Below the pieces are notes generated by a model. The model ran no database searches and was not told the DNA's origin. It saw only the letters and a list, made by a program, of their open reading frames with translations. Source: Patescibacteria group bacterium (GTDB lineage Bacteria > Patescibacteriota > Minisyncoccia > 2-02-FULL-40-12 > IGHO2-01-FULL-4-A). From it: a DNA stretch of 37,577 nucleotides. A program made the translations under genes and the position numbers. The stretch is taken from NCBI GenBank assembly GCA_038064915.1, contig JBBTSB010000012.1, positions 1 to 37,577 on the forward strand, in the 5' to 3' direction. This document shows positions 1-37,577 of this stretch, piece after piece (the stretch's first letter is position 1; the number at the start of each line of letters is the position of its first letter).

Positions 1-232
1 CGGACTCGGTCTTCATGAACCCGAATCATGCGTACTACCGGTATACTACGGCCCGTGTTTAGTAACTCTACCACTTCGAGGTTATATTTCAAACTCATGC
101 ACCGAGGCGTTGGCAATTTCGGCAATCTCGTGACCTTTCAGCATGAGATGCATCAAACGCATGAGGCCTCCGTGTGTCACCACGAGAGGAACTTCATTGA
201 CGTAATCCGTCTTCAGCTCATCAAAAAAACGA

Positions 233-619
233 TTAAGACGTTTTTCTAAATCTACAACTGATTCCCCCCCCCCAGGGCGTAAGGTCTAGCTTCGTATTCA
301 TGGTAGTTCGATCGACCCCGGTGACCTTTTTTACTTCTTCAAATGATTTTCCAGAAAGTGATCCATAATCTTTCTCCTTTAATTCATCGCGAAATATGAT
401 AGGTAGACGAAAATGCTCCGCAATAATTTCTGCAGTTTGTCGTGCTCGCTTAAGCGGCGAAGAAAAACAAATGGTAAAAACATGTTCGGGGAGAGCTTGT
501 AGGGTTTGTTTTGCTTGCTCTCGGCCACTTTCATTTAATTCTGCGTCTTGTCTCTGCCCCTGCAAAATTCCTGTCTTATTGAGATCGGTCTCTCCGTGAC
601 GTATAACAAAGATTTTCAT
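233..619 (-). CDS. Histidine phosphatase family protein (phosphoglycerate-mutase-like). The reading frame is broken at a C10 homopolymer; the C-terminal part continues in another frame to about position 82.
   Basis: N-terminal RHGETDLN motif and SPLKRARQTAE typical of the histidine phosphatase superfamily. The -strand frame shifted by one encodes ...PGGGESVVDLEKRLNRFFDELKTDYVNEVPLVVTHGGLMRLM... (82..~285), the conserved C-terminal His motif. The start overlaps the cca stop by 4 nt. Confidence 0.75.
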   Translation of the reverse strand: MKIFVIRHGETDLNKTGILQGQRQDAELNESGREQAKQTLQALPEHVFTICFSSPLKRARQTAEIIAEHFRLPIIFRDELKEKDYGSLSGKSFEEVKKVTGVDRTTMNTKLDLTPWGGGISCRFRKTS

Positions 620-2049
620 TTCACAAAATGTTTCGCTTTTATTTTCTCCACCTCTTCATCTTCTAATTCTTTGCTCTTTTCTTTTCCTTGCTTGGCAAGA
701 TACGCCAATTGCTGGTCGCTCATAGCTGATAGCTCACCGGTGCGGAATTCCAAATACTTTTTTGTATTTTTCTCCGGGTCTTCCAGTACCTCCTCCATGA
801 GCGCATTCATGATCATGCCCACGCGCGGGCCGGGCGGGATCGAAAGCAAAGTCATGATATCGTTGCCATTCACTTTGAGCATCTTGGGCGAGATCGGATC
901 GCGGGCGACTTTGTCGATCATAAACTTGAGGTGGCGAAGTTTGTAGGGAATCGCCTTTGGTGTACCAGACCCGATTCGATCCGCTTCGCGCAGCTTCAAC
1001 AATTCCTCGACATTTTCCTTGCCGATGTTTGCCACTAATCTACGCACAGAAGATTCGGTAACTTCATCTGGTAAATAGTAAAACATGTGGTAGCGGACAA
1101 GCTTAGTGATTTTGTCAGCAATGTCTTGCGGAAATTTTAACCGTTTAAATATATCCCGTGTCATTCTAGCGCCGATCACATCATGTCCATAAAATGTCGA
1201 GTTGTACCCTTCGCCACGTTTGGCACGTGGTTTTCCAATGTCGTGCAAGAGCGCGGCAAGGCGCACTTCTGTGCCGTAGTTTTTTTCTGCGGTGTATTTT
1301 AGCGATCTGACATTGTGCTCCCACACGGTATAGATGTGGTGGAGGTTTTGCGTCACGCCAACACCCTCTAGGAGTTCCGGTATGATTTCATCGAGGAGTT
1401 CCGTCTCGCGAAGCAATTCTATGGCTTGTGCCGCGTGATCTCCGCCGATAAGCTTGAGGAGCTCATCACGAATACGCTCTGCAGAAATATGTTTGAGATG
1501 ATGAGCATGGGCTTTTATTTCTTCCTGTGTTTTGTCATCGATCTTGAATCCGAGAGTACTTGCAAAACGGACCGCTCTCATAATACGCAATGCATCTTCG
1601 CTAAATCGTGCCTCCGGATCCCCTACGGCACGAATTGTTTTGTGAGTAATATCTTTTTGGCCCTCATAGGGATCGATGATTGCTCCCCCGCCATCCATAG
1701 CGATAGCGTTCATTGTAAAGTCACGACGCTGGAGATCATCTTGAAGTTTGGTGGCGAATTTTACTTCATCGGGATGACGTTTGTCTGAATAGCCGGATTC
1801 GAGGCGATACGTGGTCACCTCGATAACTCCAATGTCACTTTTCACTCCCACGGTGCCGAATTCATTTTCATAAAAACTGTCAGGAAAAAGTTTTTGGATT
1901 TCCTCCGGTTTTGCGTTTGTCGTCACGTCCCAATCTTTGGGTGTTTTTTTCATCAACACATCCCGTACGCATCCACCGACAACGAAGGCCTCATGTCCAG
2001 CCTGGTTGAGAGTCTCAATAATTTTTTTAACTTCGTGAGGTATTTGCAT
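616..2049 (-). CDS. cca: CCA-adding tRNA nucleotidyltransferase with C-terminal HD domain
   Basis: 477-aa ORF. N-terminal GGCVRD polymerase-beta-like nucleotidyltransferase motif, a central tRNA-NT region, and an HD motif (LHDIGKP). Sits directly downstream of a tRNA gene. Confidence 0.85.
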   Translation of the reverse strand: MQIPHEVKKIIETLNQAGHEAFVVGGCVRDVLMKKTPKDWDVTTNAKPEEIQKLFPDSFYENEFGTVGVKSDIGVIEVTTYRLESGYSDKRHPDEVKFATKLQDDLQRRDFTMNAIAMDGGGAIIDPYEGQKDITHKTIRAVGDPEARFSEDALRIMRAVRFASTLGFKIDDKTQEEIKAHAHHLKHISAERIRDELLKLIGGDHAAQAIELLRETELLDEIIPELLEGVGVTQNLHHIYTVWEHNVRSLKYTAEKNYGTEVRLAALLHDIGKPRAKRGEGYNSTFYGHDVIGARMTRDIFKRLKFPQDIADKITKLVRYHMFYYLPDEVTESSVRRLVANIGKENVEELLKLREADRIGSGTPKAIPYKLRHLKFMIDKVARDPISPKMLKVNGNDIMTLLSIPPGPRVGMIMNALMEEVLEDPEKNTKKYLEFRTGELSAMSDQQLAYLAKQGKEKSKELEDEEVEKIKAKHFVK

Positions 2050-2053
2050 GCTT

Positions 2054-2128
2054 TGGTGCCCCCGCCAAGAGTCGAACTTGGATTAGCAGATTAGGAACCC
2101 GCTGTTCTGTCCGTTGAACTACGGAGGC
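2054..2128 (-). tRNA. tRNA-Arg (anticodon CCT), 75 nt, CCA encoded
   Basis: Manual cloverleaf fold of the reverse complement. Acceptor GCCTCCG/CGGGGGC with one G-U pair, D-stem GTTC/GAAC, anticodon loop TTCCTAA, T-arm CCAAG-TTCGACT-CTTGG, discriminator A followed by CCA. Confidence 0.8.
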
Positions 2129-2154
2129 TTTATGCTATATTGTAATCACAAAGC

Positions 2155-2225
2155 GGGCCCATAGTAAATCGGTATTACGCATCCATGGCATGGATGAGGG
2201 CGGGGTTCGATTCCCCGTGGGTCCA
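2155..2225 (+). tRNA. tRNA-Ala (anticodon GGC), 71 nt, no encoded CCA
   Basis: Acceptor GGGCCCA/TGGGTCC carries the G3:U70 wobble that is the tRNA-Ala identity element. D-stem GTAA/TTAC, anticodon stem CATCC/GGATG with loop ATGGCAT, T-arm CGGGG-TTCGATT-CCCCG. Confidence 0.8.
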
Positions 2226-2231
2226 CACACT

Positions 2232-4535
2232 TTACCTCCCAATCTTACCCAAGTAGGTGTTGTCCGCATTGCGAACGATGGGATTTCGAATTTCAATTTC
2301 AGATATTTGAGAATTCTCCAAAAGGTCCGAAGTAACGAGCAGCCCAGTCAGCAAAAGCAGAAGTGTGGCAACAACCGAGAGCATCTTCGTGCTGGGCACG
2401 GCAAACTTTGATCGGAAGAAATGATAGCCGAAGGTGATTGCAAGGCTTGCAAGGACGGTGGCAGTAGCGCCATCCACGCCAGTCTGCACTTGTCCAGGAG
2501 TGACAAGAATATTTTTGGCAACATAGATTGGAATGCTAGATTCCCGTTCCGAAATGCCGTCCGCTCGGGCAAAACCCCGATTGACAAGGATAGTAGTTCC
2601 CGTCTGAAACGCAGAGGCATCCCTTACGACTGCTCGGAATGTGATTTCCAATGAATCGTTCGGATCAAGAGCTCCCACGCTGATTCCATTTCCCGTAATA
2701 CCGTCGGGGTACGTGGAGCCGCCAATACGAGTTGATCCAACTTCATAGATCATTTCCGGCGGGAGAGCATCACGAACGATGATGTTGTTGAGACGGGTAT
2801 TGGAATCTGAAGTCACCAAGAGGGTAAAGCGCACGAGATCACCGGGTGATGCATCCACACGAGTGAGCGGCTGGGTGTCTTGCTTGCTCAAGTTCTCTCC
2901 AAATTTTTCAATACTCATAGACAGGAAAGGACTCTGTGTTGTAAATGGCGTAGGAGTTGGCGTTGGCGTGGGAGTCGTTCCGGGAAGCGGTGTAGGAGTA
3001 GGTGTCGGCGTGGGTGTTGGGGTTGGTGTGGGTGTCGGGGTGGGGGTAGGCGTAGCCGCCGCAACACGTCTAACCCAGAACCATTGATGTGCGCTTCCAC
3101 CCGAAGTAACGGTCACCGTTCCTGTCGTGGGTCCGGTTGATTGCCACCCTGTCGGCATGGTTAGAGACACGGTATAGGTGCCAACCGGAAGCGCAACGGA
3201 ATAGTATGGATCGGTATTACACTTGTCAGTGCGAACGGTGCCATTGGTCGGACCTTGGTAGGTTACTACAAACCCGGATTGCAAAAGTTCATTGGTACAG
3301 GAAAGGGTCGACGACGAATCTTTGATAGCTTTTTCCCCGGTATCTCGAACCACATCTCCATCAAGGTCCTCAATGATGCGGCCCAGCAAAGCCCCACCTG
3401 CTGGAGCAATAGTATCAAAAGCAGCACAAATGGGTTGGATACTGTTGGCTTGGGAAGTTCCCCCTGCGTGGCGGGCGGCTATCGTGGTGCCAGCTCGCGC
3501 CAAAGAAATATTTCCAACTGACAAAATTAATTTTGTCTGGCTTTGCGGTAAGTCTCCAATAGGTGCCGAATCGGCAATCGTCCCCGCACCATCGCTCAGA
3601 CGTACGTAGTAGCGTTCGTTGGTTTGATCAGTGGAATTTGGATGATCATCATACGACATGAGAGTCACCCCATAGGAACCTGCTGGTAGCGCAAACGCAT
3701 AGGGACCCATCTGTGTTGATGTTCCAGCGACGCTATTATCAGTTAAAACGCCAGTAGGAAAGTTAAAGATCGTCCGGCCTGCTTGGGCGGTAATTCCGCA
3801 TGAAGGACGAGTTGCCGACGCGGTGGTTGTGCCTCCACCAGAAGTACCTCCGGTACTTCCACTTCCCCCGGTACTGCCGCCGGTCGTCCCTCCACCGCTT
3901 GTACCACTACCGCCTGTTGCCGCAATAATATTAATCTTTAAATTCGGCGTTAGCGCACCAAACCACCCCGGACCACCGTCGCCGATCATCTGCCATTGAA
4001 AATCTTCCTGGGTACCGGGAAAGTTGGGGGCAGTGATAACAAAGGTAAACGTGGCATTTTGGTTTGGAGGAACGCTTGGTTGTTGCAGATATACTCGGCT
4101 AGCATTGATCCAATCCAAGTTGTCACGAGGATTTTGCGTGCCCAGCTTGTATCCCAAATCTCCGCCCGTCCAGGTCGTAGTCCCGGTATTTTTCATCACC
4201 ACGGTAACCGTGCGCTTTTCTCCAACGCTCATAGTATCGCCATTGGCAATGCCACTGTACGAAACAAATTGGGCATTGTTTATCGCAGTTGTGCTTGCGG
4301 TACCTCCCCCGGTGGCAACTACTACGCATTTTTTGGTTGTTGTATTCCAATCACAAGCATAATCCTCGAGACAATCGGTTTCATTTGCATAGCTCGAACA
4401 AATTGCAGCCTCCGACGTGAACAGTGATACATAAAAATTCGTGTGCCTAAAGTACAGCGCCCAGAACGCAAAAAGCGACACTACCACGACGAGTGTCAGA
4501 GCAATAATCAAGCTTCGTTTAGATCCTACTTCCAT
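2232..4535 (-). CDS. Large secreted/surface protein. N-terminal TM anchor, Gly/Thr/Ser-rich region, (PT)n linker, an NBR1-like Ig-fold segment and a DUF11-like conserved repeat domain near the C-terminus, then a C-terminal hydrophobic segment.
   Basis: 767-aa ORF. N-terminal hydrophobic helix, long TPTPTPTP... run, low-complexity GGSGTSGGG tracts, C-terminal hydrophobic stretch followed by RSK. The domain calls come from motif resemblance only. Confidence 0.6.
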   Translation of the reverse strand: MEVGSKRSLIIALTLVVVVSLFAFWALYFRHTNFYVSLFTSEAAICSSYANETDCLEDYACDWNTTTKKCVVVATGGGTASTTAINNAQFVSYSGIANGDTMSVGEKRTVTVVMKNTGTTTWTGGDLGYKLGTQNPRDNLDWINASRVYLQQPSVPPNQNATFTFVITAPNFPGTQEDFQWQMIGDGGPGWFGALTPNLKINIIAATGGSGTSGGGTTGGSTGGSGSTGGTSGGGTTTASATRPSCGITAQAGRTIFNFPTGVLTDNSVAGTSTQMGPYAFALPAGSYGVTLMSYDDHPNSTDQTNERYYVRLSDGAGTIADSAPIGDLPQSQTKLILSVGNISLARAGTTIAARHAGGTSQANSIQPICAAFDTIAPAGGALLGRIIEDLDGDVVRDTGEKAIKDSSSTLSCTNELLQSGFVVTYQGPTNGTVRTDKCNTDPYYSVALPVGTYTVSLTMPTGWQSTGPTTGTVTVTSGGSAHQWFWVRRVAAATPTPTPTPTPTPTPTPTPTPTPLPGTTPTPTPTPTPFTTQSPFLSMSIEKFGENLSKQDTQPLTRVDASPGDLVRFTLLVTSDSNTRLNNIIVRDALPPEMIYEVGSTRIGGSTYPDGITGNGISVGALDPNDSLEITFRAVVRDASAFQTGTTILVNRGFARADGISERESSIPIYVAKNILVTPGQVQTGVDGATATVLASLAITFGYHFFRSKFAVPSTKMLSVVATLLLLLTGLLVTSDLLENSQISEIEIRNPIVRNADNTYLGKIGR

Positions 4536-4589
4536 TGTCTTTTAGTATAGCGTAAAAAAAAATCTCTCACAGTAAATATGTTGATATCT

Positions 4590-5243
4590 TCAGTTTTGCG
4601 CCTCTATACGAATGATGAGCGCCATCGCAATAACAAATCCCACAACAACGAAAAGCACGCTGACCACCTTCCAAAACAGCGGTGTCATTTTTGAAACCAC
4701 AAGGAAATGTCTCCCAAAACCCTCAACAAACAAATCGACTTTCTTGTCGACGGACTTTTCCCGCACGATCGCATCAGCCGTAGCCATGGTGCCGGTGTAC
4801 ATTTTGATGAGGTCATAGCGGCTGATGATGCCGACAAGACGCTTTTGATAATCCACAACGGGAATGGGATTGACACGATGATGCTCTGCAAAGGTACGCG
4901 CTACTTCCTCCAATGGCACATCATCGAACACCGTCAACGGCTCTGGATTCATAACATCCTTGACGGTGAGGGTCACGATTTTTTGAAGTTCCGGCTTGAG
5001 TCGCTCCTTGTCTTTTTTGTACACATCCAACTGATTGATCAATTGCATGAAGGTGGGCAAGTGAATATTGGCGCCTTTGGTCACCAAATCATACTGGGTG
5101 ATGATACCCAAAAGCCCGCCATCTCCGCCCACAACAGGAAGTCCATCCCAATTATTTTCAAAAATAATCTGGGCCGCTTTGAGTAACGAATCCTCCGGCC
5201 GTACGGTCGTGACTTCTCTTGTCATGAGATCTCTTGCATCCAT
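4590..5243 (-). CDS. CBS domain pair protein with C-terminal TM helix
   Basis: Two CBS-like repeats (DLMTREVTTVRPEDSL... and VKDVMNPEPLTVFDDVPLEEV...), and a C-terminal hydrophobic segment. Confidence 0.7.
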   Translation of the reverse strand: MDARDLMTREVTTVRPEDSLLKAAQIIFENNWDGLPVVGGDGGLLGIITQYDLVTKGANIHLPTFMQLINQLDVYKKDKERLKPELQKIVTLTVKDVMNPEPLTVFDDVPLEEVARTFAEHHRVNPIPVVDYQKRLVGIISRYDLIKMYTGTMATADAIVREKSVDKKVDLFVEGFGRHFLVVSKMTPLFWKVVSVLFVVVGFVIAMALIIRIEAQN

Positions 5244-5271
5244 ACTTTCATTTTACTATGATACCAATCAT

Positions 5272-5946
5272 ATGCAAGCAGTTATCCCCGCAGCGGGTGA
5301 AGGTGTGCGAATGCGTCCCCTCACCTTGACCACGCCAAAGCCACTTTTACCGGTTGCTGGAAAACCGATTCTTCAACATATCATGGAGGCACTCCCAAAA
5401 GTGGTTGACGACGTTATCGTTGTTGTCGGCTATCTTGGAGAGCAAATTGTAGACTATTTTGGTCCATCGTTTCATGGGAAAAAAATTACGTACGTGTGGC
5501 AACGAGAGAAAACGGGTACTGCACGGGCACTCCAGTTGTGCAAACCCTACCTTCATCCCGGAACCTTCCTCTTCCTGAATGCCGACGATATTATCAACAC
5601 CGAGACGATTGAGCGGGCCCTTACCCATGAGCTTTGTATCGTCACCACCTGGCGGGAAGACTGGCAACGTTGGGGCATTATTTCACTAAACAACGATGGC
5701 ACGGTAAAAGATTTTATAGAAAAACCGGAAACATTTATCTCAAACATCGCAAACACTAATATCATGGTGTTGGACGAACGAATCTTCGAATTTGAACCCG
5801 ATTCTCATGCCACCGGTGAGTTTTATCTCACCACCATGGTACAAAAACTAGCAAAAAAATATCCCGTCTATACCGAAGAGGCTTCAAAATGGATTCCCAT
5901 TGGAACGCCCGAAGCCTTGCAAAAAGCTGAAGATATGATAAAGTAA
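5272..5946 (+). CDS. Sugar-phosphate nucleotidyltransferase (NTP_transferase family)
   Basis: MQAVIPAAGEGVRMRPLT...KPLLPVAGKPIL is the canonical GXGXR nucleotidyltransferase N-terminus. The upstream extension of the long ORF (5068-5271) overlaps the divergent CBS gene and was dropped. Confidence 0.75.
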   Translation: MQAVIPAAGEGVRMRPLTLTTPKPLLPVAGKPILQHIMEALPKVVDDVIVVVGYLGEQIVDYFGPSFHGKKITYVWQREKTGTARALQLCKPYLHPGTFLFLNADDIINTETIERALTHELCIVTTWREDWQRWGIISLNNDGTVKDFIEKPETFISNIANTNIMVLDERIFEFEPDSHATGEFYLTTMVQKLAKKYPVYTEEASKWIPIGTPEALQKAEDMIK

Positions 5947-5951
5947 CACCG

Positions 5952-6452
5952 TTGCAACGGTCTCGCCTCAATAATCAAATACGGGCTTCCCAGGTCCAAG
6001 TCATTGGCCCTGAAGGAGAGAAGCTGGGAATTTTGCCGCTTCATGAGGCGCTTCGTATTGCTCAAGAAAAAAATCTTGATGTGGTGGAGATTGGAGCAAC
6101 GGCACAGCCACCATTGGTAAAAATACTGGACTATGGCAAGTATCAGTATCAAAAAGAGCGGAGTCAAAAAGGGGGAGGAAAAGCCCCGGGGCAGGAAGTA
6201 AAAACGGTACAAATCGGGTTTCGCACTGAAGCCCACGATTTGCATGTACGTGCCACTCAGATAGACAAGTTTCTCGCCAAGGGACATCGGGTGAAAGTAG
6301 AGATGAAACTACGAGGTCGTGAGAAAGCCATGGCCGCTCTGGGTCGCGAACGCTTTCAGCAATTTCTCCAGTACATCACCGAGCCCTATACGGCCGAAAC
6401 TCCGATCAAGAGTTTCCCCGGTGGAATCGGTATGCTGGTAAAACCAAACTAA
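5952..6452 (+). CDS. infC: Translation initiation factor IF-3
   Basis: Strong similarity to the IF-3 N- and C-domains (IRA.EVRVIG..GE.LGI..L.EAL..A.E..LDLVEI; the C-domain KVK..LRGRE). The start codon is uncertain (TTG at 5952; infC often uses atypical starts). Confidence 0.85.
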   Translation: MQRSRLNNQIRASQVQVIGPEGEKLGILPLHEALRIAQEKNLDVVEIGATAQPPLVKILDYGKYQYQKERSQKGGGKAPGQEVKTVQIGFRTEAHDLHVRATQIDKFLAKGHRVKVEMKLRGREKAMAALGRERFQQFLQYITEPYTAETPIKSFPGGIGMLVKPN

Positions 6453-6453
6453 G

Positions 6454-6651
6454 ATGCCAAAACTCAAGACTTCAAAATCGGCGAGTAAGCGTTTTAAAAT
6501 CTCCTCAAAAGGGAAGCGAATGCGCCGACCTGTAAATTCAGGTCATTTTAATGCAAAAGATTCCGGAACCGAACGCCGCAAAAAACTTGGCACGATCAAC
6601 ACGAATGCTTCCAATGAAAACGATTTAGCTAACCTTTTCCCCTATGCCTAG
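6454..6651 (+). CDS. rpmI: 50S ribosomal protein L35
   Basis: MPKLKTSKSASKRFKISSKGK... is the classic L35 N-terminus, in the infC-rpmI-rplT arrangement. Confidence 0.9.
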   Translation: MPKLKTSKSASKRFKISSKGKRMRRPVNSGHFNAKDSGTERRKKLGTINTNASNENDLANLFPYA

Positions 6652-7012
6652 AGTCAAACGCGGCGTACAAGCCAACAAACGAAGAAAGAATGTCCTCAAA
6701 CACGCAAAGGGTTTCATGTGGGGACGCAAGCACAAGTATCGCGCCGCCAAGGAAGCGTTACTGCACGCGTGGAGTTTTCAGTTTAAAGACAGACGTAAGA
6801 AAAAGGGCTATGCCCGCCGTCTGTGGCAGATCAAAATCGGCGCCGGTTCTGTAGCCAATGGCATGTCCTACAGCAAATTTATTAACGGCCTCAAAAAAGC
6901 CCACATTGATCTCGACCGCAAAATCCTCTCCGATCTCGCCGCCAATCACCCGGAGGTGTTTGCTAAGATTGTCGACGCTGCGCGTTTGTCGGGGCCTTCG
7001 AGCGCCAAGTAA
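6644..7012 (+). CDS. rplT: 50S ribosomal protein L20
   Basis: MPRVKRGVQANKRRKNVLKHAKGF... is the conserved L20 sequence. Its 3' end overlaps the convergent kinase-like ORF by 67 nt. Confidence 0.9.
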   Translation: MPRVKRGVQANKRRKNVLKHAKGFMWGRKHKYRAAKEALLHAWSFQFKDRRKKKGYARRLWQIKIGAGSVANGMSYSKFINGLKKAHIDLDRKILSDLAANHPEVFAKIVDAARLSGPSSAK

Positions 7013-7542
7013 TTTTCTTCGCGTCCCGACCATTTCTCGAGCCACTCGTGTGCGACAATTTCCCCTTCGCGCTCAACCATCCGCCGTAGGCGGATTTCTT
7101 TTGGCACCTCGCACCAGATCGAGTAGTCATAGACCGTAAAAAATCGAGATTGCAACGCATATACACCGACAATGATGATCCAATTTTCGGGCGGAATCTC
7201 CACCCAATTATCCCACCGATCCGCCCGCCAGTCGTAGCGCTCGTACTTGACCAGCAAATTGCGCCTTACGGCTTTGAGCACTTGGTCTTCAAAGCGATCC
7301 CAGTCAAAATCGACCGACACGGTCGCCCCGTTGACTAACGGGGCCGGATTGCGTTCAGCAAAAGGCTTGTAAAACTCATCGGTATGCACAATCGAACTCT
7401 TGGGATGGAGCTTTTGGATCTCCCTTGCGATCGTCGTCTTCCCTGAAGCTCCCAAGCCATCGATGCCTATGACTTTGTTGAAATGCTTGGGCGGAAGGGC
7501 TTCAATGCTCCGTACCAACTGCCTGAGGAGTTGTTGATCCAT
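6946..7542 (-). CDS. P-loop nucleoside/uridine-kinase-like protein
   Basis: Walker A motif GIDGLGASGKTT. About 200 aa, with PRK/uridine-kinase-like architecture. Overlaps rplT convergently (67 nt) and the upstream DMT gene (41 nt), so both ends are uncertain. Confidence 0.55.
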   Translation of the reverse strand: MDQQLLRQLVRSIEALPPKHFNKVIGIDGLGASGKTTIAREIQKLHPKSSIVHTDEFYKPFAERNPAPLVNGATVSVDFDWDRFEDQVLKAVRRNLLVKYERYDWRADRWDNWVEIPPENWIIIVGVYALQSRFFTVYDYSIWCEVPKEIRLRRMVEREGEIVAHEWLEKWSGREENYLALEGPDKRAASTILANTSG

Positions 7543-8452
7543 GTTGTTGAAAACTGATCATAAGGATAGCAACGAGTAGTAGTACGATACCGACACCGTT
7601 GCCCGCGGTGAGCTTTTGCGGTGCGCCATAGGGATTGAGAGCGGTGATGGCAATGAGAATACTCATGATGGGATACGTAAGCTCCGCGATTGTAGAAACT
7701 TTTGCTTCGGTGTGTTGAAGGCCTTTGTAGTAGATAAAGATCGACGCCGCACCGGTACTCAACGCAATAATCAGCAGACGGAGGATTTGAGGTCCCGTGA
7801 GGTCAAATGGCGAATACGATTGATGGTACAAAGCTAGAGAAAAAATAAGCGTGACAGGAACTGCGAGCGCATAGCGGATCACCGTCGCCTCTTTAAAGGA
7901 AAGCTGGTGGAGTGCTTTCTTGCTCAAAATTGTTCCCAAGCCCCACGCTACCGCTGCGCCTACAGCGAGTGCCACTACGGTCCAACGATCAGACCATATC
8001 AATGGAACTTTTTGTGCACCAAAGCTCACAAGGTAACTGCCGATCAAGGCAACCGGAACCCACACCAGATACCTCCACGTAAGTTTTTCTCGTAAAAATA
8101 CCGCCGCAAAAAAGATCACAAAAATCGGCTGGAGTTTCAACAATAAAACCGGCGTGGCAAAGTCATAGAGCGCAAAGCTCTTCGAAAGGGCCTGTGTGAA
8201 CAGGAATGTCCCGAGAGCACTGGATACTATAGTAAGAAGGAGTAAGACAAGCCACGTTTTGAGTGAAAGTGTTTTGTATTTTGCAAAATATTTAAAAAAC
8301 AGTGGCGATAGCAAAATAAATGCTAACAGGTGCTCATAAAACACCACGGCGCCGGCTGGCATGCTTTGAATAAGTGTCCCGCGCAGGAGTGCATCAAGTG
8401 CCCAAAGTGCGGCGGCAATCATAATCAAAAAGGGGCCTGCGTTTTTTCGCAT
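7502..8452 (-). CDS. EamA/DMT-family membrane transporter (about 10 TM helices)
   Basis: 316 aa, highly hydrophobic throughout, with duplicated 5-TM halves typical of the DMT superfamily. Confidence 0.65.
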   Translation of the reverse strand: MRKNAGPFLIMIAAALWALDALLRGTLIQSMPAGAVVFYEHLLAFILLSPLFFKYFAKYKTLSLKTWLVLLLLTIVSSALGTFLFTQALSKSFALYDFATPVLLLKLQPIFVIFFAAVFLREKLTWRYLVWVPVALIGSYLVSFGAQKVPLIWSDRWTVVALAVGAAVAWGLGTILSKKALHQLSFKEATVIRYALAVPVTLIFSLALYHQSYSPFDLTGPQILRLLIIALSTGAASIFIYYKGLQHTEAKVSTIAELTYPIMSILIAITALNPYGAPQKLTAGNGVGIVLLLVAILMISFQQHGSTTPQAVGTEH

Positions 8453-8469
8453 GCCCCTATGCTATCACC

Positions 8470-8694
8470 TTACATTGTCGTTGTCATCCCATCCTTGCCG
8501 CAATACTTGCAGTGTTTTGCGTGCGTGATCAGTTCATACACCGCTGACAGTCCCACGAGCACGTACACGATTCGGGAAAGCGAGTCACCCAAAATCTCTC
8601 CAATGCCCCAATCAAACAGACCAATCAAAAGCCAGTTAAGACCCCCAATGATAATGAGGATCCAAGTTACCATGTGCAATCCTTTGCCTTTCAT
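8470..8694 (-). CDS. DUF378-family small membrane protein
   Basis: 74 aa. GGLNWLLIG and VGLSAVYEL motifs are characteristic of DUF378. Confidence 0.6.
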   Translation of the reverse strand: MKGKGLHMVTWILIIIGGLNWLLIGLFDWGIGEILGDSLSRIVYVLVGLSAVYELITHAKHCKYCGKDGMTTTM

Positions 8695-8821
8695 ATTCCC
8701 ACCTCCGATCTATTATTTAAACTGAATGTCCACCTGTAGTATACGCTACCTGCAAAAAAAGATATAAACACGTGCACATTCGGCCTGTTGGCCTCAGTAC
8801 TTCCTCACTCACGTTCGGTCG

Positions 8822-8893
8822 CAGCGCCACGGAGAGTCGAACTCCGGTTCTATCGTTGAAAACGATATGTCCTAACCGCTAGACGATGGCGCC
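8822..8893 (-). tRNA. tRNA-Glu (anticodon TTC), 72 nt
   Basis: Reverse complement folds as acceptor GGCGCCA/TGGCGCT, D-arm GTC-TAGCGGTTAG-GAC, anticodon stem TATCG/CGATA with loop TTTTCAA, T-arm CGGAG-TTCGACT-CTCCG. Confidence 0.8.
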
Positions 8894-8933
8894 ATAACTG
8901 GAAAAACTATACACGAAATGCTAGCTTTATTCA

Positions 8934-9956
8934 ATGCTAATTTTAGGCATCGAAACTTCCTGTGACGACACTTCAGTTGCGGTATTACGAATCGAAAATG
9001 ACAAGCCGTCTGTTTTATCAAACATCGTCTCATCGCAAGTAAAACTTCACAATGAATTTGGCGGCGTGGTGCCGATTTTGGCCGCGCGAGAGCATGAGCG
9101 CAATCTGCCCGTCGTACTCGACGAGGCAATGAAGGTTGCAAGTTTAAAGTTTAAAGATATTGATTTAATAGCCGTAACATCAGGACCGGGTTTAATAATG
9201 TCTTTAGTGAAAGGCGTAAACTTTGCAAAAGATCTCGCCCAAAAAAATAACAAGCCTATTATCGGCGTCAATCACATGGCCGGCCACATTTACTCAAACT
9301 GGCTTTCACTACCCACTACACACTATCCATTGTTCCCCGCTCTCTGCCTCACGGTCTCTGGAGGTCACACAGAATTGGTTTTTATGAAAAATCATGGCGA
9401 ATATGAATTGATAGGAAAAACGCTCGATGATGCAGCAGGAGAAGCATTTGATAAAATTGCGCGATTGATCGGCCTCGAATACCCAGGTGGACCCGCCATC
9501 GCCAGAACGGCGATGGAATTTTCAATTTCCAATTCTCAATTTTCAATAAAACTTCCAAGGCCAATGATGTATTCAAAAGATCTCAATTTCTCGTTTTCAG
9601 GATTGAAGACTTCTGTGTTGTACTTGGTAAGAGATCTCACGGTACCGCTCGATTCAGCACGATCAGAGATCGCTCATGAGGCACAAGAAGCTATTGTCGA
9701 TGTACTAATGCACAAAACCAAGAAAGCAATCGAGATGCATCAGCCAAAATCAGTTTTGCTCGCTGGCGGAGTTTCAGCAAACAAATTGCTACGAGAAAAA
9801 ATACAAACCTTGCATGAAAATGTTTTTATTCCTCCCATGGAATACACTACGGATAACGCTGCGATGATCGCGATGGCAGGGTACTATGAGTTTAAACGTT
9901 TAAAGTTTAAGAGTTTAAAATTGCTAGAGGCTGACGCAAACTGGGAAATCGTTTAG
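8934..9956 (+). CDS. tsaD: tRNA N6-adenosine threonylcarbamoyltransferase (Kae1/TsaD family)
   Basis: MLILGIETSCDDTSVAV..., the HMAGH metal-binding motif, GGVSAN. Full-length at 340 aa. Confidence 0.9.
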   Translation: MLILGIETSCDDTSVAVLRIENDKPSVLSNIVSSQVKLHNEFGGVVPILAAREHERNLPVVLDEAMKVASLKFKDIDLIAVTSGPGLIMSLVKGVNFAKDLAQKNNKPIIGVNHMAGHIYSNWLSLPTTHYPLFPALCLTVSGGHTELVFMKNHGEYELIGKTLDDAAGEAFDKIARLIGLEYPGGPAIARTAMEFSISNSQFSIKLPRPMMYSKDLNFSFSGLKTSVLYLVRDLTVPLDSARSEIAHEAQEAIVDVLMHKTKKAIEMHQPKSVLLAGGVSANKLLREKIQTLHENVFIPPMEYTTDNAAMIAMAGYYEFKRLKFKSLKLLEADANWEIV

Positions 9957-10270
9957 TCCATTCCCCCGAAACGGAAGAGAAAACCGAACAAATTTGGCAA
10001 GATAAAAAGCGCCCCGAGAATAATCAAGATAATCCAACCAAGACCAAAGCGATGTTGTTGGCTTTTGGGATCATGCTGGATGACGGCTGCGCCAGCAAAA
10101 AACATCAACGCCACGCTGGCGATGAGGGTCATAGTTCCAATGGCCTTGAGTGAAACGTCACTGGGAAGAACTTCCCAAATCGACAAAATTGCCAAAAAGG
10201 TCAGGATCGTAACAGCAACGATCAGGATGATGCCGGTGCTTTTTCGCAGTAGGTGAATAAACGTATCCAT
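9953..10270 (-). CDS. Small membrane protein (2-3 TM helices); paralog of the adjacent ORF
   Basis: 105 aa. The segment TILTFLAILSIWEVLPSDVSLKAIGTMTLIASVAL aligns with the neighbouring 75-aa ORF. Confidence 0.5.
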   Translation of the reverse strand: MDTFIHLLRKSTGIILIVAVTILTFLAILSIWEVLPSDVSLKAIGTMTLIASVALMFFAGAAVIQHDPKSQQHRFGLGWIILIILGALFILPNLFGFLFRFGGMD

Positions 10271-10272
10271 AG

Positions 10273-10500
10273 CTATACTTGAGGAGGCAAGGAGGCCGGC
10301 GGTTCCTGATGGCGCTCAATGACTTTTGCGGCAATAATGACAATGAGTGAGGCGAAGGTGACAATACCGAGGGTGGAAAGCGTTTTGAACAAAACATCGT
10401 CGCTCAAAAACTCCCAGATCGCAAGGATCGCAATGATAGTGAGGATCGTTACAGAAATGACGAATACGACCAGTGCGATGTGTTGAATTGTTTTAGCCAT
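10273..10500 (-). CDS. Small membrane protein (2 TM helices); tandem paralog
   Basis: 75 aa. TILTIIAILAIWEFLSDDVLFKTLSTLGIVTFASL is similar to the downstream ORF. Confidence 0.5.
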   Translation of the reverse strand: MAKTIQHIALVVFVISVTILTIIAILAIWEFLSDDVLFKTLSTLGIVTFASLIVIIAAKVIERHQEPPASLPPQV

Positions 10501-10528
10501 GGTTTTACTATATGCTTATTTATACTAT

Positions 10529-11134
10529 ATGACAAGCAAACACTATCAACGCCTTCTTATTACCGTCGTCGTCCTTTTTTACGCTTGGACGCTCTACGGA
10601 ACCAATGACTATTTTACCTGGTGCTTAGAGATTTTCCCGGCGGTGCTTGGAGCGATTGTGCTTGCGATCACTCACCGGCGATTTCCTCTTTCAAATGTCT
10701 CTTATACGCTTCTTGCCATCCACGCCATGATTTTGGCGTATGGCGGGCGATACACCTACGCCGAAGCACCACTGGGATTTTGGCTTTCAGAAATATTTGG
10801 CTGGACACGGAATAACTACGACAAAATCGGCCACCTCATGCAGGGCTTTGGTCCGGTGATCATCGCACGAGAAGTCTTTCTCCGTCTTGATGTCGTGAAG
10901 CGCCCCGGCTGGCTCAACCCTATTCTCGTGCTCATCATCCTCGGCACCGCGGCTTTTTATGAATTCGTCGAGTGGTGGATTTCGCTTCTTTCTGGTTCAG
11001 CCGGCGATGCCTTCCTGGGAACTCAAGGCTATGTATGGGATACGCAGTCGGATATGTTCTTGGCCATGATCGGCGCAATTTTGGCGCTTTTGCTATTATC
11101 AAAACTCCATGACAGAGCTATCAAAAGCCTATAA
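10529..11134 (+). CDS. Polytopic membrane protein (DUF2238/YjdF-like)
   Basis: About 200 aa with 5-6 hydrophobic helices. The ORF track begins at 10499, where the palindrome CCATGG overlaps the divergent gene start. The internal ATG at 10529 is preferred. Confidence 0.45.
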   Translation: MTSKHYQRLLITVVVLFYAWTLYGTNDYFTWCLEIFPAVLGAIVLAITHRRFPLSNVSYTLLAIHAMILAYGGRYTYAEAPLGFWLSEIFGWTRNNYDKIGHLMQGFGPVIIAREVFLRLDVVKRPGWLNPILVLIILGTAAFYEFVEWWISLLSGSAGDAFLGTQGYVWDTQSDMFLAMIGAILALLLLSKLHDRAIKSL

Positions 11135-13094
11135 CTCTGCTGAAACTGAAGATCGCATTTATAAACTCTGGATGGAGAGTGGGGCTTTTGCGCCCCAAGG
11201 CGATGGTGAACCCTACACCGTCATGATTGCGCCGCCCAATATCACGGGCTCACTGCACATGGGTCATGCACTCGAAAATACGATCTCGGATATTTTGGTG
11301 CGGTATCATCGCATGAAAGGATTTCGGACACTCTGGGTACCTGGCGTGGATCATGCGGGAATTTCAGCACAAAGCAAAGTAGAAAAAGAACTTTCCAAGC
11401 AAGGTATCAAAAAACAGGACATCGGACGCGAAGCGTTTGTGAAAAAAGTTGAGGAGTGGAAGGAGCAGTACGGGCATATTATTTTGGACCAGCTTAAAAA
11501 ACTCGGCTTCTCCTTTGATTGGAGTAAAACTGCCTACACGATGGATCCGGCTTACAAGGAAGAGGTGAAGAAAGCGTTCCTGCATTACAAAGAAAAAGGC
11601 TGGATCTACAAAGGAAAGCGCATCATTAACTGGTCGGTGAAAGACCAGACTTCCCTATCGGACTTGGAAATTTACTATCAAGAACAAAAAGATACGCTGT
11701 ATTATCTGAACTATGGTCCCATCACCGTGGCTACGACACGACCCGAGACCATGCTTGGGGATACGGCCGTTGCGATTCATCCAAGTGACGAGCGTTATAA
11801 AAATTTAATTGGAACAAAAATTACACTGCCGATCACCGGGCGCGAAATACCCATCATCGCCGACCATGCGGTTGAAAAAGAATTTGGTACGGGAGCCGTA
11901 AAAGTCACGCCGGCGCATGACTTTTTGGACTTTGAAATCGGCCAACGGAATAATCTTGAGCAGATTGAGGTGATAAATAAATTTGGAAAGGTCGTTGAGG
12001 GATTTGGGAAATTTTCAGGATTGAAAATTCTTGATGCGCGAAAAGCAGTTATTGAAGAATTGGAAAAATTAAACGTGATAGAAAAAACAGAAAAATACAC
12101 TCACAATGTCGCCTACGGGGAGCGCTGTCAGACGGTGATTGAGCCGTTGTTGTCAGAGCAGTGGTTTTTGAAGATGGACGAGCTTGCGAAAAAAGCAATC
12201 AAAGCAATCGAGGCTGATGAAGTTCATTATCATCCGGAGCGATGGAAAGACGTTGCGCTCACGTGGCTTCGCAATATTCGCGACTGGAATATTTCACGGC
12301 AAATTTGGTGGGGACATCCAGTGCCAATAGAGGGTGAGACTGATGTACTCGATACCTGGTTTTCTTCAGCGCTCTGGCCGATGGCAGCACTTCCTAAAGA
12401 GTCCTACCCAACGCAGATGATCACAAGTGCCCGAGATATAATCCACTTGTGGATTACGCGCATGATTTTTTCGGGGTTGGAGTTTCGCGGCGAGGTTCCG
12501 TTCAAAGATGTGATCATTCATGGTACGGTACTCACCAAAGATGGCAAGCGTATGAGTAAATCACTCGGAACCGGTGTCGATCCTCTCGAATTAATAGAGA
12601 AGTACGGCGCTGACGCGACCCGTTTTGGATTGATCTACCAATCCATCGGCGGCCAGCAAGATATCAAGTACGGTGAAGAGTTTATTCTTACTGGAAAAAA
12701 GTTTGCGAATAAGCTATGGAATATAAGCCGATACATAATCGGCAAAAATCAAAATGGAAATATCAAAAATCAAAATGATGAAGAAATAGTATCGAAAATT
12801 CACACAATCGAGGAACAAACTACAAAACATATTCAAAATTACGAGTTTGGAGAGGCGCTGCATCTTCTCTACGATTTCATCTGGCATGAATATGCCGATA
12901 AATACATTGAAAGTACCAAAGACAAGTCCGATTCTGAAACATTTTCCACTTTGATATTTACATTTTCAACTTTGCTAAAGCTCCTCCATCCCTTCATGCC
13001 ATTCGTCACCGAAGAGATCTGGGGAAAACTCCCCTCGTGGGAAGGCAAAAAATTGCTTATACTAGAATCGTGGCCTTCGTCCTCATCCTCGTAG
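11109..13094 (+). CDS. valS: Valine--tRNA ligase (compact form, 661 aa)
   Basis: HMGH (HIGH-type) and KMSKS motifs, TTRPET plus GTGAVKVTPAHD CP1 editing-domain motifs, an anticodon-binding region ending ...TEEIWGKLP...WP. There is no C-terminal coiled-coil extension. Confidence 0.9.
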   Translation: MTELSKAYNSAETEDRIYKLWMESGAFAPQGDGEPYTVMIAPPNITGSLHMGHALENTISDILVRYHRMKGFRTLWVPGVDHAGISAQSKVEKELSKQGIKKQDIGREAFVKKVEEWKEQYGHIILDQLKKLGFSFDWSKTAYTMDPAYKEEVKKAFLHYKEKGWIYKGKRIINWSVKDQTSLSDLEIYYQEQKDTLYYLNYGPITVATTRPETMLGDTAVAIHPSDERYKNLIGTKITLPITGREIPIIADHAVEKEFGTGAVKVTPAHDFLDFEIGQRNNLEQIEVINKFGKVVEGFGKFSGLKILDARKAVIEELEKLNVIEKTEKYTHNVAYGERCQTVIEPLLSEQWFLKMDELAKKAIKAIEADEVHYHPERWKDVALTWLRNIRDWNISRQIWWGHPVPIEGETDVLDTWFSSALWPMAALPKESYPTQMITSARDIIHLWITRMIFSGLEFRGEVPFKDVIIHGTVLTKDGKRMSKSLGTGVDPLELIEKYGADATRFGLIYQSIGGQQDIKYGEEFILTGKKFANKLWNISRYIIGKNQNGNIKNQNDEEIVSKIHTIEEQTTKHIQNYEFGEALHLLYDFIWHEYADKYIESTKDKSDSETFSTLIFTFSTLLKLLHPFMPFVTEEIWGKLPSWEGKKLLILESWPSSSSS

Positions 13095-13774
13095 GATTTA
13101 TTCCCAGCCTCGTGTGGCTCCATTTCTACTTGCGCAAAGTCAATCATCCCGAGCCGCGCAAGCTTTTGCTGGAGGTTTTCTTTTTTGGAATTTTACTCGC
13201 GCCGCTTGCCGTTGCGGCACAGTGGCTGTTTGCGTATATCGTGTCGCAGTTCGCGCCGGGCTTTGATATCGGCAGTTCCTCAACCTTTTTTCTCTGGTCG
13301 GCGTTCGTGGAAGAGGTGGTCAAACTGATTGCGGTTTACTATCTTGTTGTCCACCATGCCGAATTCAGTGAACCCGTGGACATCATGATTTACATGGTAA
13401 CCGCTAGCCTTGGGTTTGCCGCGTTGGAAAATATTTTAGTTCTGTTTAAAAATATCCCCGACGGAGTATCGATCACGATGCAAATCCTTCTGTTCCGCAC
13501 CGTAGGAGCGACACTTCTCCACGCGCTATCATCAGCACTGGTAGGATATTTCTTCGCCCTGGGATGGTACTACCACCATCACAGCAGAAAGTTCTTGTGG
13601 TTTGGTGTCGGCATTGCTACCCTTTTTCATTTCACGTTCAATACCTTGCTCCTCAATTTCACCGCGCTGGGAGGTTTAATGACCTCGAGTATTCTCCTAC
13701 TTGGCGTGCTTTTCCTGGTTTCTGTTCTTTTCCACAGGGTACAGGAACGTAGCCAAACCAAATTTATGGTATAA
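13037..13774 (+). CDS. PrsW-family intramembrane protease-like protein
   Basis: Polytopic membrane protein with EEVVK, FRTVGATLLHALS and FHFTFN motifs (the E-E-x-x-K / F-x-x-x-H / H-x-x-x-N pattern of PrsW/YvdC proteases). The start may be the GTG at 13070. Confidence 0.6.
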   Translation: MGRQKIAYTRIVAFVLILVGFIPSLVWLHFYLRKVNHPEPRKLLLEVFFFGILLAPLAVAAQWLFAYIVSQFAPGFDIGSSSTFFLWSAFVEEVVKLIAVYYLVVHHAEFSEPVDIMIYMVTASLGFAALENILVLFKNIPDGVSITMQILLFRTVGATLLHALSSALVGYFFALGWYYHHHSRKFLWFGVGIATLFHFTFNTLLLNFTALGGLMTSSILLLGVLFLVSVLFHRVQERSQTKFMV

Positions 13775-13786
13775 TGGAAACATATC

Positions 13787-14206
13787 ATGTCTGACTTCTT
13801 TGAAGAACAATTCGGTACCGCTACGCTCGCCATGGCGCCAGCCGCCAAAAAAGCACCACCCCCAAGTGGAAAAGACGACGAGGGCCAGCTTACCGTGGAC
13901 GTCTACCAGACGGATGACGAGATCGTGATCAAATCCACCATTGCCGGTGTCACGGTGGACGATATCGATATCTCCATCACCAACGACATGATCACCATTA
14001 AAGGCAAGCGCAATCCCGACGAGCACATCGATCAATCCGACTACTACTACCAGGAACTCTACTGGGGACAGTTCGCGCGCTCCATCATCCTCCCCGAGGA
14101 CATCGACGTGGAAAAAGCGGCCGCCTCCATGAAAAACGGCATCCTTACCATCCGCTTGCCAAAACTCGCAAAGTCGCGTATGAAGAAGGTAAAAATCTCG
14201 TCGTGA
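13787..14206 (+). CDS. Hsp20/alpha-crystallin family small heat shock protein
   Basis: Alpha-crystallin domain pattern (VDVYQTDDEIVIKSTIAGV...ITIKG...GILTIRLPK). Confidence 0.8.
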   Translation: MSDFFEEQFGTATLAMAPAAKKAPPPSGKDDEGQLTVDVYQTDDEIVIKSTIAGVTVDDIDISITNDMITIKGKRNPDEHIDQSDYYYQELYWGQFARSIILPEDIDVEKAAASMKNGILTIRLPKLAKSRMKKVKISS

Positions 14207-15372
14207 TCTCCAGAAAAACTTGGCACATTATCGGCACTGTCATCGGTATAGCAGGCATCGTTTGGATCAGCCAGTTTTTCTATTTCGACTCTTTGACCAA
14301 AAAACTTTCTCTTGAAGGTGTAGGGCCGTTGTTTGTCGGACGCTTGAGCGAGAATCTGCAAATTGCCGTGACCCAGCCGCTCACGCTTCATACGGACAGC
14401 AAGGAAATCACGATTGAACCAGATCAACTGCAAACATGGATTGAGCCTTATCATCGAATCTTTACAGGCAAGACAGAATACCGCCTCAATCAATTTCACA
14501 TAGAACAGGACTTGGGAGACTTTGTTGCCGGTCTTGCGATAGCTCCCGTCAACGCGAGCTTCGGCGTTGCAAGTGGGTCACTGATGGAAGTTGTCCCGGC
14601 AAAAAACGGGCAGGAGCTTGATCGTGCAGAAACGCTCCGCGCCATCTCCCAAGCACTCATCCACAACGAAGCGACTGCAAACCTTGTCATAAAGGAAGTG
14701 GAACCGCTATTGAATCTTGCAAAGCTCCACCAACTTGGTATTACCGCGTTGCTTGGAGAAGGGACGTCAAAGTTTACGGGGTCCCCAAATGCGCGCATCC
14801 ACAATATCGGGGTAGGTTCCAAAAAGATGAACAACATTATTCTTCGTCCTGGCGAGACGTTCTCTTTTGTCGATCACCTGGGAGATGTGGATGCATCCAC
14901 AGGCTACAAGCCGGAGCTTGTCATCAAAGACGGAAAAATCATTCCCGAGTACGGCGGTGGGGTGTGCCAGGTGTCCACCACAATGTTTCGTGCTGCCATT
15001 TTTGCTGGACTTCCTATTGTGGAACGGCGGGCACACTCCATCCCCGTGCGCTACTACAACCCACAAGGGTTTGATGCGACCATTTACCCCGGTTCCGTGG
15101 ATTTAAAATTCACCAACGATACGCCTTCGTATATTCTCATTCAGTCGCGCGTGGAAGGCACGACGATCACCTTTGATATTTTCGGTTCCCACGATGGCCG
15201 TACCGTAAACGTAGAAGGGCCCAACGTGTATGAATCAAACCCTGACGGGTCACTGAAAGCGATACTCTACCGCACCATCACCCGGACAGACGGCACGGAA
15301 ACCAAAGAAACCTATCGCTCCGCGTATAAATCGCCGGCCCTGTTTCAGGTGATAAAGAATCCATTGGAATAG
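14203..15372 (+). CDS. VanW-family protein
   Basis: Conserved VanW core (GGGVCQVSTTMFRAAIFAGLPIVERRAHS), N-terminal TM anchor. The GTG start overlaps the hsp20 stop. Confidence 0.75.
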   Translation: MISRKTWHIIGTVIGIAGIVWISQFFYFDSLTKKLSLEGVGPLFVGRLSENLQIAVTQPLTLHTDSKEITIEPDQLQTWIEPYHRIFTGKTEYRLNQFHIEQDLGDFVAGLAIAPVNASFGVASGSLMEVVPAKNGQELDRAETLRAISQALIHNEATANLVIKEVEPLLNLAKLHQLGITALLGEGTSKFTGSPNARIHNIGVGSKKMNNIILRPGETFSFVDHLGDVDASTGYKPELVIKDGKIIPEYGGGVCQVSTTMFRAAIFAGLPIVERRAHSIPVRYYNPQGFDATIYPGSVDLKFTNDTPSYILIQSRVEGTTITFDIFGSHDGRTVNVEGPNVYESNPDGSLKAILYRTITRTDGTETKETYRSAYKSPALFQVIKNPLE

Positions 15373-15536
15373 GTCGCTCATTGCCTAGCTTTCCGCAAAA
15401 CCGATCGTAGATTTTTGCTAAAATCTCGACACTGCTTTCTCGCGCCAGTCGCGCTCCGAAAAGCTTTTGCTTGAAAGCCAGGCAACTCGCCAAGGGTTGG
15501 AAGCAGAGGGGAAAAGTATTTTCCTTCTGCTCATAT

Positions 15537-15622
15537 TGGTGCTGGGGAGAGGAGTCGAACCTCCATGTCCTTACGGACGGTAGCTCCTAAAGCTACTGCG
15601 GCTGCCATTTCGCCACCCCAGC
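15537..15622 (-). tRNA. tRNA-Leu (anticodon TAG), 86 nt, long variable arm, CCA encoded
   Basis: Reverse complement: acceptor GCTGGGG/CCCCAGC, anticodon stem GTAGC/GCTAC with loop TTTAGGA (G37), variable arm with GTCC/GGAC stem, T-arm GGAGG-TTCGACT-CCTCT, ACCA 3' end. Confidence 0.8.
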
Positions 15623-15724
15623 ATGAGAACATCCTAGCACACCAGCTAACCCTGGACAAATTTTAAAAATGATGTAGAATAATACCACGGTCAATCCTGA
15701 CCGCACGACCTTAGGAGGTCAACC

Positions 15725-17470
15725 ATGGGTACGTTCTTTGTCGTTCTTTGCTCTCTGGTTCTGATCGTGGTCTTCAAAAGCCGTCTTCACGTCCCAGAGA
15801 ACAAGGCTGCTCTCATCAGGTGGGAGACGCCACAAATCCCTTTCATTAGGGATATTCTTGGCAGGCTCGGCCTACCGATCAACCCGATTGGCGGCAACGA
15901 TATCGTCGCCCTCTCCGGTCAAACGGGAGGATGGAGTGCCATACATTGGGCATCCGGCGATTACTGGATCCCACTTGTAGGATTCCGATTCCTTGCCAAG
16001 GTTCGCACCTTTGATCCGATGGAAGTTAAGGAAAATCAAGTTGGCCTCATGACGGCCAAAGTTGGGAAAAACCGTCCGCAGGGACAGAATTACCCGACTC
16101 CATTGGACGATCTGGACTTCTCGAACGGCGAGGATTTCATCCGTCGTGATGGCCAGAGGGGTCTTCAACTACAAACTCTGGGTCCTGGCAAGCATTTCTG
16201 CAACCCTGAAATTTGGGAGTTCGAACCTGTCGACAGGGTGGATATCGAGCCAGCGATTTTCCCGGATGATCCGTACAATCGGGGTAAGCCGACAGACGAA
16301 GCTTGGCCGAGACTAGGCCTCGCTGATCTCAGAATCGGAAGAATCATCCCCGAAGACGAGCGAACAAAACGAACTCTCGCGGTAGTAGTGCCGGGCCATG
16401 AAAACTTCGCCAACTTGGTCGCCTTCATTCAAAACGGTGGCGAGCAAGGAACACAAATCGAAGTCCTTGAGCCAGGTAGCTCCAGGATCAATACCGGCTA
16501 CGTGGGCATTGAAATGATCTTCGCAACTCGGGTGCGTCCTGGGTGGACGATCGTGCTTATCTCCAGTCAAGGCGATGAGCCCGATGAAAACGATTTCATA
16601 CCCGTAGCGGAGTTGGGCGGACGTCGGCCGGTTCACGTCTTGAAAAAAGGCATCGTCGGGAAACGCGGTACCTTGGCTGACACCCTGGGTCCTCGGGATT
16701 GGTTCATAAATCCCCGTCGCTACAAGCGAATACTGGTGAACACCTCACCCCAGACTCTCGCTTGGGACAAGACACAATACGACGAAAAAGACAAACCTCT
16801 GCGCCAGTTTCCCCCACTGGACGTGGAGAGCAAGGAAGGTTTCAAGTTCAACGTCGTCGGTGCCCTGGTCTTTGAGGTTAAGGACCAAGATGCTCCGATG
16901 ATGACTCGCGCTGCGGGGGGGGAAATCGAGAAACTCGTCAAAGCGATCGGTCCTATGGTTGGACAGGTTGTCCATCGGATTTGCAGGCAACATCCGATGA
17001 TCGATTTTGTCCGAGATACCAAGAAAGGGCTGGCGGCTGAGTTGACCAAAGCTCTCAAGGCGGTTCTGTCCTTCTACTATATCACGGTTCATGGATTCGA
17101 AATCGTGGACCTGGACTACGAAAGCAGAGGAGACAAGAACTTGGCCGAGTTCCTGAAGCAGTTGGCCGAGCAAGAGATTGCCGCACAGCGAGAGCTTGCC
17201 AACAAAGCTGGGATTCCAGCCGAAGTAGCCCGGATCGAACTGGAAGAAAAGCGCGGGGAAGCCGATGCTCAGAAAGTTATAAAGGTCGGCAAAGCAGAAG
17301 CTGAAGCTAAGACTCTGGTCGGCAACGCAGAAGCCGAAATCATGGCAAAGAAGGGAGCCGCCGTAGTCGCACTACTCCCCTCTGCTGGCTTGAGTAAGGA
17401 TGTGGGCCAAATCATTGTCGCCGGTATCACGGCTCTATCCAGTGCGCTTCAAGACAGTAAGAAGACGTAG
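15725..17470 (+). CDS. Flotillin-like SPFH/band-7 family protein with C-terminal EA-repeat coiled coil
   Basis: 581 aa. N-terminal TM helix. C-terminal AQRELANKAGIPAEVARIELEEKRGEADAQKVIKVGKAEAEAKTLVGNAEAEIMAKKG is typical of the flotillin (YqiK-like) EA-repeat tail. Strong SD (AGGAGG) 8 nt upstream. GC content is clearly higher than in surrounding genes. Confidence 0.5.
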   Translation: MGTFFVVLCSLVLIVVFKSRLHVPENKAALIRWETPQIPFIRDILGRLGLPINPIGGNDIVALSGQTGGWSAIHWASGDYWIPLVGFRFLAKVRTFDPMEVKENQVGLMTAKVGKNRPQGQNYPTPLDDLDFSNGEDFIRRDGQRGLQLQTLGPGKHFCNPEIWEFEPVDRVDIEPAIFPDDPYNRGKPTDEAWPRLGLADLRIGRIIPEDERTKRTLAVVVPGHENFANLVAFIQNGGEQGTQIEVLEPGSSRINTGYVGIEMIFATRVRPGWTIVLISSQGDEPDENDFIPVAELGGRRPVHVLKKGIVGKRGTLADTLGPRDWFINPRRYKRILVNTSPQTLAWDKTQYDEKDKPLRQFPPLDVESKEGFKFNVVGALVFEVKDQDAPMMTRAAGGEIEKLVKAIGPMVGQVVHRICRQHPMIDFVRDTKKGLAAELTKALKAVLSFYYITVHGFEIVDLDYESRGDKNLAEFLKQLAEQEIAAQRELANKAGIPAEVARIELEEKRGEADAQKVIKVGKAEAEAKTLVGNAEAEIMAKKGAAVVALLPSAGLSKDVGQIIVAGITALSSALQDSKKT

Positions 17471-17566
17471 TACACGGCGCGTAGTTGCGCCACGGGCATG
17501 GGATGAGCCGGAAACTCGGCTTGTTCCATGCCTGTTTTCATATTGAAATCCATATATAAAGAGAAA

Positions 17567-17598
17567 CGCGCGCGATCCGGTGTTACGGAGCGCGCGCG
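17567..17598. terminator. GC-rich 13-bp hairpin between convergent genes (likely bidirectional terminator)
   Basis: CGCGCGCGATCCG-gtgttacg-CGGAGCGCGCGCG, between the flotillin-like gene (+) and the proline-rich protein gene (-). A second hairpin, GGCGC-GTAGTT-GCGCC, lies at 17476..17491. Confidence 0.45.
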
Positions 17599-17626
17599 GT
17601 GAACGTTGTAGAGGCGTTCATGGATG

Positions 17627-18103
17627 TTACCTTCCCATGACGCGCTTGTTGGTGCGGCGAAGCTCATCGTTCGTCCGCTGGGTCTGAACATGGACGAGAA
17701 TGGGTTCCGCTGGAGGCGGGGCTGTCGGCCGCTCGTAGAACGCGGCCGGAATGTCGTCGGGTCCCGCATCACTCGCGCCTTCTCCAGATCCAGACGAGGG
17801 AAAGAACTTATTGATCCCCCACGTGATCAGGAGTGCGATGAGAGCGAGAGCTGCGAGCGCAACGGCCCAAGTCGGAAATCGTCTCGGCGCGGGACCAGGT
17901 GCAGGTGGTGGAGCAGGCGCAGCGACCGGGGGTACCGGAGGTGCGCCAGGCGGAGGAGGCGGAGCTACAGGCGGCACTGCGGGTGGAGCCGCGGGAGCGC
18001 CAGGAGGAATCGGTGCGATGACTGGAGCAGGCGGAGTACTGGAAAGGAAGGTGCGCGTGAAAAAGCTTTTCACGCTGGCCCACCTTGCCGCGAACCAGGC
18101 CAT
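17627..18103 (-). CDS. Proline/alanine-rich single-pass membrane protein
   Basis: Internal Met start (MAWFAARW...) whose ATG abuts the stop of the upstream gene. A PPAPVIAPIPPGAPAAPP... tract, then the TM helix WAVALAALALIALLITWGI. The opposite strand in this GC-rich stretch gives Arg-rich and Gly-rich ORFs, judged spurious. Confidence 0.4.
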   Translation of the reverse strand: MAWFAARWASVKSFFTRTFLSSTPPAPVIAPIPPGAPAAPPAVPPVAPPPPPGAPPVPPVAAPAPPPAPGPAPRRFPTWAVALAALALIALLITWGINKFFPSSGSGEGASDAGPDDIPAAFYERPTAPPPAEPILVHVQTQRTNDELRRTNKRVMGR

Positions 18104-18846
18104 CACTTCGTTTCCTCGATGGCCGGCTTTTCGATGAAGAACTCGAGAGCCGGTACCTCGATACCACCCTCCTTCAGACGATGCATGGCGACGGTATCGC
18201 CGCCAGTGACGTCTGGATAGACCCACGACATCTTGATCGCGGGTTTCTGGTCCGTCACTTCCTTGACGAGAGCGCGCGCGCCGAGCTGAACGCTCGAGCG
18301 ACTCGCAACTCCGGAAGCGTCGAAGGTCTCGGTTGCGCCCGGTGCGATGAACCAGCGAGTCTGCTGGTCCTCCGCCAGGACTTCAGCCGGGTACTTCTCC
18401 GACTTGTTGGTGAATGAGAAGTACGTCCTGCTGATCGACTCAGCCGGAGCCGACTTCCCACCCAGGGCCGATTTCGTCGGCGGGGCGTCGGAGTCTTCGA
18501 CGGTCGCGTCGTTGACGTCCTCGTAGCCGGCTTCGGATTCGCCGGAATCGTTGCCACTGTCGGCATCGCGGAGGGCGTCGTGACCCATTTGACCTGCCTT
18601 ATGAGCCGCCACGAGCTTGCTACGGCGATACTTCAGGTAGAGCCGGTGTTCGCGAAGATCCGCGTCGCGGTCGATGCCGCGCTTGTAGAGCTCCCCGACA
18701 TCGCGATCGTCGCCGGCATACCCGCCGGAATAGAAACTCTTCCTTTCCTGACATTGCGTGTAGCGCACGTAGGCGTCGGCGATGGAACCGCCGAACGCCT
18801 GCGTCGCCGACGCGAGCAGGGTAACGAGGATGGTTACCAGCCTCAT
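18103..18846 (-). CDS. Secreted protein of unknown function (signal peptide)
   Basis: N-terminal MRLVTILVTLLASATQAFG is a signal peptide. A strong SD (AGGAGG) sits 8 nt upstream of the ATG. GC-rich. Confidence 0.6.
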   Translation of the reverse strand: MRLVTILVTLLASATQAFGGSIADAYVRYTQCQERKSFYSGGYAGDDRDVGELYKRGIDRDADLREHRLYLKYRRSKLVAAHKAGQMGHDALRDADSGNDSGESEAGYEDVNDATVEDSDAPPTKSALGGKSAPAESISRTYFSFTNKSEKYPAEVLAEDQQTRWFIAPGATETFDASGVASRSSVQLGARALVKEVTDQKPAIKMSWVYPDVTGGDTVAMHRLKEGGIEVPALEFFIEKPAIEETK

Positions 18847-18951
18847 TTCAGACCTCCTGGCGGATTATCCGCCTTTTGAAAACTAAAAACCCAGCAACCA
18901 AACCATTTTGATTGCCGGGTTTATTATACACCTTTATGAAATTTTTGTCAA

Positions 18952-19356
18952 TCAGTAATTGAAGAGGAAGCTCTCTACGAGACCTACAACCGTTTTCACA
19001 ATTATGAATGCACCTACAATAATCAGAAGTCCAATAAGACCATTCCATAGGTGTGTACGTGCTTTTCCTGCCTTTTCTGAGTCACCACCAGCAAAAAGAT
19101 ACTGGAAACCAGCAATTACAATATATAGAACTGCAATTGCAATGCCGATGAAGATCAACCACGTTACTACGCTTTCAACAACGTTAATCAAATCTTCTTT
19201 AGTTAAAGCTCCACCTTCAATTGGTCCTACGCCATTTGTATTGGGCGCCGCAAAAGCAGTGAGAGGTGAAAATAATATCAAGGCAACTAGTACGGCGGGA
19301 CTCCATTTCTTTGCAACCGCTAAAAATTTCGACATTGAGATATGAAGGTGTCGCAT
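18952..19356 (-). CDS. Small secreted membrane protein with VirB2/TrbC-pilin-like topology (paralog 1 of 3)
   Basis: Signal peptide (...PLTAFAAP) followed by two hydrophobic helices separated by the motif GFQYLFAGGDSEKAGKAR. The true start may be the internal Met at 19335. Confidence 0.55.
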   Translation of the reverse strand: MRHLHISMSKFLAVAKKWSPAVLVALILFSPLTAFAAPNTNGVGPIEGGALTKEDLINVVESVVTWLIFIGIAIAVLYIVIAGFQYLFAGGDSEKAGKARTHLWNGLIGLLIIVGAFIIVKTVVGLVESFLFNY

Positions 19357-19413
19357 GCACCTGTTTAATACTGCTTATATGCTACCACACAAACGCAAAT
19401 CATTTATCCACAC

Positions 19414-19770
19414 TCACTTCGTCACTCCTAATATATCTTTTATCAAACTCACCAGACCCTCCGCCAGAAGCACGACGACAATGCCGATGAGGGCGTACAT
19501 AACGGTTTTTCTTCCTTTCGTCACCTGTTCGGGATTTCCGCCGGCCGTCATGATTTGAAAGCCACCGATGACTACCATGAGCGGGGCAAGCGCATAGAGT
19601 ACCAAGTCTTTGATAAAGGAAATCACCTTACCCACGAGCACGGTAAAGTCGTCACTCGAGAGCGGATTGCATAGATCTTTATTAGGATCGCACGCCGCAA
19701 ACGCAGCAACTGGAAGAAGTGCGTAGTGAATAGTGAACAGTGCAAAAAGAATTATTAAGATATATTTCAT
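19414..19770 (-). CDS. Small secreted membrane protein with VirB2/TrbC-pilin-like topology (paralog 2 of 3)
   Basis: Signal peptide (LLPVAAFAA), then LYALAPLMVVIGGFQIMTAGGNPEQVTKGRKTVMYALIGIVVVLLAEGL. Same two-helix pattern with the GG-x-Q...AGG-x-PE...KGRK motif as its neighbours. Confidence 0.55.
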   Translation of the reverse strand: MKYILIILFALFTIHYALLPVAAFAACDPNKDLCNPLSSDDFTVLVGKVISFIKDLVLYALAPLMVVIGGFQIMTAGGNPEQVTKGRKTVMYALIGIVVVLLAEGLVSLIKDILGVTK

Positions 19771-19774
19771 AGTT

Positions 19775-20632
19775 CTATTTTACCACAACATCCCAGTGTT
19801 CGTTGCCCGTCCCTGGGCTTTCGAGCATATAGACATTGCCGTATTGATCCTGCCACCGCTGATAGTGTTCCGTGGGGCTTGGAGAAATCTTGGTAAATGT
19901 GGAATTCGTGGTGATGTACTGTGTCAGCGTATTGGGACTGCCATCGGGGTTCTTGGATTGAAGATCTATTTTGTACCCATTGGCATGCGTGTAGAGGTTT
20001 GAAGAGCTGTCGTCATGACCCACCGCGGAGCTGGTCGCATCCGTGACTATTACTTTGCAGTCGGGGAAGGCGGCCGTGCATTCTTTTTGCAGGGCGATAG
20101 TCGCATCAACGGTCTTGGTGTTTACCTGATTCAGTTCAGCGCCAGGTTTCACCTGCACTGCGCCGTTTTCGAGGCGCTGTTGAGCATCTTTCTCGCTCAT
20201 TCTCCCTCCGGTGGGGATGTTTGCCTGAAGAGGCTTTGCGGGACCGCAATCAAGTTTGAACCAACTCTTGGCGGTGTCGTTTTCGCCGGCGATTACTTTT
20301 ATGACGGTGTTTGCTACCAGCCATGACGTATAAATAATCACCACACCCGTGACGGTCATGGTAAGCATCTTTCGGCCTTGGCTGATGAGCTCTGGGTTGA
20401 GTCCCCCAAGCACGATCATGAGTCCCGCGGTGATGGCAAAAAGGATCGCGAGAATGGGAACGAGCGGATTGACGATAAAGTCGATGACGCGCTTGATCTG
20501 TTTCAGGATGTCACAAGTAGTACAAGCTTGCGTGGTAGAAGTGCCGCACACTACCAGTGGATCGACCGCCTGCGCAGAACTCAAAGGAACGAGAAAAAAA
20601 GTAGCAATGACAATGATTACAAAGTATTTCAT
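19775..20632 (-). CDS. Pilin-like N-terminal module (paralog 3 of 3) fused to a C-terminal extracellular domain of about 170 aa
   Basis: Signal peptide MKYFVIIVIATFFLVPLSSAQA. ...ITAGLMIVLGGLNPELISQGRKMLTMTVTGVVIIY aligns to paralogs 1 and 2. The C-terminal domain has H-x2-G-x3-D (THANGYKIDL) and a C-terminal EHW. Confidence 0.55.
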   Translation of the reverse strand: MKYFVIIVIATFFLVPLSSAQAVDPLVVCGTSTTQACTTCDILKQIKRVIDFIVNPLVPILAILFAITAGLMIVLGGLNPELISQGRKMLTMTVTGVVIIYTSWLVANTVIKVIAGENDTAKSWFKLDCGPAKPLQANIPTGGRMSEKDAQQRLENGAVQVKPGAELNQVNTKTVDATIALQKECTAAFPDCKVIVTDATSSAVGHDDSSSNLYTHANGYKIDLQSKNPDGSPNTLTQYITTNSTFTKISPSPTEHYQRWQDQYGNVYMLESPGTGNEHWDVVVK

Positions 20633-21942
20633 TGACGGTTCATGATCACATTCACCTGCGATTCCGCTTCGCGCAAGGCATCGGGTACGGAAAACCGGTT
20701 GAAGTTTACATTATCGATCATTTTGGCAAAAATCGTCTCGATCGCTATGTTATCTACTTGGTACCACGAACGCGCCGACAAGCTCTGCACCGCAAAAACG
20801 CCCAGTTCGGGAGTCGTGCGCTGGGTTTCGATAAGATCACGCCTGGCTGAAGGCCGATCAGAAACTTCCAGGTAAGTCTTGGTCGCGTCACCCGTGGCCA
20901 AGTATACCAAAAACTTCCACGCCTCTTCCGGTGCGGCGGATTGTTTGGACACGGTGGGCGCCCAGTAGTTTGCAAAATTCACCGTCACGGTTGCTTTTTC
21001 CGGCTGAGGCATGGGAGCAATGGTAAAGTTCAGCCGCGGGGATTTTGCGCGGATGGTTTTCAGATGGTGAGAATAGTTGAACATCATCGCGGCGTTGCCA
21101 TCGGTAAACGCATCGATAGAATACTTTTGAAAATCGTTCCACGTATAGCGATCGGGCTTCGCCTGGTTTGCAAAGTCCGTATAGAATTGCAGGGCGAGTT
21201 CGCCGACGTTAATACCTTCGACGGACTGGGAAAACAGCGCCGAGGTATTGCCGGCATTGGTCATGCGGGTACCGCTTTGGAGCATCAAGAGCATGAGTAG
21301 GTCCGTGGAGCGGTTGATGTTGTGCGAGGTCCCCAAGGAAGCGGCGGATGTAGTGATGTTGCCGCGGTCGTCACGCTTGGTGAGCAGACCCACATCGCGA
21401 ACAAACTCTTCCCAAGTTTTCGGGGGTGAGGAAATGCCCTTCGAATTCAATGTCTCTTTGTTATAATACAGCCCGAGCGTATCCACGTAGAGAGGTAACG
21501 CATAGATCGTTCCGTCCGGAGCAGTCAGATCTGCTTTCACAACATCGACAAATGTTTCCTGAAAATCTTTGAAGGTATAGATCGGAGTTTTGCCCGTCTG
21601 CGACAGGGGAATGATTTTGTCCTGATGCTTGGGAAGCCAAGTGTTGTGCATCAGCCATATGTCCGGTCCCGTTCCCGCGGCAAACGCGCTGATCAGGCTT
21701 TTTTCGTAGTCCTCAAACGAAAACTCGCGGTACACAATACGGACATTGGAATGCTCCTGCGTGTAGGTATCGATGGCATCTTGATAGAAGGAGCGGTCGT
21801 CAAACGTCCCCCAAAACTGGAGCGTCGCCTCAGCAGGCGGCTGACCTTTTTTGGAAAGGAGCAAATAGAGCAGTCCCGCCATAATGATGATAAACGCGAT
21901 ACCGATGAGTATGAGGATGATTTTCTTTTTGTCGAAGATCAT
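20629..21942 (-). CDS. Membrane-anchored extracellular solute-binding protein (ABC-type SBP family 1-like); no cognate transporter nearby
   Basis: 437 aa. N-terminal TM helix, then the MalE-like SBP fold signature (LQFWGTFDD..., GTGPDIW, YALPLYVDTLGLYYNK). Overlaps the downstream pilin-like gene by 4 nt. No permease or ATPase genes are in the window. Confidence 0.6.
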   Translation of the reverse strand: MIFDKKKIILILIGIAFIIIMAGLLYLLLSKKGQPPAEATLQFWGTFDDRSFYQDAIDTYTQEHSNVRIVYREFSFEDYEKSLISAFAAGTGPDIWLMHNTWLPKHQDKIIPLSQTGKTPIYTFKDFQETFVDVVKADLTAPDGTIYALPLYVDTLGLYYNKETLNSKGISSPPKTWEEFVRDVGLLTKRDDRGNITTSAASLGTSHNINRSTDLLMLLMLQSGTRMTNAGNTSALFSQSVEGINVGELALQFYTDFANQAKPDRYTWNDFQKYSIDAFTDGNAAMMFNYSHHLKTIRAKSPRLNFTIAPMPQPEKATVTVNFANYWAPTVSKQSAAPEEAWKFLVYLATGDATKTYLEVSDRPSARRDLIETQRTTPELGVFAVQSLSARSWYQVDNIAIETIFAKMIDNVNFNRFSVPDALREAESQVNVIMNRQ

Positions 21943-22478
21943 GGTTTTTTCATTAGTAAACCGTAGTGAAATCCTCCGGCTGGGAAGGTCTCAACAAAAG
22001 CGAGTCCGACTCTTTCCATCAATGCGCGAAGCTCTTCCGCTCCTATGCGCATAGCGGTTGGCGGTCCGGCGGGGTTTTCGTTTTTATTCCATTCCACGGA
22101 CGAAATTTTGCCACCGGACTTGACTATGCGCGACGCCTCTTCCAGCACTTCTTTTTTCTTGCTCGTTTGCCACAAAATATTGGCCAAAAAAACGACATCC
22201 TGTGAATTGTCACCCAACGTAGAGCTTCCGAGAACCTCGAGGTTTGCCCGTACACTGGTGACATTTTTGAGATCAAGTCGTTTTGCTTTGGCGGAAACCG
22301 ATTCCAGCGCGCTGGGGAGTACGTCGAGTGCCGTCACCCTGCCGGTTTCCCCTACCAGATTTGCTATCATGATCGCGATTTCCCCGGATCCGGAACCAAA
22401 ATCGGCAACCTGCATTCCTTCCTGAATGCCGATGCGTGTCATGAGTTCTTGGGGATTCACAAAACCCTCGTCCGTCAT
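21939..22478 (-). CDS. Class I SAM-dependent methyltransferase
   Basis: VADFGSGSGEIAIMIA (motif I, GxGxG) and a downstream acidic residue (ALDV). Overlaps the SBP start by 4 nt. Confidence 0.7.
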   Translation of the reverse strand: MTDEGFVNPQELMTRIGIQEGMQVADFGSGSGEIAIMIANLVGETGRVTALDVLPSALESVSAKAKRLDLKNVTSVRANLEVLGSSTLGDNSQDVVFLANILWQTSKKKEVLEEASRIVKSGGKISSVEWNKNENPAGPPTAMRIGAEELRALMERVGLAFVETFPAGGFHYGLLMKKP

Positions 22479-22499
22479 GCTCCTGATTATACCACGTTG

Positions 22500-23348
22500 C
22501 TATTTTTTGAGTAAATCTAAAACTTCCTGACTCGGCTTCCAGCCGATATTTTTCCAAGATTCTACAAACGATTGAACGTGCGCCAGCCCGTAGATGGATT
22601 TTTTAAAAGATGTACGGTAGGTAAGCTGTTGATGCATTTCGGGTGAATTCAAGATGTCCCCAAGGGAAACACCAGCTCTCTCCCAGGCATGAACAAGTTC
22701 AGAAAATTGCCGAGGATTATCTTGCCAAAGAAAAAGTTTTCTGAATATCTTTTCCCGGATTTCTTCTCGAGTTTCTGGCCTATCGAGATGCGGTTTCATT
22801 TCGATACCCACATCCCGCCATGCCTGTAGATAATCCAAAATTCTTTTTGGCTCATCACCGTAAATACTTATATTAAAAAGAAACCGATTATACAGATATC
22901 GCTGTATGTCCGGAGTGGCAAGCTCCATTTGCAGTTCCTCAGAAGATAGAGAAGTGGAGTCGCAGTACTTTTTAAATGCCCGAGGATCATAAAGGTTAAC
23001 TTCCTTTACATGTAGCTTTTTCTTTTCTTGGGCAGGTCGAGGCGTGGGTGGCGCATAAATATTTCCAAGATCAAAGTTAAAGTTTCCAAACCCAAAAAAG
23101 TCTGGTTTTCTGACACTATCATATGCTTTGCGCTTTGTCGGATCGGACAAAACCTCATACGCCATTGCAAGATCTTTAAACGTCTCCTCGGCTGCGACGT
23201 TGCCGGGGTTTACGTCAGGATGGTGCTGTCGCGCTAGGTTGCGGTACGCTCGTTTGATAGTTTCAGCATCGGCATTCCGAGGAACACCTAGAATTTCGTA
23301 GGGGTCTTTCTTTTTCTCGGGGGTTGATGCAAATCTTCGTTCACTCAT
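22500..23348 (-). CDS. J-domain (DnaJ-like) protein with non-canonical C-terminal region
   Basis: DPYEILGV...[14 protein letters not shown] is a J-domain with the HPD tripeptide. No Gly/Phe-rich region or Zn finger follows. Confidence 0.7.
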
Positions 23349-23442
23349 GGTTTTTTCTTTATATCACCACTACCGCCCGGTGTTGTCCCAAAACGGTTAC
23401 TATCTCCTCCCAACCTCCCCTTACCGCAAAGGGGAGGAGCCA

Positions 23443-23688
23443 TCAGTAAATAAGCTTTGGGGGATGAAGTTCTTTCCCAAAAACTTTTGCAGCTTTCTGA
23501 AGAAGTTTTATACTTGGCAAGGCTTGCCCTTTCTCTATGCGAACAATATATTCTCGTTGTACACCGAGTCGATGAGCAAGTTCATTTTGAGCCATCTTCC
23601 GTTTAGCACGCGTTATTCTAACCATGTGACCGACATACAAAGCAAGGTTATTATCTTTGTAGAATTTTCTTTCCTTAGTAAGAGACAT
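23443..23688 (-). CDS. XRE-family helix-turn-helix transcriptional regulator
   Basis: 81 aa. MVRITRAKRKMAQNELAHRLGVQREYIVRIEKGQALPSIKLL is a classic Cro/C1-type HTH. Confidence 0.7.
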   Translation of the reverse strand: MSLTKERKFYKDNNLALYVGHMVRITRAKRKMAQNELAHRLGVQREYIVRIEKGQALPSIKLLQKAAKVFGKELHPPKLIY

Positions 23689-23751
23689 AATAGTATTGTA
23701 TCACAACTATGCACTCCCTCTTAGCGGTAAGAGGGAGTCGGAGGGAGATAG

Positions 23752-26178
23752 CTATACTACCACTACGCTTGCAACACTGTCCCCAGGTTCGAGTTTCATG
23801 ATGCGTACACCTTGGGTGGCACGGCCGAGGACGGAAATCGTATTGAGGGTTGTACGAATGACCACGCCCTTTCTGGAAACAGCGATAATTTCCTCATCCT
23901 CTCCCTCTTTTACCACATAAGCAGAAACGAGATTGCCAGTTTTGGAGGTGATCTTGGCGGTGAGAATTCCTTTTCCTCCCCGATTTTGAACTTTGTATTC
24001 AGTGAGTTTGGTGCGTTTGCCATAGCCATTGGCCATAATAGCAAGTAAGTGCGTTCCGGAGACTACATCGGCGCCGACTACTTTTGCGCCCTTATCAAGC
24101 CGTATGCCGATGACTCCGCCGGCGCCACGTCCCATGGGACGGACATCTTTTTCTTTAAATCGTACCGCCGAGCCGTCCGAAGTCGTGAGTATGACCTCAT
24201 CAGAACCCGAGGTGGGCTTTACCCACTTGAGCTCGTCGTCACCTTTGAGTTTGATTGCCACCATGCCATTGCGCCGTACTTGACCAAACGCCGTTGATTC
24301 GACTTTTTTTATGATTCCGTCGGCAGTCGTCATAAATAGATACTTGCTGGTATTTTTTTTCGCGTTCACCGGAATCACAGCCGTAATGCGATCCGTGGGA
24401 GAAATTTGGAGAAAATTGACGAGTGCTTTGCCCTTTGATTGACGCGTGGATTCCGGAACTTCGTAGCCTTTCGTCTGGTAGACTTTTCCGGTGTTCGTGA
24501 AAAACATCAAATCATCATGCGTGTTGGCGATGAAAAACTGGCTCACGGCATCCTCTTCTTTGGTCGCCATGCCAATGAGACCCTTTCCGCCGCGCTTCTG
24601 GGCTTTGAGCGCTGTGGGAGGAATGCGTTTGATGTATCCGCCGTAGGTAAGCATGAACAAAGATTCCTCATCGGGAATGAGTTCTTCTTCTCCGATTTCC
24701 TTCATCGCGCCTTTGATGACCTTGGTCCTGCGTTCGTCGCCATATTTTTCTTTGATCTCTTCAAATTCCTTTTTCACCACAGCGAGGATTTTCTTAGGAT
24801 GAGCGAGTAAATCTTCCAGGAACGCGATGAGCTCACGCTTCTCTTTGAGTTCGTCTTCAATCTTCTTGCGCTCGAGTCCCGCAAGCGTCTGTAGGCGCAT
24901 ATCGAGAATGGCGGTTGTTTGCTTATCGGAAAACTTGAATCGCTTGATGAGGTTCACTGCTGCATCTTCACGCGATTCGGATTTTTTGATGATCTTGATG
25001 ATCTCATCGATGTGGTCGAGTGCTTTGGAAAGTCCTTCGAGAATATGAGCACGCTCTTTTGCTTTGCGAAGATCATACTGGCTCCTTCGCGTCACTACAA
25101 CTTTGCGGTGTTCAATAAACTGCTCCAGCATGGACTTGAGGCTCAAGATTTGCGGTTGGAGACCATCCACGAGACCGATCATGTTCACGTGGAATGATTT
25201 TTGCAGTTCGGTGTAGGAATAGAGCTGATTGAGGACTTTTCGTGGAAACGCATCCTGCTTAAGATCAATGGCGATGCGCAAACCTTCTTTGTCCGATTCG
25301 TCGCGAATATCTTTGATGCCGAGGATTTTCTTGTCCTTGACCAGCTCGGCCATATGGATTATGAGCTCGGCCTTGTTTGTCTGGTAGGGAATTTCGTTGA
25401 TAATGATTTGGAATCCACGCTTTTCGGATTCCACGATATCTGCTTTCCCGCGCATCACAATCGGTCCCTTGCCCGTGGCGTAGGCATTGGCTATATCGCG
25501 ACTATTGTAAATGTATCCCCCAGTGGGAAAATCCGGTCCCTGGACAAACTGCATGAGTTCATCGAGGTCGGCGTTTGGGTGTTCGATCAAATGCATGAGT
25601 GCCATCAGTACCTCGGTGAGGTTGTGTGGCGGAATATTGGTCGTCATGCCCACCGCAATACCAAGCGATCCATTCAAGAGCAGGTTCGGAATGCGTGTGG
25701 GGAGTACGGTTGGTTCCTTGGTGCTTCCGTCAAAGTTGTCGGCAAAGTCCACTGTTTCCTTATCAATATCGGCAAGCATCAACTCCGCAATGGGGGCAAG
25801 TCGTGCCTCCGTATACCGATACGCCGCCGCTCCGTCGCCGTCAATGGAACCAAAGTTCCCCTGACCATCAACAAGCGGGTAGCGAAGTGAAAATGTCTGC
25901 GCCATGCGGACCATGGAATCATAGGCTGCGGTATCGCCATGAGGATGGAATTGTCCAAGCACATAACCGACGACCTTGGCTGATTTTTGATACTTTGATC
26001 CGGGGCGCAGACCCATCTCGTGCATGGCATACAAAATACGACGATGTACCGGCTTGAAGCCGTCGCGCACATCGGGGAGAGCACGAGCAACAATGACGCT
26101 CATGGCGTAATCCAAATACGAGTCCTGCATTTCTTGGACCAGTTCACGCGGTTTGATGTTACCTGAAAGAATTGCCAT
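23752..26178 (-). CDS. gyrA: DNA gyrase subunit A
   Basis: 808 aa. N-terminal ...[31 protein letters not shown]..., catalytic Tyr region, C-terminal beta-pinwheel repeats. Confidence 0.9.
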
Positions 26179-26181
26179 GAG

Positions 26182-26475
26182 TTAGGGGAGGCGTTGCGGC
26201 GGAATCGTAGAGGTCATGGCCGGAGCAGGCTCATCGTTGTCTTTTTGAAAAAAACGTAACATATTCGCAGGTAAATTCTTAATTACAGCGAAAGGAGACG
26301 GGGCTTCTTCTTGGATTTGTTCTTGTTCTTTTCCGCCCAGGAGTGCAACAAAATCATTCTGTGTTTCCGAAAACCACGCGAATCCTACCAGAGAGAACGT
26401 GATAACAACCATCGTCCACATGAACAGATGGCGAATGTGGAGCGGCTGTCGGCGGATTTCGTCTAAAAGTTTCAT
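26182..26475 (-). CDS. Small membrane protein (single TM)
   Basis: 97 aa. Hydrophobic helix WTMVVITFSLVGFAWF. Abuts the gyrA start. Confidence 0.4.
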   Translation of the reverse strand: MKLLDEIRRQPLHIRHLFMWTMVVITFSLVGFAWFSETQNDFVALLGGKEQEQIQEEAPSPFAVIKNLPANMLRFFQKDNDEPAPAMTSTIPPQRLP

Positions 26476-26478
26476 GGT

Positions 26479-27114
26479 TTACAGGGTAAACGTAATTAAG
26501 CGCATTTCTTCTTGGGGAAGATTTTTTGATTGTATTTTAAATGATTCCACTTCTTCCGGCTTGATTGCAATTTCTTTAAGAAACGTGTTTGGCCCATCAA
26601 GATCAATGTTCAGTCCGGGAACTTTGTAGTGCATGGGAATGATGATCTTGGGTTCGATTTGCTTTACGATTCCGACCGCCTGCTTTCCGTCGATCGTGTA
26701 GGTGCCGCCGACGGGAACAAAAAGAATATCCACGCCTCCGATGGTTTCGATCTGTTCATCGGATAGTTCCGACTGACCGAGGTCACCCAGGTGGCACAAA
26801 GTAATATCCTCAAATTTGATAACGTAGATGGTATTCAATCCCCGATCAGCGCCATGATTGTTGTCGTGATAAGAACCCACACCGACGATTTGGACACTGG
26901 ATTTTTCATACTCACCGGGACCACAGATAACAAACGTTTCGGGAGAGGCTCCTTCAACATTGTTGTGGTCATAGTGCTCGTGGGTAACGCAGATAATCTG
27001 ATCGTTGATACGTGGCGCGCGAAGACCAATTTTGCCCTCAAAGGGATCAATTAAAACACGAGTGTCTTTCCCCTCTAAGCGGAAACAAGCCTGGCCATAC
27101 CAAGTGACTGTCAT
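26479..27114 (-). CDS. MBL-fold metal-dependent hydrolase (UPF0173-like)
   Basis: THEHYDH metal-binding motif (HxHxDH) and ...PMHY. Confidence 0.7.
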   Translation of the reverse strand: MTVTWYGQACFRLEGKDTRVLIDPFEGKIGLRAPRINDQIICVTHEHYDHNNVEGASPETFVICGPGEYEKSSVQIVGVGSYHDNNHGADRGLNTIYVIKFEDITLCHLGDLGQSELSDEQIETIGGVDILFVPVGGTYTIDGKQAVGIVKQIEPKIIIPMHYKVPGLNIDLDGPNTFLKEIAIKPEEVESFKIQSKNLPQEEMRLITFTL

Positions 27115-27132
27115 ACCTATAGGATAGCATTT

Positions 27133-27753
27133 TTAGATCAGTTCCGCAATCACCACAAGACGCTGTTTGGTAGAAAAAAGTGGAGCGCAGGTGATGAGAG
27201 TAATGGTTGCTTTGTCGGTGGAATTCAGTACAGAAAAATCAGTCGGTTCGATGATTTTGATTTCGGTTGTTCGATACGTATACGTTGTCCCTTTCCAAGA
27301 CACCTTAATCTCATCTCCGGCACGAATTTTGTCCAAAGCGTAAAATGTATTGGAAACGGGAGGAAGGTAGCGGAAGCGGTGACCAAAAATCACCGTGTTG
27401 CTTGCGTATTCCGGCGTCGATGTTCCCGGAAATATCCAGCCGCCTTTGACGAGCACGTCGGCATCATCACTTTCAAAAATCGGCATGCTGATATCCAATT
27501 TGGAAATGAAAAGACGATTTTTTATATTCGGTCGGTTGGGGTCGAACGAAGGAGCTGGCGTCGGAGATGAAGAAAAAGAGGAACTTGCCATAGGTACGTC
27601 AACAACTCGTTCCTGGGCAACCGCATCGAGGTAATCCAAATCCCCGCTCAAGCCGAATGGCAAAAACGGAAACGACAAACCGCCCACACCCACGAGGAGA
27701 AAGATCACCCCGAGGATAATGAGCGGCTTGTTGAATGTTCGCTTGTTAGGCAA
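27133..27753 (-). CDS. Sortase family transpeptidase
   Basis: N-terminal TM anchor, catalytic His (VIFGHR), active-site TLITC motif (TLxTC) and a downstream Arg. Overlaps the upstream LPXTG-protein gene by 8 nt. Confidence 0.8.
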
Positions 27754-29155
27754 GGGTTGTAAGGAATCGGCGAGGCAAAGCTTGGGCTCCGACGAGTATC
27801 AAGAAGATACCTGTCAGCGCAAATGCAATAAAGAGAGAAGCAAGCATGCGATCGCTGAAGCCAAATCCTGTCGTAGGAAGCACATCGCTTGCACCGGCTA
27901 CCTGTCCGCCACTGGTTGTACCACCGGTAGTTCCACCGGTTGTAGCACCAGCAACTTCACCACCGGTTGTTCCACCCGTGGATCCGCCACCTGAAGTGCC
28001 ACCACCAGTGGATCCACCACCAGAACTTGTGGCATTGTCGTTGTAGGTAAGCGTGCAGGTCTTGGAGTCACCATTGGCGAGAGTTACATTACCAATAGTA
28101 TCGCAGTCTCCCGTGATACCTTCAAAGGTATAGTCTGAGCTCCCTACAACCGTCAACAGGATGGTCGATATTCCACCCGTGCCGGTGTTACTAAAGCGCG
28201 AATCGCCATCAACATCATAGGTTGCTGGGGTAACTGTGTACTGAATACCGGAGTTCAAGCCGCCTGCTGGAGTACCGCTGACAAGCGTGCCATTGGTCAT
28301 TTCAATCGTGTGAATAAAATCCTGTGATGTGGCAGTTCCGCCGTTGTCATTGATGACAATCGTTTTGACGATCAGAGTTGCTGACTGCGGAGGGGTGACA
28401 CCGCCTCCACCACCGCCGCCGCCCCCTCCACCACCACCAGTTCCTGGATCAGGAGTGGGTGTTGGAGTTGGAGTAGGTGTAGGTTCCACGCTCGGTGTAG
28501 GAGTTGGGGTCGGGGTTGGTTCAGGAGTTGGGGTCGGAGTTGGGCAGTTTGGATTATTGCCTGGATTGTCACAACTTGGATCAGAGGTTGGCGTAGGAGT
28601 CGGAGTTATCTCGGGCGTTGGTGTCGGGGTTGGAGTAATCTCTGGAGTCGGTGTGGGAGTAGGAGTTATTTCGGGGGTAGGAGTCGGGGTTGGAGTAGGA
28701 GTGGGGGTTGGCGCTTCAGTAGGTGTTGGTGTTGGGGTCGCGGTTACACCGGCAACACGAAAATTATCAGATTTCCCATCGACTTCTGATTTATACTCTC
28801 CTCCATCACCATCTTGAATTGTATATGCTGCAAAACAAAACTTTCCTTGAGCATCGGTTGTTATAGTTCCAGAAGCTACCACGGTGCTTGGGTCTGTAGA
28901 ACCAGGTTGTCCAGTTACCGTCCAGGTTAAAGTGACATCCTGATCAAACCCCGTACCAATAATATACATAACATCACCGACCTCATAGAGGTTTTTGTTT
29001 ACCGGATTTCCACAATCTCCCGTAGTAGTTTTAATATTTCCACCTGCTGCTTGCACACTTCCAAGCGGACCAATGACAGGCATTAAAACCATCGTGCTAA
29101 CAAATACGACCAGGAATACTGAGCTTGCGACTGCTAATAGTTTACTTTTATTCAT
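27746..29155 (-). CDS. LPXTG-anchored surface protein with PT-repeat linker and poly-Gly tract
   Basis: Signal peptide, an ([10 protein letters not shown])n repeat, a G13 run, then a C-terminal LPTTG motif followed by a hydrophobic helix and an RR tail: a canonical cell-wall sorting signal. Confidence 0.8.
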
Positions 29156-29227
29156 AGTATATTAAATAAACGTAATTACTACGTTTTTGTGACGTAATGT
29201 TAACTTGATAGGAATATACCACATCCT

Positions 29228-30142
29228 TCATGATAATGCAAGCCCTAGGCCTATATACCTATTAATCGCCAGCACTGTCAGTACGACGAGGATCAATAGC
29301 ATCGGCGCAATCGCCAGGCGTGGATTAGGAAGTTCAAAACGGATAATGATCGTGAGGACGAAGGCCAAAAGAACAATTCCTCCTATAATAAGCAAAATAT
29401 TGTTAGTTGTCTTGCGAGGTTCGATGACTACCGTGGTGAGAATACTAGAAGGTTGGACCTTGTTTGGTTGTGCAAGTGCAGGAATTGCTGTTGGTGAACG
29501 TTTTGCCATCGGTGATGGTGATGGAAAAGTTGTCGCTGCCGCTTCGACACGTTGAGGTGAGACCACGATGCGGGATGAGCTCCGAGGCTTTCCAAAATAC
29601 TGCACTACAAAAATAGCTTCGTTCCCCTGGTACATTCCCTTTGCGGTCGCAATACCGATCTCCGTATAGCCTCCGTTCATGATGTTGGCGCGATGCGAAG
29701 GTGAGTTCATCCATGCGGTATGCACATCGCTTGAGTCAATAAAATTCACGGCAAGATTCTCCCCTGCTGCCGTGTATCCGTACCCAGCCTTCTGCAGCCA
29801 GTACCACGGCGTGACTCCCTCGGGGCTTGTGTGCGCAAAGTATCCCTTACTTGCCATGTCTTGTGCCTTGAGCGTGGCCGCCTGCTCTAATATGGAGTTG
29901 GTAACGAGTATTGGAAGATTTTCGTTCGTACGAGATGCATTGGCCGACTGTACCAGTACATTGGGAAGGATCAATGAAAAAAGTCCTTGACCCGGTTTGA
30001 TCACGAACGTCGAAACCAAAAATGTTCCTTCAACCGTGATGGCAACCGCCAACAAAAAAACAATCGCCTCCGTGCGAAGCATATGCGGATGGTGATCGTT
30101 CCCTTCGTGGGGGATGAAGTGGTCTTTGAGCCAAGAAAGCAT
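29228..30142 (-). CDS. CAP/SCP (PR-1-like) domain membrane protein
   Basis: GYFAHTSPEG...GENLA...WMNSPSHRANIMN...YTEIG is the CAP-domain signature. N-terminal TM helix and C-terminal hydrophobic helices. Confidence 0.65.
   Translation of the reverse strand: MLSWLKDHFIPHEGNDHHPHMLRTEAIVFLLAVAITVEGTFLVSTFVIKPGQGLFSLILPNVLVQSANASRTNENLPILVTNSILEQAATLKAQDMASKGYFAHTSPEGVTPWYWLQKAGYGYTAAGENLAVNFIDSSDVHTAWMNSPSHRANIMNGGYTEIGIATAKGMYQGNEAIFVVQYFGKPRSSSRIVVSPQRVEAAATTFPSPSPMAKRSPTAIPALAQPNKVQPSSILTTVVIEPRKTTNNILLIIGGIVLLAFVLTIIIRFELPNPRLAIAPMLLILVVLTVLAINRYIGLGLALS
30071..30133. repeat. Direct repeat copy 1 (5' end of the CAP gene, about 63 bp)
   Basis: gtgcgaagcatat|gcggatggtgatcgttcccttcgtgggggatgaagtggtctttgagccaa recurs at 30965..31083, with one mismatch and a 56-bp insertion. 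Confidence 0.85.
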
Positions 30143-30166
30143 AGGTATATTATATCACTTCGGCAA

Positions 30167-30694
30167 TTATAGATCGAAATACTCTACAATCTTTTGCGCA
30201 ACCTCACGTGGTTGCATGGTGCTTGTATCAAAAGTGATATTCTCAGCATTCTGCACCTTTGCAAAGAGATTAAACTTGTCCATCAATTCCTTGAGCTTCT
30301 CTGGGGTTTTTACTTTATGGAATTTTTCTCGGCTTGGCTCGTTGACACGCTTCATTAAGATCTCTTCAGGCGCTATGAGTTGCACAAAATGTATTTGGCC
30401 TTTGTTGTGCTCTACAATCTTGGATAACGAATCAATCCAGGGTTGATCGCTTATGTCATAAACATAGGTAAAAATCACACCAGGAATATCCGCTTTGGCT
30501 GTGGTATCAATAATATCTTCGAGAATTCTATTGACTAGTGGTGCGCGAGCTGAATGTCCCCAATCAAAAAAAATACCAATTATGTCACTGATGATGTGAT
30601 TGTGAAAATTCTTGTAGCCTGTTAGTTTTTCGAGCTCATTTGCTACAGTGAGCTTACCAACGGCAGGAGGACCATAGAGGAAGATGAGATTCAT
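30167..30694 (-). CDS. P-loop NTPase, kinase-like (AAA_33 / zeta-toxin-like fold)
   Basis: Walker A motif LYGPPAVGKLT near the N-terminus. About 175 aa, typical of small nucleotide or polynucleotide kinases. Confidence 0.55.
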   Translation of the reverse strand: MNLIFLYGPPAVGKLTVANELEKLTGYKNFHNHIISDIIGIFFDWGHSARAPLVNRILEDIIDTTAKADIPGVIFTYVYDISDQPWIDSLSKIVEHNKGQIHFVQLIAPEEILMKRVNEPSREKFHKVKTPEKLKELMDKFNLFAKVQNAENITFDTSTMQPREVAQKIVEYFDL

Positions 30695-30702
30695 ATTTAT
30701 TC

Positions 30703-30939
30703 TTACAATAAATGTTTTCTCAGAAAAGCTCTGCCTGAACCGGACTTGAGATACTTTTCGAGGGCAAAAGCTTTCTCTTTATTATTAATAGCCATATATC
30801 CGTGTAGTCTAACGGGTAGGTATCCTTTGGTTGCCAACACATGGCCGGATTGATGCCTATGTAAGCGTTGCTTCAGATCGTCAGTACATCCGGTGTACAA
30901 TCTTTCTTCCGAACAAATGAGAATATAAACGTAGTACAA
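30703..30939 (-). CDS. GIY-YIG nuclease superfamily protein (UPF0213/YhbQ-like, 78 aa)
   Basis: MYYVYILICSEERLYTGCTDDLKQRLHRH... contains the GIY (YVYIL) and YIG (LYTGCT) motifs. Conserved Arg and Glu follow. Confidence 0.75.
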   Translation of the reverse strand: MYYVYILICSEERLYTGCTDDLKQRLHRHQSGHVLATKGYLPVRLHGYMAINNKEKAFALEKYLKSGSGRAFLRKHLL

Positions 30940-30964
30940 GAATGCAAGCTATATTAATTCTTTC

Positions 30965-31083
30965 TGTGCGAAGCATATCCCTCCTTCGCGGGCTTGAGGG
31001 ACGCGTCCGCCGAAGCCCGCTATGGCGGGCGAAGGCGGATGGTGATCGTTCCCTTCGTGGGGGACGAAGTGGTCTTTGAGCCA
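30965..31083. repeat. Direct repeat copy 2 (disrupted duplicate of the CAP gene 5' end), interrupted by a 56-bp GC-rich palindromic insert (30978..31033)
   Basis: Encodes the MFNWLKDHFVPHEGNDHHP fragment on the - strand (compare MLSWLKDHFIPHEGNDHHP at the real gene start). The insert contains GCGGGCTT...AAGCCCGC stems. Confidence 0.85.
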
Positions 31084-31122
31084 ATTGAACATTATTTTAT
31101 TATATGTTAGACTCTCCAAACT

Positions 31123-32223
31123 ATGCAAATGACCGTTGCAACCGCGGGTCTTTCCATGAAGGATCTGCTCGCACAAACCGTGATTGAACTTCCCAAAGCC
31201 GGGGCTGTTGTCGAGGGCGATGTGTTAAGCGTCAGCAAAAACGCCGTGATGGTGGATTTGGGCAGTCTGGGCACAGGCATCGTTTACCCCGGTGAATTTT
31301 ATGACAACTCCACTCTCCAGAAAACACTCGCGCCCGGTCAGCACATCAGCGCGGTATTTCTTGCCATTGAAGATGAGGGGGGACTGGGCTATCGGGAGCT
31401 TTCTCTTCGCCGGGCACAACGCACCACCGCTTGGGAAGACATCAAACAGAAAAAAGAGAGCGGCGAGGTCGTCACCACAAAGATCGTCAATATCAATAAA
31501 GGTGGACTAATCGTAGAGATCAATGGCGTCCAGGGATTCCTTCCCCTATCGCAACTTTCTCCCGAACACTATCCCAAAGTGGAGGGTGGCGACACCACGA
31601 AGATCGTCCAAGTACTTCAAAAATTCCGCAACCAAGATTTTCAAATGAAGATCATCGATTTTTCTGAAGAAGAAAATCGATTGATTGTATCCGAAAAAGC
31701 TATCAGCGAAGCGAGCCTCCAGGAAGAACTGGCAAAGTTTGTCATCGGTGATGTCGTGGCTGGCGTTGTCACGGATGTCACAGACTTTGGCGCGTTTGTC
31801 ATGTTGAAGTCAAAAACTGAAGGTGCTCCGGGTATTGAAGGGCTGATCCATATTTCAGAAATTGATTGGAAAATCATCGACAACCCCCGCGACATTCTGG
31901 CCACCGGGCAGGAAGTACAGGCCAAAATCATCACCATTGAAGGAGGAAAAATTTCCCTTTCTCTCAAGGCGCTGAAGGCAGATCCGTGGGAACATGCGTT
32001 GGAAAAATATGCTGTAGGCCAAACACTCACCGGCAAGGTGGTAAAGATCACCAACTACGGGGCGCTTGTTAGCCTCGATGACGAAATCACGGGCCTGGTT
32101 CCCCTTTCAGAATTTGGCGAGAAAAAACCATCCGAAGTAGTCACCATCGGCGCACAGCAACTTGTCGCTATTGTCTCCCTCGACCCTCAAGAGCACAAAA
32201 TGCTACTCACGCTACAGAAGTAA
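31123..32223 (+). CDS. rpsA: 30S ribosomal protein S1 (short, 4 S1-domain form)
   Basis: 366 aa with repeated S1-domain patterns (GDVVAGVVTDVTDFGAFV..., GQTLTGKVVKITNYGALVSL...). Confidence 0.8.
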   Translation: MQMTVATAGLSMKDLLAQTVIELPKAGAVVEGDVLSVSKNAVMVDLGSLGTGIVYPGEFYDNSTLQKTLAPGQHISAVFLAIEDEGGLGYRELSLRRAQRTTAWEDIKQKKESGEVVTTKIVNINKGGLIVEINGVQGFLPLSQLSPEHYPKVEGGDTTKIVQVLQKFRNQDFQMKIIDFSEEENRLIVSEKAISEASLQEELAKFVIGDVVAGVVTDVTDFGAFVMLKSKTEGAPGIEGLIHISEIDWKIIDNPRDILATGQEVQAKIITIEGGKISLSLKALKADPWEHALEKYAVGQTLTGKVVKITNYGALVSLDDEITGLVPLSEFGEKKPSEVVTIGAQQLVAIVSLDPQEHKMLLTLQK

Positions 32224-34032
32224 ATGAAGTCACTCATTAAATACACGCTTCTCATTTTTCTTGTTCTGTTGGTACTTTCAAGTATCATCGCAAGTTTTGG
32301 CACAGGTGGAAAAACAAAAACGGAAGAGATACAGCTGACCACGCTCGTGGAAGAAATCAATGAGGGAAAAGTAAAAGAGATTGTTGTCCGCGGCAATACC
32401 CTGGAAATCACCCTCCAAGACGACTCTCTACAAAAAGCAAAGAAAGAATCCGAATCATCGCTTTCCGAATCACTCAAAAATCTCGGAGCGCAAAAGGCAG
32501 TGCCCATTAGCGTCAAAGACGAGACGGGATTTAGTTATTATGCACTCCAATTTCTTCCCACACTGCTGACATTTTTGCTTATCGGCGCCTTTTTCTGGTT
32601 CATGCTTCGCTCCGCACAGCGAGGAGCGATGACGGCATTCAATTTTGGCAAGTCCAAAGCGCGCCTGGCGGGCGGCGAAGTAGGAAAAAAGAAAGTAACG
32701 TTTAAAGATGTAGCGGGACTCATTGAAGCAAAGGAAGAGGTTTCCGAAATTGTAGATTTTTTGAAAGATCCCCGAAAGTTCCATCGCGTGGGTGCTCGCA
32801 TGCCTCGCGGCGTACTATTGATCGGCACACCCGGAACCGGAAAAACATTACTTGCTAAAGCCGTCGCCAATGAAGCCAACGTTCCTTTCTATTTTGTATC
32901 CGGTTCTGAGTTTGTAGAAATGTTTGTCGGTGTTGGCGCCACACGCGTCCGTGATACGTTTGAAGCCGCAAAGAAGAACGCTCCCTCTATTATTTTTGTT
33001 GACGAGATTGATGCGGTGGGCAGACACCGAGGTGCCGGATTGGGAGGCGGACATGATGAACGCGAGCAAACCCTCAATCAAATTCTCGTAGAAATGGATG
33101 GCTTTGATACAAACGACACCGTCATCGTGATGGCTGCAACCAACCGTCCTGATATTTTAGATCCCGCGCTCCTACGCCCCGGTCGCTTTGATCGTCGTAT
33201 TATTCTCGATGAGCCTTCTATCAACGATCGTGAAGCAATCCTCAAGATTCACTCTGTAGAAAAGCCTCTTGCAGCAGATGTGAATCTCCGTGTCGTTGCG
33301 GAACGCACTCCCGGATTTTCCGGAGCCGATCTTGCAAACCTTATCAATGAGGGTGCGATTTTGGCGGGACGCAAGAACCAATCGGAAATTTTACAAGACG
33401 ATATCTTACAGGCGATTGAAAAAGTCATGCTCGGTCCGGAACGCAAATCCCGTGTACTCAATCCCAAAGAAAAAGAAATTACCGCCTATCATGAAGCGGG
33501 CCATGCGCTAGTTGCCGTCTCCATGTCGCATGCGGACCCCGTACACAAAGTTTCTATCGTCGCACGTGGACGAGCCGGGGGATACACGCTCAAGCTTCCT
33601 TCCGAGGAACGGCACCTCAAATCTCGATCGGACTTCGAAGCCGAGCTTGCGGTACTTTTGGGGGGATACATGGCTGAGCAAGTAGTGTTTAAAGAACTGA
33701 CGACTGGTGCATCGAACGATCTCAAGGTTGCCTCTGATCTTGCGCGCAAGATGGTCACCGAATACGGTATGTCTGAAAAAATCGGCCCCGTGGTGCTTGG
33801 AGAAAAAGAGTCGGAGGTATTTTTGGGAAGGGATTTCGGACATCAGAAAAATTACTCCGAACAAACGGCGATCGCCATCGACACCGAGGTCAATGTATTT
33901 ATGAACAAGGCCATGCATAATGCCAAGGATGCAATCACCAAAAAAATGGATCTCCTGAACCGCATCGCCAAAGAACTCATAGCCAAGGAAACCTTGGAAC
34001 AGGCCGAATTTTATGCCATAGTAAATGCGTAA
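32224..34032 (+). CDS. ftsH: ATP-dependent zinc metalloprotease FtsH
   Basis: Two N-terminal TM helices, Walker A (GTPGTGKT) and B (IIFVDEID), SRH, the HEAGHA zinc motif. Confidence 0.95.
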
Positions 34033-34052
34033 ACTTTTGGGCTTTGAAAAAT

Positions 34053-34075
34053 CGCTCTCCGGAGCGGTTTTTTTG
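34053..34075 (+). terminator. Rho-independent terminator downstream of ftsH
   Basis: GC stem CGCTC-TCCG-GAGCG followed by GTTTTTTTG. Confidence 0.6.
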
Positions 34076-34124
34076 TGGATAAGAATAATTAAACTAACGT
34101 GTAGGGATTGATATAATATTCATT

Positions 34125-34808
34125 ATGGCTCGCTTCAAGGACAGAGAAAAGGCCGTACAACTTCGAATGCAAGGCAAAACGTATTCCGAAATACGACCCA
34201 TTCTCGATGTAAGTAAAAGTACGCTCTCGAATTGGCTTACAAATATTCGTGTTTCAAAAACACAACTCCAAGATATCGAGAAAAGTGCAAAATTGAAGCG
34301 AAGTGAAAACTATTTCCGAACTATTCGAGAACGAAAAGCACGTCTTGAGAAAGAATACTTCGAAGCAGAGAAAAGTACTTTAGGAAAAATTACCAAAAGA
34401 GACCTATTTATAGCTGGCCTATTTCTTTATCTCGGGGAAGGTACAAAAAGTACGGCATCGAAAATTTGTATTTCCAATAGTGACCCTGCAGTTATTGCTT
34501 TCGCGTCATTTTGGCTCAAGAAAATTTTAGGCGTAGAGAAAAAGAAAATGAGAGTCGCAATTCATCTTTATAGCAACATGGAAATTGAGAGGGAAAAATT
34601 GTTTTGGAGTAAGGTAACAGATTTGCCGATTGCACAATTTCATACACCCTACATAAAGAGGTCTAGAGCGAACAGGATCACCCACATCTCCCATGGTCAT
34701 GGAACTTGTAATATTATCTATGGAAATGTACACTTAAAACAGCGAATTATGGCAGGAATAAAGGTTATATTAGGAGATGGACTTGACGGGCGCGTAGCTC
34801 AATGGTAG
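34125..34808 (+). CDS. HTH-domain protein with one LAGLIDADG-like motif (possible degenerate homing endonuclease); its 3' end runs 21 nt into tRNA-Ile
   Basis: N-terminal resolvase/sigma-70 region-4-like HTH (GKTYSEIRPILDVSKSTLSNWL). FIAGLFLYLGEGTKS resembles the first LAGLIDADG motif of the ORF at 36778. No clear second motif. Confidence 0.4.
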   Translation: MARFKDREKAVQLRMQGKTYSEIRPILDVSKSTLSNWLTNIRVSKTQLQDIEKSAKLKRSENYFRTIRERKARLEKEYFEAEKSTLGKITKRDLFIAGLFLYLGEGTKSTASKICISNSDPAVIAFASFWLKKILGVEKKKMRVAIHLYSNMEIEREKLFWSKVTDLPIAQFHTPYIKRSRANRITHISHGHGTCNIIYGNVHLKQRIMAGIKVILGDGLDGRVAQW

Positions 34809-34859
34809 AGCACGTCACTTATAATGACGAGGTCCCTGGCTCGATCCCAGGCGCGCCCA
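34788..34859 (+). tRNA. tRNA-Ile (anticodon TAT), 72 nt
   Basis: Acceptor GGGCGCG/CGCGCCC, D-arm GCTC-AATGGTA-GAGC, anticodon stem CGTCA/TGACG with loop CTTATAA, T-arm CCTGG-CTCGATC-CCAGG, discriminator A. Confidence 0.75.
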
Positions 34860-34861
34860 CT

Positions 34862-35248
34862 ATGAACAATATTTTTCAACTTCCGAGACGGTATTATATC
34901 TATGCACTAGTTATTTTTTTAGCGCACTCTCTTTTAGTATTTCTTCCATTCTTTGCTGACGAAACCCCATACGGAAAAGCGGCGTTTCCGGTTTTAACTA
35001 TAGGAATTCCTCTTGCATTCCCTGTCCTACTCGTAAACTTTTATGTGATATGGCCCCTGCGATACGGAGTCGACATGGATCGCTATTATCACGATTCTAT
35101 GTATAGTGTCTCCGCCTATCCAACAGAAACATTTGGTTTTACTGTCGGATTATTTTCTTTCTTGTACGCATTTCTCTATCTGTATATAATACAGAGAAAA
35201 TTTGTTAAGTATCGACAAGAAGATATCACGACACTTGAACGATCATGA
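34862..35248 (+). CDS. Membrane protein of unknown function (3-4 TM helices)
   Basis: The ORF-track start at 34802 lies inside the tRNA. The internal Met at 34862 (MNNIFQLPRRYY...) is preferred. Hydrophobic helices, aromatic-rich. Confidence 0.45.
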   Translation: MNNIFQLPRRYYIYALVIFLAHSLLVFLPFFADETPYGKAAFPVLTIGIPLAFPVLLVNFYVIWPLRYGVDMDRYYHDSMYSVSAYPTETFGFTVGLFSFLYAFLYLYIIQRKFVKYRQEDITTLERS

Positions 35249-35264
35249 AATTGTTGGGAAACTA

Positions 35265-35336
35265 GGACGGTTAGCTCAACGGCAGAGCACTTCGTTTACA
35301 CCGAAGGGGTTATAGGTTCGAATCCTATACCGTCCA
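35265..35336 (+). tRNA. tRNA-Val (anticodon TAC), 72 nt
   Basis: Acceptor GGACGGT/ACCGTCC, D-arm GCTC-AACGGCA-GAGC, anticodon stem CTTCG/CGAAG with loop TTTACAC, T-arm ATAGG-TTCGAAT-CCTAT. Confidence 0.8.
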
Positions 35337-35338
35337 CT

Positions 35339-35662
35339 ATGGAAATAGAAAATCGAGAACCGCCTATTACTCTGCAAGAGAAAATTGGCGATGCCAAAAA
35401 TCGTCGTTCTATCCTCGAACAAAGTATCGGTGCTTTTTGCTCACCTGACTTTCCAAAATATACGCTGGACGGGAAACTTGTAACAGTGGAGGAAATTAAA
35501 AAGCTGATAGAGGAACTTCGCGATATGGCTCGAAGAAATGATGACCAGAAAGTAATTGATCGGCTCCTGGATGACCTACCAATAAGTCCTAATGATATTC
35601 GAAATGTGGTGAAACAAATCATAGACCTTGATGGGGAGATAGCCACTCTCGAAAATGTCTGA
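35339..35662 (+). CDS. Hypothetical protein (107 aa), translationally coupled to the RluA-family gene
   Basis: The ATG is 3 nt after the tRNA-Val 3' end. Overlaps the next gene by 8 nt. No recognisable motif. Confidence 0.4.
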   Translation: MEIENREPPITLQEKIGDAKNRRSILEQSIGAFCSPDFPKYTLDGKLVTVEEIKKLIEELRDMARRNDDQKVIDRLLDDLPISPNDIRNVVKQIIDLDGEIATLENV

Positions 35663-36317
35663 ACCAAAAGTAGTCTACGAATCCCCTTCTACGCTTATCA
35701 TCAACAAACCCTCTGGACTGCTTACCCATCCAAGAAATGAACACGATAAGCGCGAGAGTGTGGCTAGCTGGCTGGCAAAAAACTATCCCGGTGCCGTATG
35801 GGCACATCGGCTCGACAAGGACACGTCGGGTATTTTGTTGATTGCAAAGACTCCCGAAGCACTTGCCTACTATCGAGAGCTTTTTCATGACCGCAAAATC
35901 CAAAAGCAATATATTGCTCTCGTCTATGGCACTATGAAGAACGAAACGGGAATCATAGACGCACCACTGTTTAAATTTGGCACACGCCAGAGCATGCGGC
36001 CTCCACGAGAAGGCAATACTCTTGAGCGCGCGGCGCTTACGGAATATAAAGTTGTGAAGCAGTTTGATGATTATGCGATTATGGAAGTTCGCCCTAAAAC
36101 AGGTCGTACTCACCAGATTCGCATACACCTGCGCTCTATCGGTCATCCCATTGTTTGTGATCCCATTTATGCGGAAAAAAGTCGAGTTTGCCCTGTAGAA
36201 TTGGGCCGACTTTTTTTGCATGCCCAAAAGCTCATCTTTACTACCCCTGAAGGCCAAGCCATGACACTTGAGGCTGACCTACCACCGGAACTTGAAAACT
36301 TCTTGAAAACCCTGTAG
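35655..36317 (+). CDS. RluA-family pseudouridine synthase (no N-terminal S4 domain)
   Basis: Catalytic motif HRLDKDTSGILL plus downstream conserved regions (GR.HQIR.HL...GHPI.GD). Confidence 0.8.
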   Translation: MSEPKVVYESPSTLIINKPSGLLTHPRNEHDKRESVASWLAKNYPGAVWAHRLDKDTSGILLIAKTPEALAYYRELFHDRKIQKQYIALVYGTMKNETGIIDAPLFKFGTRQSMRPPREGNTLERAALTEYKVVKQFDDYAIMEVRPKTGRTHQIRIHLRSIGHPIVCDPIYAEKSRVCPVELGRLFLHAQKLIFTTPEGQAMTLEADLPPELENFLKTL

Positions 36318-36329
36318 GATATCTAAGCT

Positions 36330-36725
36330 ATGAACCCCACCTATCAATTTGACCAATCCCAAACACGCGGAAAAACCAGCGCCGATTTTATGACCCTCAA
36401 ACCCGGTGCTACGGTAAAAGTACATCAGACCATCAAAGAAGGCGAGAAGTCACGCATTCAGATTTTTGAAGGCATTATCATCGCCCGCAAACATGGCTCG
36501 GGTCCCAGTGCTACGATCACAGTACGCAAGATTTCCAATGGTATCGGCGTGGAGCGTATCTTCCCGTTGCATCTTCCCACTATTGCCAAGTTTGAAGTCA
36601 CCAAGAACTCAAAAGTTCGTCGCTCAAAACTCTACTACCTCCGTACCAAAACCGCTCGCGAGACTCGCAAGAAAACAAAAGTCATTGAAACCAAAGCGAC
36701 GACAATCGAAGTTGCAACTCCATAG
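36330..36725 (+). CDS. rplS: 50S ribosomal protein L19
   Basis: ...GATVKVHQTIKEGEKSRIQIFEGIIIARKHGS... is the conserved L19 core. Confidence 0.85.
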   Translation: MNPTYQFDQSQTRGKTSADFMTLKPGATVKVHQTIKEGEKSRIQIFEGIIIARKHGSGPSATITVRKISNGIGVERIFPLHLPTIAKFEVTKNSKVRRSKLYYLRTKTARETRKKTKVIETKATTIEVATP

Positions 36726-36777
36726 AATTGTTCATAAGTATATTTGGTAGCCGCTACTGATTGAGGTATAATATACT

Positions 36778-37437
36778 ATGTGTGGAGCAAAGCCTCTCGG
36801 GAAAGTATCTCAGCGGTGGTCCTCAAAGTTTGCATATGCCATTGGTCTGATGACTACTGATGGATGTCTTTACAATGATGGTCGCCATATGAGCCTGACA
36901 ACAAAGGATGCGGAGCAGGCAAAAAATTTTATTGATGCCCTTGGTCTTACCGTCTCGATTGGTATGAAAAGTAGCGGCAGTTCTTCAGAAAAGAAATATT
37001 ATCACATCCAGTTTGGCGATGTATTGTTTTATGGTTTTTTGAAAAGTATCGGACTCACACCAGCAAAGTCTCGGACGATAGGAGCCCTCCAAATACCCGA
37101 TGATTATTTCTTCGATTTCCTTCGTGGACACTATGACGGAGACGGAACATTCTATTCGTACTTCGATCCTCGATGGAGATCAAGCTTCATGTTCTACACA
37201 GTTTTTGTTTCAGCAAGTATTAAGCACATATGCTGGCTCCAGGAACAAATTAGCAAAAGAATTGGGGTCCACGGACATATTACAGGAAAAAACGCAAAGG
37301 GTATTGCGTATCAATTGAAATATGCAAAAGCTGAATCCTTGCAATTATTACCGAAAATGTATTATGATAAGCAGGCAATCTGTTTATCAAGGAAACGAGA
37401 CAAGATACGAAAAGCAGTACCGTTCTTGCAAATCTGA
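36778..37437 (+). CDS. LAGLIDADG-family homing endonuclease (two-motif, monomeric type)
   Basis: Two LAGLIDADG motifs: FAYAIGLMTTDGCLY and DFLRGHYDGDGTF. About 220 aa. Free-standing, ending 5 nt before tRNA-Leu(GAG). Confidence 0.8.
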   Translation: MCGAKPLGKVSQRWSSKFAYAIGLMTTDGCLYNDGRHMSLTTKDAEQAKNFIDALGLTVSIGMKSSGSSSEKKYYHIQFGDVLFYGFLKSIGLTPAKSRTIGALQIPDDYFFDFLRGHYDGDGTFYSYFDPRWRSSFMFYTVFVSASIKHICWLQEQISKRIGVHGHITGKNAKGIAYQLKYAKAESLQLLPKMYYDKQAICLSRKRDKIRKAVPFLQI

Positions 37438-37442
37438 TGAAT

Positions 37443-37528
37443 GCGGACGTGGAGAAATGGCAGACTCGCATCCTTGAGGTGGATGTGCCCGTAAGGGCGT
37501 GGAGGTTCGACTCCTCTCGTCCGCACCA
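37443..37528 (+). tRNA. tRNA-Leu (anticodon GAG), 86 nt, long variable arm, CCA encoded
   Basis: Acceptor GCGGACG/CGTCCGC, anticodon stem CATCC/GGATG with loop TTGAGGT, variable arm GCCC-GTAA-GGGC, T-arm GGAGG-TTCGACT-CCTCT, ACCA end. Confidence 0.8.
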
Positions 37529-37577
37529 GACAGGACTTTCAGAAAAATCCCGCTCCGAATCCGAAAAACCCCCCGCC

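Follow-up and report, generated by a model that had tools for sequence, protein, structure and literature searches.

The window analysed here, a stretch of 37,577 nucleotides from a Patescibacteria group bacterium, contains a compact three-gene module between a tRNA-Leu(UAG) gene and a VirB2/TrbC-like pilin operon (Table 1). It comprises a gene for a long-form SPFH/Band_7 protein and, convergent to it, a pair of genes coding for a predicted secreted protein (Sec247) and a small membrane protein. A sequence-only reading had already called the tRNA-Leu(TAG), an SPFH gene and a secreted-protein gene, each with an AGGAGG Shine-Dalgarno (SD) sequence, an EA-repeat tail on the SPFH protein, a proline/alanine-rich single-pass protein whose ATG abuts the preceding stop, and hairpins between the convergent units; all these calls were borne out.

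Table 1. Coordinates of the tRNA gene, the module genes and their regulatory elements in the window
Feature	Position	Strand	Basis
tRNA-Leu(UAG), anticodon tag	15537-15622	-	ARAGORN; Rfam tRNA, 49.7 bits
SPFH upstream region with sigma-70-like promoter TGGACA-16-TAGAAT (15653-15680)	15653-15703	+	promoter scan
Long-form SPFH/Band_7 membrane scaffold protein, 581 aa	15725-17470	+	Pfam Band_7, PF01145
SPFH intrinsic terminator, 20-bp stem then T-run	17492-17535	+	terminator scan
GC-rich hairpin CGCGCGCGATCCG/CGGAGCGCGCGCG, terminating the convergent gene pair, with a T-rich run after it on the minus strand	17567-17598	-	inverted repeat I9
Small single-pass membrane protein, 158 aa as the ORF reads	17627-18103	-	sequence
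Secreted protein Sec247, 247 aa	18103-18846	-	ORF and SD
Perfect sigma-70 promoter TTGACA-17-TATAAT (18951-18923), then hairpin and T-run (18922-18887)	18887-18951	-	promoter and terminator scan

The SPFH gene is preceded by its SD sequence at 15713-18, 6 nt 5' of the ATG, and its product matches the Band_7 profile over residues 309-487 (E 4.7e-11, scoring 43.5 bits where the cutoff is 23.6). A profile built from this family weakly matches prohibitin in the PDB (E 4.8e-4). We take E. coli YqiK and B. subtilis FloT/YuaG to be the closest known bacterial flotillin-like SPFH proteins, with which the protein shares a Band_7 domain above the Pfam threshold, a putative hydrophobic N-terminal anchor, a probable long Glu-Ala-rich C-terminal helix (the tail AEAEAK...AEAEI, its EA repeats read by eye) and a size within the 500-650 residues typical of long forms. 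The anchor was read from the sequence, and a low-confidence AF2 model (mean pLDDT 48) places helices at residues 2-18 and 471-550. In contrast to YqiK and FloT, a beta-rich extension of ~290 residues precedes the SPFH domain, and neither a flotillin-specific C-terminal domain nor an equivalog was recovered with Pfam beyond Band_7 or with NCBIfam. Likewise, no NfeD/YqiJ-type partner lies beside the gene, which has the tRNA upstream and the convergent orphan genes downstream. A distant homolog carries the name 'uncharacterized membrane protein YqiK' in one database source. The short-form Band_7 genes found at the same site in other Paceibacteria are not close to the long SPFH (hhalign probability 1.7%).

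Sec247, with its SD sequence at 18858-18853, has a signal-peptide-like N-terminus (read by eye as MRLVTILVTLLASATQA followed by FG) and, after it, a helical N-domain joined by an acidic linker to a beta-rich C-domain. At the sequence level it is an orphan: Pfam, PHROG, NCBIfam and PADLOC gave no match, only the protein itself was recovered among 5.8 billion clusters, no homolog was found among 1.84 billion representatives, and an exhaustive HMMER search returned only weak, repeat-summed matches to half an FN3 repeat. The search for a donor lineage, which the sequence-only reading had proposed, thus identified none. Positional equivalents in related loci (p242 in L093, p219 in L096 and a protein in L100) begin like Sec247. 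Homology among the secreted proteins of the different bearers was detected by neither phmmer, hhalign nor leave-one-out profiles; in Smith-Waterman comparisons two of three pairs beat shuffled sequences (z=4.4, p about 0.001), with just a short motif in common.

The small membrane protein has a Pro/Ala-rich N-terminal region of 78 residues, one hydrophobic, presumably transmembrane helix at about residues 79-98 and a 60-residue tail; its only Pfam listing is a sub-threshold match to DUF6251. At 18103-18101 its ATG overlaps by a single base the TGA that ends the secreted-protein gene before it, and through this TGATG overlap the two are translationally coupled. The true start is uncertain, as the N-terminal extension is missing from the L096 and L093 versions. 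The L096 counterpart, of only 68 residues, likewise starts in overlap with the upstream stop and has an identical LITWGI block where the transmembrane helix ends, and the tails of the L092 and L096 proteins match each other. The ENA record calls a 198-aa ORF across this gene on the plus strand; rich in Arg, Cys and Trp, it is probably spurious.

Against L092, regulatory blocks of the module are better conserved than the SPFH gene. The region 15653-15703 is 81% identical to L092 6924-6974, and 17495-17563, at the SPFH terminator, is 80% identical to L092 8706-8774, whereas the SPFH coding sequences lack detectable nucleotide similarity. The GCGC..CGGAGCGC hairpin recurs in both L092 and L096, where it too follows the gene for the small membrane protein. 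On the other side of the gene pair, upstream of the secreted-protein gene, the 18922-18887 hairpin doubles as the terminator of the pilin operon. In L093 and L096 the equivalent genes are preceded by promoter, hairpin with T-run and SD sequence in this same arrangement.

The sequence-only reading had described a GC-rich island of 3.2 kb on a background of 40-45% GC. The mean of the whole window is in fact 48.2%, and in the sliding GC and tetranucleotide analysis only the 1304 bp at 17567-18870 form a true compositional outlier (62.9% GC with a peak of 68%), ranking first of 112 windows (tetranucleotide z=4.6, GC z=3.8), with sharp borders near 17560 and 18870. The SPFH gene is unremarkable: its tetranucleotide distance is z~1.4, and its GC content of 53.4% (GC3 0.59) lies inside the native range, given the values for Hsp20 (53.1%, GC3 0.71) and VanW (50.3%). 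The GC excess is limited to coding sequence, and the spacers flanking the outlier block are AT-rich (17536-17566, 19% GC; 18847-18951, 38% GC).

Splitting the excess by source attributes +16.2 points to amino acids and +1.4 to codons in the proline-rich gene, which is GC-rich because its product is rich in Pro, Ala and Gly. For Sec247 the values are +5.3 and +9.2, its GC-richness (GC3 0.76 > GC1 0.63 > GC2 0.46) coming mainly from a preference for C-ending (NNC) codons and AAG, and for the native Hsp20 gene they are -1.5 and +7.3. Most of the GC excess of the module consists of amino-acid content and a codon bias common to Hsp20. Indeed, Hsp20 (0.81), Sec247 (0.78), SPFH (0.64) and the proline-rich gene (0.58) show the four strongest NNC preferences among the 42 genes of the window, and this signature returns in each bearer genome; the share of TTC, for example, is 33/41 against 65/227 for the window and, for L093, 36/43 against 37/197. 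Given its presence in native Hsp20, the simplest reading of the NNC bias is codon selection linked to expression. This reading, including the high expression that it entails, leans chiefly on Hsp20, as IF3, L20 and L35, presumably highly expressed translation genes of the window, are without NNC bias. Sec247 also favours the G-ending codons AAG, CAG and GAG; Hsp20 does not.

Comparison with relatives places the module in a defined setting. The backbone LeuRS-PrsW-Hsp20-VanW-tRNA-Leu(UAG)-pilins-SBP-GyrA is common to 80 related Paceibacteria loci, none of which, as outgroups, carries the three-gene module, and the tRNA follows VanW in 65 of the 72 related loci with enough sequence there; it is a conserved landmark of the backbone and not an integration scar. 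The junction between tRNA and pilins is a variable slot. In relatives it holds LAGLIDADG homing endonucleases (L016, L027, L041, L096), a large serine recombinase (L011), an IS30-like remnant (L099) and toxin-antitoxins. The module occupies this slot in three near relatives (L092, L093 and L096, with VanW 61-66% identical) and is absent from the subclade members L095, L098 and L099, the last of which has its slot filled by the IS30-like remnant. The known bearers number just four or five, some of them on short contigs. In a neighbor-joining tree of PrsW, Hsp20 and VanW they occur in both of the branches into which a clade of 100% bootstrap support first divides. In L093 the tRNA is followed by a Band_7 gene of 625 codons on the plus strand, genes for a 110-residue transmembrane and a 242-residue signal-peptide protein on the minus strand, and the pilins. 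L096 encodes a 541-residue Band_7 protein, its gene inverted, along with the 68-residue transmembrane and a 219-residue signal-peptide protein, and L092 preserves an SPFH gene of at least 518 codons and, where its contig stops, the 3' end of the gene for the small membrane protein. The sequence-only reading was right that the cargo consists of membrane and secreted proteins, and the genes are accessory ones.

The GC skew recurs in each of these relatives: in L093 the locus has 49.5% GC against 58.6% in the SPFH gene, 59.9% in p242 (GC3 0.79) and 63.4% in p110; in L096 p219 reaches 63.2% (GC3 0.84) and the SPFH gene 57.9%; and in L092 the SPFH gene has 54.7% against 47% for the locus. Compared with the products of the flanking genes, the proteins of the module have diverged much more rapidly (23-35% identity for SPFH against 60-80%). 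Between the window and L092, LeuRS is 79%, PrsW 72% and VanW 65% identical, as against 25% for SPFH, which aligns over its full length with its slot orthologues in the three relatives at 23-28% identity and is only 21-25% identical to any protein outside the subclade. SPFH similarity is also at odds with the flanking-gene tree, the L092 protein being 35% identical to that of L093 and 26% to that of the window, a conflict that could reflect lateral exchange instead of vertical descent.

The sharp composition borders might suggest a contig of a CPR organism artificially joined to a fragment of a high-GC one, a possibility that the sequence-only reading had raised. Independent assemblies agree across the junctions: an ENA contig (ERZ1292643) and a Logan contig (ERR3858113) span both of them and a second Logan contig (ERR3858115) the right one, and the three match the window except for one SNP (17695 C/T, corresponding to V137I in the small membrane protein). 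As the same arrangement also stands on relatives' contigs from unrelated studies, the chance of a chimera is negligible. The main proposal of that reading was a recent integrase-type insertion of 3.2 kb at the tRNA-Leu, from a high-GC donor and in this genome only. Like integrase-mediated tRNA islands, the module consists of accessory genes, missing from most relatives, beside a tRNA, and 17567-18870 is the strongest compositional outlier of the window. However, integrases target the 3' end of tRNA genes, whereas here the 3' end (15537) faces VanW and the 5' end the module. The region 15623-18951 contains neither an integrase nor any other mobility gene, Band_7 being its sole Pfam family and PHROG, NCBIfam and PADLOC adding nothing, and a search for direct repeats, att-like repeats or a duplicated tRNA-Leu fragment, as that reading had suggested, found none of at least 12 nt. 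Similar DNA or protein was not found in phage, plasmid, viral and metagenome collections, and the SPFH gene is compositionally typical of the window. In particular, the comparison that the sequence-only reading had itself named as able to refute it finds the module, with elevated GC and conserved internal regulatory DNA, to be common to a subclade whose VanW divergence excludes membership of one population. Such an insertion is accordingly very improbable, and a recent import into this genome is rejected.

The presence of the same module, slot and GC skew in related groundwater Patescibacteria points instead to an old lineage-specific feature. The favoured explanation, to which we assign a probability of roughly 55%, is an envelope module ancestral to the subclade, whose GC-richness is maintained in the coding sequence and is no fingerprint of a donor. 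It would combine a flotillin/YqiK-like scaffold with a convergent operon for the secreted and the coupled proline-rich bitopic protein. A single acquisition or assembly would predate the radiation of the subclade, whose common ancestor would have carried the module and some of whose members would since have lost it; the fast divergence of its three proteins would fit diversifying selection on surface-exposed parts. An ancient transfer at the subclade's base, with a high-GC bacterium as the donor and the GC as its incompletely ameliorated signature in place of selected codon usage, has a smaller though appreciable chance of being correct. It would account for the absence of the module from the 80 outgroup loci and for the G-ending codons of Sec247. 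Outside the subclade, relatives of the long SPFH were detected only in large non-CPR genomes, with 67% and 58% GC (SPFH GC3 0.86 and 0.75), so that its source could originally have been a foreign high-GC one. Yet the bearers' module proteins are so diverged, or even unrecognisable, that synonymous sites should have turned over many times, and each of the four genomes nevertheless retains a GC3 of 0.59-0.84. Furthermore, promoter, spacer and terminator DNA is AT-rich, with the SPFH promoter and terminator blocks conserved in L092, and amino-acid content together with the Hsp20-type bias accounts for most of the excess.

The divergence might alternatively be that of old alleles, with distinct SPFH and secreted-protein versions swapped by homologous recombination at the conserved tRNA, promoter and terminator anchors. 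Replacement flexible genomic islands of marine bacteria are hypervariable surface-structure loci at a fixed position with conserved flanks, and the module resembles them in its fixed slot, its envelope and secreted cargo, its versions that cannot be aligned at the nucleotide level between well-conserved flanks, and the mobile-element debris in the slot of relatives. The inverted SPFH gene of L096 and the conflict with the flanking-gene tree would also fit. Such islands, however, are defined within species from many strains, while the present comparison is between species or genera (VanW 57-66%) and demonstrates no exchange event. Exchange predicts a second, closely matching allele in another lineage, and none was found; functional promoters and terminators can stay conserved anyway, and each of the three coding sequences would need breakpoints at its borders. 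We regard this account as unlikely. Slightly more doubtful is a bolder combination, in which the slot is a dedicated diversification locus where a highly expressed surface module is replaced or driven apart between conserved anchors, helped by the homing endonucleases and recombinases of the slot, and may owe its GC style to gene flow from, or adaptation to, high-GC hosts. If so, the module would be a marker of host specificity in these episymbiotic bacteria.

On the favoured reading of a subclade-ancestral module, the long SPFH protein and two orphans, one secreted and one bitopic, make up a small envelope module that evolves fast. Its function is inferred, as is any functional link between the scaffold and the secreted/membrane pair; because it adjoins the pilin operon, it may reasonably be considered for roles at the cell surface or in host contact, which are almost unstudied in these organisms. 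For automated detection of horizontal transfer, the locus illustrates that recent transfer need not lie behind an abrupt GC island next to a tRNA in a CPR metagenome-assembled genome. The VanW/tRNA-Leu/pilin junction itself emerges as a recombination-prone variable slot across Paceibacteria.

The three genes between tRNA-Leu(UAG) and the pilin operon, encoding a long SPFH protein, a secreted protein (Sec247) and a small Pro/Ala-rich membrane protein, define an envelope module that is specific to a lineage and occupies a variable slot of the chromosome, not a recent tRNA-targeted import from a high-GC donor. Re-examination of ORFs and signals recovered the reading frames, Shine-Dalgarno sites and hairpins at the places proposed in the sequence-only reading, whose gene models and signals are therefore all correct. 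In the 581-residue protein a Band_7/SPFH domain spans residues 309-487 (Pfam, E 4.7e-11). The 198-aa plus-strand ORF annotated in the ENA record is probably spurious, as its Arg/Cys/Trp-rich product would overlap with the secreted-protein gene and as the small membrane protein on the minus strand has conserved counterparts. A C/T polymorphism at 17695 results in V137I in the frame of the small membrane protein and is synonymous in this probably spurious ORF. Upstream of the gene pair, a near-consensus sigma-70 promoter followed by a hairpin with a T-run and the Shine-Dalgarno site of the secreted-protein gene is found in the window and in L093 and L096, two module-bearing loci of related Paceibacteria. 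The hairpin 5' of the secreted-protein gene is also the terminator of the pilin operon, and this promoter-proximal element could additionally work as a leader attenuator.

Features of the module, its slot and related loci (L-handles are loci of related Paceibacteria)
Locus	Feature	Coordinates	Strand	Remarks
Window	tRNA-Leu(tag)	15537-15622	-	ARAGORN
Window	SPFH upstream region	15653-15703		81% nucleotide identity with L092
Window	SPFH gene, 581-aa ORF	15725-17470	+	AGGAGG 6 nt 5' of ATG
Window	SPFH terminator	17492-17535		20-bp stem
Window	SPFH terminator, compared region	17495-17563		80% nucleotide identity with L092
Window	Spacer	17536-17566		19% GC
Window	GC hairpin	17567-17598		
Window	198-aa ORF (probably spurious)	17624-18220	+	
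Window	Pro/Ala-rich single-pass membrane protein	17627-18103	-	One base of ATG common with upstream TGA
Window	247-aa signal-peptide protein	18103-18846	-	AGGAGG at 18858-18853
Window	Promoter of gene pair	18887-18951	-	Perfect sigma-70, then hairpin and T-run
L093	Promoter, hairpin/T-run, SD	15390-15500	-	
L096	Promoter, hairpin/T-run, SD	5800-5890	-	
L100	Signal-peptide protein	5728-6310	-	
L016	Signal-peptide/Pro-rich pair	11313-12718	-	
L016	LAGLIDADG gene	12924-13577	-	Free-standing, directly 5' of tRNA-Leu(tag)
L027	LAGLIDADG gene	7458-8156	-	As above
L041	LAGLIDADG gene	8353-9018	-	As above
L096	LAGLIDADG gene	1411-2220	-	As above
L037	Gene resembling these four in sequence	3578-4216		
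L099	Frameshifted IS30-like transposase	6400-7240		In/beside slot
L011	Large serine recombinase	11309-12904		In/beside slot
L012	HicA/HicB pair	9345-9826		In/beside slot
L091	Nucleotidyltransferase/HepT pairs	2691-4520		In/beside slot
L092	YafQ-like toxin	6301-6738		In/beside slot
L062	Short-form Band_7 pair	11310-12887		
L071	Short-form Band_7 pair	11544-13066		
L074	Short-form Band_7 pair	12538-14214		
L081	Short-form Band_7 pair	11334-13560		
L082	Short-form Band_7 pair	3458-4950		
L083	Short-form Band_7 pair	11578-13155		
L084	Short-form Band_7 pair	4455-6429		
L085	Short-form Band_7 pair	15058-17306		
Window	Large surface protein	27746-29155	-	Second-strongest tetranucleotide outlier of window
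Window	Large surface protein	2232-4535	-	
Window	tRNA-Ile, anticodon UAU	34788-34860	+	ARAGORN

The same sequence is present in the ENA contig, which derives from the 0.1 um fraction of Hainich groundwater at well H51, and in two Logan assemblies from other runs; the three differ by the single SNP at 17695, and two of them span both junctions. This agreement indicates that the arrangement is not a chimeric artefact of assembly. Integrases target the 3' end of tRNA genes. The module lies on the 5' side of its tRNA, neither direct repeats nor tRNA fragments of at least 12 nt were found for the stretch, and searches with Pfam, PHROG, NCBIfam and PADLOC detected no integrase or other mobility gene in it, all of which argues against the proposed tRNA-targeted insertion.

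A VanW-based scan using one genome per GTDB species recovered 80 Paceibacteria loci (labelled Yanofsky-, Portnoy-, Azambacteria and similar), with LeuRS-PrsW-Hsp20-VanW-tRNA-Leu(tag)-pilins-SBP-methyltransferase-GyrA as their common backbone. Of the 72 loci with enough sequence at this point, 65 have the tRNA after VanW. A pilin gene accompanies VanW and the tRNA in 44 loci; in 13 of these the gap is below 400 bp and holds the tRNA alone, while the tRNA-to-pilin distance exceeds 500 bp in 25 and the VanW-to-tRNA distance does so in 18. The cargo in relatives includes LAGLIDADG endonucleases, a large serine recombinase, HicAB toxin-antitoxin genes, a DOT1-like methyltransferase and an IS30-like remnant. 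Given this varied cargo and the placement of the tRNA, the VanW/tRNA/pilin junction is a variable slot, with the tRNA being a part of the conserved backbone. The LAGLIDADG endonucleases may contribute to making the junction prone to recombination. No relatives of the three window proteins were detectable in any of the 80 loci; the genes thus count as accessory, at a hot spot, and to that extent the interpretation given in the sequence-only reading is supported. Eight distant Paceibacteria possess, directly after tRNA-Leu(tag) and in the position and orientation of the window SPFH gene, a short-form Band_7 gene (290-410 aa) with a co-directional gene for a membrane protein containing a C-terminal beta domain; orthology of the long SPFH protein to these forms is unsupported (hhalign probability 1.7%). 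In L016, a Yanofskybacteria locus, a 280-aa signal-peptide gene overlaps a 187-aa single-pass Pro-rich gene between VanW and the tRNA; this pair (52-53% GC in a 43% GC locus) resembles the window pair in architecture and GC excess, but shows no sequence similarity to it.

Closer relatives, reached via VanW homologs and their contigs, do carry the module. L093 (VanW 61%) displays tRNA-Leu, a plus-strand gene for a 625-aa Band_7 protein, convergent genes for a 242-aa signal-peptide protein and a 110-aa single-pass/Pro-rich protein, and the pilins. L096 (VanW 62%) codes for an inverted 541-aa Band_7 protein, a 219-aa signal-peptide protein and a 68-aa membrane protein, the start of which overlaps the stop of the upstream gene; in L092 (VanW 66%, LeuRS 79%) the SPFH gene and the 3' end of the small membrane-protein gene lie at the contig end. 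These genes are likewise GC-rich: 58.6% (SPFH), 59.9% (242-aa protein, GC3 0.79) and 63.4% (110-aa protein) in L093, with a locus value of 49.5%; 57.9% (SPFH) and 63.2% (219-aa protein, GC3 0.84) in L096; and 54.7% for SPFH versus 47% for the locus in L092. That these relatives have the module genes too, at equally high GC, is an observation the sequence-only reading had itself named as refuting its proposal, and it speaks against a recent high-GC import. Full-length alignment of the four SPFH proteins gives 23-35% identity. Among the small membrane proteins, those of the window and L096 have an identical LITWGI block at the helix end, and the tails of those from L092 and L096 match one another. 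The GC hairpin 3' of the gene pair also recurs in L092 and L096. In L100, from a second Hainich H51 genome (VanW 57%), a GC-elevated gene for a signal-peptide protein with the shared C-domain motif directly adjoins tRNA-Leu(tag) without an intervening SPFH gene, the contig ending inside or just past it.

Between the window and L092, identity is 79% for LeuRS, 72% for PrsW, 66% for Hsp20 and 65% for VanW in this comparison, but only 25% for SPFH. Position, size, a signal peptide and an acidic or Ser/Pro linker are common to the four secreted proteins (window, L093, L096 and L100), as is a short motif, roughly F.h.NK....h.h.DD....I.PG. Searches with phmmer, hhalign and leave-one-out HMMs did not connect the four; Smith-Waterman comparisons against shuffles supported the window-L096 and L093-L096 pairs (z=4.4, p about 0.001), but not the window-L093 pair. 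Given these mixed results, they are best described as positional equivalents and probable homologs. That envelope proteins diverge so quickly while the regulatory blocks around them are conserved would fit diversifying selection. Allele replacement by recombination would fit as well: the SPFH similarities are incongruent with the tree of the flanking genes, and mobile elements are present in the slot.

The compositional claim of a 3.2 kb GC-rich island holds for only a part of the stretch. Against a window average of 48.2%, the true outlier is 17567-18870 (1304 bp, 62.9% GC, peak 68%), which ranks first among 112 sliding windows (tetranucleotide z=4.6, GC z=3.8). The SPFH gene (53.4% GC, GC3 0.59) is no higher than native neighbors such as Hsp20 (53.1%, GC3 0.71), and its tetranucleotide distance is unremarkable (z about 1.4). 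The excess is limited to coding sequence; spacers are AT-rich, and L092 has conserved counterparts of the promoter and terminator blocks of SPFH. Re-coding each protein with the native codon usage of the window apportioned it, in GC points, to amino acids and codon choice respectively as +16.2 and +1.4 for the Pro-rich gene, +5.3 and +9.2 for the secreted-protein gene, +3.4 and +2.6 for SPFH, and -1.5 and +7.3 for native Hsp20. When the 42 window genes are ordered by how strongly they favor C over T in two-fold pyrimidine codons, Hsp20 (0.81), Sec247 (0.78), SPFH (0.64) and the Pro-rich gene (0.58) come first. The codon signature distinguishing the module from native genes (TTC, AAC, AAG, ATC) also marks the module in L093, in L096 and, less strongly, in L092; as it outlasts protein divergence to near-unrecognizability, it is being maintained. 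Since the module bias runs in the same direction as that of Hsp20, we infer expression-linked codon selection; among the window genes compared, IF3, L20 and L35 do not display this type of bias. GC-biased gene conversion at a recombination hot spot (concept: PMC4450053) was set aside, the noncoding spacers of the module being AT-rich.

A neighbor-joining tree of PrsW, Hsp20 and VanW recovered a nine-member subclade with 100% bootstrap, the basal split of which places the window and L092 on one side and L093 and L096 on the other, with non-bearers (e.g. L095, L098, L099) interspersed among the bearers. The most economical reading is a single origin of the module before the radiation of the subclade, with later losses. 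No donor lineage can be named by homology: the secreted protein had no homolog beyond the subclade, matching only itself among 5.8 billion clusters (word-indexed search) and among 1.84 billion representatives (exhaustive HMMER search), where two giant proteins further gave weak, repeat-summed matches to half an FN3 repeat that were not counted as homology. Phage, plasmid, IMG/VR and JGI metagenome collections contained no DNA or protein matches to the module, and a metagenome scan gave no match to the conserved terminator pattern. Outside the subclade the long SPFH protein is 21-25% identical to proteins of large non-CPR genomes of 58-67% GC; with such distant relatives and no donor, an ancient foreign origin is possible, of which the present GC skew is no demonstration. 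The module is a caution against composition-based calls of horizontal transfer in MAGs.

The SPFH protein is a member of the Band_7 superfamily with a long flotillin/YqiK-like architecture; it shows no flotillin-specific model match and has no NfeD-type partner gene. The gene pair, whose predicted products are a secreted protein and a bitopic one coupled to it, received no assignment from PHROG, NCBIfam or PADLOC, and the tRNA was the sole Rfam match. AlphaFold2 models of the secreted protein (single sequence, pLDDT 38.7) and SPFH (5-sequence alignment, pLDDT 48.3) were too poor for fold searches. The clustering of the three genes next to the pilin operon hints at a function on the cell surface, making this a candidate surface module in Patescibacteria. 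Elsewhere in the window two genes encode large surface proteins with long (Thr-Pro)n linkers and Gly-rich runs, of which that at 27746-29155 ends in LPTTG and a hydrophobic tail, with a sortase gene adjacent on the source contig. ARAGORN also predicts in the window a tRNA-Ile with the UAU anticodon, which is uncommon in bacteria.

Follow-up and report, generated by a model that had tools for sequence, protein, structure and literature searches.

Gene content and organization of the locus

The window, i.e., the whole stretch of 37,577 nucleotides that was analysed, comes from an ultrasmall groundwater bacterium of the Paceibacteria, a Patescibacterium related to Yanofskybacteria. According to the ORF listing, its minus strand holds five tightly packed co-directional genes that form an operon and encode, in this order, a methyltransferase (MTase), a solute-binding protein (SBP), and the pilin-like proteins pilin3, pilin2, and pilin1. 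Both the MTase/SBP and the SBP/pilin3 junctions are ATGA overlaps, and the remaining genes are separated by 4 nt (pilin3–pilin2) and 57 nt (pilin2–pilin1). Just 5′ of the MTase start, a promoter-like site (22486..22515, minus strand; TTTACT-18-TATAAT with TG) with 10/12 matches in a consensus scan is, by consensus match only, the candidate promoter of the operon. At the opposite end, the sequence reads as a putative operon end (18887..18951, minus strand) with a 16-bp hairpin and a T-run (18922-18887). This hairpin region overlaps a perfect TTGACA-17-TATAAT site (18951-18923, minus strand), which the consensus scan points to as the putative promoter of the next gene.

The neighbours of the block are housekeeping and envelope genes (gyrA, VanW, PrsW, and HSP20), and its setting is a housekeeping chromosomal one, not a mobile element. 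In all six relatives checked (6/6), the last pilin gene is directly followed by tRNA-Leu(tag). This ancestral downstream neighbour (15537..15622, minus strand; ARAGORN and Rfam) is split from the array by a 3.3-kb insertion in the window, which carries lineage-specific insertions on both flanks and keeps the core MTase–SBP–pilin unit intact.

The pilin-like proteins and their positional orthogroups

As shown by alignment and profile searches, the three small proteins are homologous two-helix modules of the VirB2/TrbC type (PF18895/PF04956), an assignment already made in the first-pass annotation together with their paralogy. The Pfam model T4SS_pilin (PF18895; cut-off of 26.6 bits) scores 34.0 bits for pilin1, 44.4 for pilin2 (1.7e-11), and 22.3 for pilin3, while TrbC (PF04956; cut-off of 27.9 bits) scores 30.3, 21.6, and 17.7, respectively. 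Pilin1 is therefore above the cut-off for both models, pilin3 is below it for both, and two of the three proteins exceed at least one threshold. An NCBIfam match of pilin1, to the Mbov_0395 pilin-like conjugal transfer protein (2.1e-07), lies under its cut-off. Identity between the paralogues is low (23–35%), although their relationship goes far beyond chance in BLASTP for pilin1 and pilin2 (1e-12) and for pilin2 and pilin3 (6e-11). The direct BLASTP comparison of pilin1 and pilin3 is not significant, and the two are linked through pilin2 and Pfam. A Kyte-Doolittle scan and the alignment corroborate the predicted topology for each protein, consisting of a hydrophobic N-terminal signal followed by two hydrophobic helices with a short polar/basic turn between them. 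This conserved turn aligns as AGFQYLFAGGDSEKAGKAR, GGFQIMTAGGNPEQVTKGRK, and AGLMIVLGGLNPELISQGRK in the three pilins, and the putative signal-peptide cleavage sites read from the sequence are AFA/AP, AFA/AC, and AQA/VD. Six-frame translation of the window yields exactly three such modules.

The synteny sample comprises 80 loci from related species, all of one lineage and all with the SBP, where arrays of two to eight pilins are found. Their modules fall into four orthogroups (A–D) that follow the position in the array, with a fit of 73/74 for position 1, 62/84 for position 2, and 41/52 for position 3, the fourth orthogroup being terminal. Type A (position 1) is present in 73 loci, type B (position 2; median of 250 aa) in 69, and type D (median of 124 aa) in 55, the latter being the only commonly duplicated orthogroup. 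Bulky domains occur on either end of the module in type-A and type-B proteins. The window holds types A, B, and D, and lacks C. Pilin3 (19775..20632, minus strand; 285 aa) is its type-A protein, with a signal peptide, a CxxCD motif, the VirB2-like two-helix module (approximately residues 1–118), a linker, and a C-terminal LAS-like domain. Pilin2 (19414..19770, minus strand; 118 aa) is a short form of type B without the N-terminal ectodomain found in most orthologues, and pilin1 (18952..19356, minus strand; 134 aa) is the short, terminal type-D protein and the candidate major subunit. The fixed positions and distinct architectures of the four orthogroups indicate that the paralogues are old and specialised, and that the arrays consist of position-specific proteins rather than interchangeable copies.

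The C-terminal extension of pilin3

The first-pass annotation was right about the presence of an extracellular C-terminal extension of about 170 residues in this protein, but missed its resemblance to LAS-fold peptidases. The domain (residues 141–285; 19778..20212, minus strand) was modelled with a pLDDT of 92 in a Hedgehog/DD-peptidase (LAS) fold, and its best structural matches are metallopeptidases of this fold. H216, D223, and H279 are candidate zinc ligands, and H206 and D281 are conserved too. The H216-x6-D223 motif and H279, which lies in an H-W-D motif, are invariant or nearly so in 48–53 family members, and all of these residues are present in the window protein. Neither the domain nor 48 members of its family match Pfam at E ≤ 1, including the M15 families (VanY and Peptidase_M15_2/3/4), and the domain has no sequence match in the PDB. 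On the basis of the model, the extension is predicted to be a cell-wall-peptidase-like domain, a putative peptidoglycan peptidase outside any Pfam family.

Its relatives form a separate, uncurated LAS-like family of 54 cluster representatives, whose members co-occur with PG_binding_1, GH25, and SLT domains. In relatives of the window, the type-A slot is occupied by proteins of up to 1202 aa with SLT or other hydrolase-like domains. Pfam detects SLT in 26 of the 51 long type-A pilins, VanY in one, and PF18895 in 42. No description of such a pilin–hydrolase fusion was found in the literature searched.

The solute-binding protein and the methyltransferase

The first gene of the operon (21939..22478, minus strand) encodes a cytoplasmic class I SAM-dependent methyltransferase of 179 aa. 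It matches the Pfam families Methyltransf_31 (8e-18) and Ubie_methyltran (1.4e-15), all its NCBIfam matches are far under cut-off, and no hydrophobic span appears in a Kyte-Doolittle scan. The second gene (20629..21942, minus strand) encodes a membrane-anchored, MalE-like SBP of the CUT1 carbohydrate type (437 aa), which matches SBP_bac_8 (2.7e-29; 103 bits) and SBP_bac_1 (5e-26; 93 bits) and has its only hydrophobic span, a single N-terminal transmembrane segment, at residues 1–33. Its nearest relatives in the PDB are sugar and oligosaccharide SBPs, and homologues with 46–69% identity are found in the genomes of 289 species. An alignment of 22 sequences contains 78 invariant columns, many of them aromatic, and the SBP evolves far more slowly than the pilins (median identity of 52% versus 32–38%).

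The apparent isolation of this SBP from any transporter holds for the window, where neither an ABC permease nor an ABC ATPase was matched when the 29 larger ORFs were compared with Pfam, a set that omits a few smaller ones near 35–37.4 kb. The annotated relatives L004–L007 have neither gene beside the SBP and no permease within 8 kb of it, and the gene order in the 80 loci leaves no space beside it for permease or ATPase genes. Its pairing with pilin-like subunits is upheld as a genomic association, since a pilin gene follows the SBP in 78/80 related loci and starts at most 300 nt away in 76. The MTase lies immediately 5′ of the SBP in 74/80 loci, and the MTase–SBP–pilin block is kept next to gyrA in 78/80 genomes. 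No description of an SBP–pilin partnership was found in the literature searched.

The proposed link with type IV secretion

No VirB4 was detected in the window by a local HMM search of its six-frame translation or by Pfam on the 29 larger ORFs, as the first-pass annotation had observed. VirD4 and relaxase are likewise absent from these 29 ORFs, so that no complete conjugative T4SS was found in the scanned parts of the window. The block does not lie within a canonical conjugative cluster, and VirB4, VirB6, and PrgI are absent from the window and from the surrounding 8 kb in 84 related loci. The picture differs in other lineages, where the pilin–hydrolase fusion lies 1–4 kb from PrgI/VirB4, near dnaA. 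Among 15 metagenomic pilin–LAS loci whose upstream sequence extends for 4 kb or more, seven hold a VirB4-like ATPase and five the SBP, and in the two loci examined PrgI and DnaA/DnaN lie nearby.

Tandem arrays of VirB2-like genes have been published for Patescibacteria (PMC12102498, PMC10633639), with 441 arrays of 2–11 genes in 383 assemblies (PMC12102498). The core of the locus is therefore of a known kind, and not the unrecognised system that it first seemed to be. VirB4 is scored as ‘Yes’ for six of the seven Yanofskybacteria assemblies that carry the block (Table S1 of PMC12102498). In Southlakia epibionticum, a pilin array belonging to a T4SS cluster is essential (PMC10633639), and T4SS pilins are highly expressed in Paceibacteria that parasitise methanogens. 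The patescibacterial T4SS has been called completely unknown in function, although it proved essential in the only species where this was examined (PMC11665869, PMC10633639). No demonstration of a pilus for any patescibacterial T4SS was found in the literature searched, where a review speaks only of the ‘potential to elaborate conjugative pili’.

Proposed function and alternative explanations

The locus is best explained, with a probability of roughly 0.6, as the pilin and wall-opening (VirB1-like) module of a patescibacterial T4SS, a module that lies apart from the VirB4/PrgI ATPase cluster and shares its transcript with the SBP. The VirB4-positive relatives and the proximity of the fusion to PrgI/VirB4 elsewhere make a displaced T4SS module more economical than the separate filament system that had been put forward. 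From these features we infer pilus assembly, peptidase activity, and the role of the SBP. The pilins would be exported by Sec, lose their signal peptides, and stay in the membrane as helical hairpins, where a VirB4/VirB6 machine encoded elsewhere would extract the short type-D subunit and build a pilus or conduit from it. Type A would act as a zinc peptidase outside the membrane, cutting peptidoglycan locally in a VirB1-like manner. It would attack the cell's own wall or possibly that of a bacterial host, although the latter is disfavoured, at least for the cultured relatives, as these parasitise archaea without peptidoglycan. Type B would usually display its N-terminal ectodomain, and the ligand of the co-translated SBP, bound at this same site, would be a carbohydrate or derive from the wall. 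The SBP would serve as a receptor or sensor, or pick up what is released and hand it to a transporter whose genes lie elsewhere.

The ordered, specialised subunits suggest a major subunit accompanied by minor ones. The large fused domains fit poorly with all subunits packing into a helical pilus. Pilins with such domains would be minor subunits at best, and could be mere membrane-anchored enzymes. The scores of pilin3 below the Pfam cut-offs are a further counter-point to the T4SS reading, as are the missing VirB4, VirB6, and PrgI around the block and the lack of a demonstrated pilus in the literature searched.

A possible, though less probable, explanation is that the pairing of the SBP with the pilins is incidental, even if the latter are T4SS parts. 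The SBP would serve as the binding component of a conventional sugar ABC importer with its permease elsewhere, the MTase would be a housekeeping enzyme, and co-transcription would reflect compaction and inherited order. The adjacency could indeed be partly inherited gene order, since the sample is confined to a single lineage, where the conservation of gyrA and of the VanW–HSP20–PrsW flanks comes close to that of the SBP–pilin junction. The SBP is also a typical CUT1 member with a slower evolutionary rate than the pilins, and pilin–LAS fusions without any SBP occur in other lineages. However, the SBP and pilin A are coupled by a 4-nt ATGA overlap in 22/78 relatives, as in the window, and their gap is of at most 32 nt in 59/78. 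Moreover, the junction outlives the disruption of its flanks, both by the two insertions in the window and in relatives without VanW, and is kept in the more distant metagenomic loci L099, L100, and L122, where no MTase was detected. The absence of a permease within 8 kb in every annotated relative also argues against an ordinary importer.

A T4SS-independent envelope module is rather unlikely. The hairpins would only anchor wall hydrolases, Ig/fn3 spacers, and adhesin-like ectodomains, forming together with the SBP a patch for wall remodelling or host contact with neither VirB4 nor a filament. The distance from VirB4 in the window and all 84 related loci, the housekeeping and envelope neighbours, the size of the domains fused to either end of type-A and type-B modules, and the lack of a pilus demonstrated so far in Patescibacteria all agree with it. 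Yet the fusion family lies directly beside PrgI–VirB4 in 7/15 informative metagenomic loci, the T4SS-cluster array of S. epibionticum is essential, and homology to TrbC/VirB2 is significant. Furthermore, type D (~124 aa) has no passenger to anchor and is nevertheless the most often duplicated.

More speculatively, and with little probability, the operon could encode a dedicated host-contact and uptake organelle of Paceibacteria, in which the pilin hydrolase opens an envelope and the SBP captures the glycan or muropeptide set free and passes it to, or gates, a VirB2-like conduit. An SBP would then serve a T4SS-type pilus in place of an ABC permease, and the way in which CPR bacteria draw nutrients from their hosts would become open to concrete study.

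Slightly less probable still is that the members of the array are copies of one pilin that vary antigenically and can replace one another, as has been proposed for the VirB2 paralogues of Bartonella and Anaplasma and raised as an option for Patescibacteria (PMC12102498). The low identity between paralogues and the faster divergence of pilins than of neighbouring genes are in line with this idea, whereas the four orthogroups with fixed positions and distinct architectures across 80 species, and the restriction of common duplication to the terminal type D, speak against it. Finally, holins, bacteriocin-immunity proteins, or other unrelated two-helix membrane proteins matching pilin models by composition are very improbable: the proteins are short and hydrophobic and one of the three falls under the Pfam cut-off, but no such family was matched in Pfam or NCBIfam, two independent pilin models exceed their cut-offs for pilin1, and VirB4/PrgI are neighbours in other lineages.

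Regarding the displaced T4SS module, several of its features appear to be new: the conservation of the block next to gyrA without VirB4 within 8 kb, the four position-specific pilin orthogroups, the peptidoglycan-hydrolase domain usually borne by the first pilin, and the pilin–hydrolase fusion beside PrgI–VirB4 near dnaA in other lineages. Most VirB2-carrying genomes have been considered to lack VirB1, a view that may be wrong for Paceibacteria, given the wall hydrolase fused to the first pilin paralogue. In addition, the strongly conserved sugar-type SBP (~290 species), translationally coupled to the pilins, becomes a candidate for sensing or capturing a ligand, and the uncurated LAS-like family, whose members are for the most part joined to T4SS pilin modules, could be added to domain databases.

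Comparison with known systems

The closest counterparts are the VirB2-like arrays of patescibacterial T4SSs, exemplified by SEML1_0006-0019 from Southlakia epibionticum ML1, the ‘Sec-secreted array’ from TM7x, and the 441 arrays of PMC12102498, which likewise line up PF18895/PF04956 proteins of divergent sequence in tandem, each having a signal peptide ahead of two helices. They share with the locus a monoderm CPR genome and a chromosomal location with no relaxase context. Unlike them, the locus lies outside the virB4 cluster, behind an MTase–SBP pair next to gyrA, and is built of position-specific orthogroups, with a wall-hydrolase-type domain joined to its first member. The array descriptions in the literature searched contain none of these traits.

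The VirB2/TrbC/TraA pilins (PF04956) of diderm bacteria resemble the locus in their signal peptide, helical hairpin, and short charged turn, and pilin1 exceeds the TrbC cut-off. However, the host is a monoderm, there is no VirB5 or VirB7/9/10 context, and no evidence of cyclisation or acetylation exists at the locus. Some members of its pilin family also hold large fused domains, which to our knowledge do not occur in classical pilins.

With respect to the extension of pilin3, VirB1, PrgK (pCF10), TraG (pIP501), and TcpG are also membrane-tethered wall hydrolases encoded with T4SS genes, and are thought to open the wall locally (PMC12102498). Half of the long type-A orthologues share the SLT domain with these T4SS hydrolases, although their tether is a VirB2-like module instead of a single transmembrane helix and the window domain is LAS-like rather than SLT or CHAP. 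Structurally, this domain is most similar to MepA, VanX, VanY, LdcB, the L-Ala-D-Glu peptidases of phage T5 and Ply500, and the Hedgehog N-domain, and within its own family the H-x6-D motif and the distal His, the candidate zinc ligands, are invariant. It differs from LAS peptidases in its distal motif (H-W-D and not H-x-H), and neither the Pfam M15 families nor the PDB hold a sequence that matches it, its metal binding and activity being predicted.

Lastly, two SBPs are associated with T4SSs: ChvE, a sugar-type SBP through which VirA senses sugars in Agrobacterium, and PrgZ, which captures pheromone for pCF10. Although no sensor kinase or Opp-type partner was identified at the locus and its SBP family differs from that of PrgZ, these proteins offer an analogy to the window SBP, with its presumed association with a T4SS and the lack of a cognate permease beside it, and ChvE is of the sugar type as well.

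Operon architecture and pilin identity

Five closely spaced genes appear in the ORF listing on the minus strand at 18.9–22.5 kb. They encode a class-I SAM methyltransferase (MTase, 179 aa, 21939–22478), a membrane-anchored solute-binding protein (SBP, 437 aa, 20629–21942), and the pilins pilin3 (285 aa, 19775–20632), pilin2 (118 aa, 19414–19770), and pilin1 (134 aa, 18952–19356). The MTase/SBP and SBP/pilin3 junctions are both ATGA overlaps, while gaps of 4 and 57 nt separate pilin3 from pilin2 and pilin2 from pilin1, respectively. A promoter-like site lies immediately 5' of the MTase gene, and a 16-bp hairpin with a T-run, found by consensus scan and sequence reading, follows pilin1, both as consensus matches only. 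Right after the pilin1 stop codon (18887–18951), a perfect sigma-70 consensus, TTGACA-17-TATAAT (likewise a consensus match only), overlaps the 5' arm of this terminator-like hairpin, and the AGGAGG ribosome-binding site of a 247-aa gene lies downstream of it; by its sequence, this stretch looks like a compact terminator/promoter junction.

The observation made in the first-pass annotation, of three paralogous pilin-like proteins behind an orphan SBP, is confirmed. BLASTP relates pilin1 to pilin2 (1e-12) and pilin2 to pilin3 (6e-11), and each protein starts with a hydrophobic signal, followed by two hydrophobic helices that flank the Gly-rich basic turn noted in the first-pass annotation. The Pfam family T4SS_pilin (PF18895) matches pilin1, pilin2, and pilin3 with 34.0, 44.4, and 22.3 bits, the last of these falling under the cut-off of 26.6 bits; TrbC/VirB2 (PF04956) is matched by all three, and pilin1 passes the cut-off in both families. 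The NCBI record for pilin3 is already annotated as 'pilin', and a word-indexed homologue search with the full-length protein returned only itself. The SBP shows Pfam matches to SBP_bac_8 and SBP_bac_1 and a single N-terminal hydrophobic span, its closest solved relatives being sugar or oligosaccharide SBPs. Neither an ABC permease or ATPase nor a VirB4 was found by Pfam among the 29 larger ORFs of the window (a set that omits a few smaller ORFs near 35–37.4 kb) and by a six-frame scan with a VirB4 HMM.

The reading preferred here, with a probability of roughly 60%, is that the operon supplies the pilin and wall-opening parts of a patescibacterial T4SS, lying outside the ATPase cluster and in one transcription unit with the SBP and the MTase. 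It draws on the observed homology, architecture, fold, and synteny, and on the VirB4 association of the pilin3-like fusion family. Under such a mechanism, the pilins would be exported by Sec and their hairpins would insert into the membrane, from which a VirB4/VirB6 machine encoded elsewhere would extract the terminal pilin type (type D) to build a pilus or conduit; the first pilin type (type A) would play a VirB1-like role, and the SBP may sense or capture a ligand. The MTase is without evident link to VirB2 biology.

Conserved genomic context

SBP homologues with 46–69% identity are encoded by 289 species-representative genomes, and 80 of their loci were fetched and scanned locally with HMMs. 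Of the 80 loci, 78 have a pilin gene behind the SBP; its distance is at most 300 nt in 76, and in 22 the two genes overlap by 4 nt. The MTase lies directly upstream of the SBP in 74/80, and gyrA is found upstream in 74/80 as well. Where downstream sequence reaches 4 kb or more (59 loci), the arrays comprise two to eight pilins. VanW-HSP20-PrsW come next, in opposite orientation. No VirB4-like ORF was detected by the HMM scan in the fetched SBP loci, and Pfam annotation of four relatives agrees with the MTase-SBP-pilin picture. The accounts of patescibacterial pilin arrays considered here mention neither an SBP nor gyrA in such a context, and the conserved MTase-SBP coupling beside gyrA appears to be undescribed in the searchable literature. 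The gyrA ORF reaches about 1150–1350 aa in roughly a dozen relatives (L014, L026, L030, L036, L043, L045, L047–L049, L061, L072, L082, and L086 among the fetched loci), compared to about 810 aa in the window and in most other relatives, which suggests intein insertions.

The adjacency of SBP and MTase to the pilins might simply reflect the inherited gene order of one lineage, a tentative explanation that would be compatible with the T4SS reading. Against it, the translational coupling between SBP and pilin persists, and the core unit is retained where the flanks have changed.

A hydrolase-like domain in the first pilin

Searches of Pfam and PDB sequences with the C-terminal domain of pilin3 (aa 141–285), alone or as a profile, gave chance-level matches only, and Gp34_2nd, dextransucrase, and L29 were dismissed as such. 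An exhaustive HMMER search with this domain yielded 54 cluster representatives. An N-terminal PF18895 module is present in 35 of the 53 scanned members, other partners being PG_binding_1 (3), GH25 (1), and SLT (1). Residues H216, G219, K221, and D223 (pilin3 numbering) are invariant; in the 48-sequence domain alignment H279 and D281 do not vary either, and in the full-length alignment they are conserved >90%; H206, W280, C192, and T197 are also conserved >90%. AlphaFold2 modelled the domain from the family alignment with a pLDDT of 91.8 (a poor single-sequence model of pilin3, with 55.6, was set aside), and the best Foldseek matches were Hedgehog N-terminal domains (probability 0.97, E about 0.03, TM about 0.5). 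In the model, the assignment to the LAS fold is fairly secure. The H-x6-D pattern and distal His presumably correspond to the LAS zinc site, and together with the fold model they point to a divergent, uncurated LAS-like peptidoglycan peptidase, whose activity is predicted. Both this domain family and pilin-hydrolase fusions appear to be undescribed in the searchable literature.

Pilin3 belongs to the type-A orthogroup (73 loci), which occupies position 1 (73/74 members) and holds an N-terminal module with a CxxCD motif and a variable C-terminal domain. Among 51 long type-A orthologues, Pfam identified SLT (26), He_PIG (12), fn3 (7), and VanY (1). Two further C-terminal domain types in relatives, 'M15a' and 'M15b', bear H...D...HxH-like motifs; these labels are motif-based only, since neither type has a Pfam match and hhalign links the first only weakly to the window's LAS domain (probability 41%, E 2.9e-4) and the second not at all. 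Relatives close by SBP identity (60–65%) bear differing domain types, and therefore the catalytic domain has been exchanged while its position stayed fixed. PMC12102498 describes VirB1 as missing from most VirB2-containing genomes; for the Paceibacteria, type-A hydrolase fusions are a candidate explanation.

A metagenome scan with the family motif Y[ST]HANGYK, taken from an 8-sequence alignment subset, recovered 61 loci. Fifteen pilin-LAS loci have 4 kb or more of sequence upstream; among them, a VirB4-like ATPase (Pfam P-loop_TraG, AAA_10, TraC_F_IV) lies 1–4.5 kb upstream in seven, the SBP is present in five, and three have neither. These counts, together with the VirB4 'Yes' entry for 6/7 Yanofskybacteria assemblies carrying the SBP block (PMC12102498, Table S1), indicate that members of the fusion family occur in either of two settings, the T4SS cluster or the SBP block. 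That the hairpins are mere anchors of surface enzymes, with no T4SS needed, is unlikely beside the VirB4-linked loci.

Pilin orthogroups and array order

Louvain clustering of 320 pilin modules from the SBP loci separated four orthogroups with fixed array positions, most of which were merged by single linkage. Besides type A, type B (69 loci, median 250 aa) occupies position 2 (62/84) and holds a C-terminal module behind a variable N-terminal ectodomain, pilin2 being a short form; type C (51 loci), with an 'ACWL...PLVC' motif, occupies position 3 (41/52) and is absent from the window; and type D (55 loci), of about 124 aa and often duplicated, is terminal and represented by pilin1. This ordered four-orthogroup architecture also appears to be undescribed in the searchable literature. 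Type-B pilins (e.g., 8447–9490 in locus L005) hold Cys-rich N-terminal ectodomains of 230–600 aa, for which no Pfam family was found beyond weak Ig-like matches, and in some arrays a non-pilin secreted or transmembrane protein sits between the pilins (220 aa at 8575–9237 in locus L004).

The pilins diverge faster than the neighbouring genes, with median identities to the window of 37.5% (A module), 33% (D), and 32% (B), against 72% for GyrA, 52% for the SBP, and 44% for the MTase. An array of antigenic-variation copies is nevertheless improbable: the pilins are old, specialised paralogues, which argues against simple antigenic variation. A holin or bacteriocin nature is very hard to sustain and was rejected, because no match to such families was found in Pfam or NCBIfam.

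Flanking segments

The source of the window is a Patescibacteria MAG from Hainich groundwater, and outside the operon the window is mostly housekeeping (gyrA, leuS, infC, tsaD, ftsH, rpsA-like, and tRNAs), together with sortase and CAP surface-protein genes. A mobile element was ruled out because of the flanking gyrA, leuS, tsaD, infC, ftsH, and tRNAs. The surface-protein cluster (27133–30142), kept upstream in the same contigs, encodes a sortase (206 aa), a 469-aa protein without Pfam family, and a CAP-domain protein (304 aa). At 34788–34860, a tRNA-Ile with anticodon TAT, an uncommon AUA-reading solution among bacteria, lies beside tRNA-Val(tac); its gene overlaps two ORFs from the mechanical listing.

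A 3.3-kb segment (15725–18846) separates the pilin operon from tRNA-Leu(tag). It has a G+C of 0.58 versus about 0.47 and encodes a 581-aa SPFH/Band_7 protein, overlapping ORFs rich in Pro/Ala/Gly/Arg (17.6–18.2 kb), and the 247-aa ORF, which has a signal-peptide-like N-terminus and no Pfam or NCBIfam family. Its genes have no homologues across 84 related loci, and tRNA-Leu(tag) directly follows the last pilin in all six relatives checked; the segment is probably a lineage-specific insertion. At 22500–23688, a DnaJ-domain protein (282 aa) and a small HTH_3 protein of 81 aa separate gyrA from the MTase, which directly follows gyrA in relatives; no homologue of the DnaJ protein was detected across the 84 related loci.

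Comparison with known patescibacterial T4SSs

Tandem pilin arrays have been described in these bacteria. A search of 3,035 Patescibacteria genomes with the PF18895 and PF04956 models (Quinonero-Coronel et al. 2025, PMC12102498) found VirB2-like proteins in 1,948 VirB4-positive assemblies and 441 arrays of 2–11 pilin genes each. In Southlakia epibionticum, Wang et al. 2023 (PMC10633639) found a pilin series within the T4SS cluster to be essential; T4SS pilins are among the top-expressed unknown genes of Paceibacteria parasitising methanogens (Kuroda et al. 2024), and a 2025 review regards patescibacterial T4SSs as the sole monoderm T4SSs with VirB2-like subunits. Because of these published arrays, essentiality, and expression data, tandem pilin arrays in CPR genomes count as an already known kind of feature. 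The earlier proposal of an uncharacterised surface filament, adhesion, or uptake module is partly supported: the pilin-type nature of the proteins stands, whereas the kind of system is already recognised.

Two of the seven VirB4-linked pilin-LAS loci, belonging to other, unassigned lineages of the metagenomes, carry the order PrgI – VirB4 – one gene – pilin-LAS (L094, 2802–6659, and L107, 2412–7396, in the metagenome set), where the intervening gene encodes a protein of about 230 aa and DnaA-DnaN follow 2–3 kb downstream of the fusion. This order is the origin-proximal T4SS arrangement described in PMC12102498.

Follow-up and report, generated by a model that had tools for sequence, protein, structure and literature searches.

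A GIY-YIG mini-nuclease cassette inserted at the start of a CAP-domain gene in an uncultured groundwater bacterium and bracketed by a duplication of its target

Introduction

Why does the start of a gene for a membrane-anchored CAP-domain protein occur twice, on either side of two small genes, in the genome of an uncultured groundwater bacterium? An initial annotation of this locus had read the arrangement as the footprint of a mobile insertion carrying a GIY-YIG nuclease or, alternatively, as a defence-type module that had landed in the CAP gene. Here we analyse the repeat, the genes that it encloses and the corresponding loci of other genomes. Throughout, "the window" means the whole stretch of DNA that was analysed, 37.6 kb in length.

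Results

The locus comprises the following features, given from the CAP gene towards its neighbour, the gene of ribosomal protein S1; all cassette features lie on the minus strand.

29228-30142, minus strand: CAP-domain (YkwD-like) membrane-anchored protein, 304 aa, the intact host target (Pfam PF00188, E = 6e-17)
30069-30155, minus strand: repeat copy A, 87 nt, with the -10 box, ATG and codons 1-25, running on into the functional CAP gene
30156-30962, minus strand: unique cassette between the repeat copies, 807 bp, GC 0.395, missing from four related S1-CAP loci
30167-30694, minus strand: P-loop (GPPAVGKLT) protein of predicted NMP-kinase fold, 175 aa, the cargo gene
30703-30939, minus strand: UPF0213/YhbQ-type GIY-YIG nuclease of 78 aa that consists of the catalytic domain alone; the gene starts with TTG
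30949-31092, minus strand: 47-aa ORF that opens at the ATG of copy B and reads through E
30963-30978, minus strand: distal part of repeat copy B, 16 nt long (ATATGCTTCGCACAGA, codons 20-25), between E and the cassette; part of repeat pair D7
30979-31034, minus strand: E, a 56-nt hairpin element, GC 0.73, sitting exactly after CATCCGC in copy B without target duplication
31035-31105, minus strand: repeat copy B, proximal 71 nt, with the -10 box, ATG at 31092 and codons 1-19; part of repeat pair D3
31123-32223, plus strand: ribosomal protein S1 gene (Pfam S1), divergent neighbour and synteny anchor, outside the element

A repeat search of the window returned two pairs of direct repeats, D3 (71 nt, 87% identity, 30085-30155 vs 31035-31105, spacing 950) and D7 (16 nt, 94%, 30069-30084 vs 30963-30978, spacing 894), which are parts of one 87-nt repeat. 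This repeat begins 13 nt 5' of the ATG, at a -10-like box (ATATAATA), includes the start codon and CAP codons 1-25, and ends at codon 25, where homology between the two copies stops abruptly. The CAP gene start is thus duplicated around a two-gene block (30069-30155 vs 30963-31105), as the initial annotation had stated, and its further claim that the upstream copy is disrupted is borne out by the exactly 56 nt (30979-31034) that split copy B. Because of this split, the offset of 894 bp reported there applies only to the last 16 nt, whereas for the rest of the repeat, measured from ATG to ATG, the distance is 950.

Copies A and B differ at 10 of 87 positions. The mismatches are clustered: the first 22 nt, which cover the spacer and codons 2-3, contain eight, as against two among the other 65 positions (Fisher p = 1.7e-4). 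The longest exact run common to both copies is 43 nt. Over codons 4-25 the copies are almost identical at synonymous sites, where orthologues differ. Copy B, at a distance of 30 nt from the S1 start, occupies the place that the CAP start has in relatives, and the TATAAT-N6-ATG layout of copy A is kept in two of these relatives (L169 and L170); a promoter consensus scan gave uninformative output. The 47-aa ORF ends in a TAG that is in frame with the TTG start of the GIY-YIG gene, 9 nt before it, and this decoy ORF may be coupled to that start.

In four related Patescibacteria (L008, L011, L169 and L170), orthologues of S1 that are 75-83% identical lie directly beside CAP, with an S1-CAP gap of 29-112 nt, a single gene start and no cassette. 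Because these relatives keep S1 and CAP adjacent without the cassette, we conclude that the 807-bp block is an insertion into the CAP gene start, as first proposed. The empty site that such a proposal predicts, a CAP gene with one repeat copy, is found in all four, and the opposite case, two paralogous CAP genes with housekeeping genes between them, was not seen in relatives. The empty-site genomes are fairly distant relatives of the window genome; at strain level, searches for exact matches to the kinase, CAP and S1 proteins gave the filled arrangement only. Both cassette genes are also foreign in base composition, with a GC of 0.40 and a GC3 of 0.41 (neighbouring genes, 0.46-0.51), and the DNA on either side has a GC content of 48-50%. 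The CAP family is large in Patescibacteria. We collected more than 5000 CAP homologues, which have the N-terminus WLKxHFIPHxGNxHxPHxLRTE in common.

The cassette contains two genes only, and the initial annotation had counted them correctly and given the right length for the kinase-like protein (175 aa), but the GIY-YIG protein has 78 aa, not 80. A repeat search of the window found no inverted repeats at the cassette ends, and ORF and Pfam analyses found no transposase or recombinase between the repeats, where GIY-YIG and the kinase stand alone. We rejected an insertion sequence or transposon on these grounds (no transposase, no terminal inverted repeats, and repeats of 22-166 nt whose length varies by locus) and an integrase-mediated genomic islet for want of a tyrosine or serine recombinase between the repeats. 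Likewise, with its 87 nt and its patchy divergence, the repeat is not a target duplication of the ordinary transposon type. The CAP N-terminal peptide does not recur in the window, and further copies of the GIY-YIG gene, the kinase gene or the repeat, a possibility raised earlier, are found nowhere else in it.

The 78-aa protein belongs to the GIY-YIG superfamily (PF01541, residues 4-70; E = 1.3e-11; 45 bits, cut-off 22.6), and its gene is also present in the NCBI annotation (P0236). Its motifs YVYIL, LYTG, RLHRH and ALEKY align with those of the UPF0213 protein BH0048 (PDB 1zg2, E = 2e-7; a second match, 1ywl, has E = 0.03), which places it among the stand-alone proteins of the UPF0213/YhbQ type, and nuclease activity is predicted. 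Its 1480 homologues are mostly 77-82 aa long. We rejected a classical GIY-YIG homing endonuclease of the I-TevI/Seg type, as the 78 aa hold neither a C-terminal DNA-binding region nor any further Pfam domain. Therefore, of the homing-type element first proposed, the insertion and the duplication stand, but the nuclease is a catalytic-only UPF0213/YhbQ protein. Empty sites at a conserved target, as expected for a homing endonuclease, occur in the four related genomes and were not seen at strain level; since the nearest GIY-YIG homologues are moreover only about 70% identical, recent mobility is only a possibility. The start codon is TTG and a Shine-Dalgarno sequence is absent, for which reason the gene may be decaying.

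The kinase-like gene opens 8 nt past the GIY-YIG stop and closes 11 nt before copy A. Its Pfam matches are weak (AAA_18, RapZ_N, KTI12), and RapZ-like_N alone touches its cut-off (25.5 vs 25.4), the others falling below. The AF2 model (pLDDT 95) matches 2rhm, 2vli, 3trf, 2bdt and 3adc with a Foldseek probability of 1.0, the best folds being a putative kinase (2rhm), a tunicamycin-resistance protein (2vli), shikimate and gluconate kinases, and PSTK. Together with the Walker A motif, this modelled fold indicates a P-loop kinase of the NMP-kinase fold. Identity as shikimate kinase, PSTK, RapZ or adenylate kinase was rejected (NCBIfam scores of 17-25 bits, where the cut-offs are 162-290), as was the idea of a tRNA kinase drawn from the weak PSTK/KTI12 similarity, where the scores lie under the cut-offs and point only to a generic small-molecule kinase fold.

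The closest homologues of the kinase (83% and 63% identity) occur in two different settings, where they are accompanied by a PF05635 gene but not by GIY-YIG, and nucleotide homology with them is confined to the coding sequence. None of 64 other GIY-YIG loci has the kinase beside the nuclease, and the genes 3' of GIY-YIG are very diverse. The kinase was therefore rejected as a conserved partner of GIY-YIG, the pair being found nowhere else, and the paired nuclease-NTPase module of the initial annotation is not supported. As its nearest homologues sit without GIY-YIG and locus L020 has a deaminase in its place, the kinase is cargo, an exchangeable passenger.

The splitting of copy B is not incidental, since E belongs to a hairpin family tightly linked to these GIY-YIG genes. 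Copy A preserves the empty site as CATCCGC/ATATGC, which in copy B reads CATCCGC-(56 nt)-ATATGC (CAP site, CATCCGCATATGCTTCGCACGGA). E occurs once in the window by mismatch search and covariance model, folds with a z-score of -3.1, and scores 64.7 bits (E-value 5e-13) against the covariance model of its family, a score that is partly self-derived, as the 78-member alignment includes the window copy. Rfam 15 gave no credible match at E up to an E-value of 5; in the window and 16 loci it returned only tRNA, tmRNA and one SAM riboswitch. GC-rich double-hairpin elements are found in some fungal mitochondria.

The family numbers at least 120 metagenome loci, with elements 56-62 nt long that carry GGCGG(A/G); as it was gathered by a pattern-based search, the apparent invariance of its columns is biased. 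Compensatory changes back two hairpins. E lies at the 3' end of a co-oriented tRNA in 56 of 113 cases, 51 of them tRNA-Ser covering every isoacceptor; in 33 of 95, a GIY-YIG gene of like orientation lies 3' of E. In 266 kb searched with the covariance model, E was found solely directly upstream of GIY-YIG; it occurs as solo and tandem copies too. The site is specific: E inserts 3' of TCCGC, and tRNA-Ser genes without E terminate in TCCGC/A, like copy A. Its GGCGG(A/G) can pair either with (T/C)CCGCC at the end of the target or with another copy of (T/C)CCGCC inside the element, and the base just outside E covaries with internal E bases (T-A in 54 sequences, C-G in 15).

The duplicated target start around a GIY-YIG gene, described initially as a footprint of insertion, recurs in other genomes. 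Direct repeats of at least 40 nt surround GIY-YIG in 8 of 25 loci from several phyla (controls: 4 distinct pairs at 144 positions), and a co-oriented tRNA or tmRNA lies within about 400 nt of the gene in 16 of 26. The downstream copy is an intact tRNA in L029, L033, L037, L041 and L043. In four of these (all except L037) the upstream copy is a pseudo-tRNA whose last 9-16 nt are separated from the rest by an embedded GC hairpin, an arrangement like that of E in the window; in L037 the hairpin directly follows a 22-nt tRNA-Asp fragment. In L033 and L043 the tRNA body is identical between the copies and the 5' flanks have diverged. L020 shows the layout of the window with other contents: a 71-nt repeat, a GC-rich element, GIY-YIG, a 5-nt gap, the deaminase cargo, and the second repeat from the cargo stop onwards. 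In L030 the unit of repeat and GIY-YIG is amplified in tandem.

The commonest arrangement is tRNA-Ser-E-GIY-YIG. Loci of this kind have no flanking repeats save partial tRNA matches of 22-31 nt in two of them, so target duplication is not obligatory, and we rejected flanking repeats as a universal feature. Some of these loci could be vertically inherited operons. Our literature search on UPF0213, Patescibacteria, pseudo-tRNAs and direct repeats with GIY-YIG found no account of this architecture.

Discussion

We propose, with moderate confidence, that the 807-bp block is a selfish, homing-like cassette of foreign origin, built around a mini-nuclease, and that it duplicates the promoter-proximal part of the target when it inserts. 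It belongs to a recurrent class, whose core is a gene of about 78 aa for a catalytic-domain-only GIY-YIG protein, lodged beside short, highly conserved sequences, mostly tRNAs, in the same orientation. Its members have one or more GC-rich hairpin elements in front and can include one tightly packed passenger gene, and about one third are bracketed by the direct duplication. In our locus the cassette entered the first 26 codons of the CAP gene.

In mechanistic terms, the nuclease would break the target at or near TCCG(C)-type motifs, recombination repair would copy the cassette in, and microhomology or unequal exchange would duplicate the adjoining target segment. The downstream copy preserves the host gene or tRNA. 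The upstream copy is a decoy, which probably drives the cassette because it retains the host -10 box and start codon. E would be a small element in its own right within this system, with insertion 3' of TCCGC, and it would have hit the dispensable decoy copy, where CATCCGC/A mimics the 3' end of tRNA-Ser. The divergence between the copies (8/22 vs 2/65) does not fit a simple staggered-cut duplication, and this patchiness calls for gene conversion or a chimeric origin.

The same divergence could be expected from passive acquisition by transformation, which we regard as possible but rather doubtful. The block would then have come in by homology-facilitated illegitimate recombination, or by single crossover of a small circle with a CAP 5' fragment, with the CAP start as anchor and GIY-YIG as a mere passenger. 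The repeat looks as if the donor had brought one copy, near-identical where it is conserved and diverged in the spacer and first codons, and L033 and L043 behave likewise; there is no recombinase between the repeats, and natural competence has been reported for Patescibacteria (PMC12455944). However, passive acquisition leaves unexplained why the layout recurs specifically at GIY-YIG genes in several phyla, why five independent repeats have a GC hairpin embedded 9-16 nt short of their end, and why E and GIY-YIG are so tightly linked. Moreover, the donor that it requires, with GIY-YIG and the kinase upstream of CAP, was not found among the genomes searched. An assembly artefact, in which two population variants were joined into a chimera, has the least credence of all the readings. 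The Logan contigs do end at the repeat border and span E-GIY-kinase-CAP and S1-copy B-E separately, but short-k assemblies are expected to break at repeats, and the exact run in common is just 43 nt. The identical arrangement appears in the ENA assembly, in the NCBI MAG contig and in Logan contigs of three sequencing runs, so that both sets of junctions lie in independent contigs of three runs and in two other assemblies.

Pairs of a small nuclease and a P-loop protein are common in defence islands, and the two cassette genes are 8 nt apart and alike in composition, as would suit an anti-phage module that landed in a surface-protein gene by chance. Nevertheless, we consider this alternative, also put forward in the initial annotation, to be very unlikely: the kinase has no counterpart in PADLOC-DB 2.0, which GIY-YIG matches only twice, weakly and in part (28 residues, E 0.007-0.02), the kinase fold resembles small-molecule kinases, and neither the kinase's nearest relatives nor any of the 64 other GIY-YIG loci show the pair. 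A descent from two CAP paralogues in tandem, of which the upstream one would have shrunk to a remnant with resident genes left between, would draw on the size of the CAP family in Patescibacteria, and it seems to us more improbable still. It is contradicted by the four relatives, in each of which one CAP gene immediately adjoins S1; the intervening genes are foreign in composition and syntenic nowhere, and the two copies, unlike orthologues, are near-identical at synonymous sites up to the abrupt end of their homology.

Returning to the selfish cassette, we also entertain a more far-reaching idea, which we hold to be unlikely. E and the mini GIY-YIG protein might form a previously unrecognised nucleic-acid-guided mobile element, in which the hairpin, as DNA or RNA, would supply the site specificity in place of a DNA-binding domain in the protein. 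Such an element would target tRNA 3' ends and occasionally their look-alikes in protein genes, and its breaks would yield the decoy duplications.

UPF0213-type mini GIY-YIG proteins are abundant, especially in Patescibacteria, and can now be tied to a concrete, testable genomic behaviour: they lodge by tRNAs or conserved gene starts, have a dedicated hairpin, duplicate the target so that the host gene survives, probably borrow the target's promoter, and carry single passenger genes with them. Should the nuclease be what drives these events, streamlined genomes would have a compact route to gene gain and local duplication without classical transposases, and the minimal nuclease/hairpin pair could be of practical interest. 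The layout also accounts for one type of pseudo-tRNA and of stray 5' gene ends in MAGs, which could otherwise be taken for assembly noise.

The seg genes of T-even phages are similar in that a GIY-YIG gene outside introns is lodged by tRNA genes and is spread, together with its flanking DNA, through the repair of breaks. Experiments have demonstrated that SegB makes tandem tRNA-segB duplications via microhomology (PMC2330249, PMC13096335), which resemble the tRNA-GIY-tRNA layouts and the tandem array of L030. On the other hand, Seg proteins are about 200-250 aa long and have a DNA-binding region at the C-terminus, whereas ours is a catalytic domain of 78 aa; seg genes belong to phages and our cassette to a bacterial chromosome, and no hairpin element or decoy copy has been described for them. 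Free-standing GIY-YIG ORFs of fungal mitochondria duplicate the end of a neighbouring gene, for example the N-terminus of atp9, and partial atp6 or cox1 copies lie beside free HEGs (PMC7487136). As with the cassette, the duplicated terminus leaves an intact gene and a pseudo-fragment, but these ORFs are organellar and encode full-length endonucleases.

Closer in lineage, the rRNA genes of CPR bacteria carry insertions that encode GIY-YIG or 23S_rRNA_IVP proteins; these elements, which are neither group I nor group II introns, occupy stem-loop sites of structured RNA genes (PMC11270868). The same small-protein families are involved here, and the partner gene of the kinase relatives is a 23S_rRNA_IVP gene. 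Those insertions lie within the rRNA genes, however, and no target duplication, cargo or tRNA association is reported there. Integrative elements that target tRNAs (attL/attR) also leave direct repeats of a conserved target with one intact copy, but they need an integrase and their repeat is the 3' part of the tRNA, whereas the cassette has no recombinase between its repeats, a 5' promoter-proximal repeat and an insert of less than 1 kb.

E itself is reminiscent of REP/RAYT and IS200/IS605 systems, in which short GC-rich palindromes are linked to one small nuclease-type gene, and its insertion 3' of TCCGC without target duplication parallels that of IS200/IS605 at a target tetra- or pentanucleotide. 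The protein linked to E is nevertheless a GIY-YIG protein and not an HUH/Y1 transposase, E is single-copy in the window, and a non-exhaustive look at the loci examined showed no TnpA (HUH/Y1) near it. Two further loci, L117 and L131, are 97.8% identical from E onward and unrelated upstream. A mobile unit defined from this pair was rejected, as the breakpoint falls exactly at the 5' end of E but the pair gives no right end. We also observed a 40-nt motif beside E that is common to L020 and L067 and occurs in those two loci only.

A foreign two-gene block lies in the 5' end of the CAP gene

The contig derives from a Patescibacteria MAG from Hainich groundwater, and the arrangement of the locus is reproduced in several assemblies and sequencing runs. 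All relevant genes lie on the minus strand, except the divergent gene for ribosomal protein S1 (S1), which lies on the plus strand.

Features of the locus
31123-32223, plus strand: S1 gene, divergent start of the locus
31105-31035 and 30978-30963, minus strand: repeat copy B (upstream), split by E
31034-30979, minus strand: E, a 56-nt GC-rich insert inside copy B
Between copy B and the GIY-YIG gene, minus strand: leader, 23 nt
30939-30703, minus strand: GIY-YIG gene
30694-30167, minus strand: P-loop kinase-like gene, 8 nt past the GIY-YIG gene
30155-30069, minus strand: repeat copy A (downstream), 11 nt past the kinase gene, continuous with the CAP gene
ATG 30142, end 29228, minus strand: CAP-domain gene, 304 aa

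Without E, the repeat is 87 nt long and runs from the ATATAATA -10-like box, 13 nt 5' of the ATG, to the end of codon 25. We confirmed that the GIY-YIG and kinase-like genes make up the cassette between the copies and that the upstream copy is disrupted, as the initial annotation had proposed. Its offset of 894 between the copies holds for the final 16 nt only, the ATG-to-ATG spacing being 950.

The annotation had read the layout as an insertion, for which an empty site should exist in relatives, and this was borne out in four related genomes (L008, L011, L169 and L170), whose S1 and CAP proteins are 75-83% and 54-66% identical, respectively, to those of the window. In 4/4, CAP directly adjoins the divergent S1 gene with a gap of 29-112 nt, and none carries a GIY-YIG gene, a kinase or a second gene start. 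Therefore, copy B occupies the native position of the CAP start. The ~950 bp of extra DNA comprise the 56-nt E, the 807-bp cassette and a single 87-nt copy of the repeat. Both cassette genes have a GC content of 40% (GC3 41%), compared with 46-51% in neighbouring genes and 48% in the entire window. Altogether, the two-gene block is foreign and was inserted in the 5' end of CAP; the promoter-proximal segment of the target was duplicated, and the decoy copy was hit by E.

The CAP protein is one of a very large family of Patescibacteria proteins that share a conserved N-terminus. We also considered that copy B could be the remnant of an old, decayed CAP paralogue. At the synonymous sites of codons 4-25, where orthologues differ, there are almost no differences between copies A and B, which excludes this origin.

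E belongs to a family of hairpins found next to tRNA genes

A pattern scan of metagenomes returned at least 120 loci (L046-L165) with E-like GC-rich hairpins of ~56-62 nt, a family widespread in Patescibacteria metagenomes and mostly located right 3' of tRNA-Ser genes of all isoacceptors. Among the matches listed, a co-oriented tRNA ends exactly at E in 56/113 (51 tRNA-Ser, with all five anticodons seen, the others being Asp and Trp), E abuts the 5' end of a reverse-oriented tRNA-Gly or tRNA-Pro in 17, and a same-strand GIY-YIG gene follows within 700 nt in 33/95. In the commonest arrangement the 3' arm of E, GCGAAGGAGAG, serves as the ribosome-binding site a few nt 5' of the ATG. E homologues also lie directly 5' of the closest GIY-YIG genes (L020-L028), and solo and tandem copies occur (tandem in L106, L118 and L156).

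An alignment of 78 sequences, in which bases fixed by the search pattern were given no weight, supports two hairpins through compensatory changes, with 32, 15 and 8 double changes and few or no broken pairs. The resulting covariance model found E only immediately 5' of GIY-YIG genes in 266 kb and only once in the window; Rfam holds nothing resembling it.

tRNA-Ser genes lacking E in the same loci terminate in TCCGC/A (slashes mark junctions). Copy A reads CATCCGC/ATATGC, and copy B carries E precisely at this junction with zero duplicated bases, so copy A constitutes an internal empty site. E behaves as an element that inserts specifically 3' of TCCGC, and the site in CAP mimics the 3' end of a tRNA-Ser. 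The 16 nt of target left between E and the cassette are bounded by inverted TCCG...CGGA motifs, in the form TCCGC/ATATGCTTCGCA/CGGA (region 30963-30984; in copy A 30069-30090). This single observation is compatible with paired nicks, whose sites the motifs may mark.

Contigs L117 and L131 share 97.8% identity over at least 900 nt downstream, starting 3 nt before E; upstream of E they are unrelated, one having a tRNA-Ser and the other non-tRNA sequence. Their comparison puts a recombination breakpoint exactly at the 5' end of E.

The same design surrounds related nucleases elsewhere

Searching with the GIY-YIG protein, one genome per species, gave 26 loci. With a lower limit of 40 nt, 8/25 testable loci had direct repeats (43-166 nt) on both sides of the GIY-YIG gene, whereas 144 control positions taken from these loci yielded only four distinct repeat pairs. 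In 16/26, there is a co-oriented tRNA or tmRNA within about 400 nt.

The Gottesmanbacteria locus L020 (3808-4825) is a full parallel of the window. Its GIY-YIG protein is 67% identical, and its repeat (71 nt, 87% identity) has a GC-rich element past the upstream copy, then the GIY-YIG gene and, after a 5-nt gap, a cargo gene for a 169-aa deaminase-family protein; the downstream copy starts at the stop codon of this cargo gene and precedes a cupin gene. The passenger deaminase is of the dCMP/MafB19 type, and the target segment that was duplicated is the promoter/5' leader of the cupin gene. A 40-nt part of this repeat also occurs beside a solo E in the unrelated L067 (4851-4880).

In five loci from Patescibacteria and Bacteroidetes (L029, L033, L037, L041 and L043) the downstream copy is an intact tRNA (Ser, Trp, Asp, Ser and Gly, respectively), and the upstream copy is a pseudo-tRNA with one arm replaced or interrupted by a GC-rich hairpin. 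The same design is found around related nucleases elsewhere. In L029, L033, L041, L043 and the window, 9-16 nt separate the hairpin from the 3' end of the upstream copy, and this offset in five independent loci suggests a mechanistic link between hairpin insertion and the cassette junction. Except for short partial tRNA matches in two, canonical tRNA-Ser-E-GIY-YIG loci showed no flanking repeats; a target may be duplicated only in cases where the element inserts within it or on its upstream side.

In L030, 2.3 tandem copies of a 387-bp unit, made up of a hairpin repeat and GIY-YIG, lie past the tmRNA gene at 95% identity. Melioribacter MAGs (L030 3866-4750, L035 2233-2814) have such a tandem, with a ~135-nt hairpin repeat, directly 3' of tmRNA. 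Past its intact tRNA-Trp, L033 (4358-4744) carries another GIY-YIG ORF, which is diverged, so that the order is pseudo-tRNA, GIY, tRNA, GIY.

The kinase-like gene is a passenger

The kinase-like protein carries a Walker A motif and, in a confident model (pLDDT 95), an NMP-kinase fold. Structurally it comes closest to a putative kinase, a tunicamycin-resistance protein, shikimate and gluconate kinases, and PSTK. No specific family cut-off was reached except that of Pfam RapZ-like_N, which it barely touches.

The initial annotation had alternatively proposed a nuclease plus NTPase defence module. The closest relatives of the kinase, 83% (another Hainich Patescibacterium) and 63% identical, lie in two other contexts and are followed by an overlapping 23S_rRNA_IVP (PF05635) gene rather than a GIY-YIG gene; nucleotide similarity to the window ends at the limits of the kinase coding sequence. 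The search for the pair elsewhere found this kinase in 0/64 other GIY-YIG loci, and PADLOC gave no significant match. Therefore, our data do not support a defence module, and the kinase is a passenger rather than a functional partner of the nuclease.

The kinase family is small and scattered over Patescibacteria, Acidobacteriota and Actinomycetes. The two-gene unit with the four-helix-bundle PF05635 gene (L012 2668-3563, L015 1768-2663) occurs in two contexts unrelated to each other.

Expression, mechanism and classification

The nuclease consists of 78 aa, the GIY-YIG domain alone, with no DNA-binding domain; its nearest proteins of known structure are UPF0213. About 1500 homologues of equal length were detectable, the nearest ~70% identical, and no recent transfer was visible in this search.

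The GIY-YIG gene starts with TTG and lacks a Shine-Dalgarno sequence. TATAAT-N6-ATG is conserved at CAP starts, and a 47-aa ORF from the ATG of copy B crosses E (region 30937-31092) and stops at a TAG 9 nt before the TTG, in frame. This layout suggests coupling by reinitiation or readthrough; in L020, the ATG of the upstream copy is fused in frame to the GIY-YIG gene. We propose that the upstream copy would supply expression of the cassette, and that the putative nuclease would initiate the insertion and duplication events.

The best precedent for nuclease-initiated events is SegB, a GIY-YIG endonuclease of the T-even phage tRNA cluster that mediates homing of the region and was recently shown to generate tandem tRNA-segB repeats by cleavage and microhomology recombination (PMC2330249, PMC13096335). 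A second comes from fungal mitochondria, where free-standing GIY genes were duplicated along with the atp9 N-terminus (PMC7487136). CPR rRNA genes carry non-intron GIY-YIG insertions (PMC11270868), which puts the family in genes for structured RNAs within this lineage.

Copies A and B differ at 10 positions, 8 in the first 22 nt and 2 in the other 65 (p = 1.7e-4), a contrast that requires either gene conversion or the origin of one copy from the donor. This contrast agrees equally well with the main rival to nuclease initiation, in which foreign DNA was integrated passively with homology as the anchor; we consider this rival less likely. Less probable again is that the E hairpin gives the nuclease a nucleic-acid-based target recognition. 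In the nuclease-initiated scheme that we favour, the element acts as a free-standing GIY-YIG homing or selfish gene would. Unlike classical homing endonucleases, it has no DNA-binding domain and its insertion is not clean. The element did not classify as a classical homing endonuclease, transposon, integrase islet or known defence system. In the literature we found no description of a mini GIY-YIG gene combined with a dedicated TCCGC-specific hairpin, a target start duplicated as a decoy and a single cargo gene.

Other features of the window and its relatives

3' of CAP lies a gene for a 469-aa surface protein (27746-29155) that contains long Pro-Thr and Gly-rich repeats and has a sorting-signal-like tail at its C-terminus; a sortase gene (27133-27753) comes next. 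The strong GC skew at ~28500-28750 arises from the repeat DNA of the surface-protein gene. In the empty-site relative L007/L008 (42-1127), an RVT_1 gene ~3.6 kb past S1, beyond FtsH, may be a group II intron or retron. ARAGORN predicts a tRNA-Ile with anticodon TAT, uncommon in bacteria, at 34788-34860 of the window.
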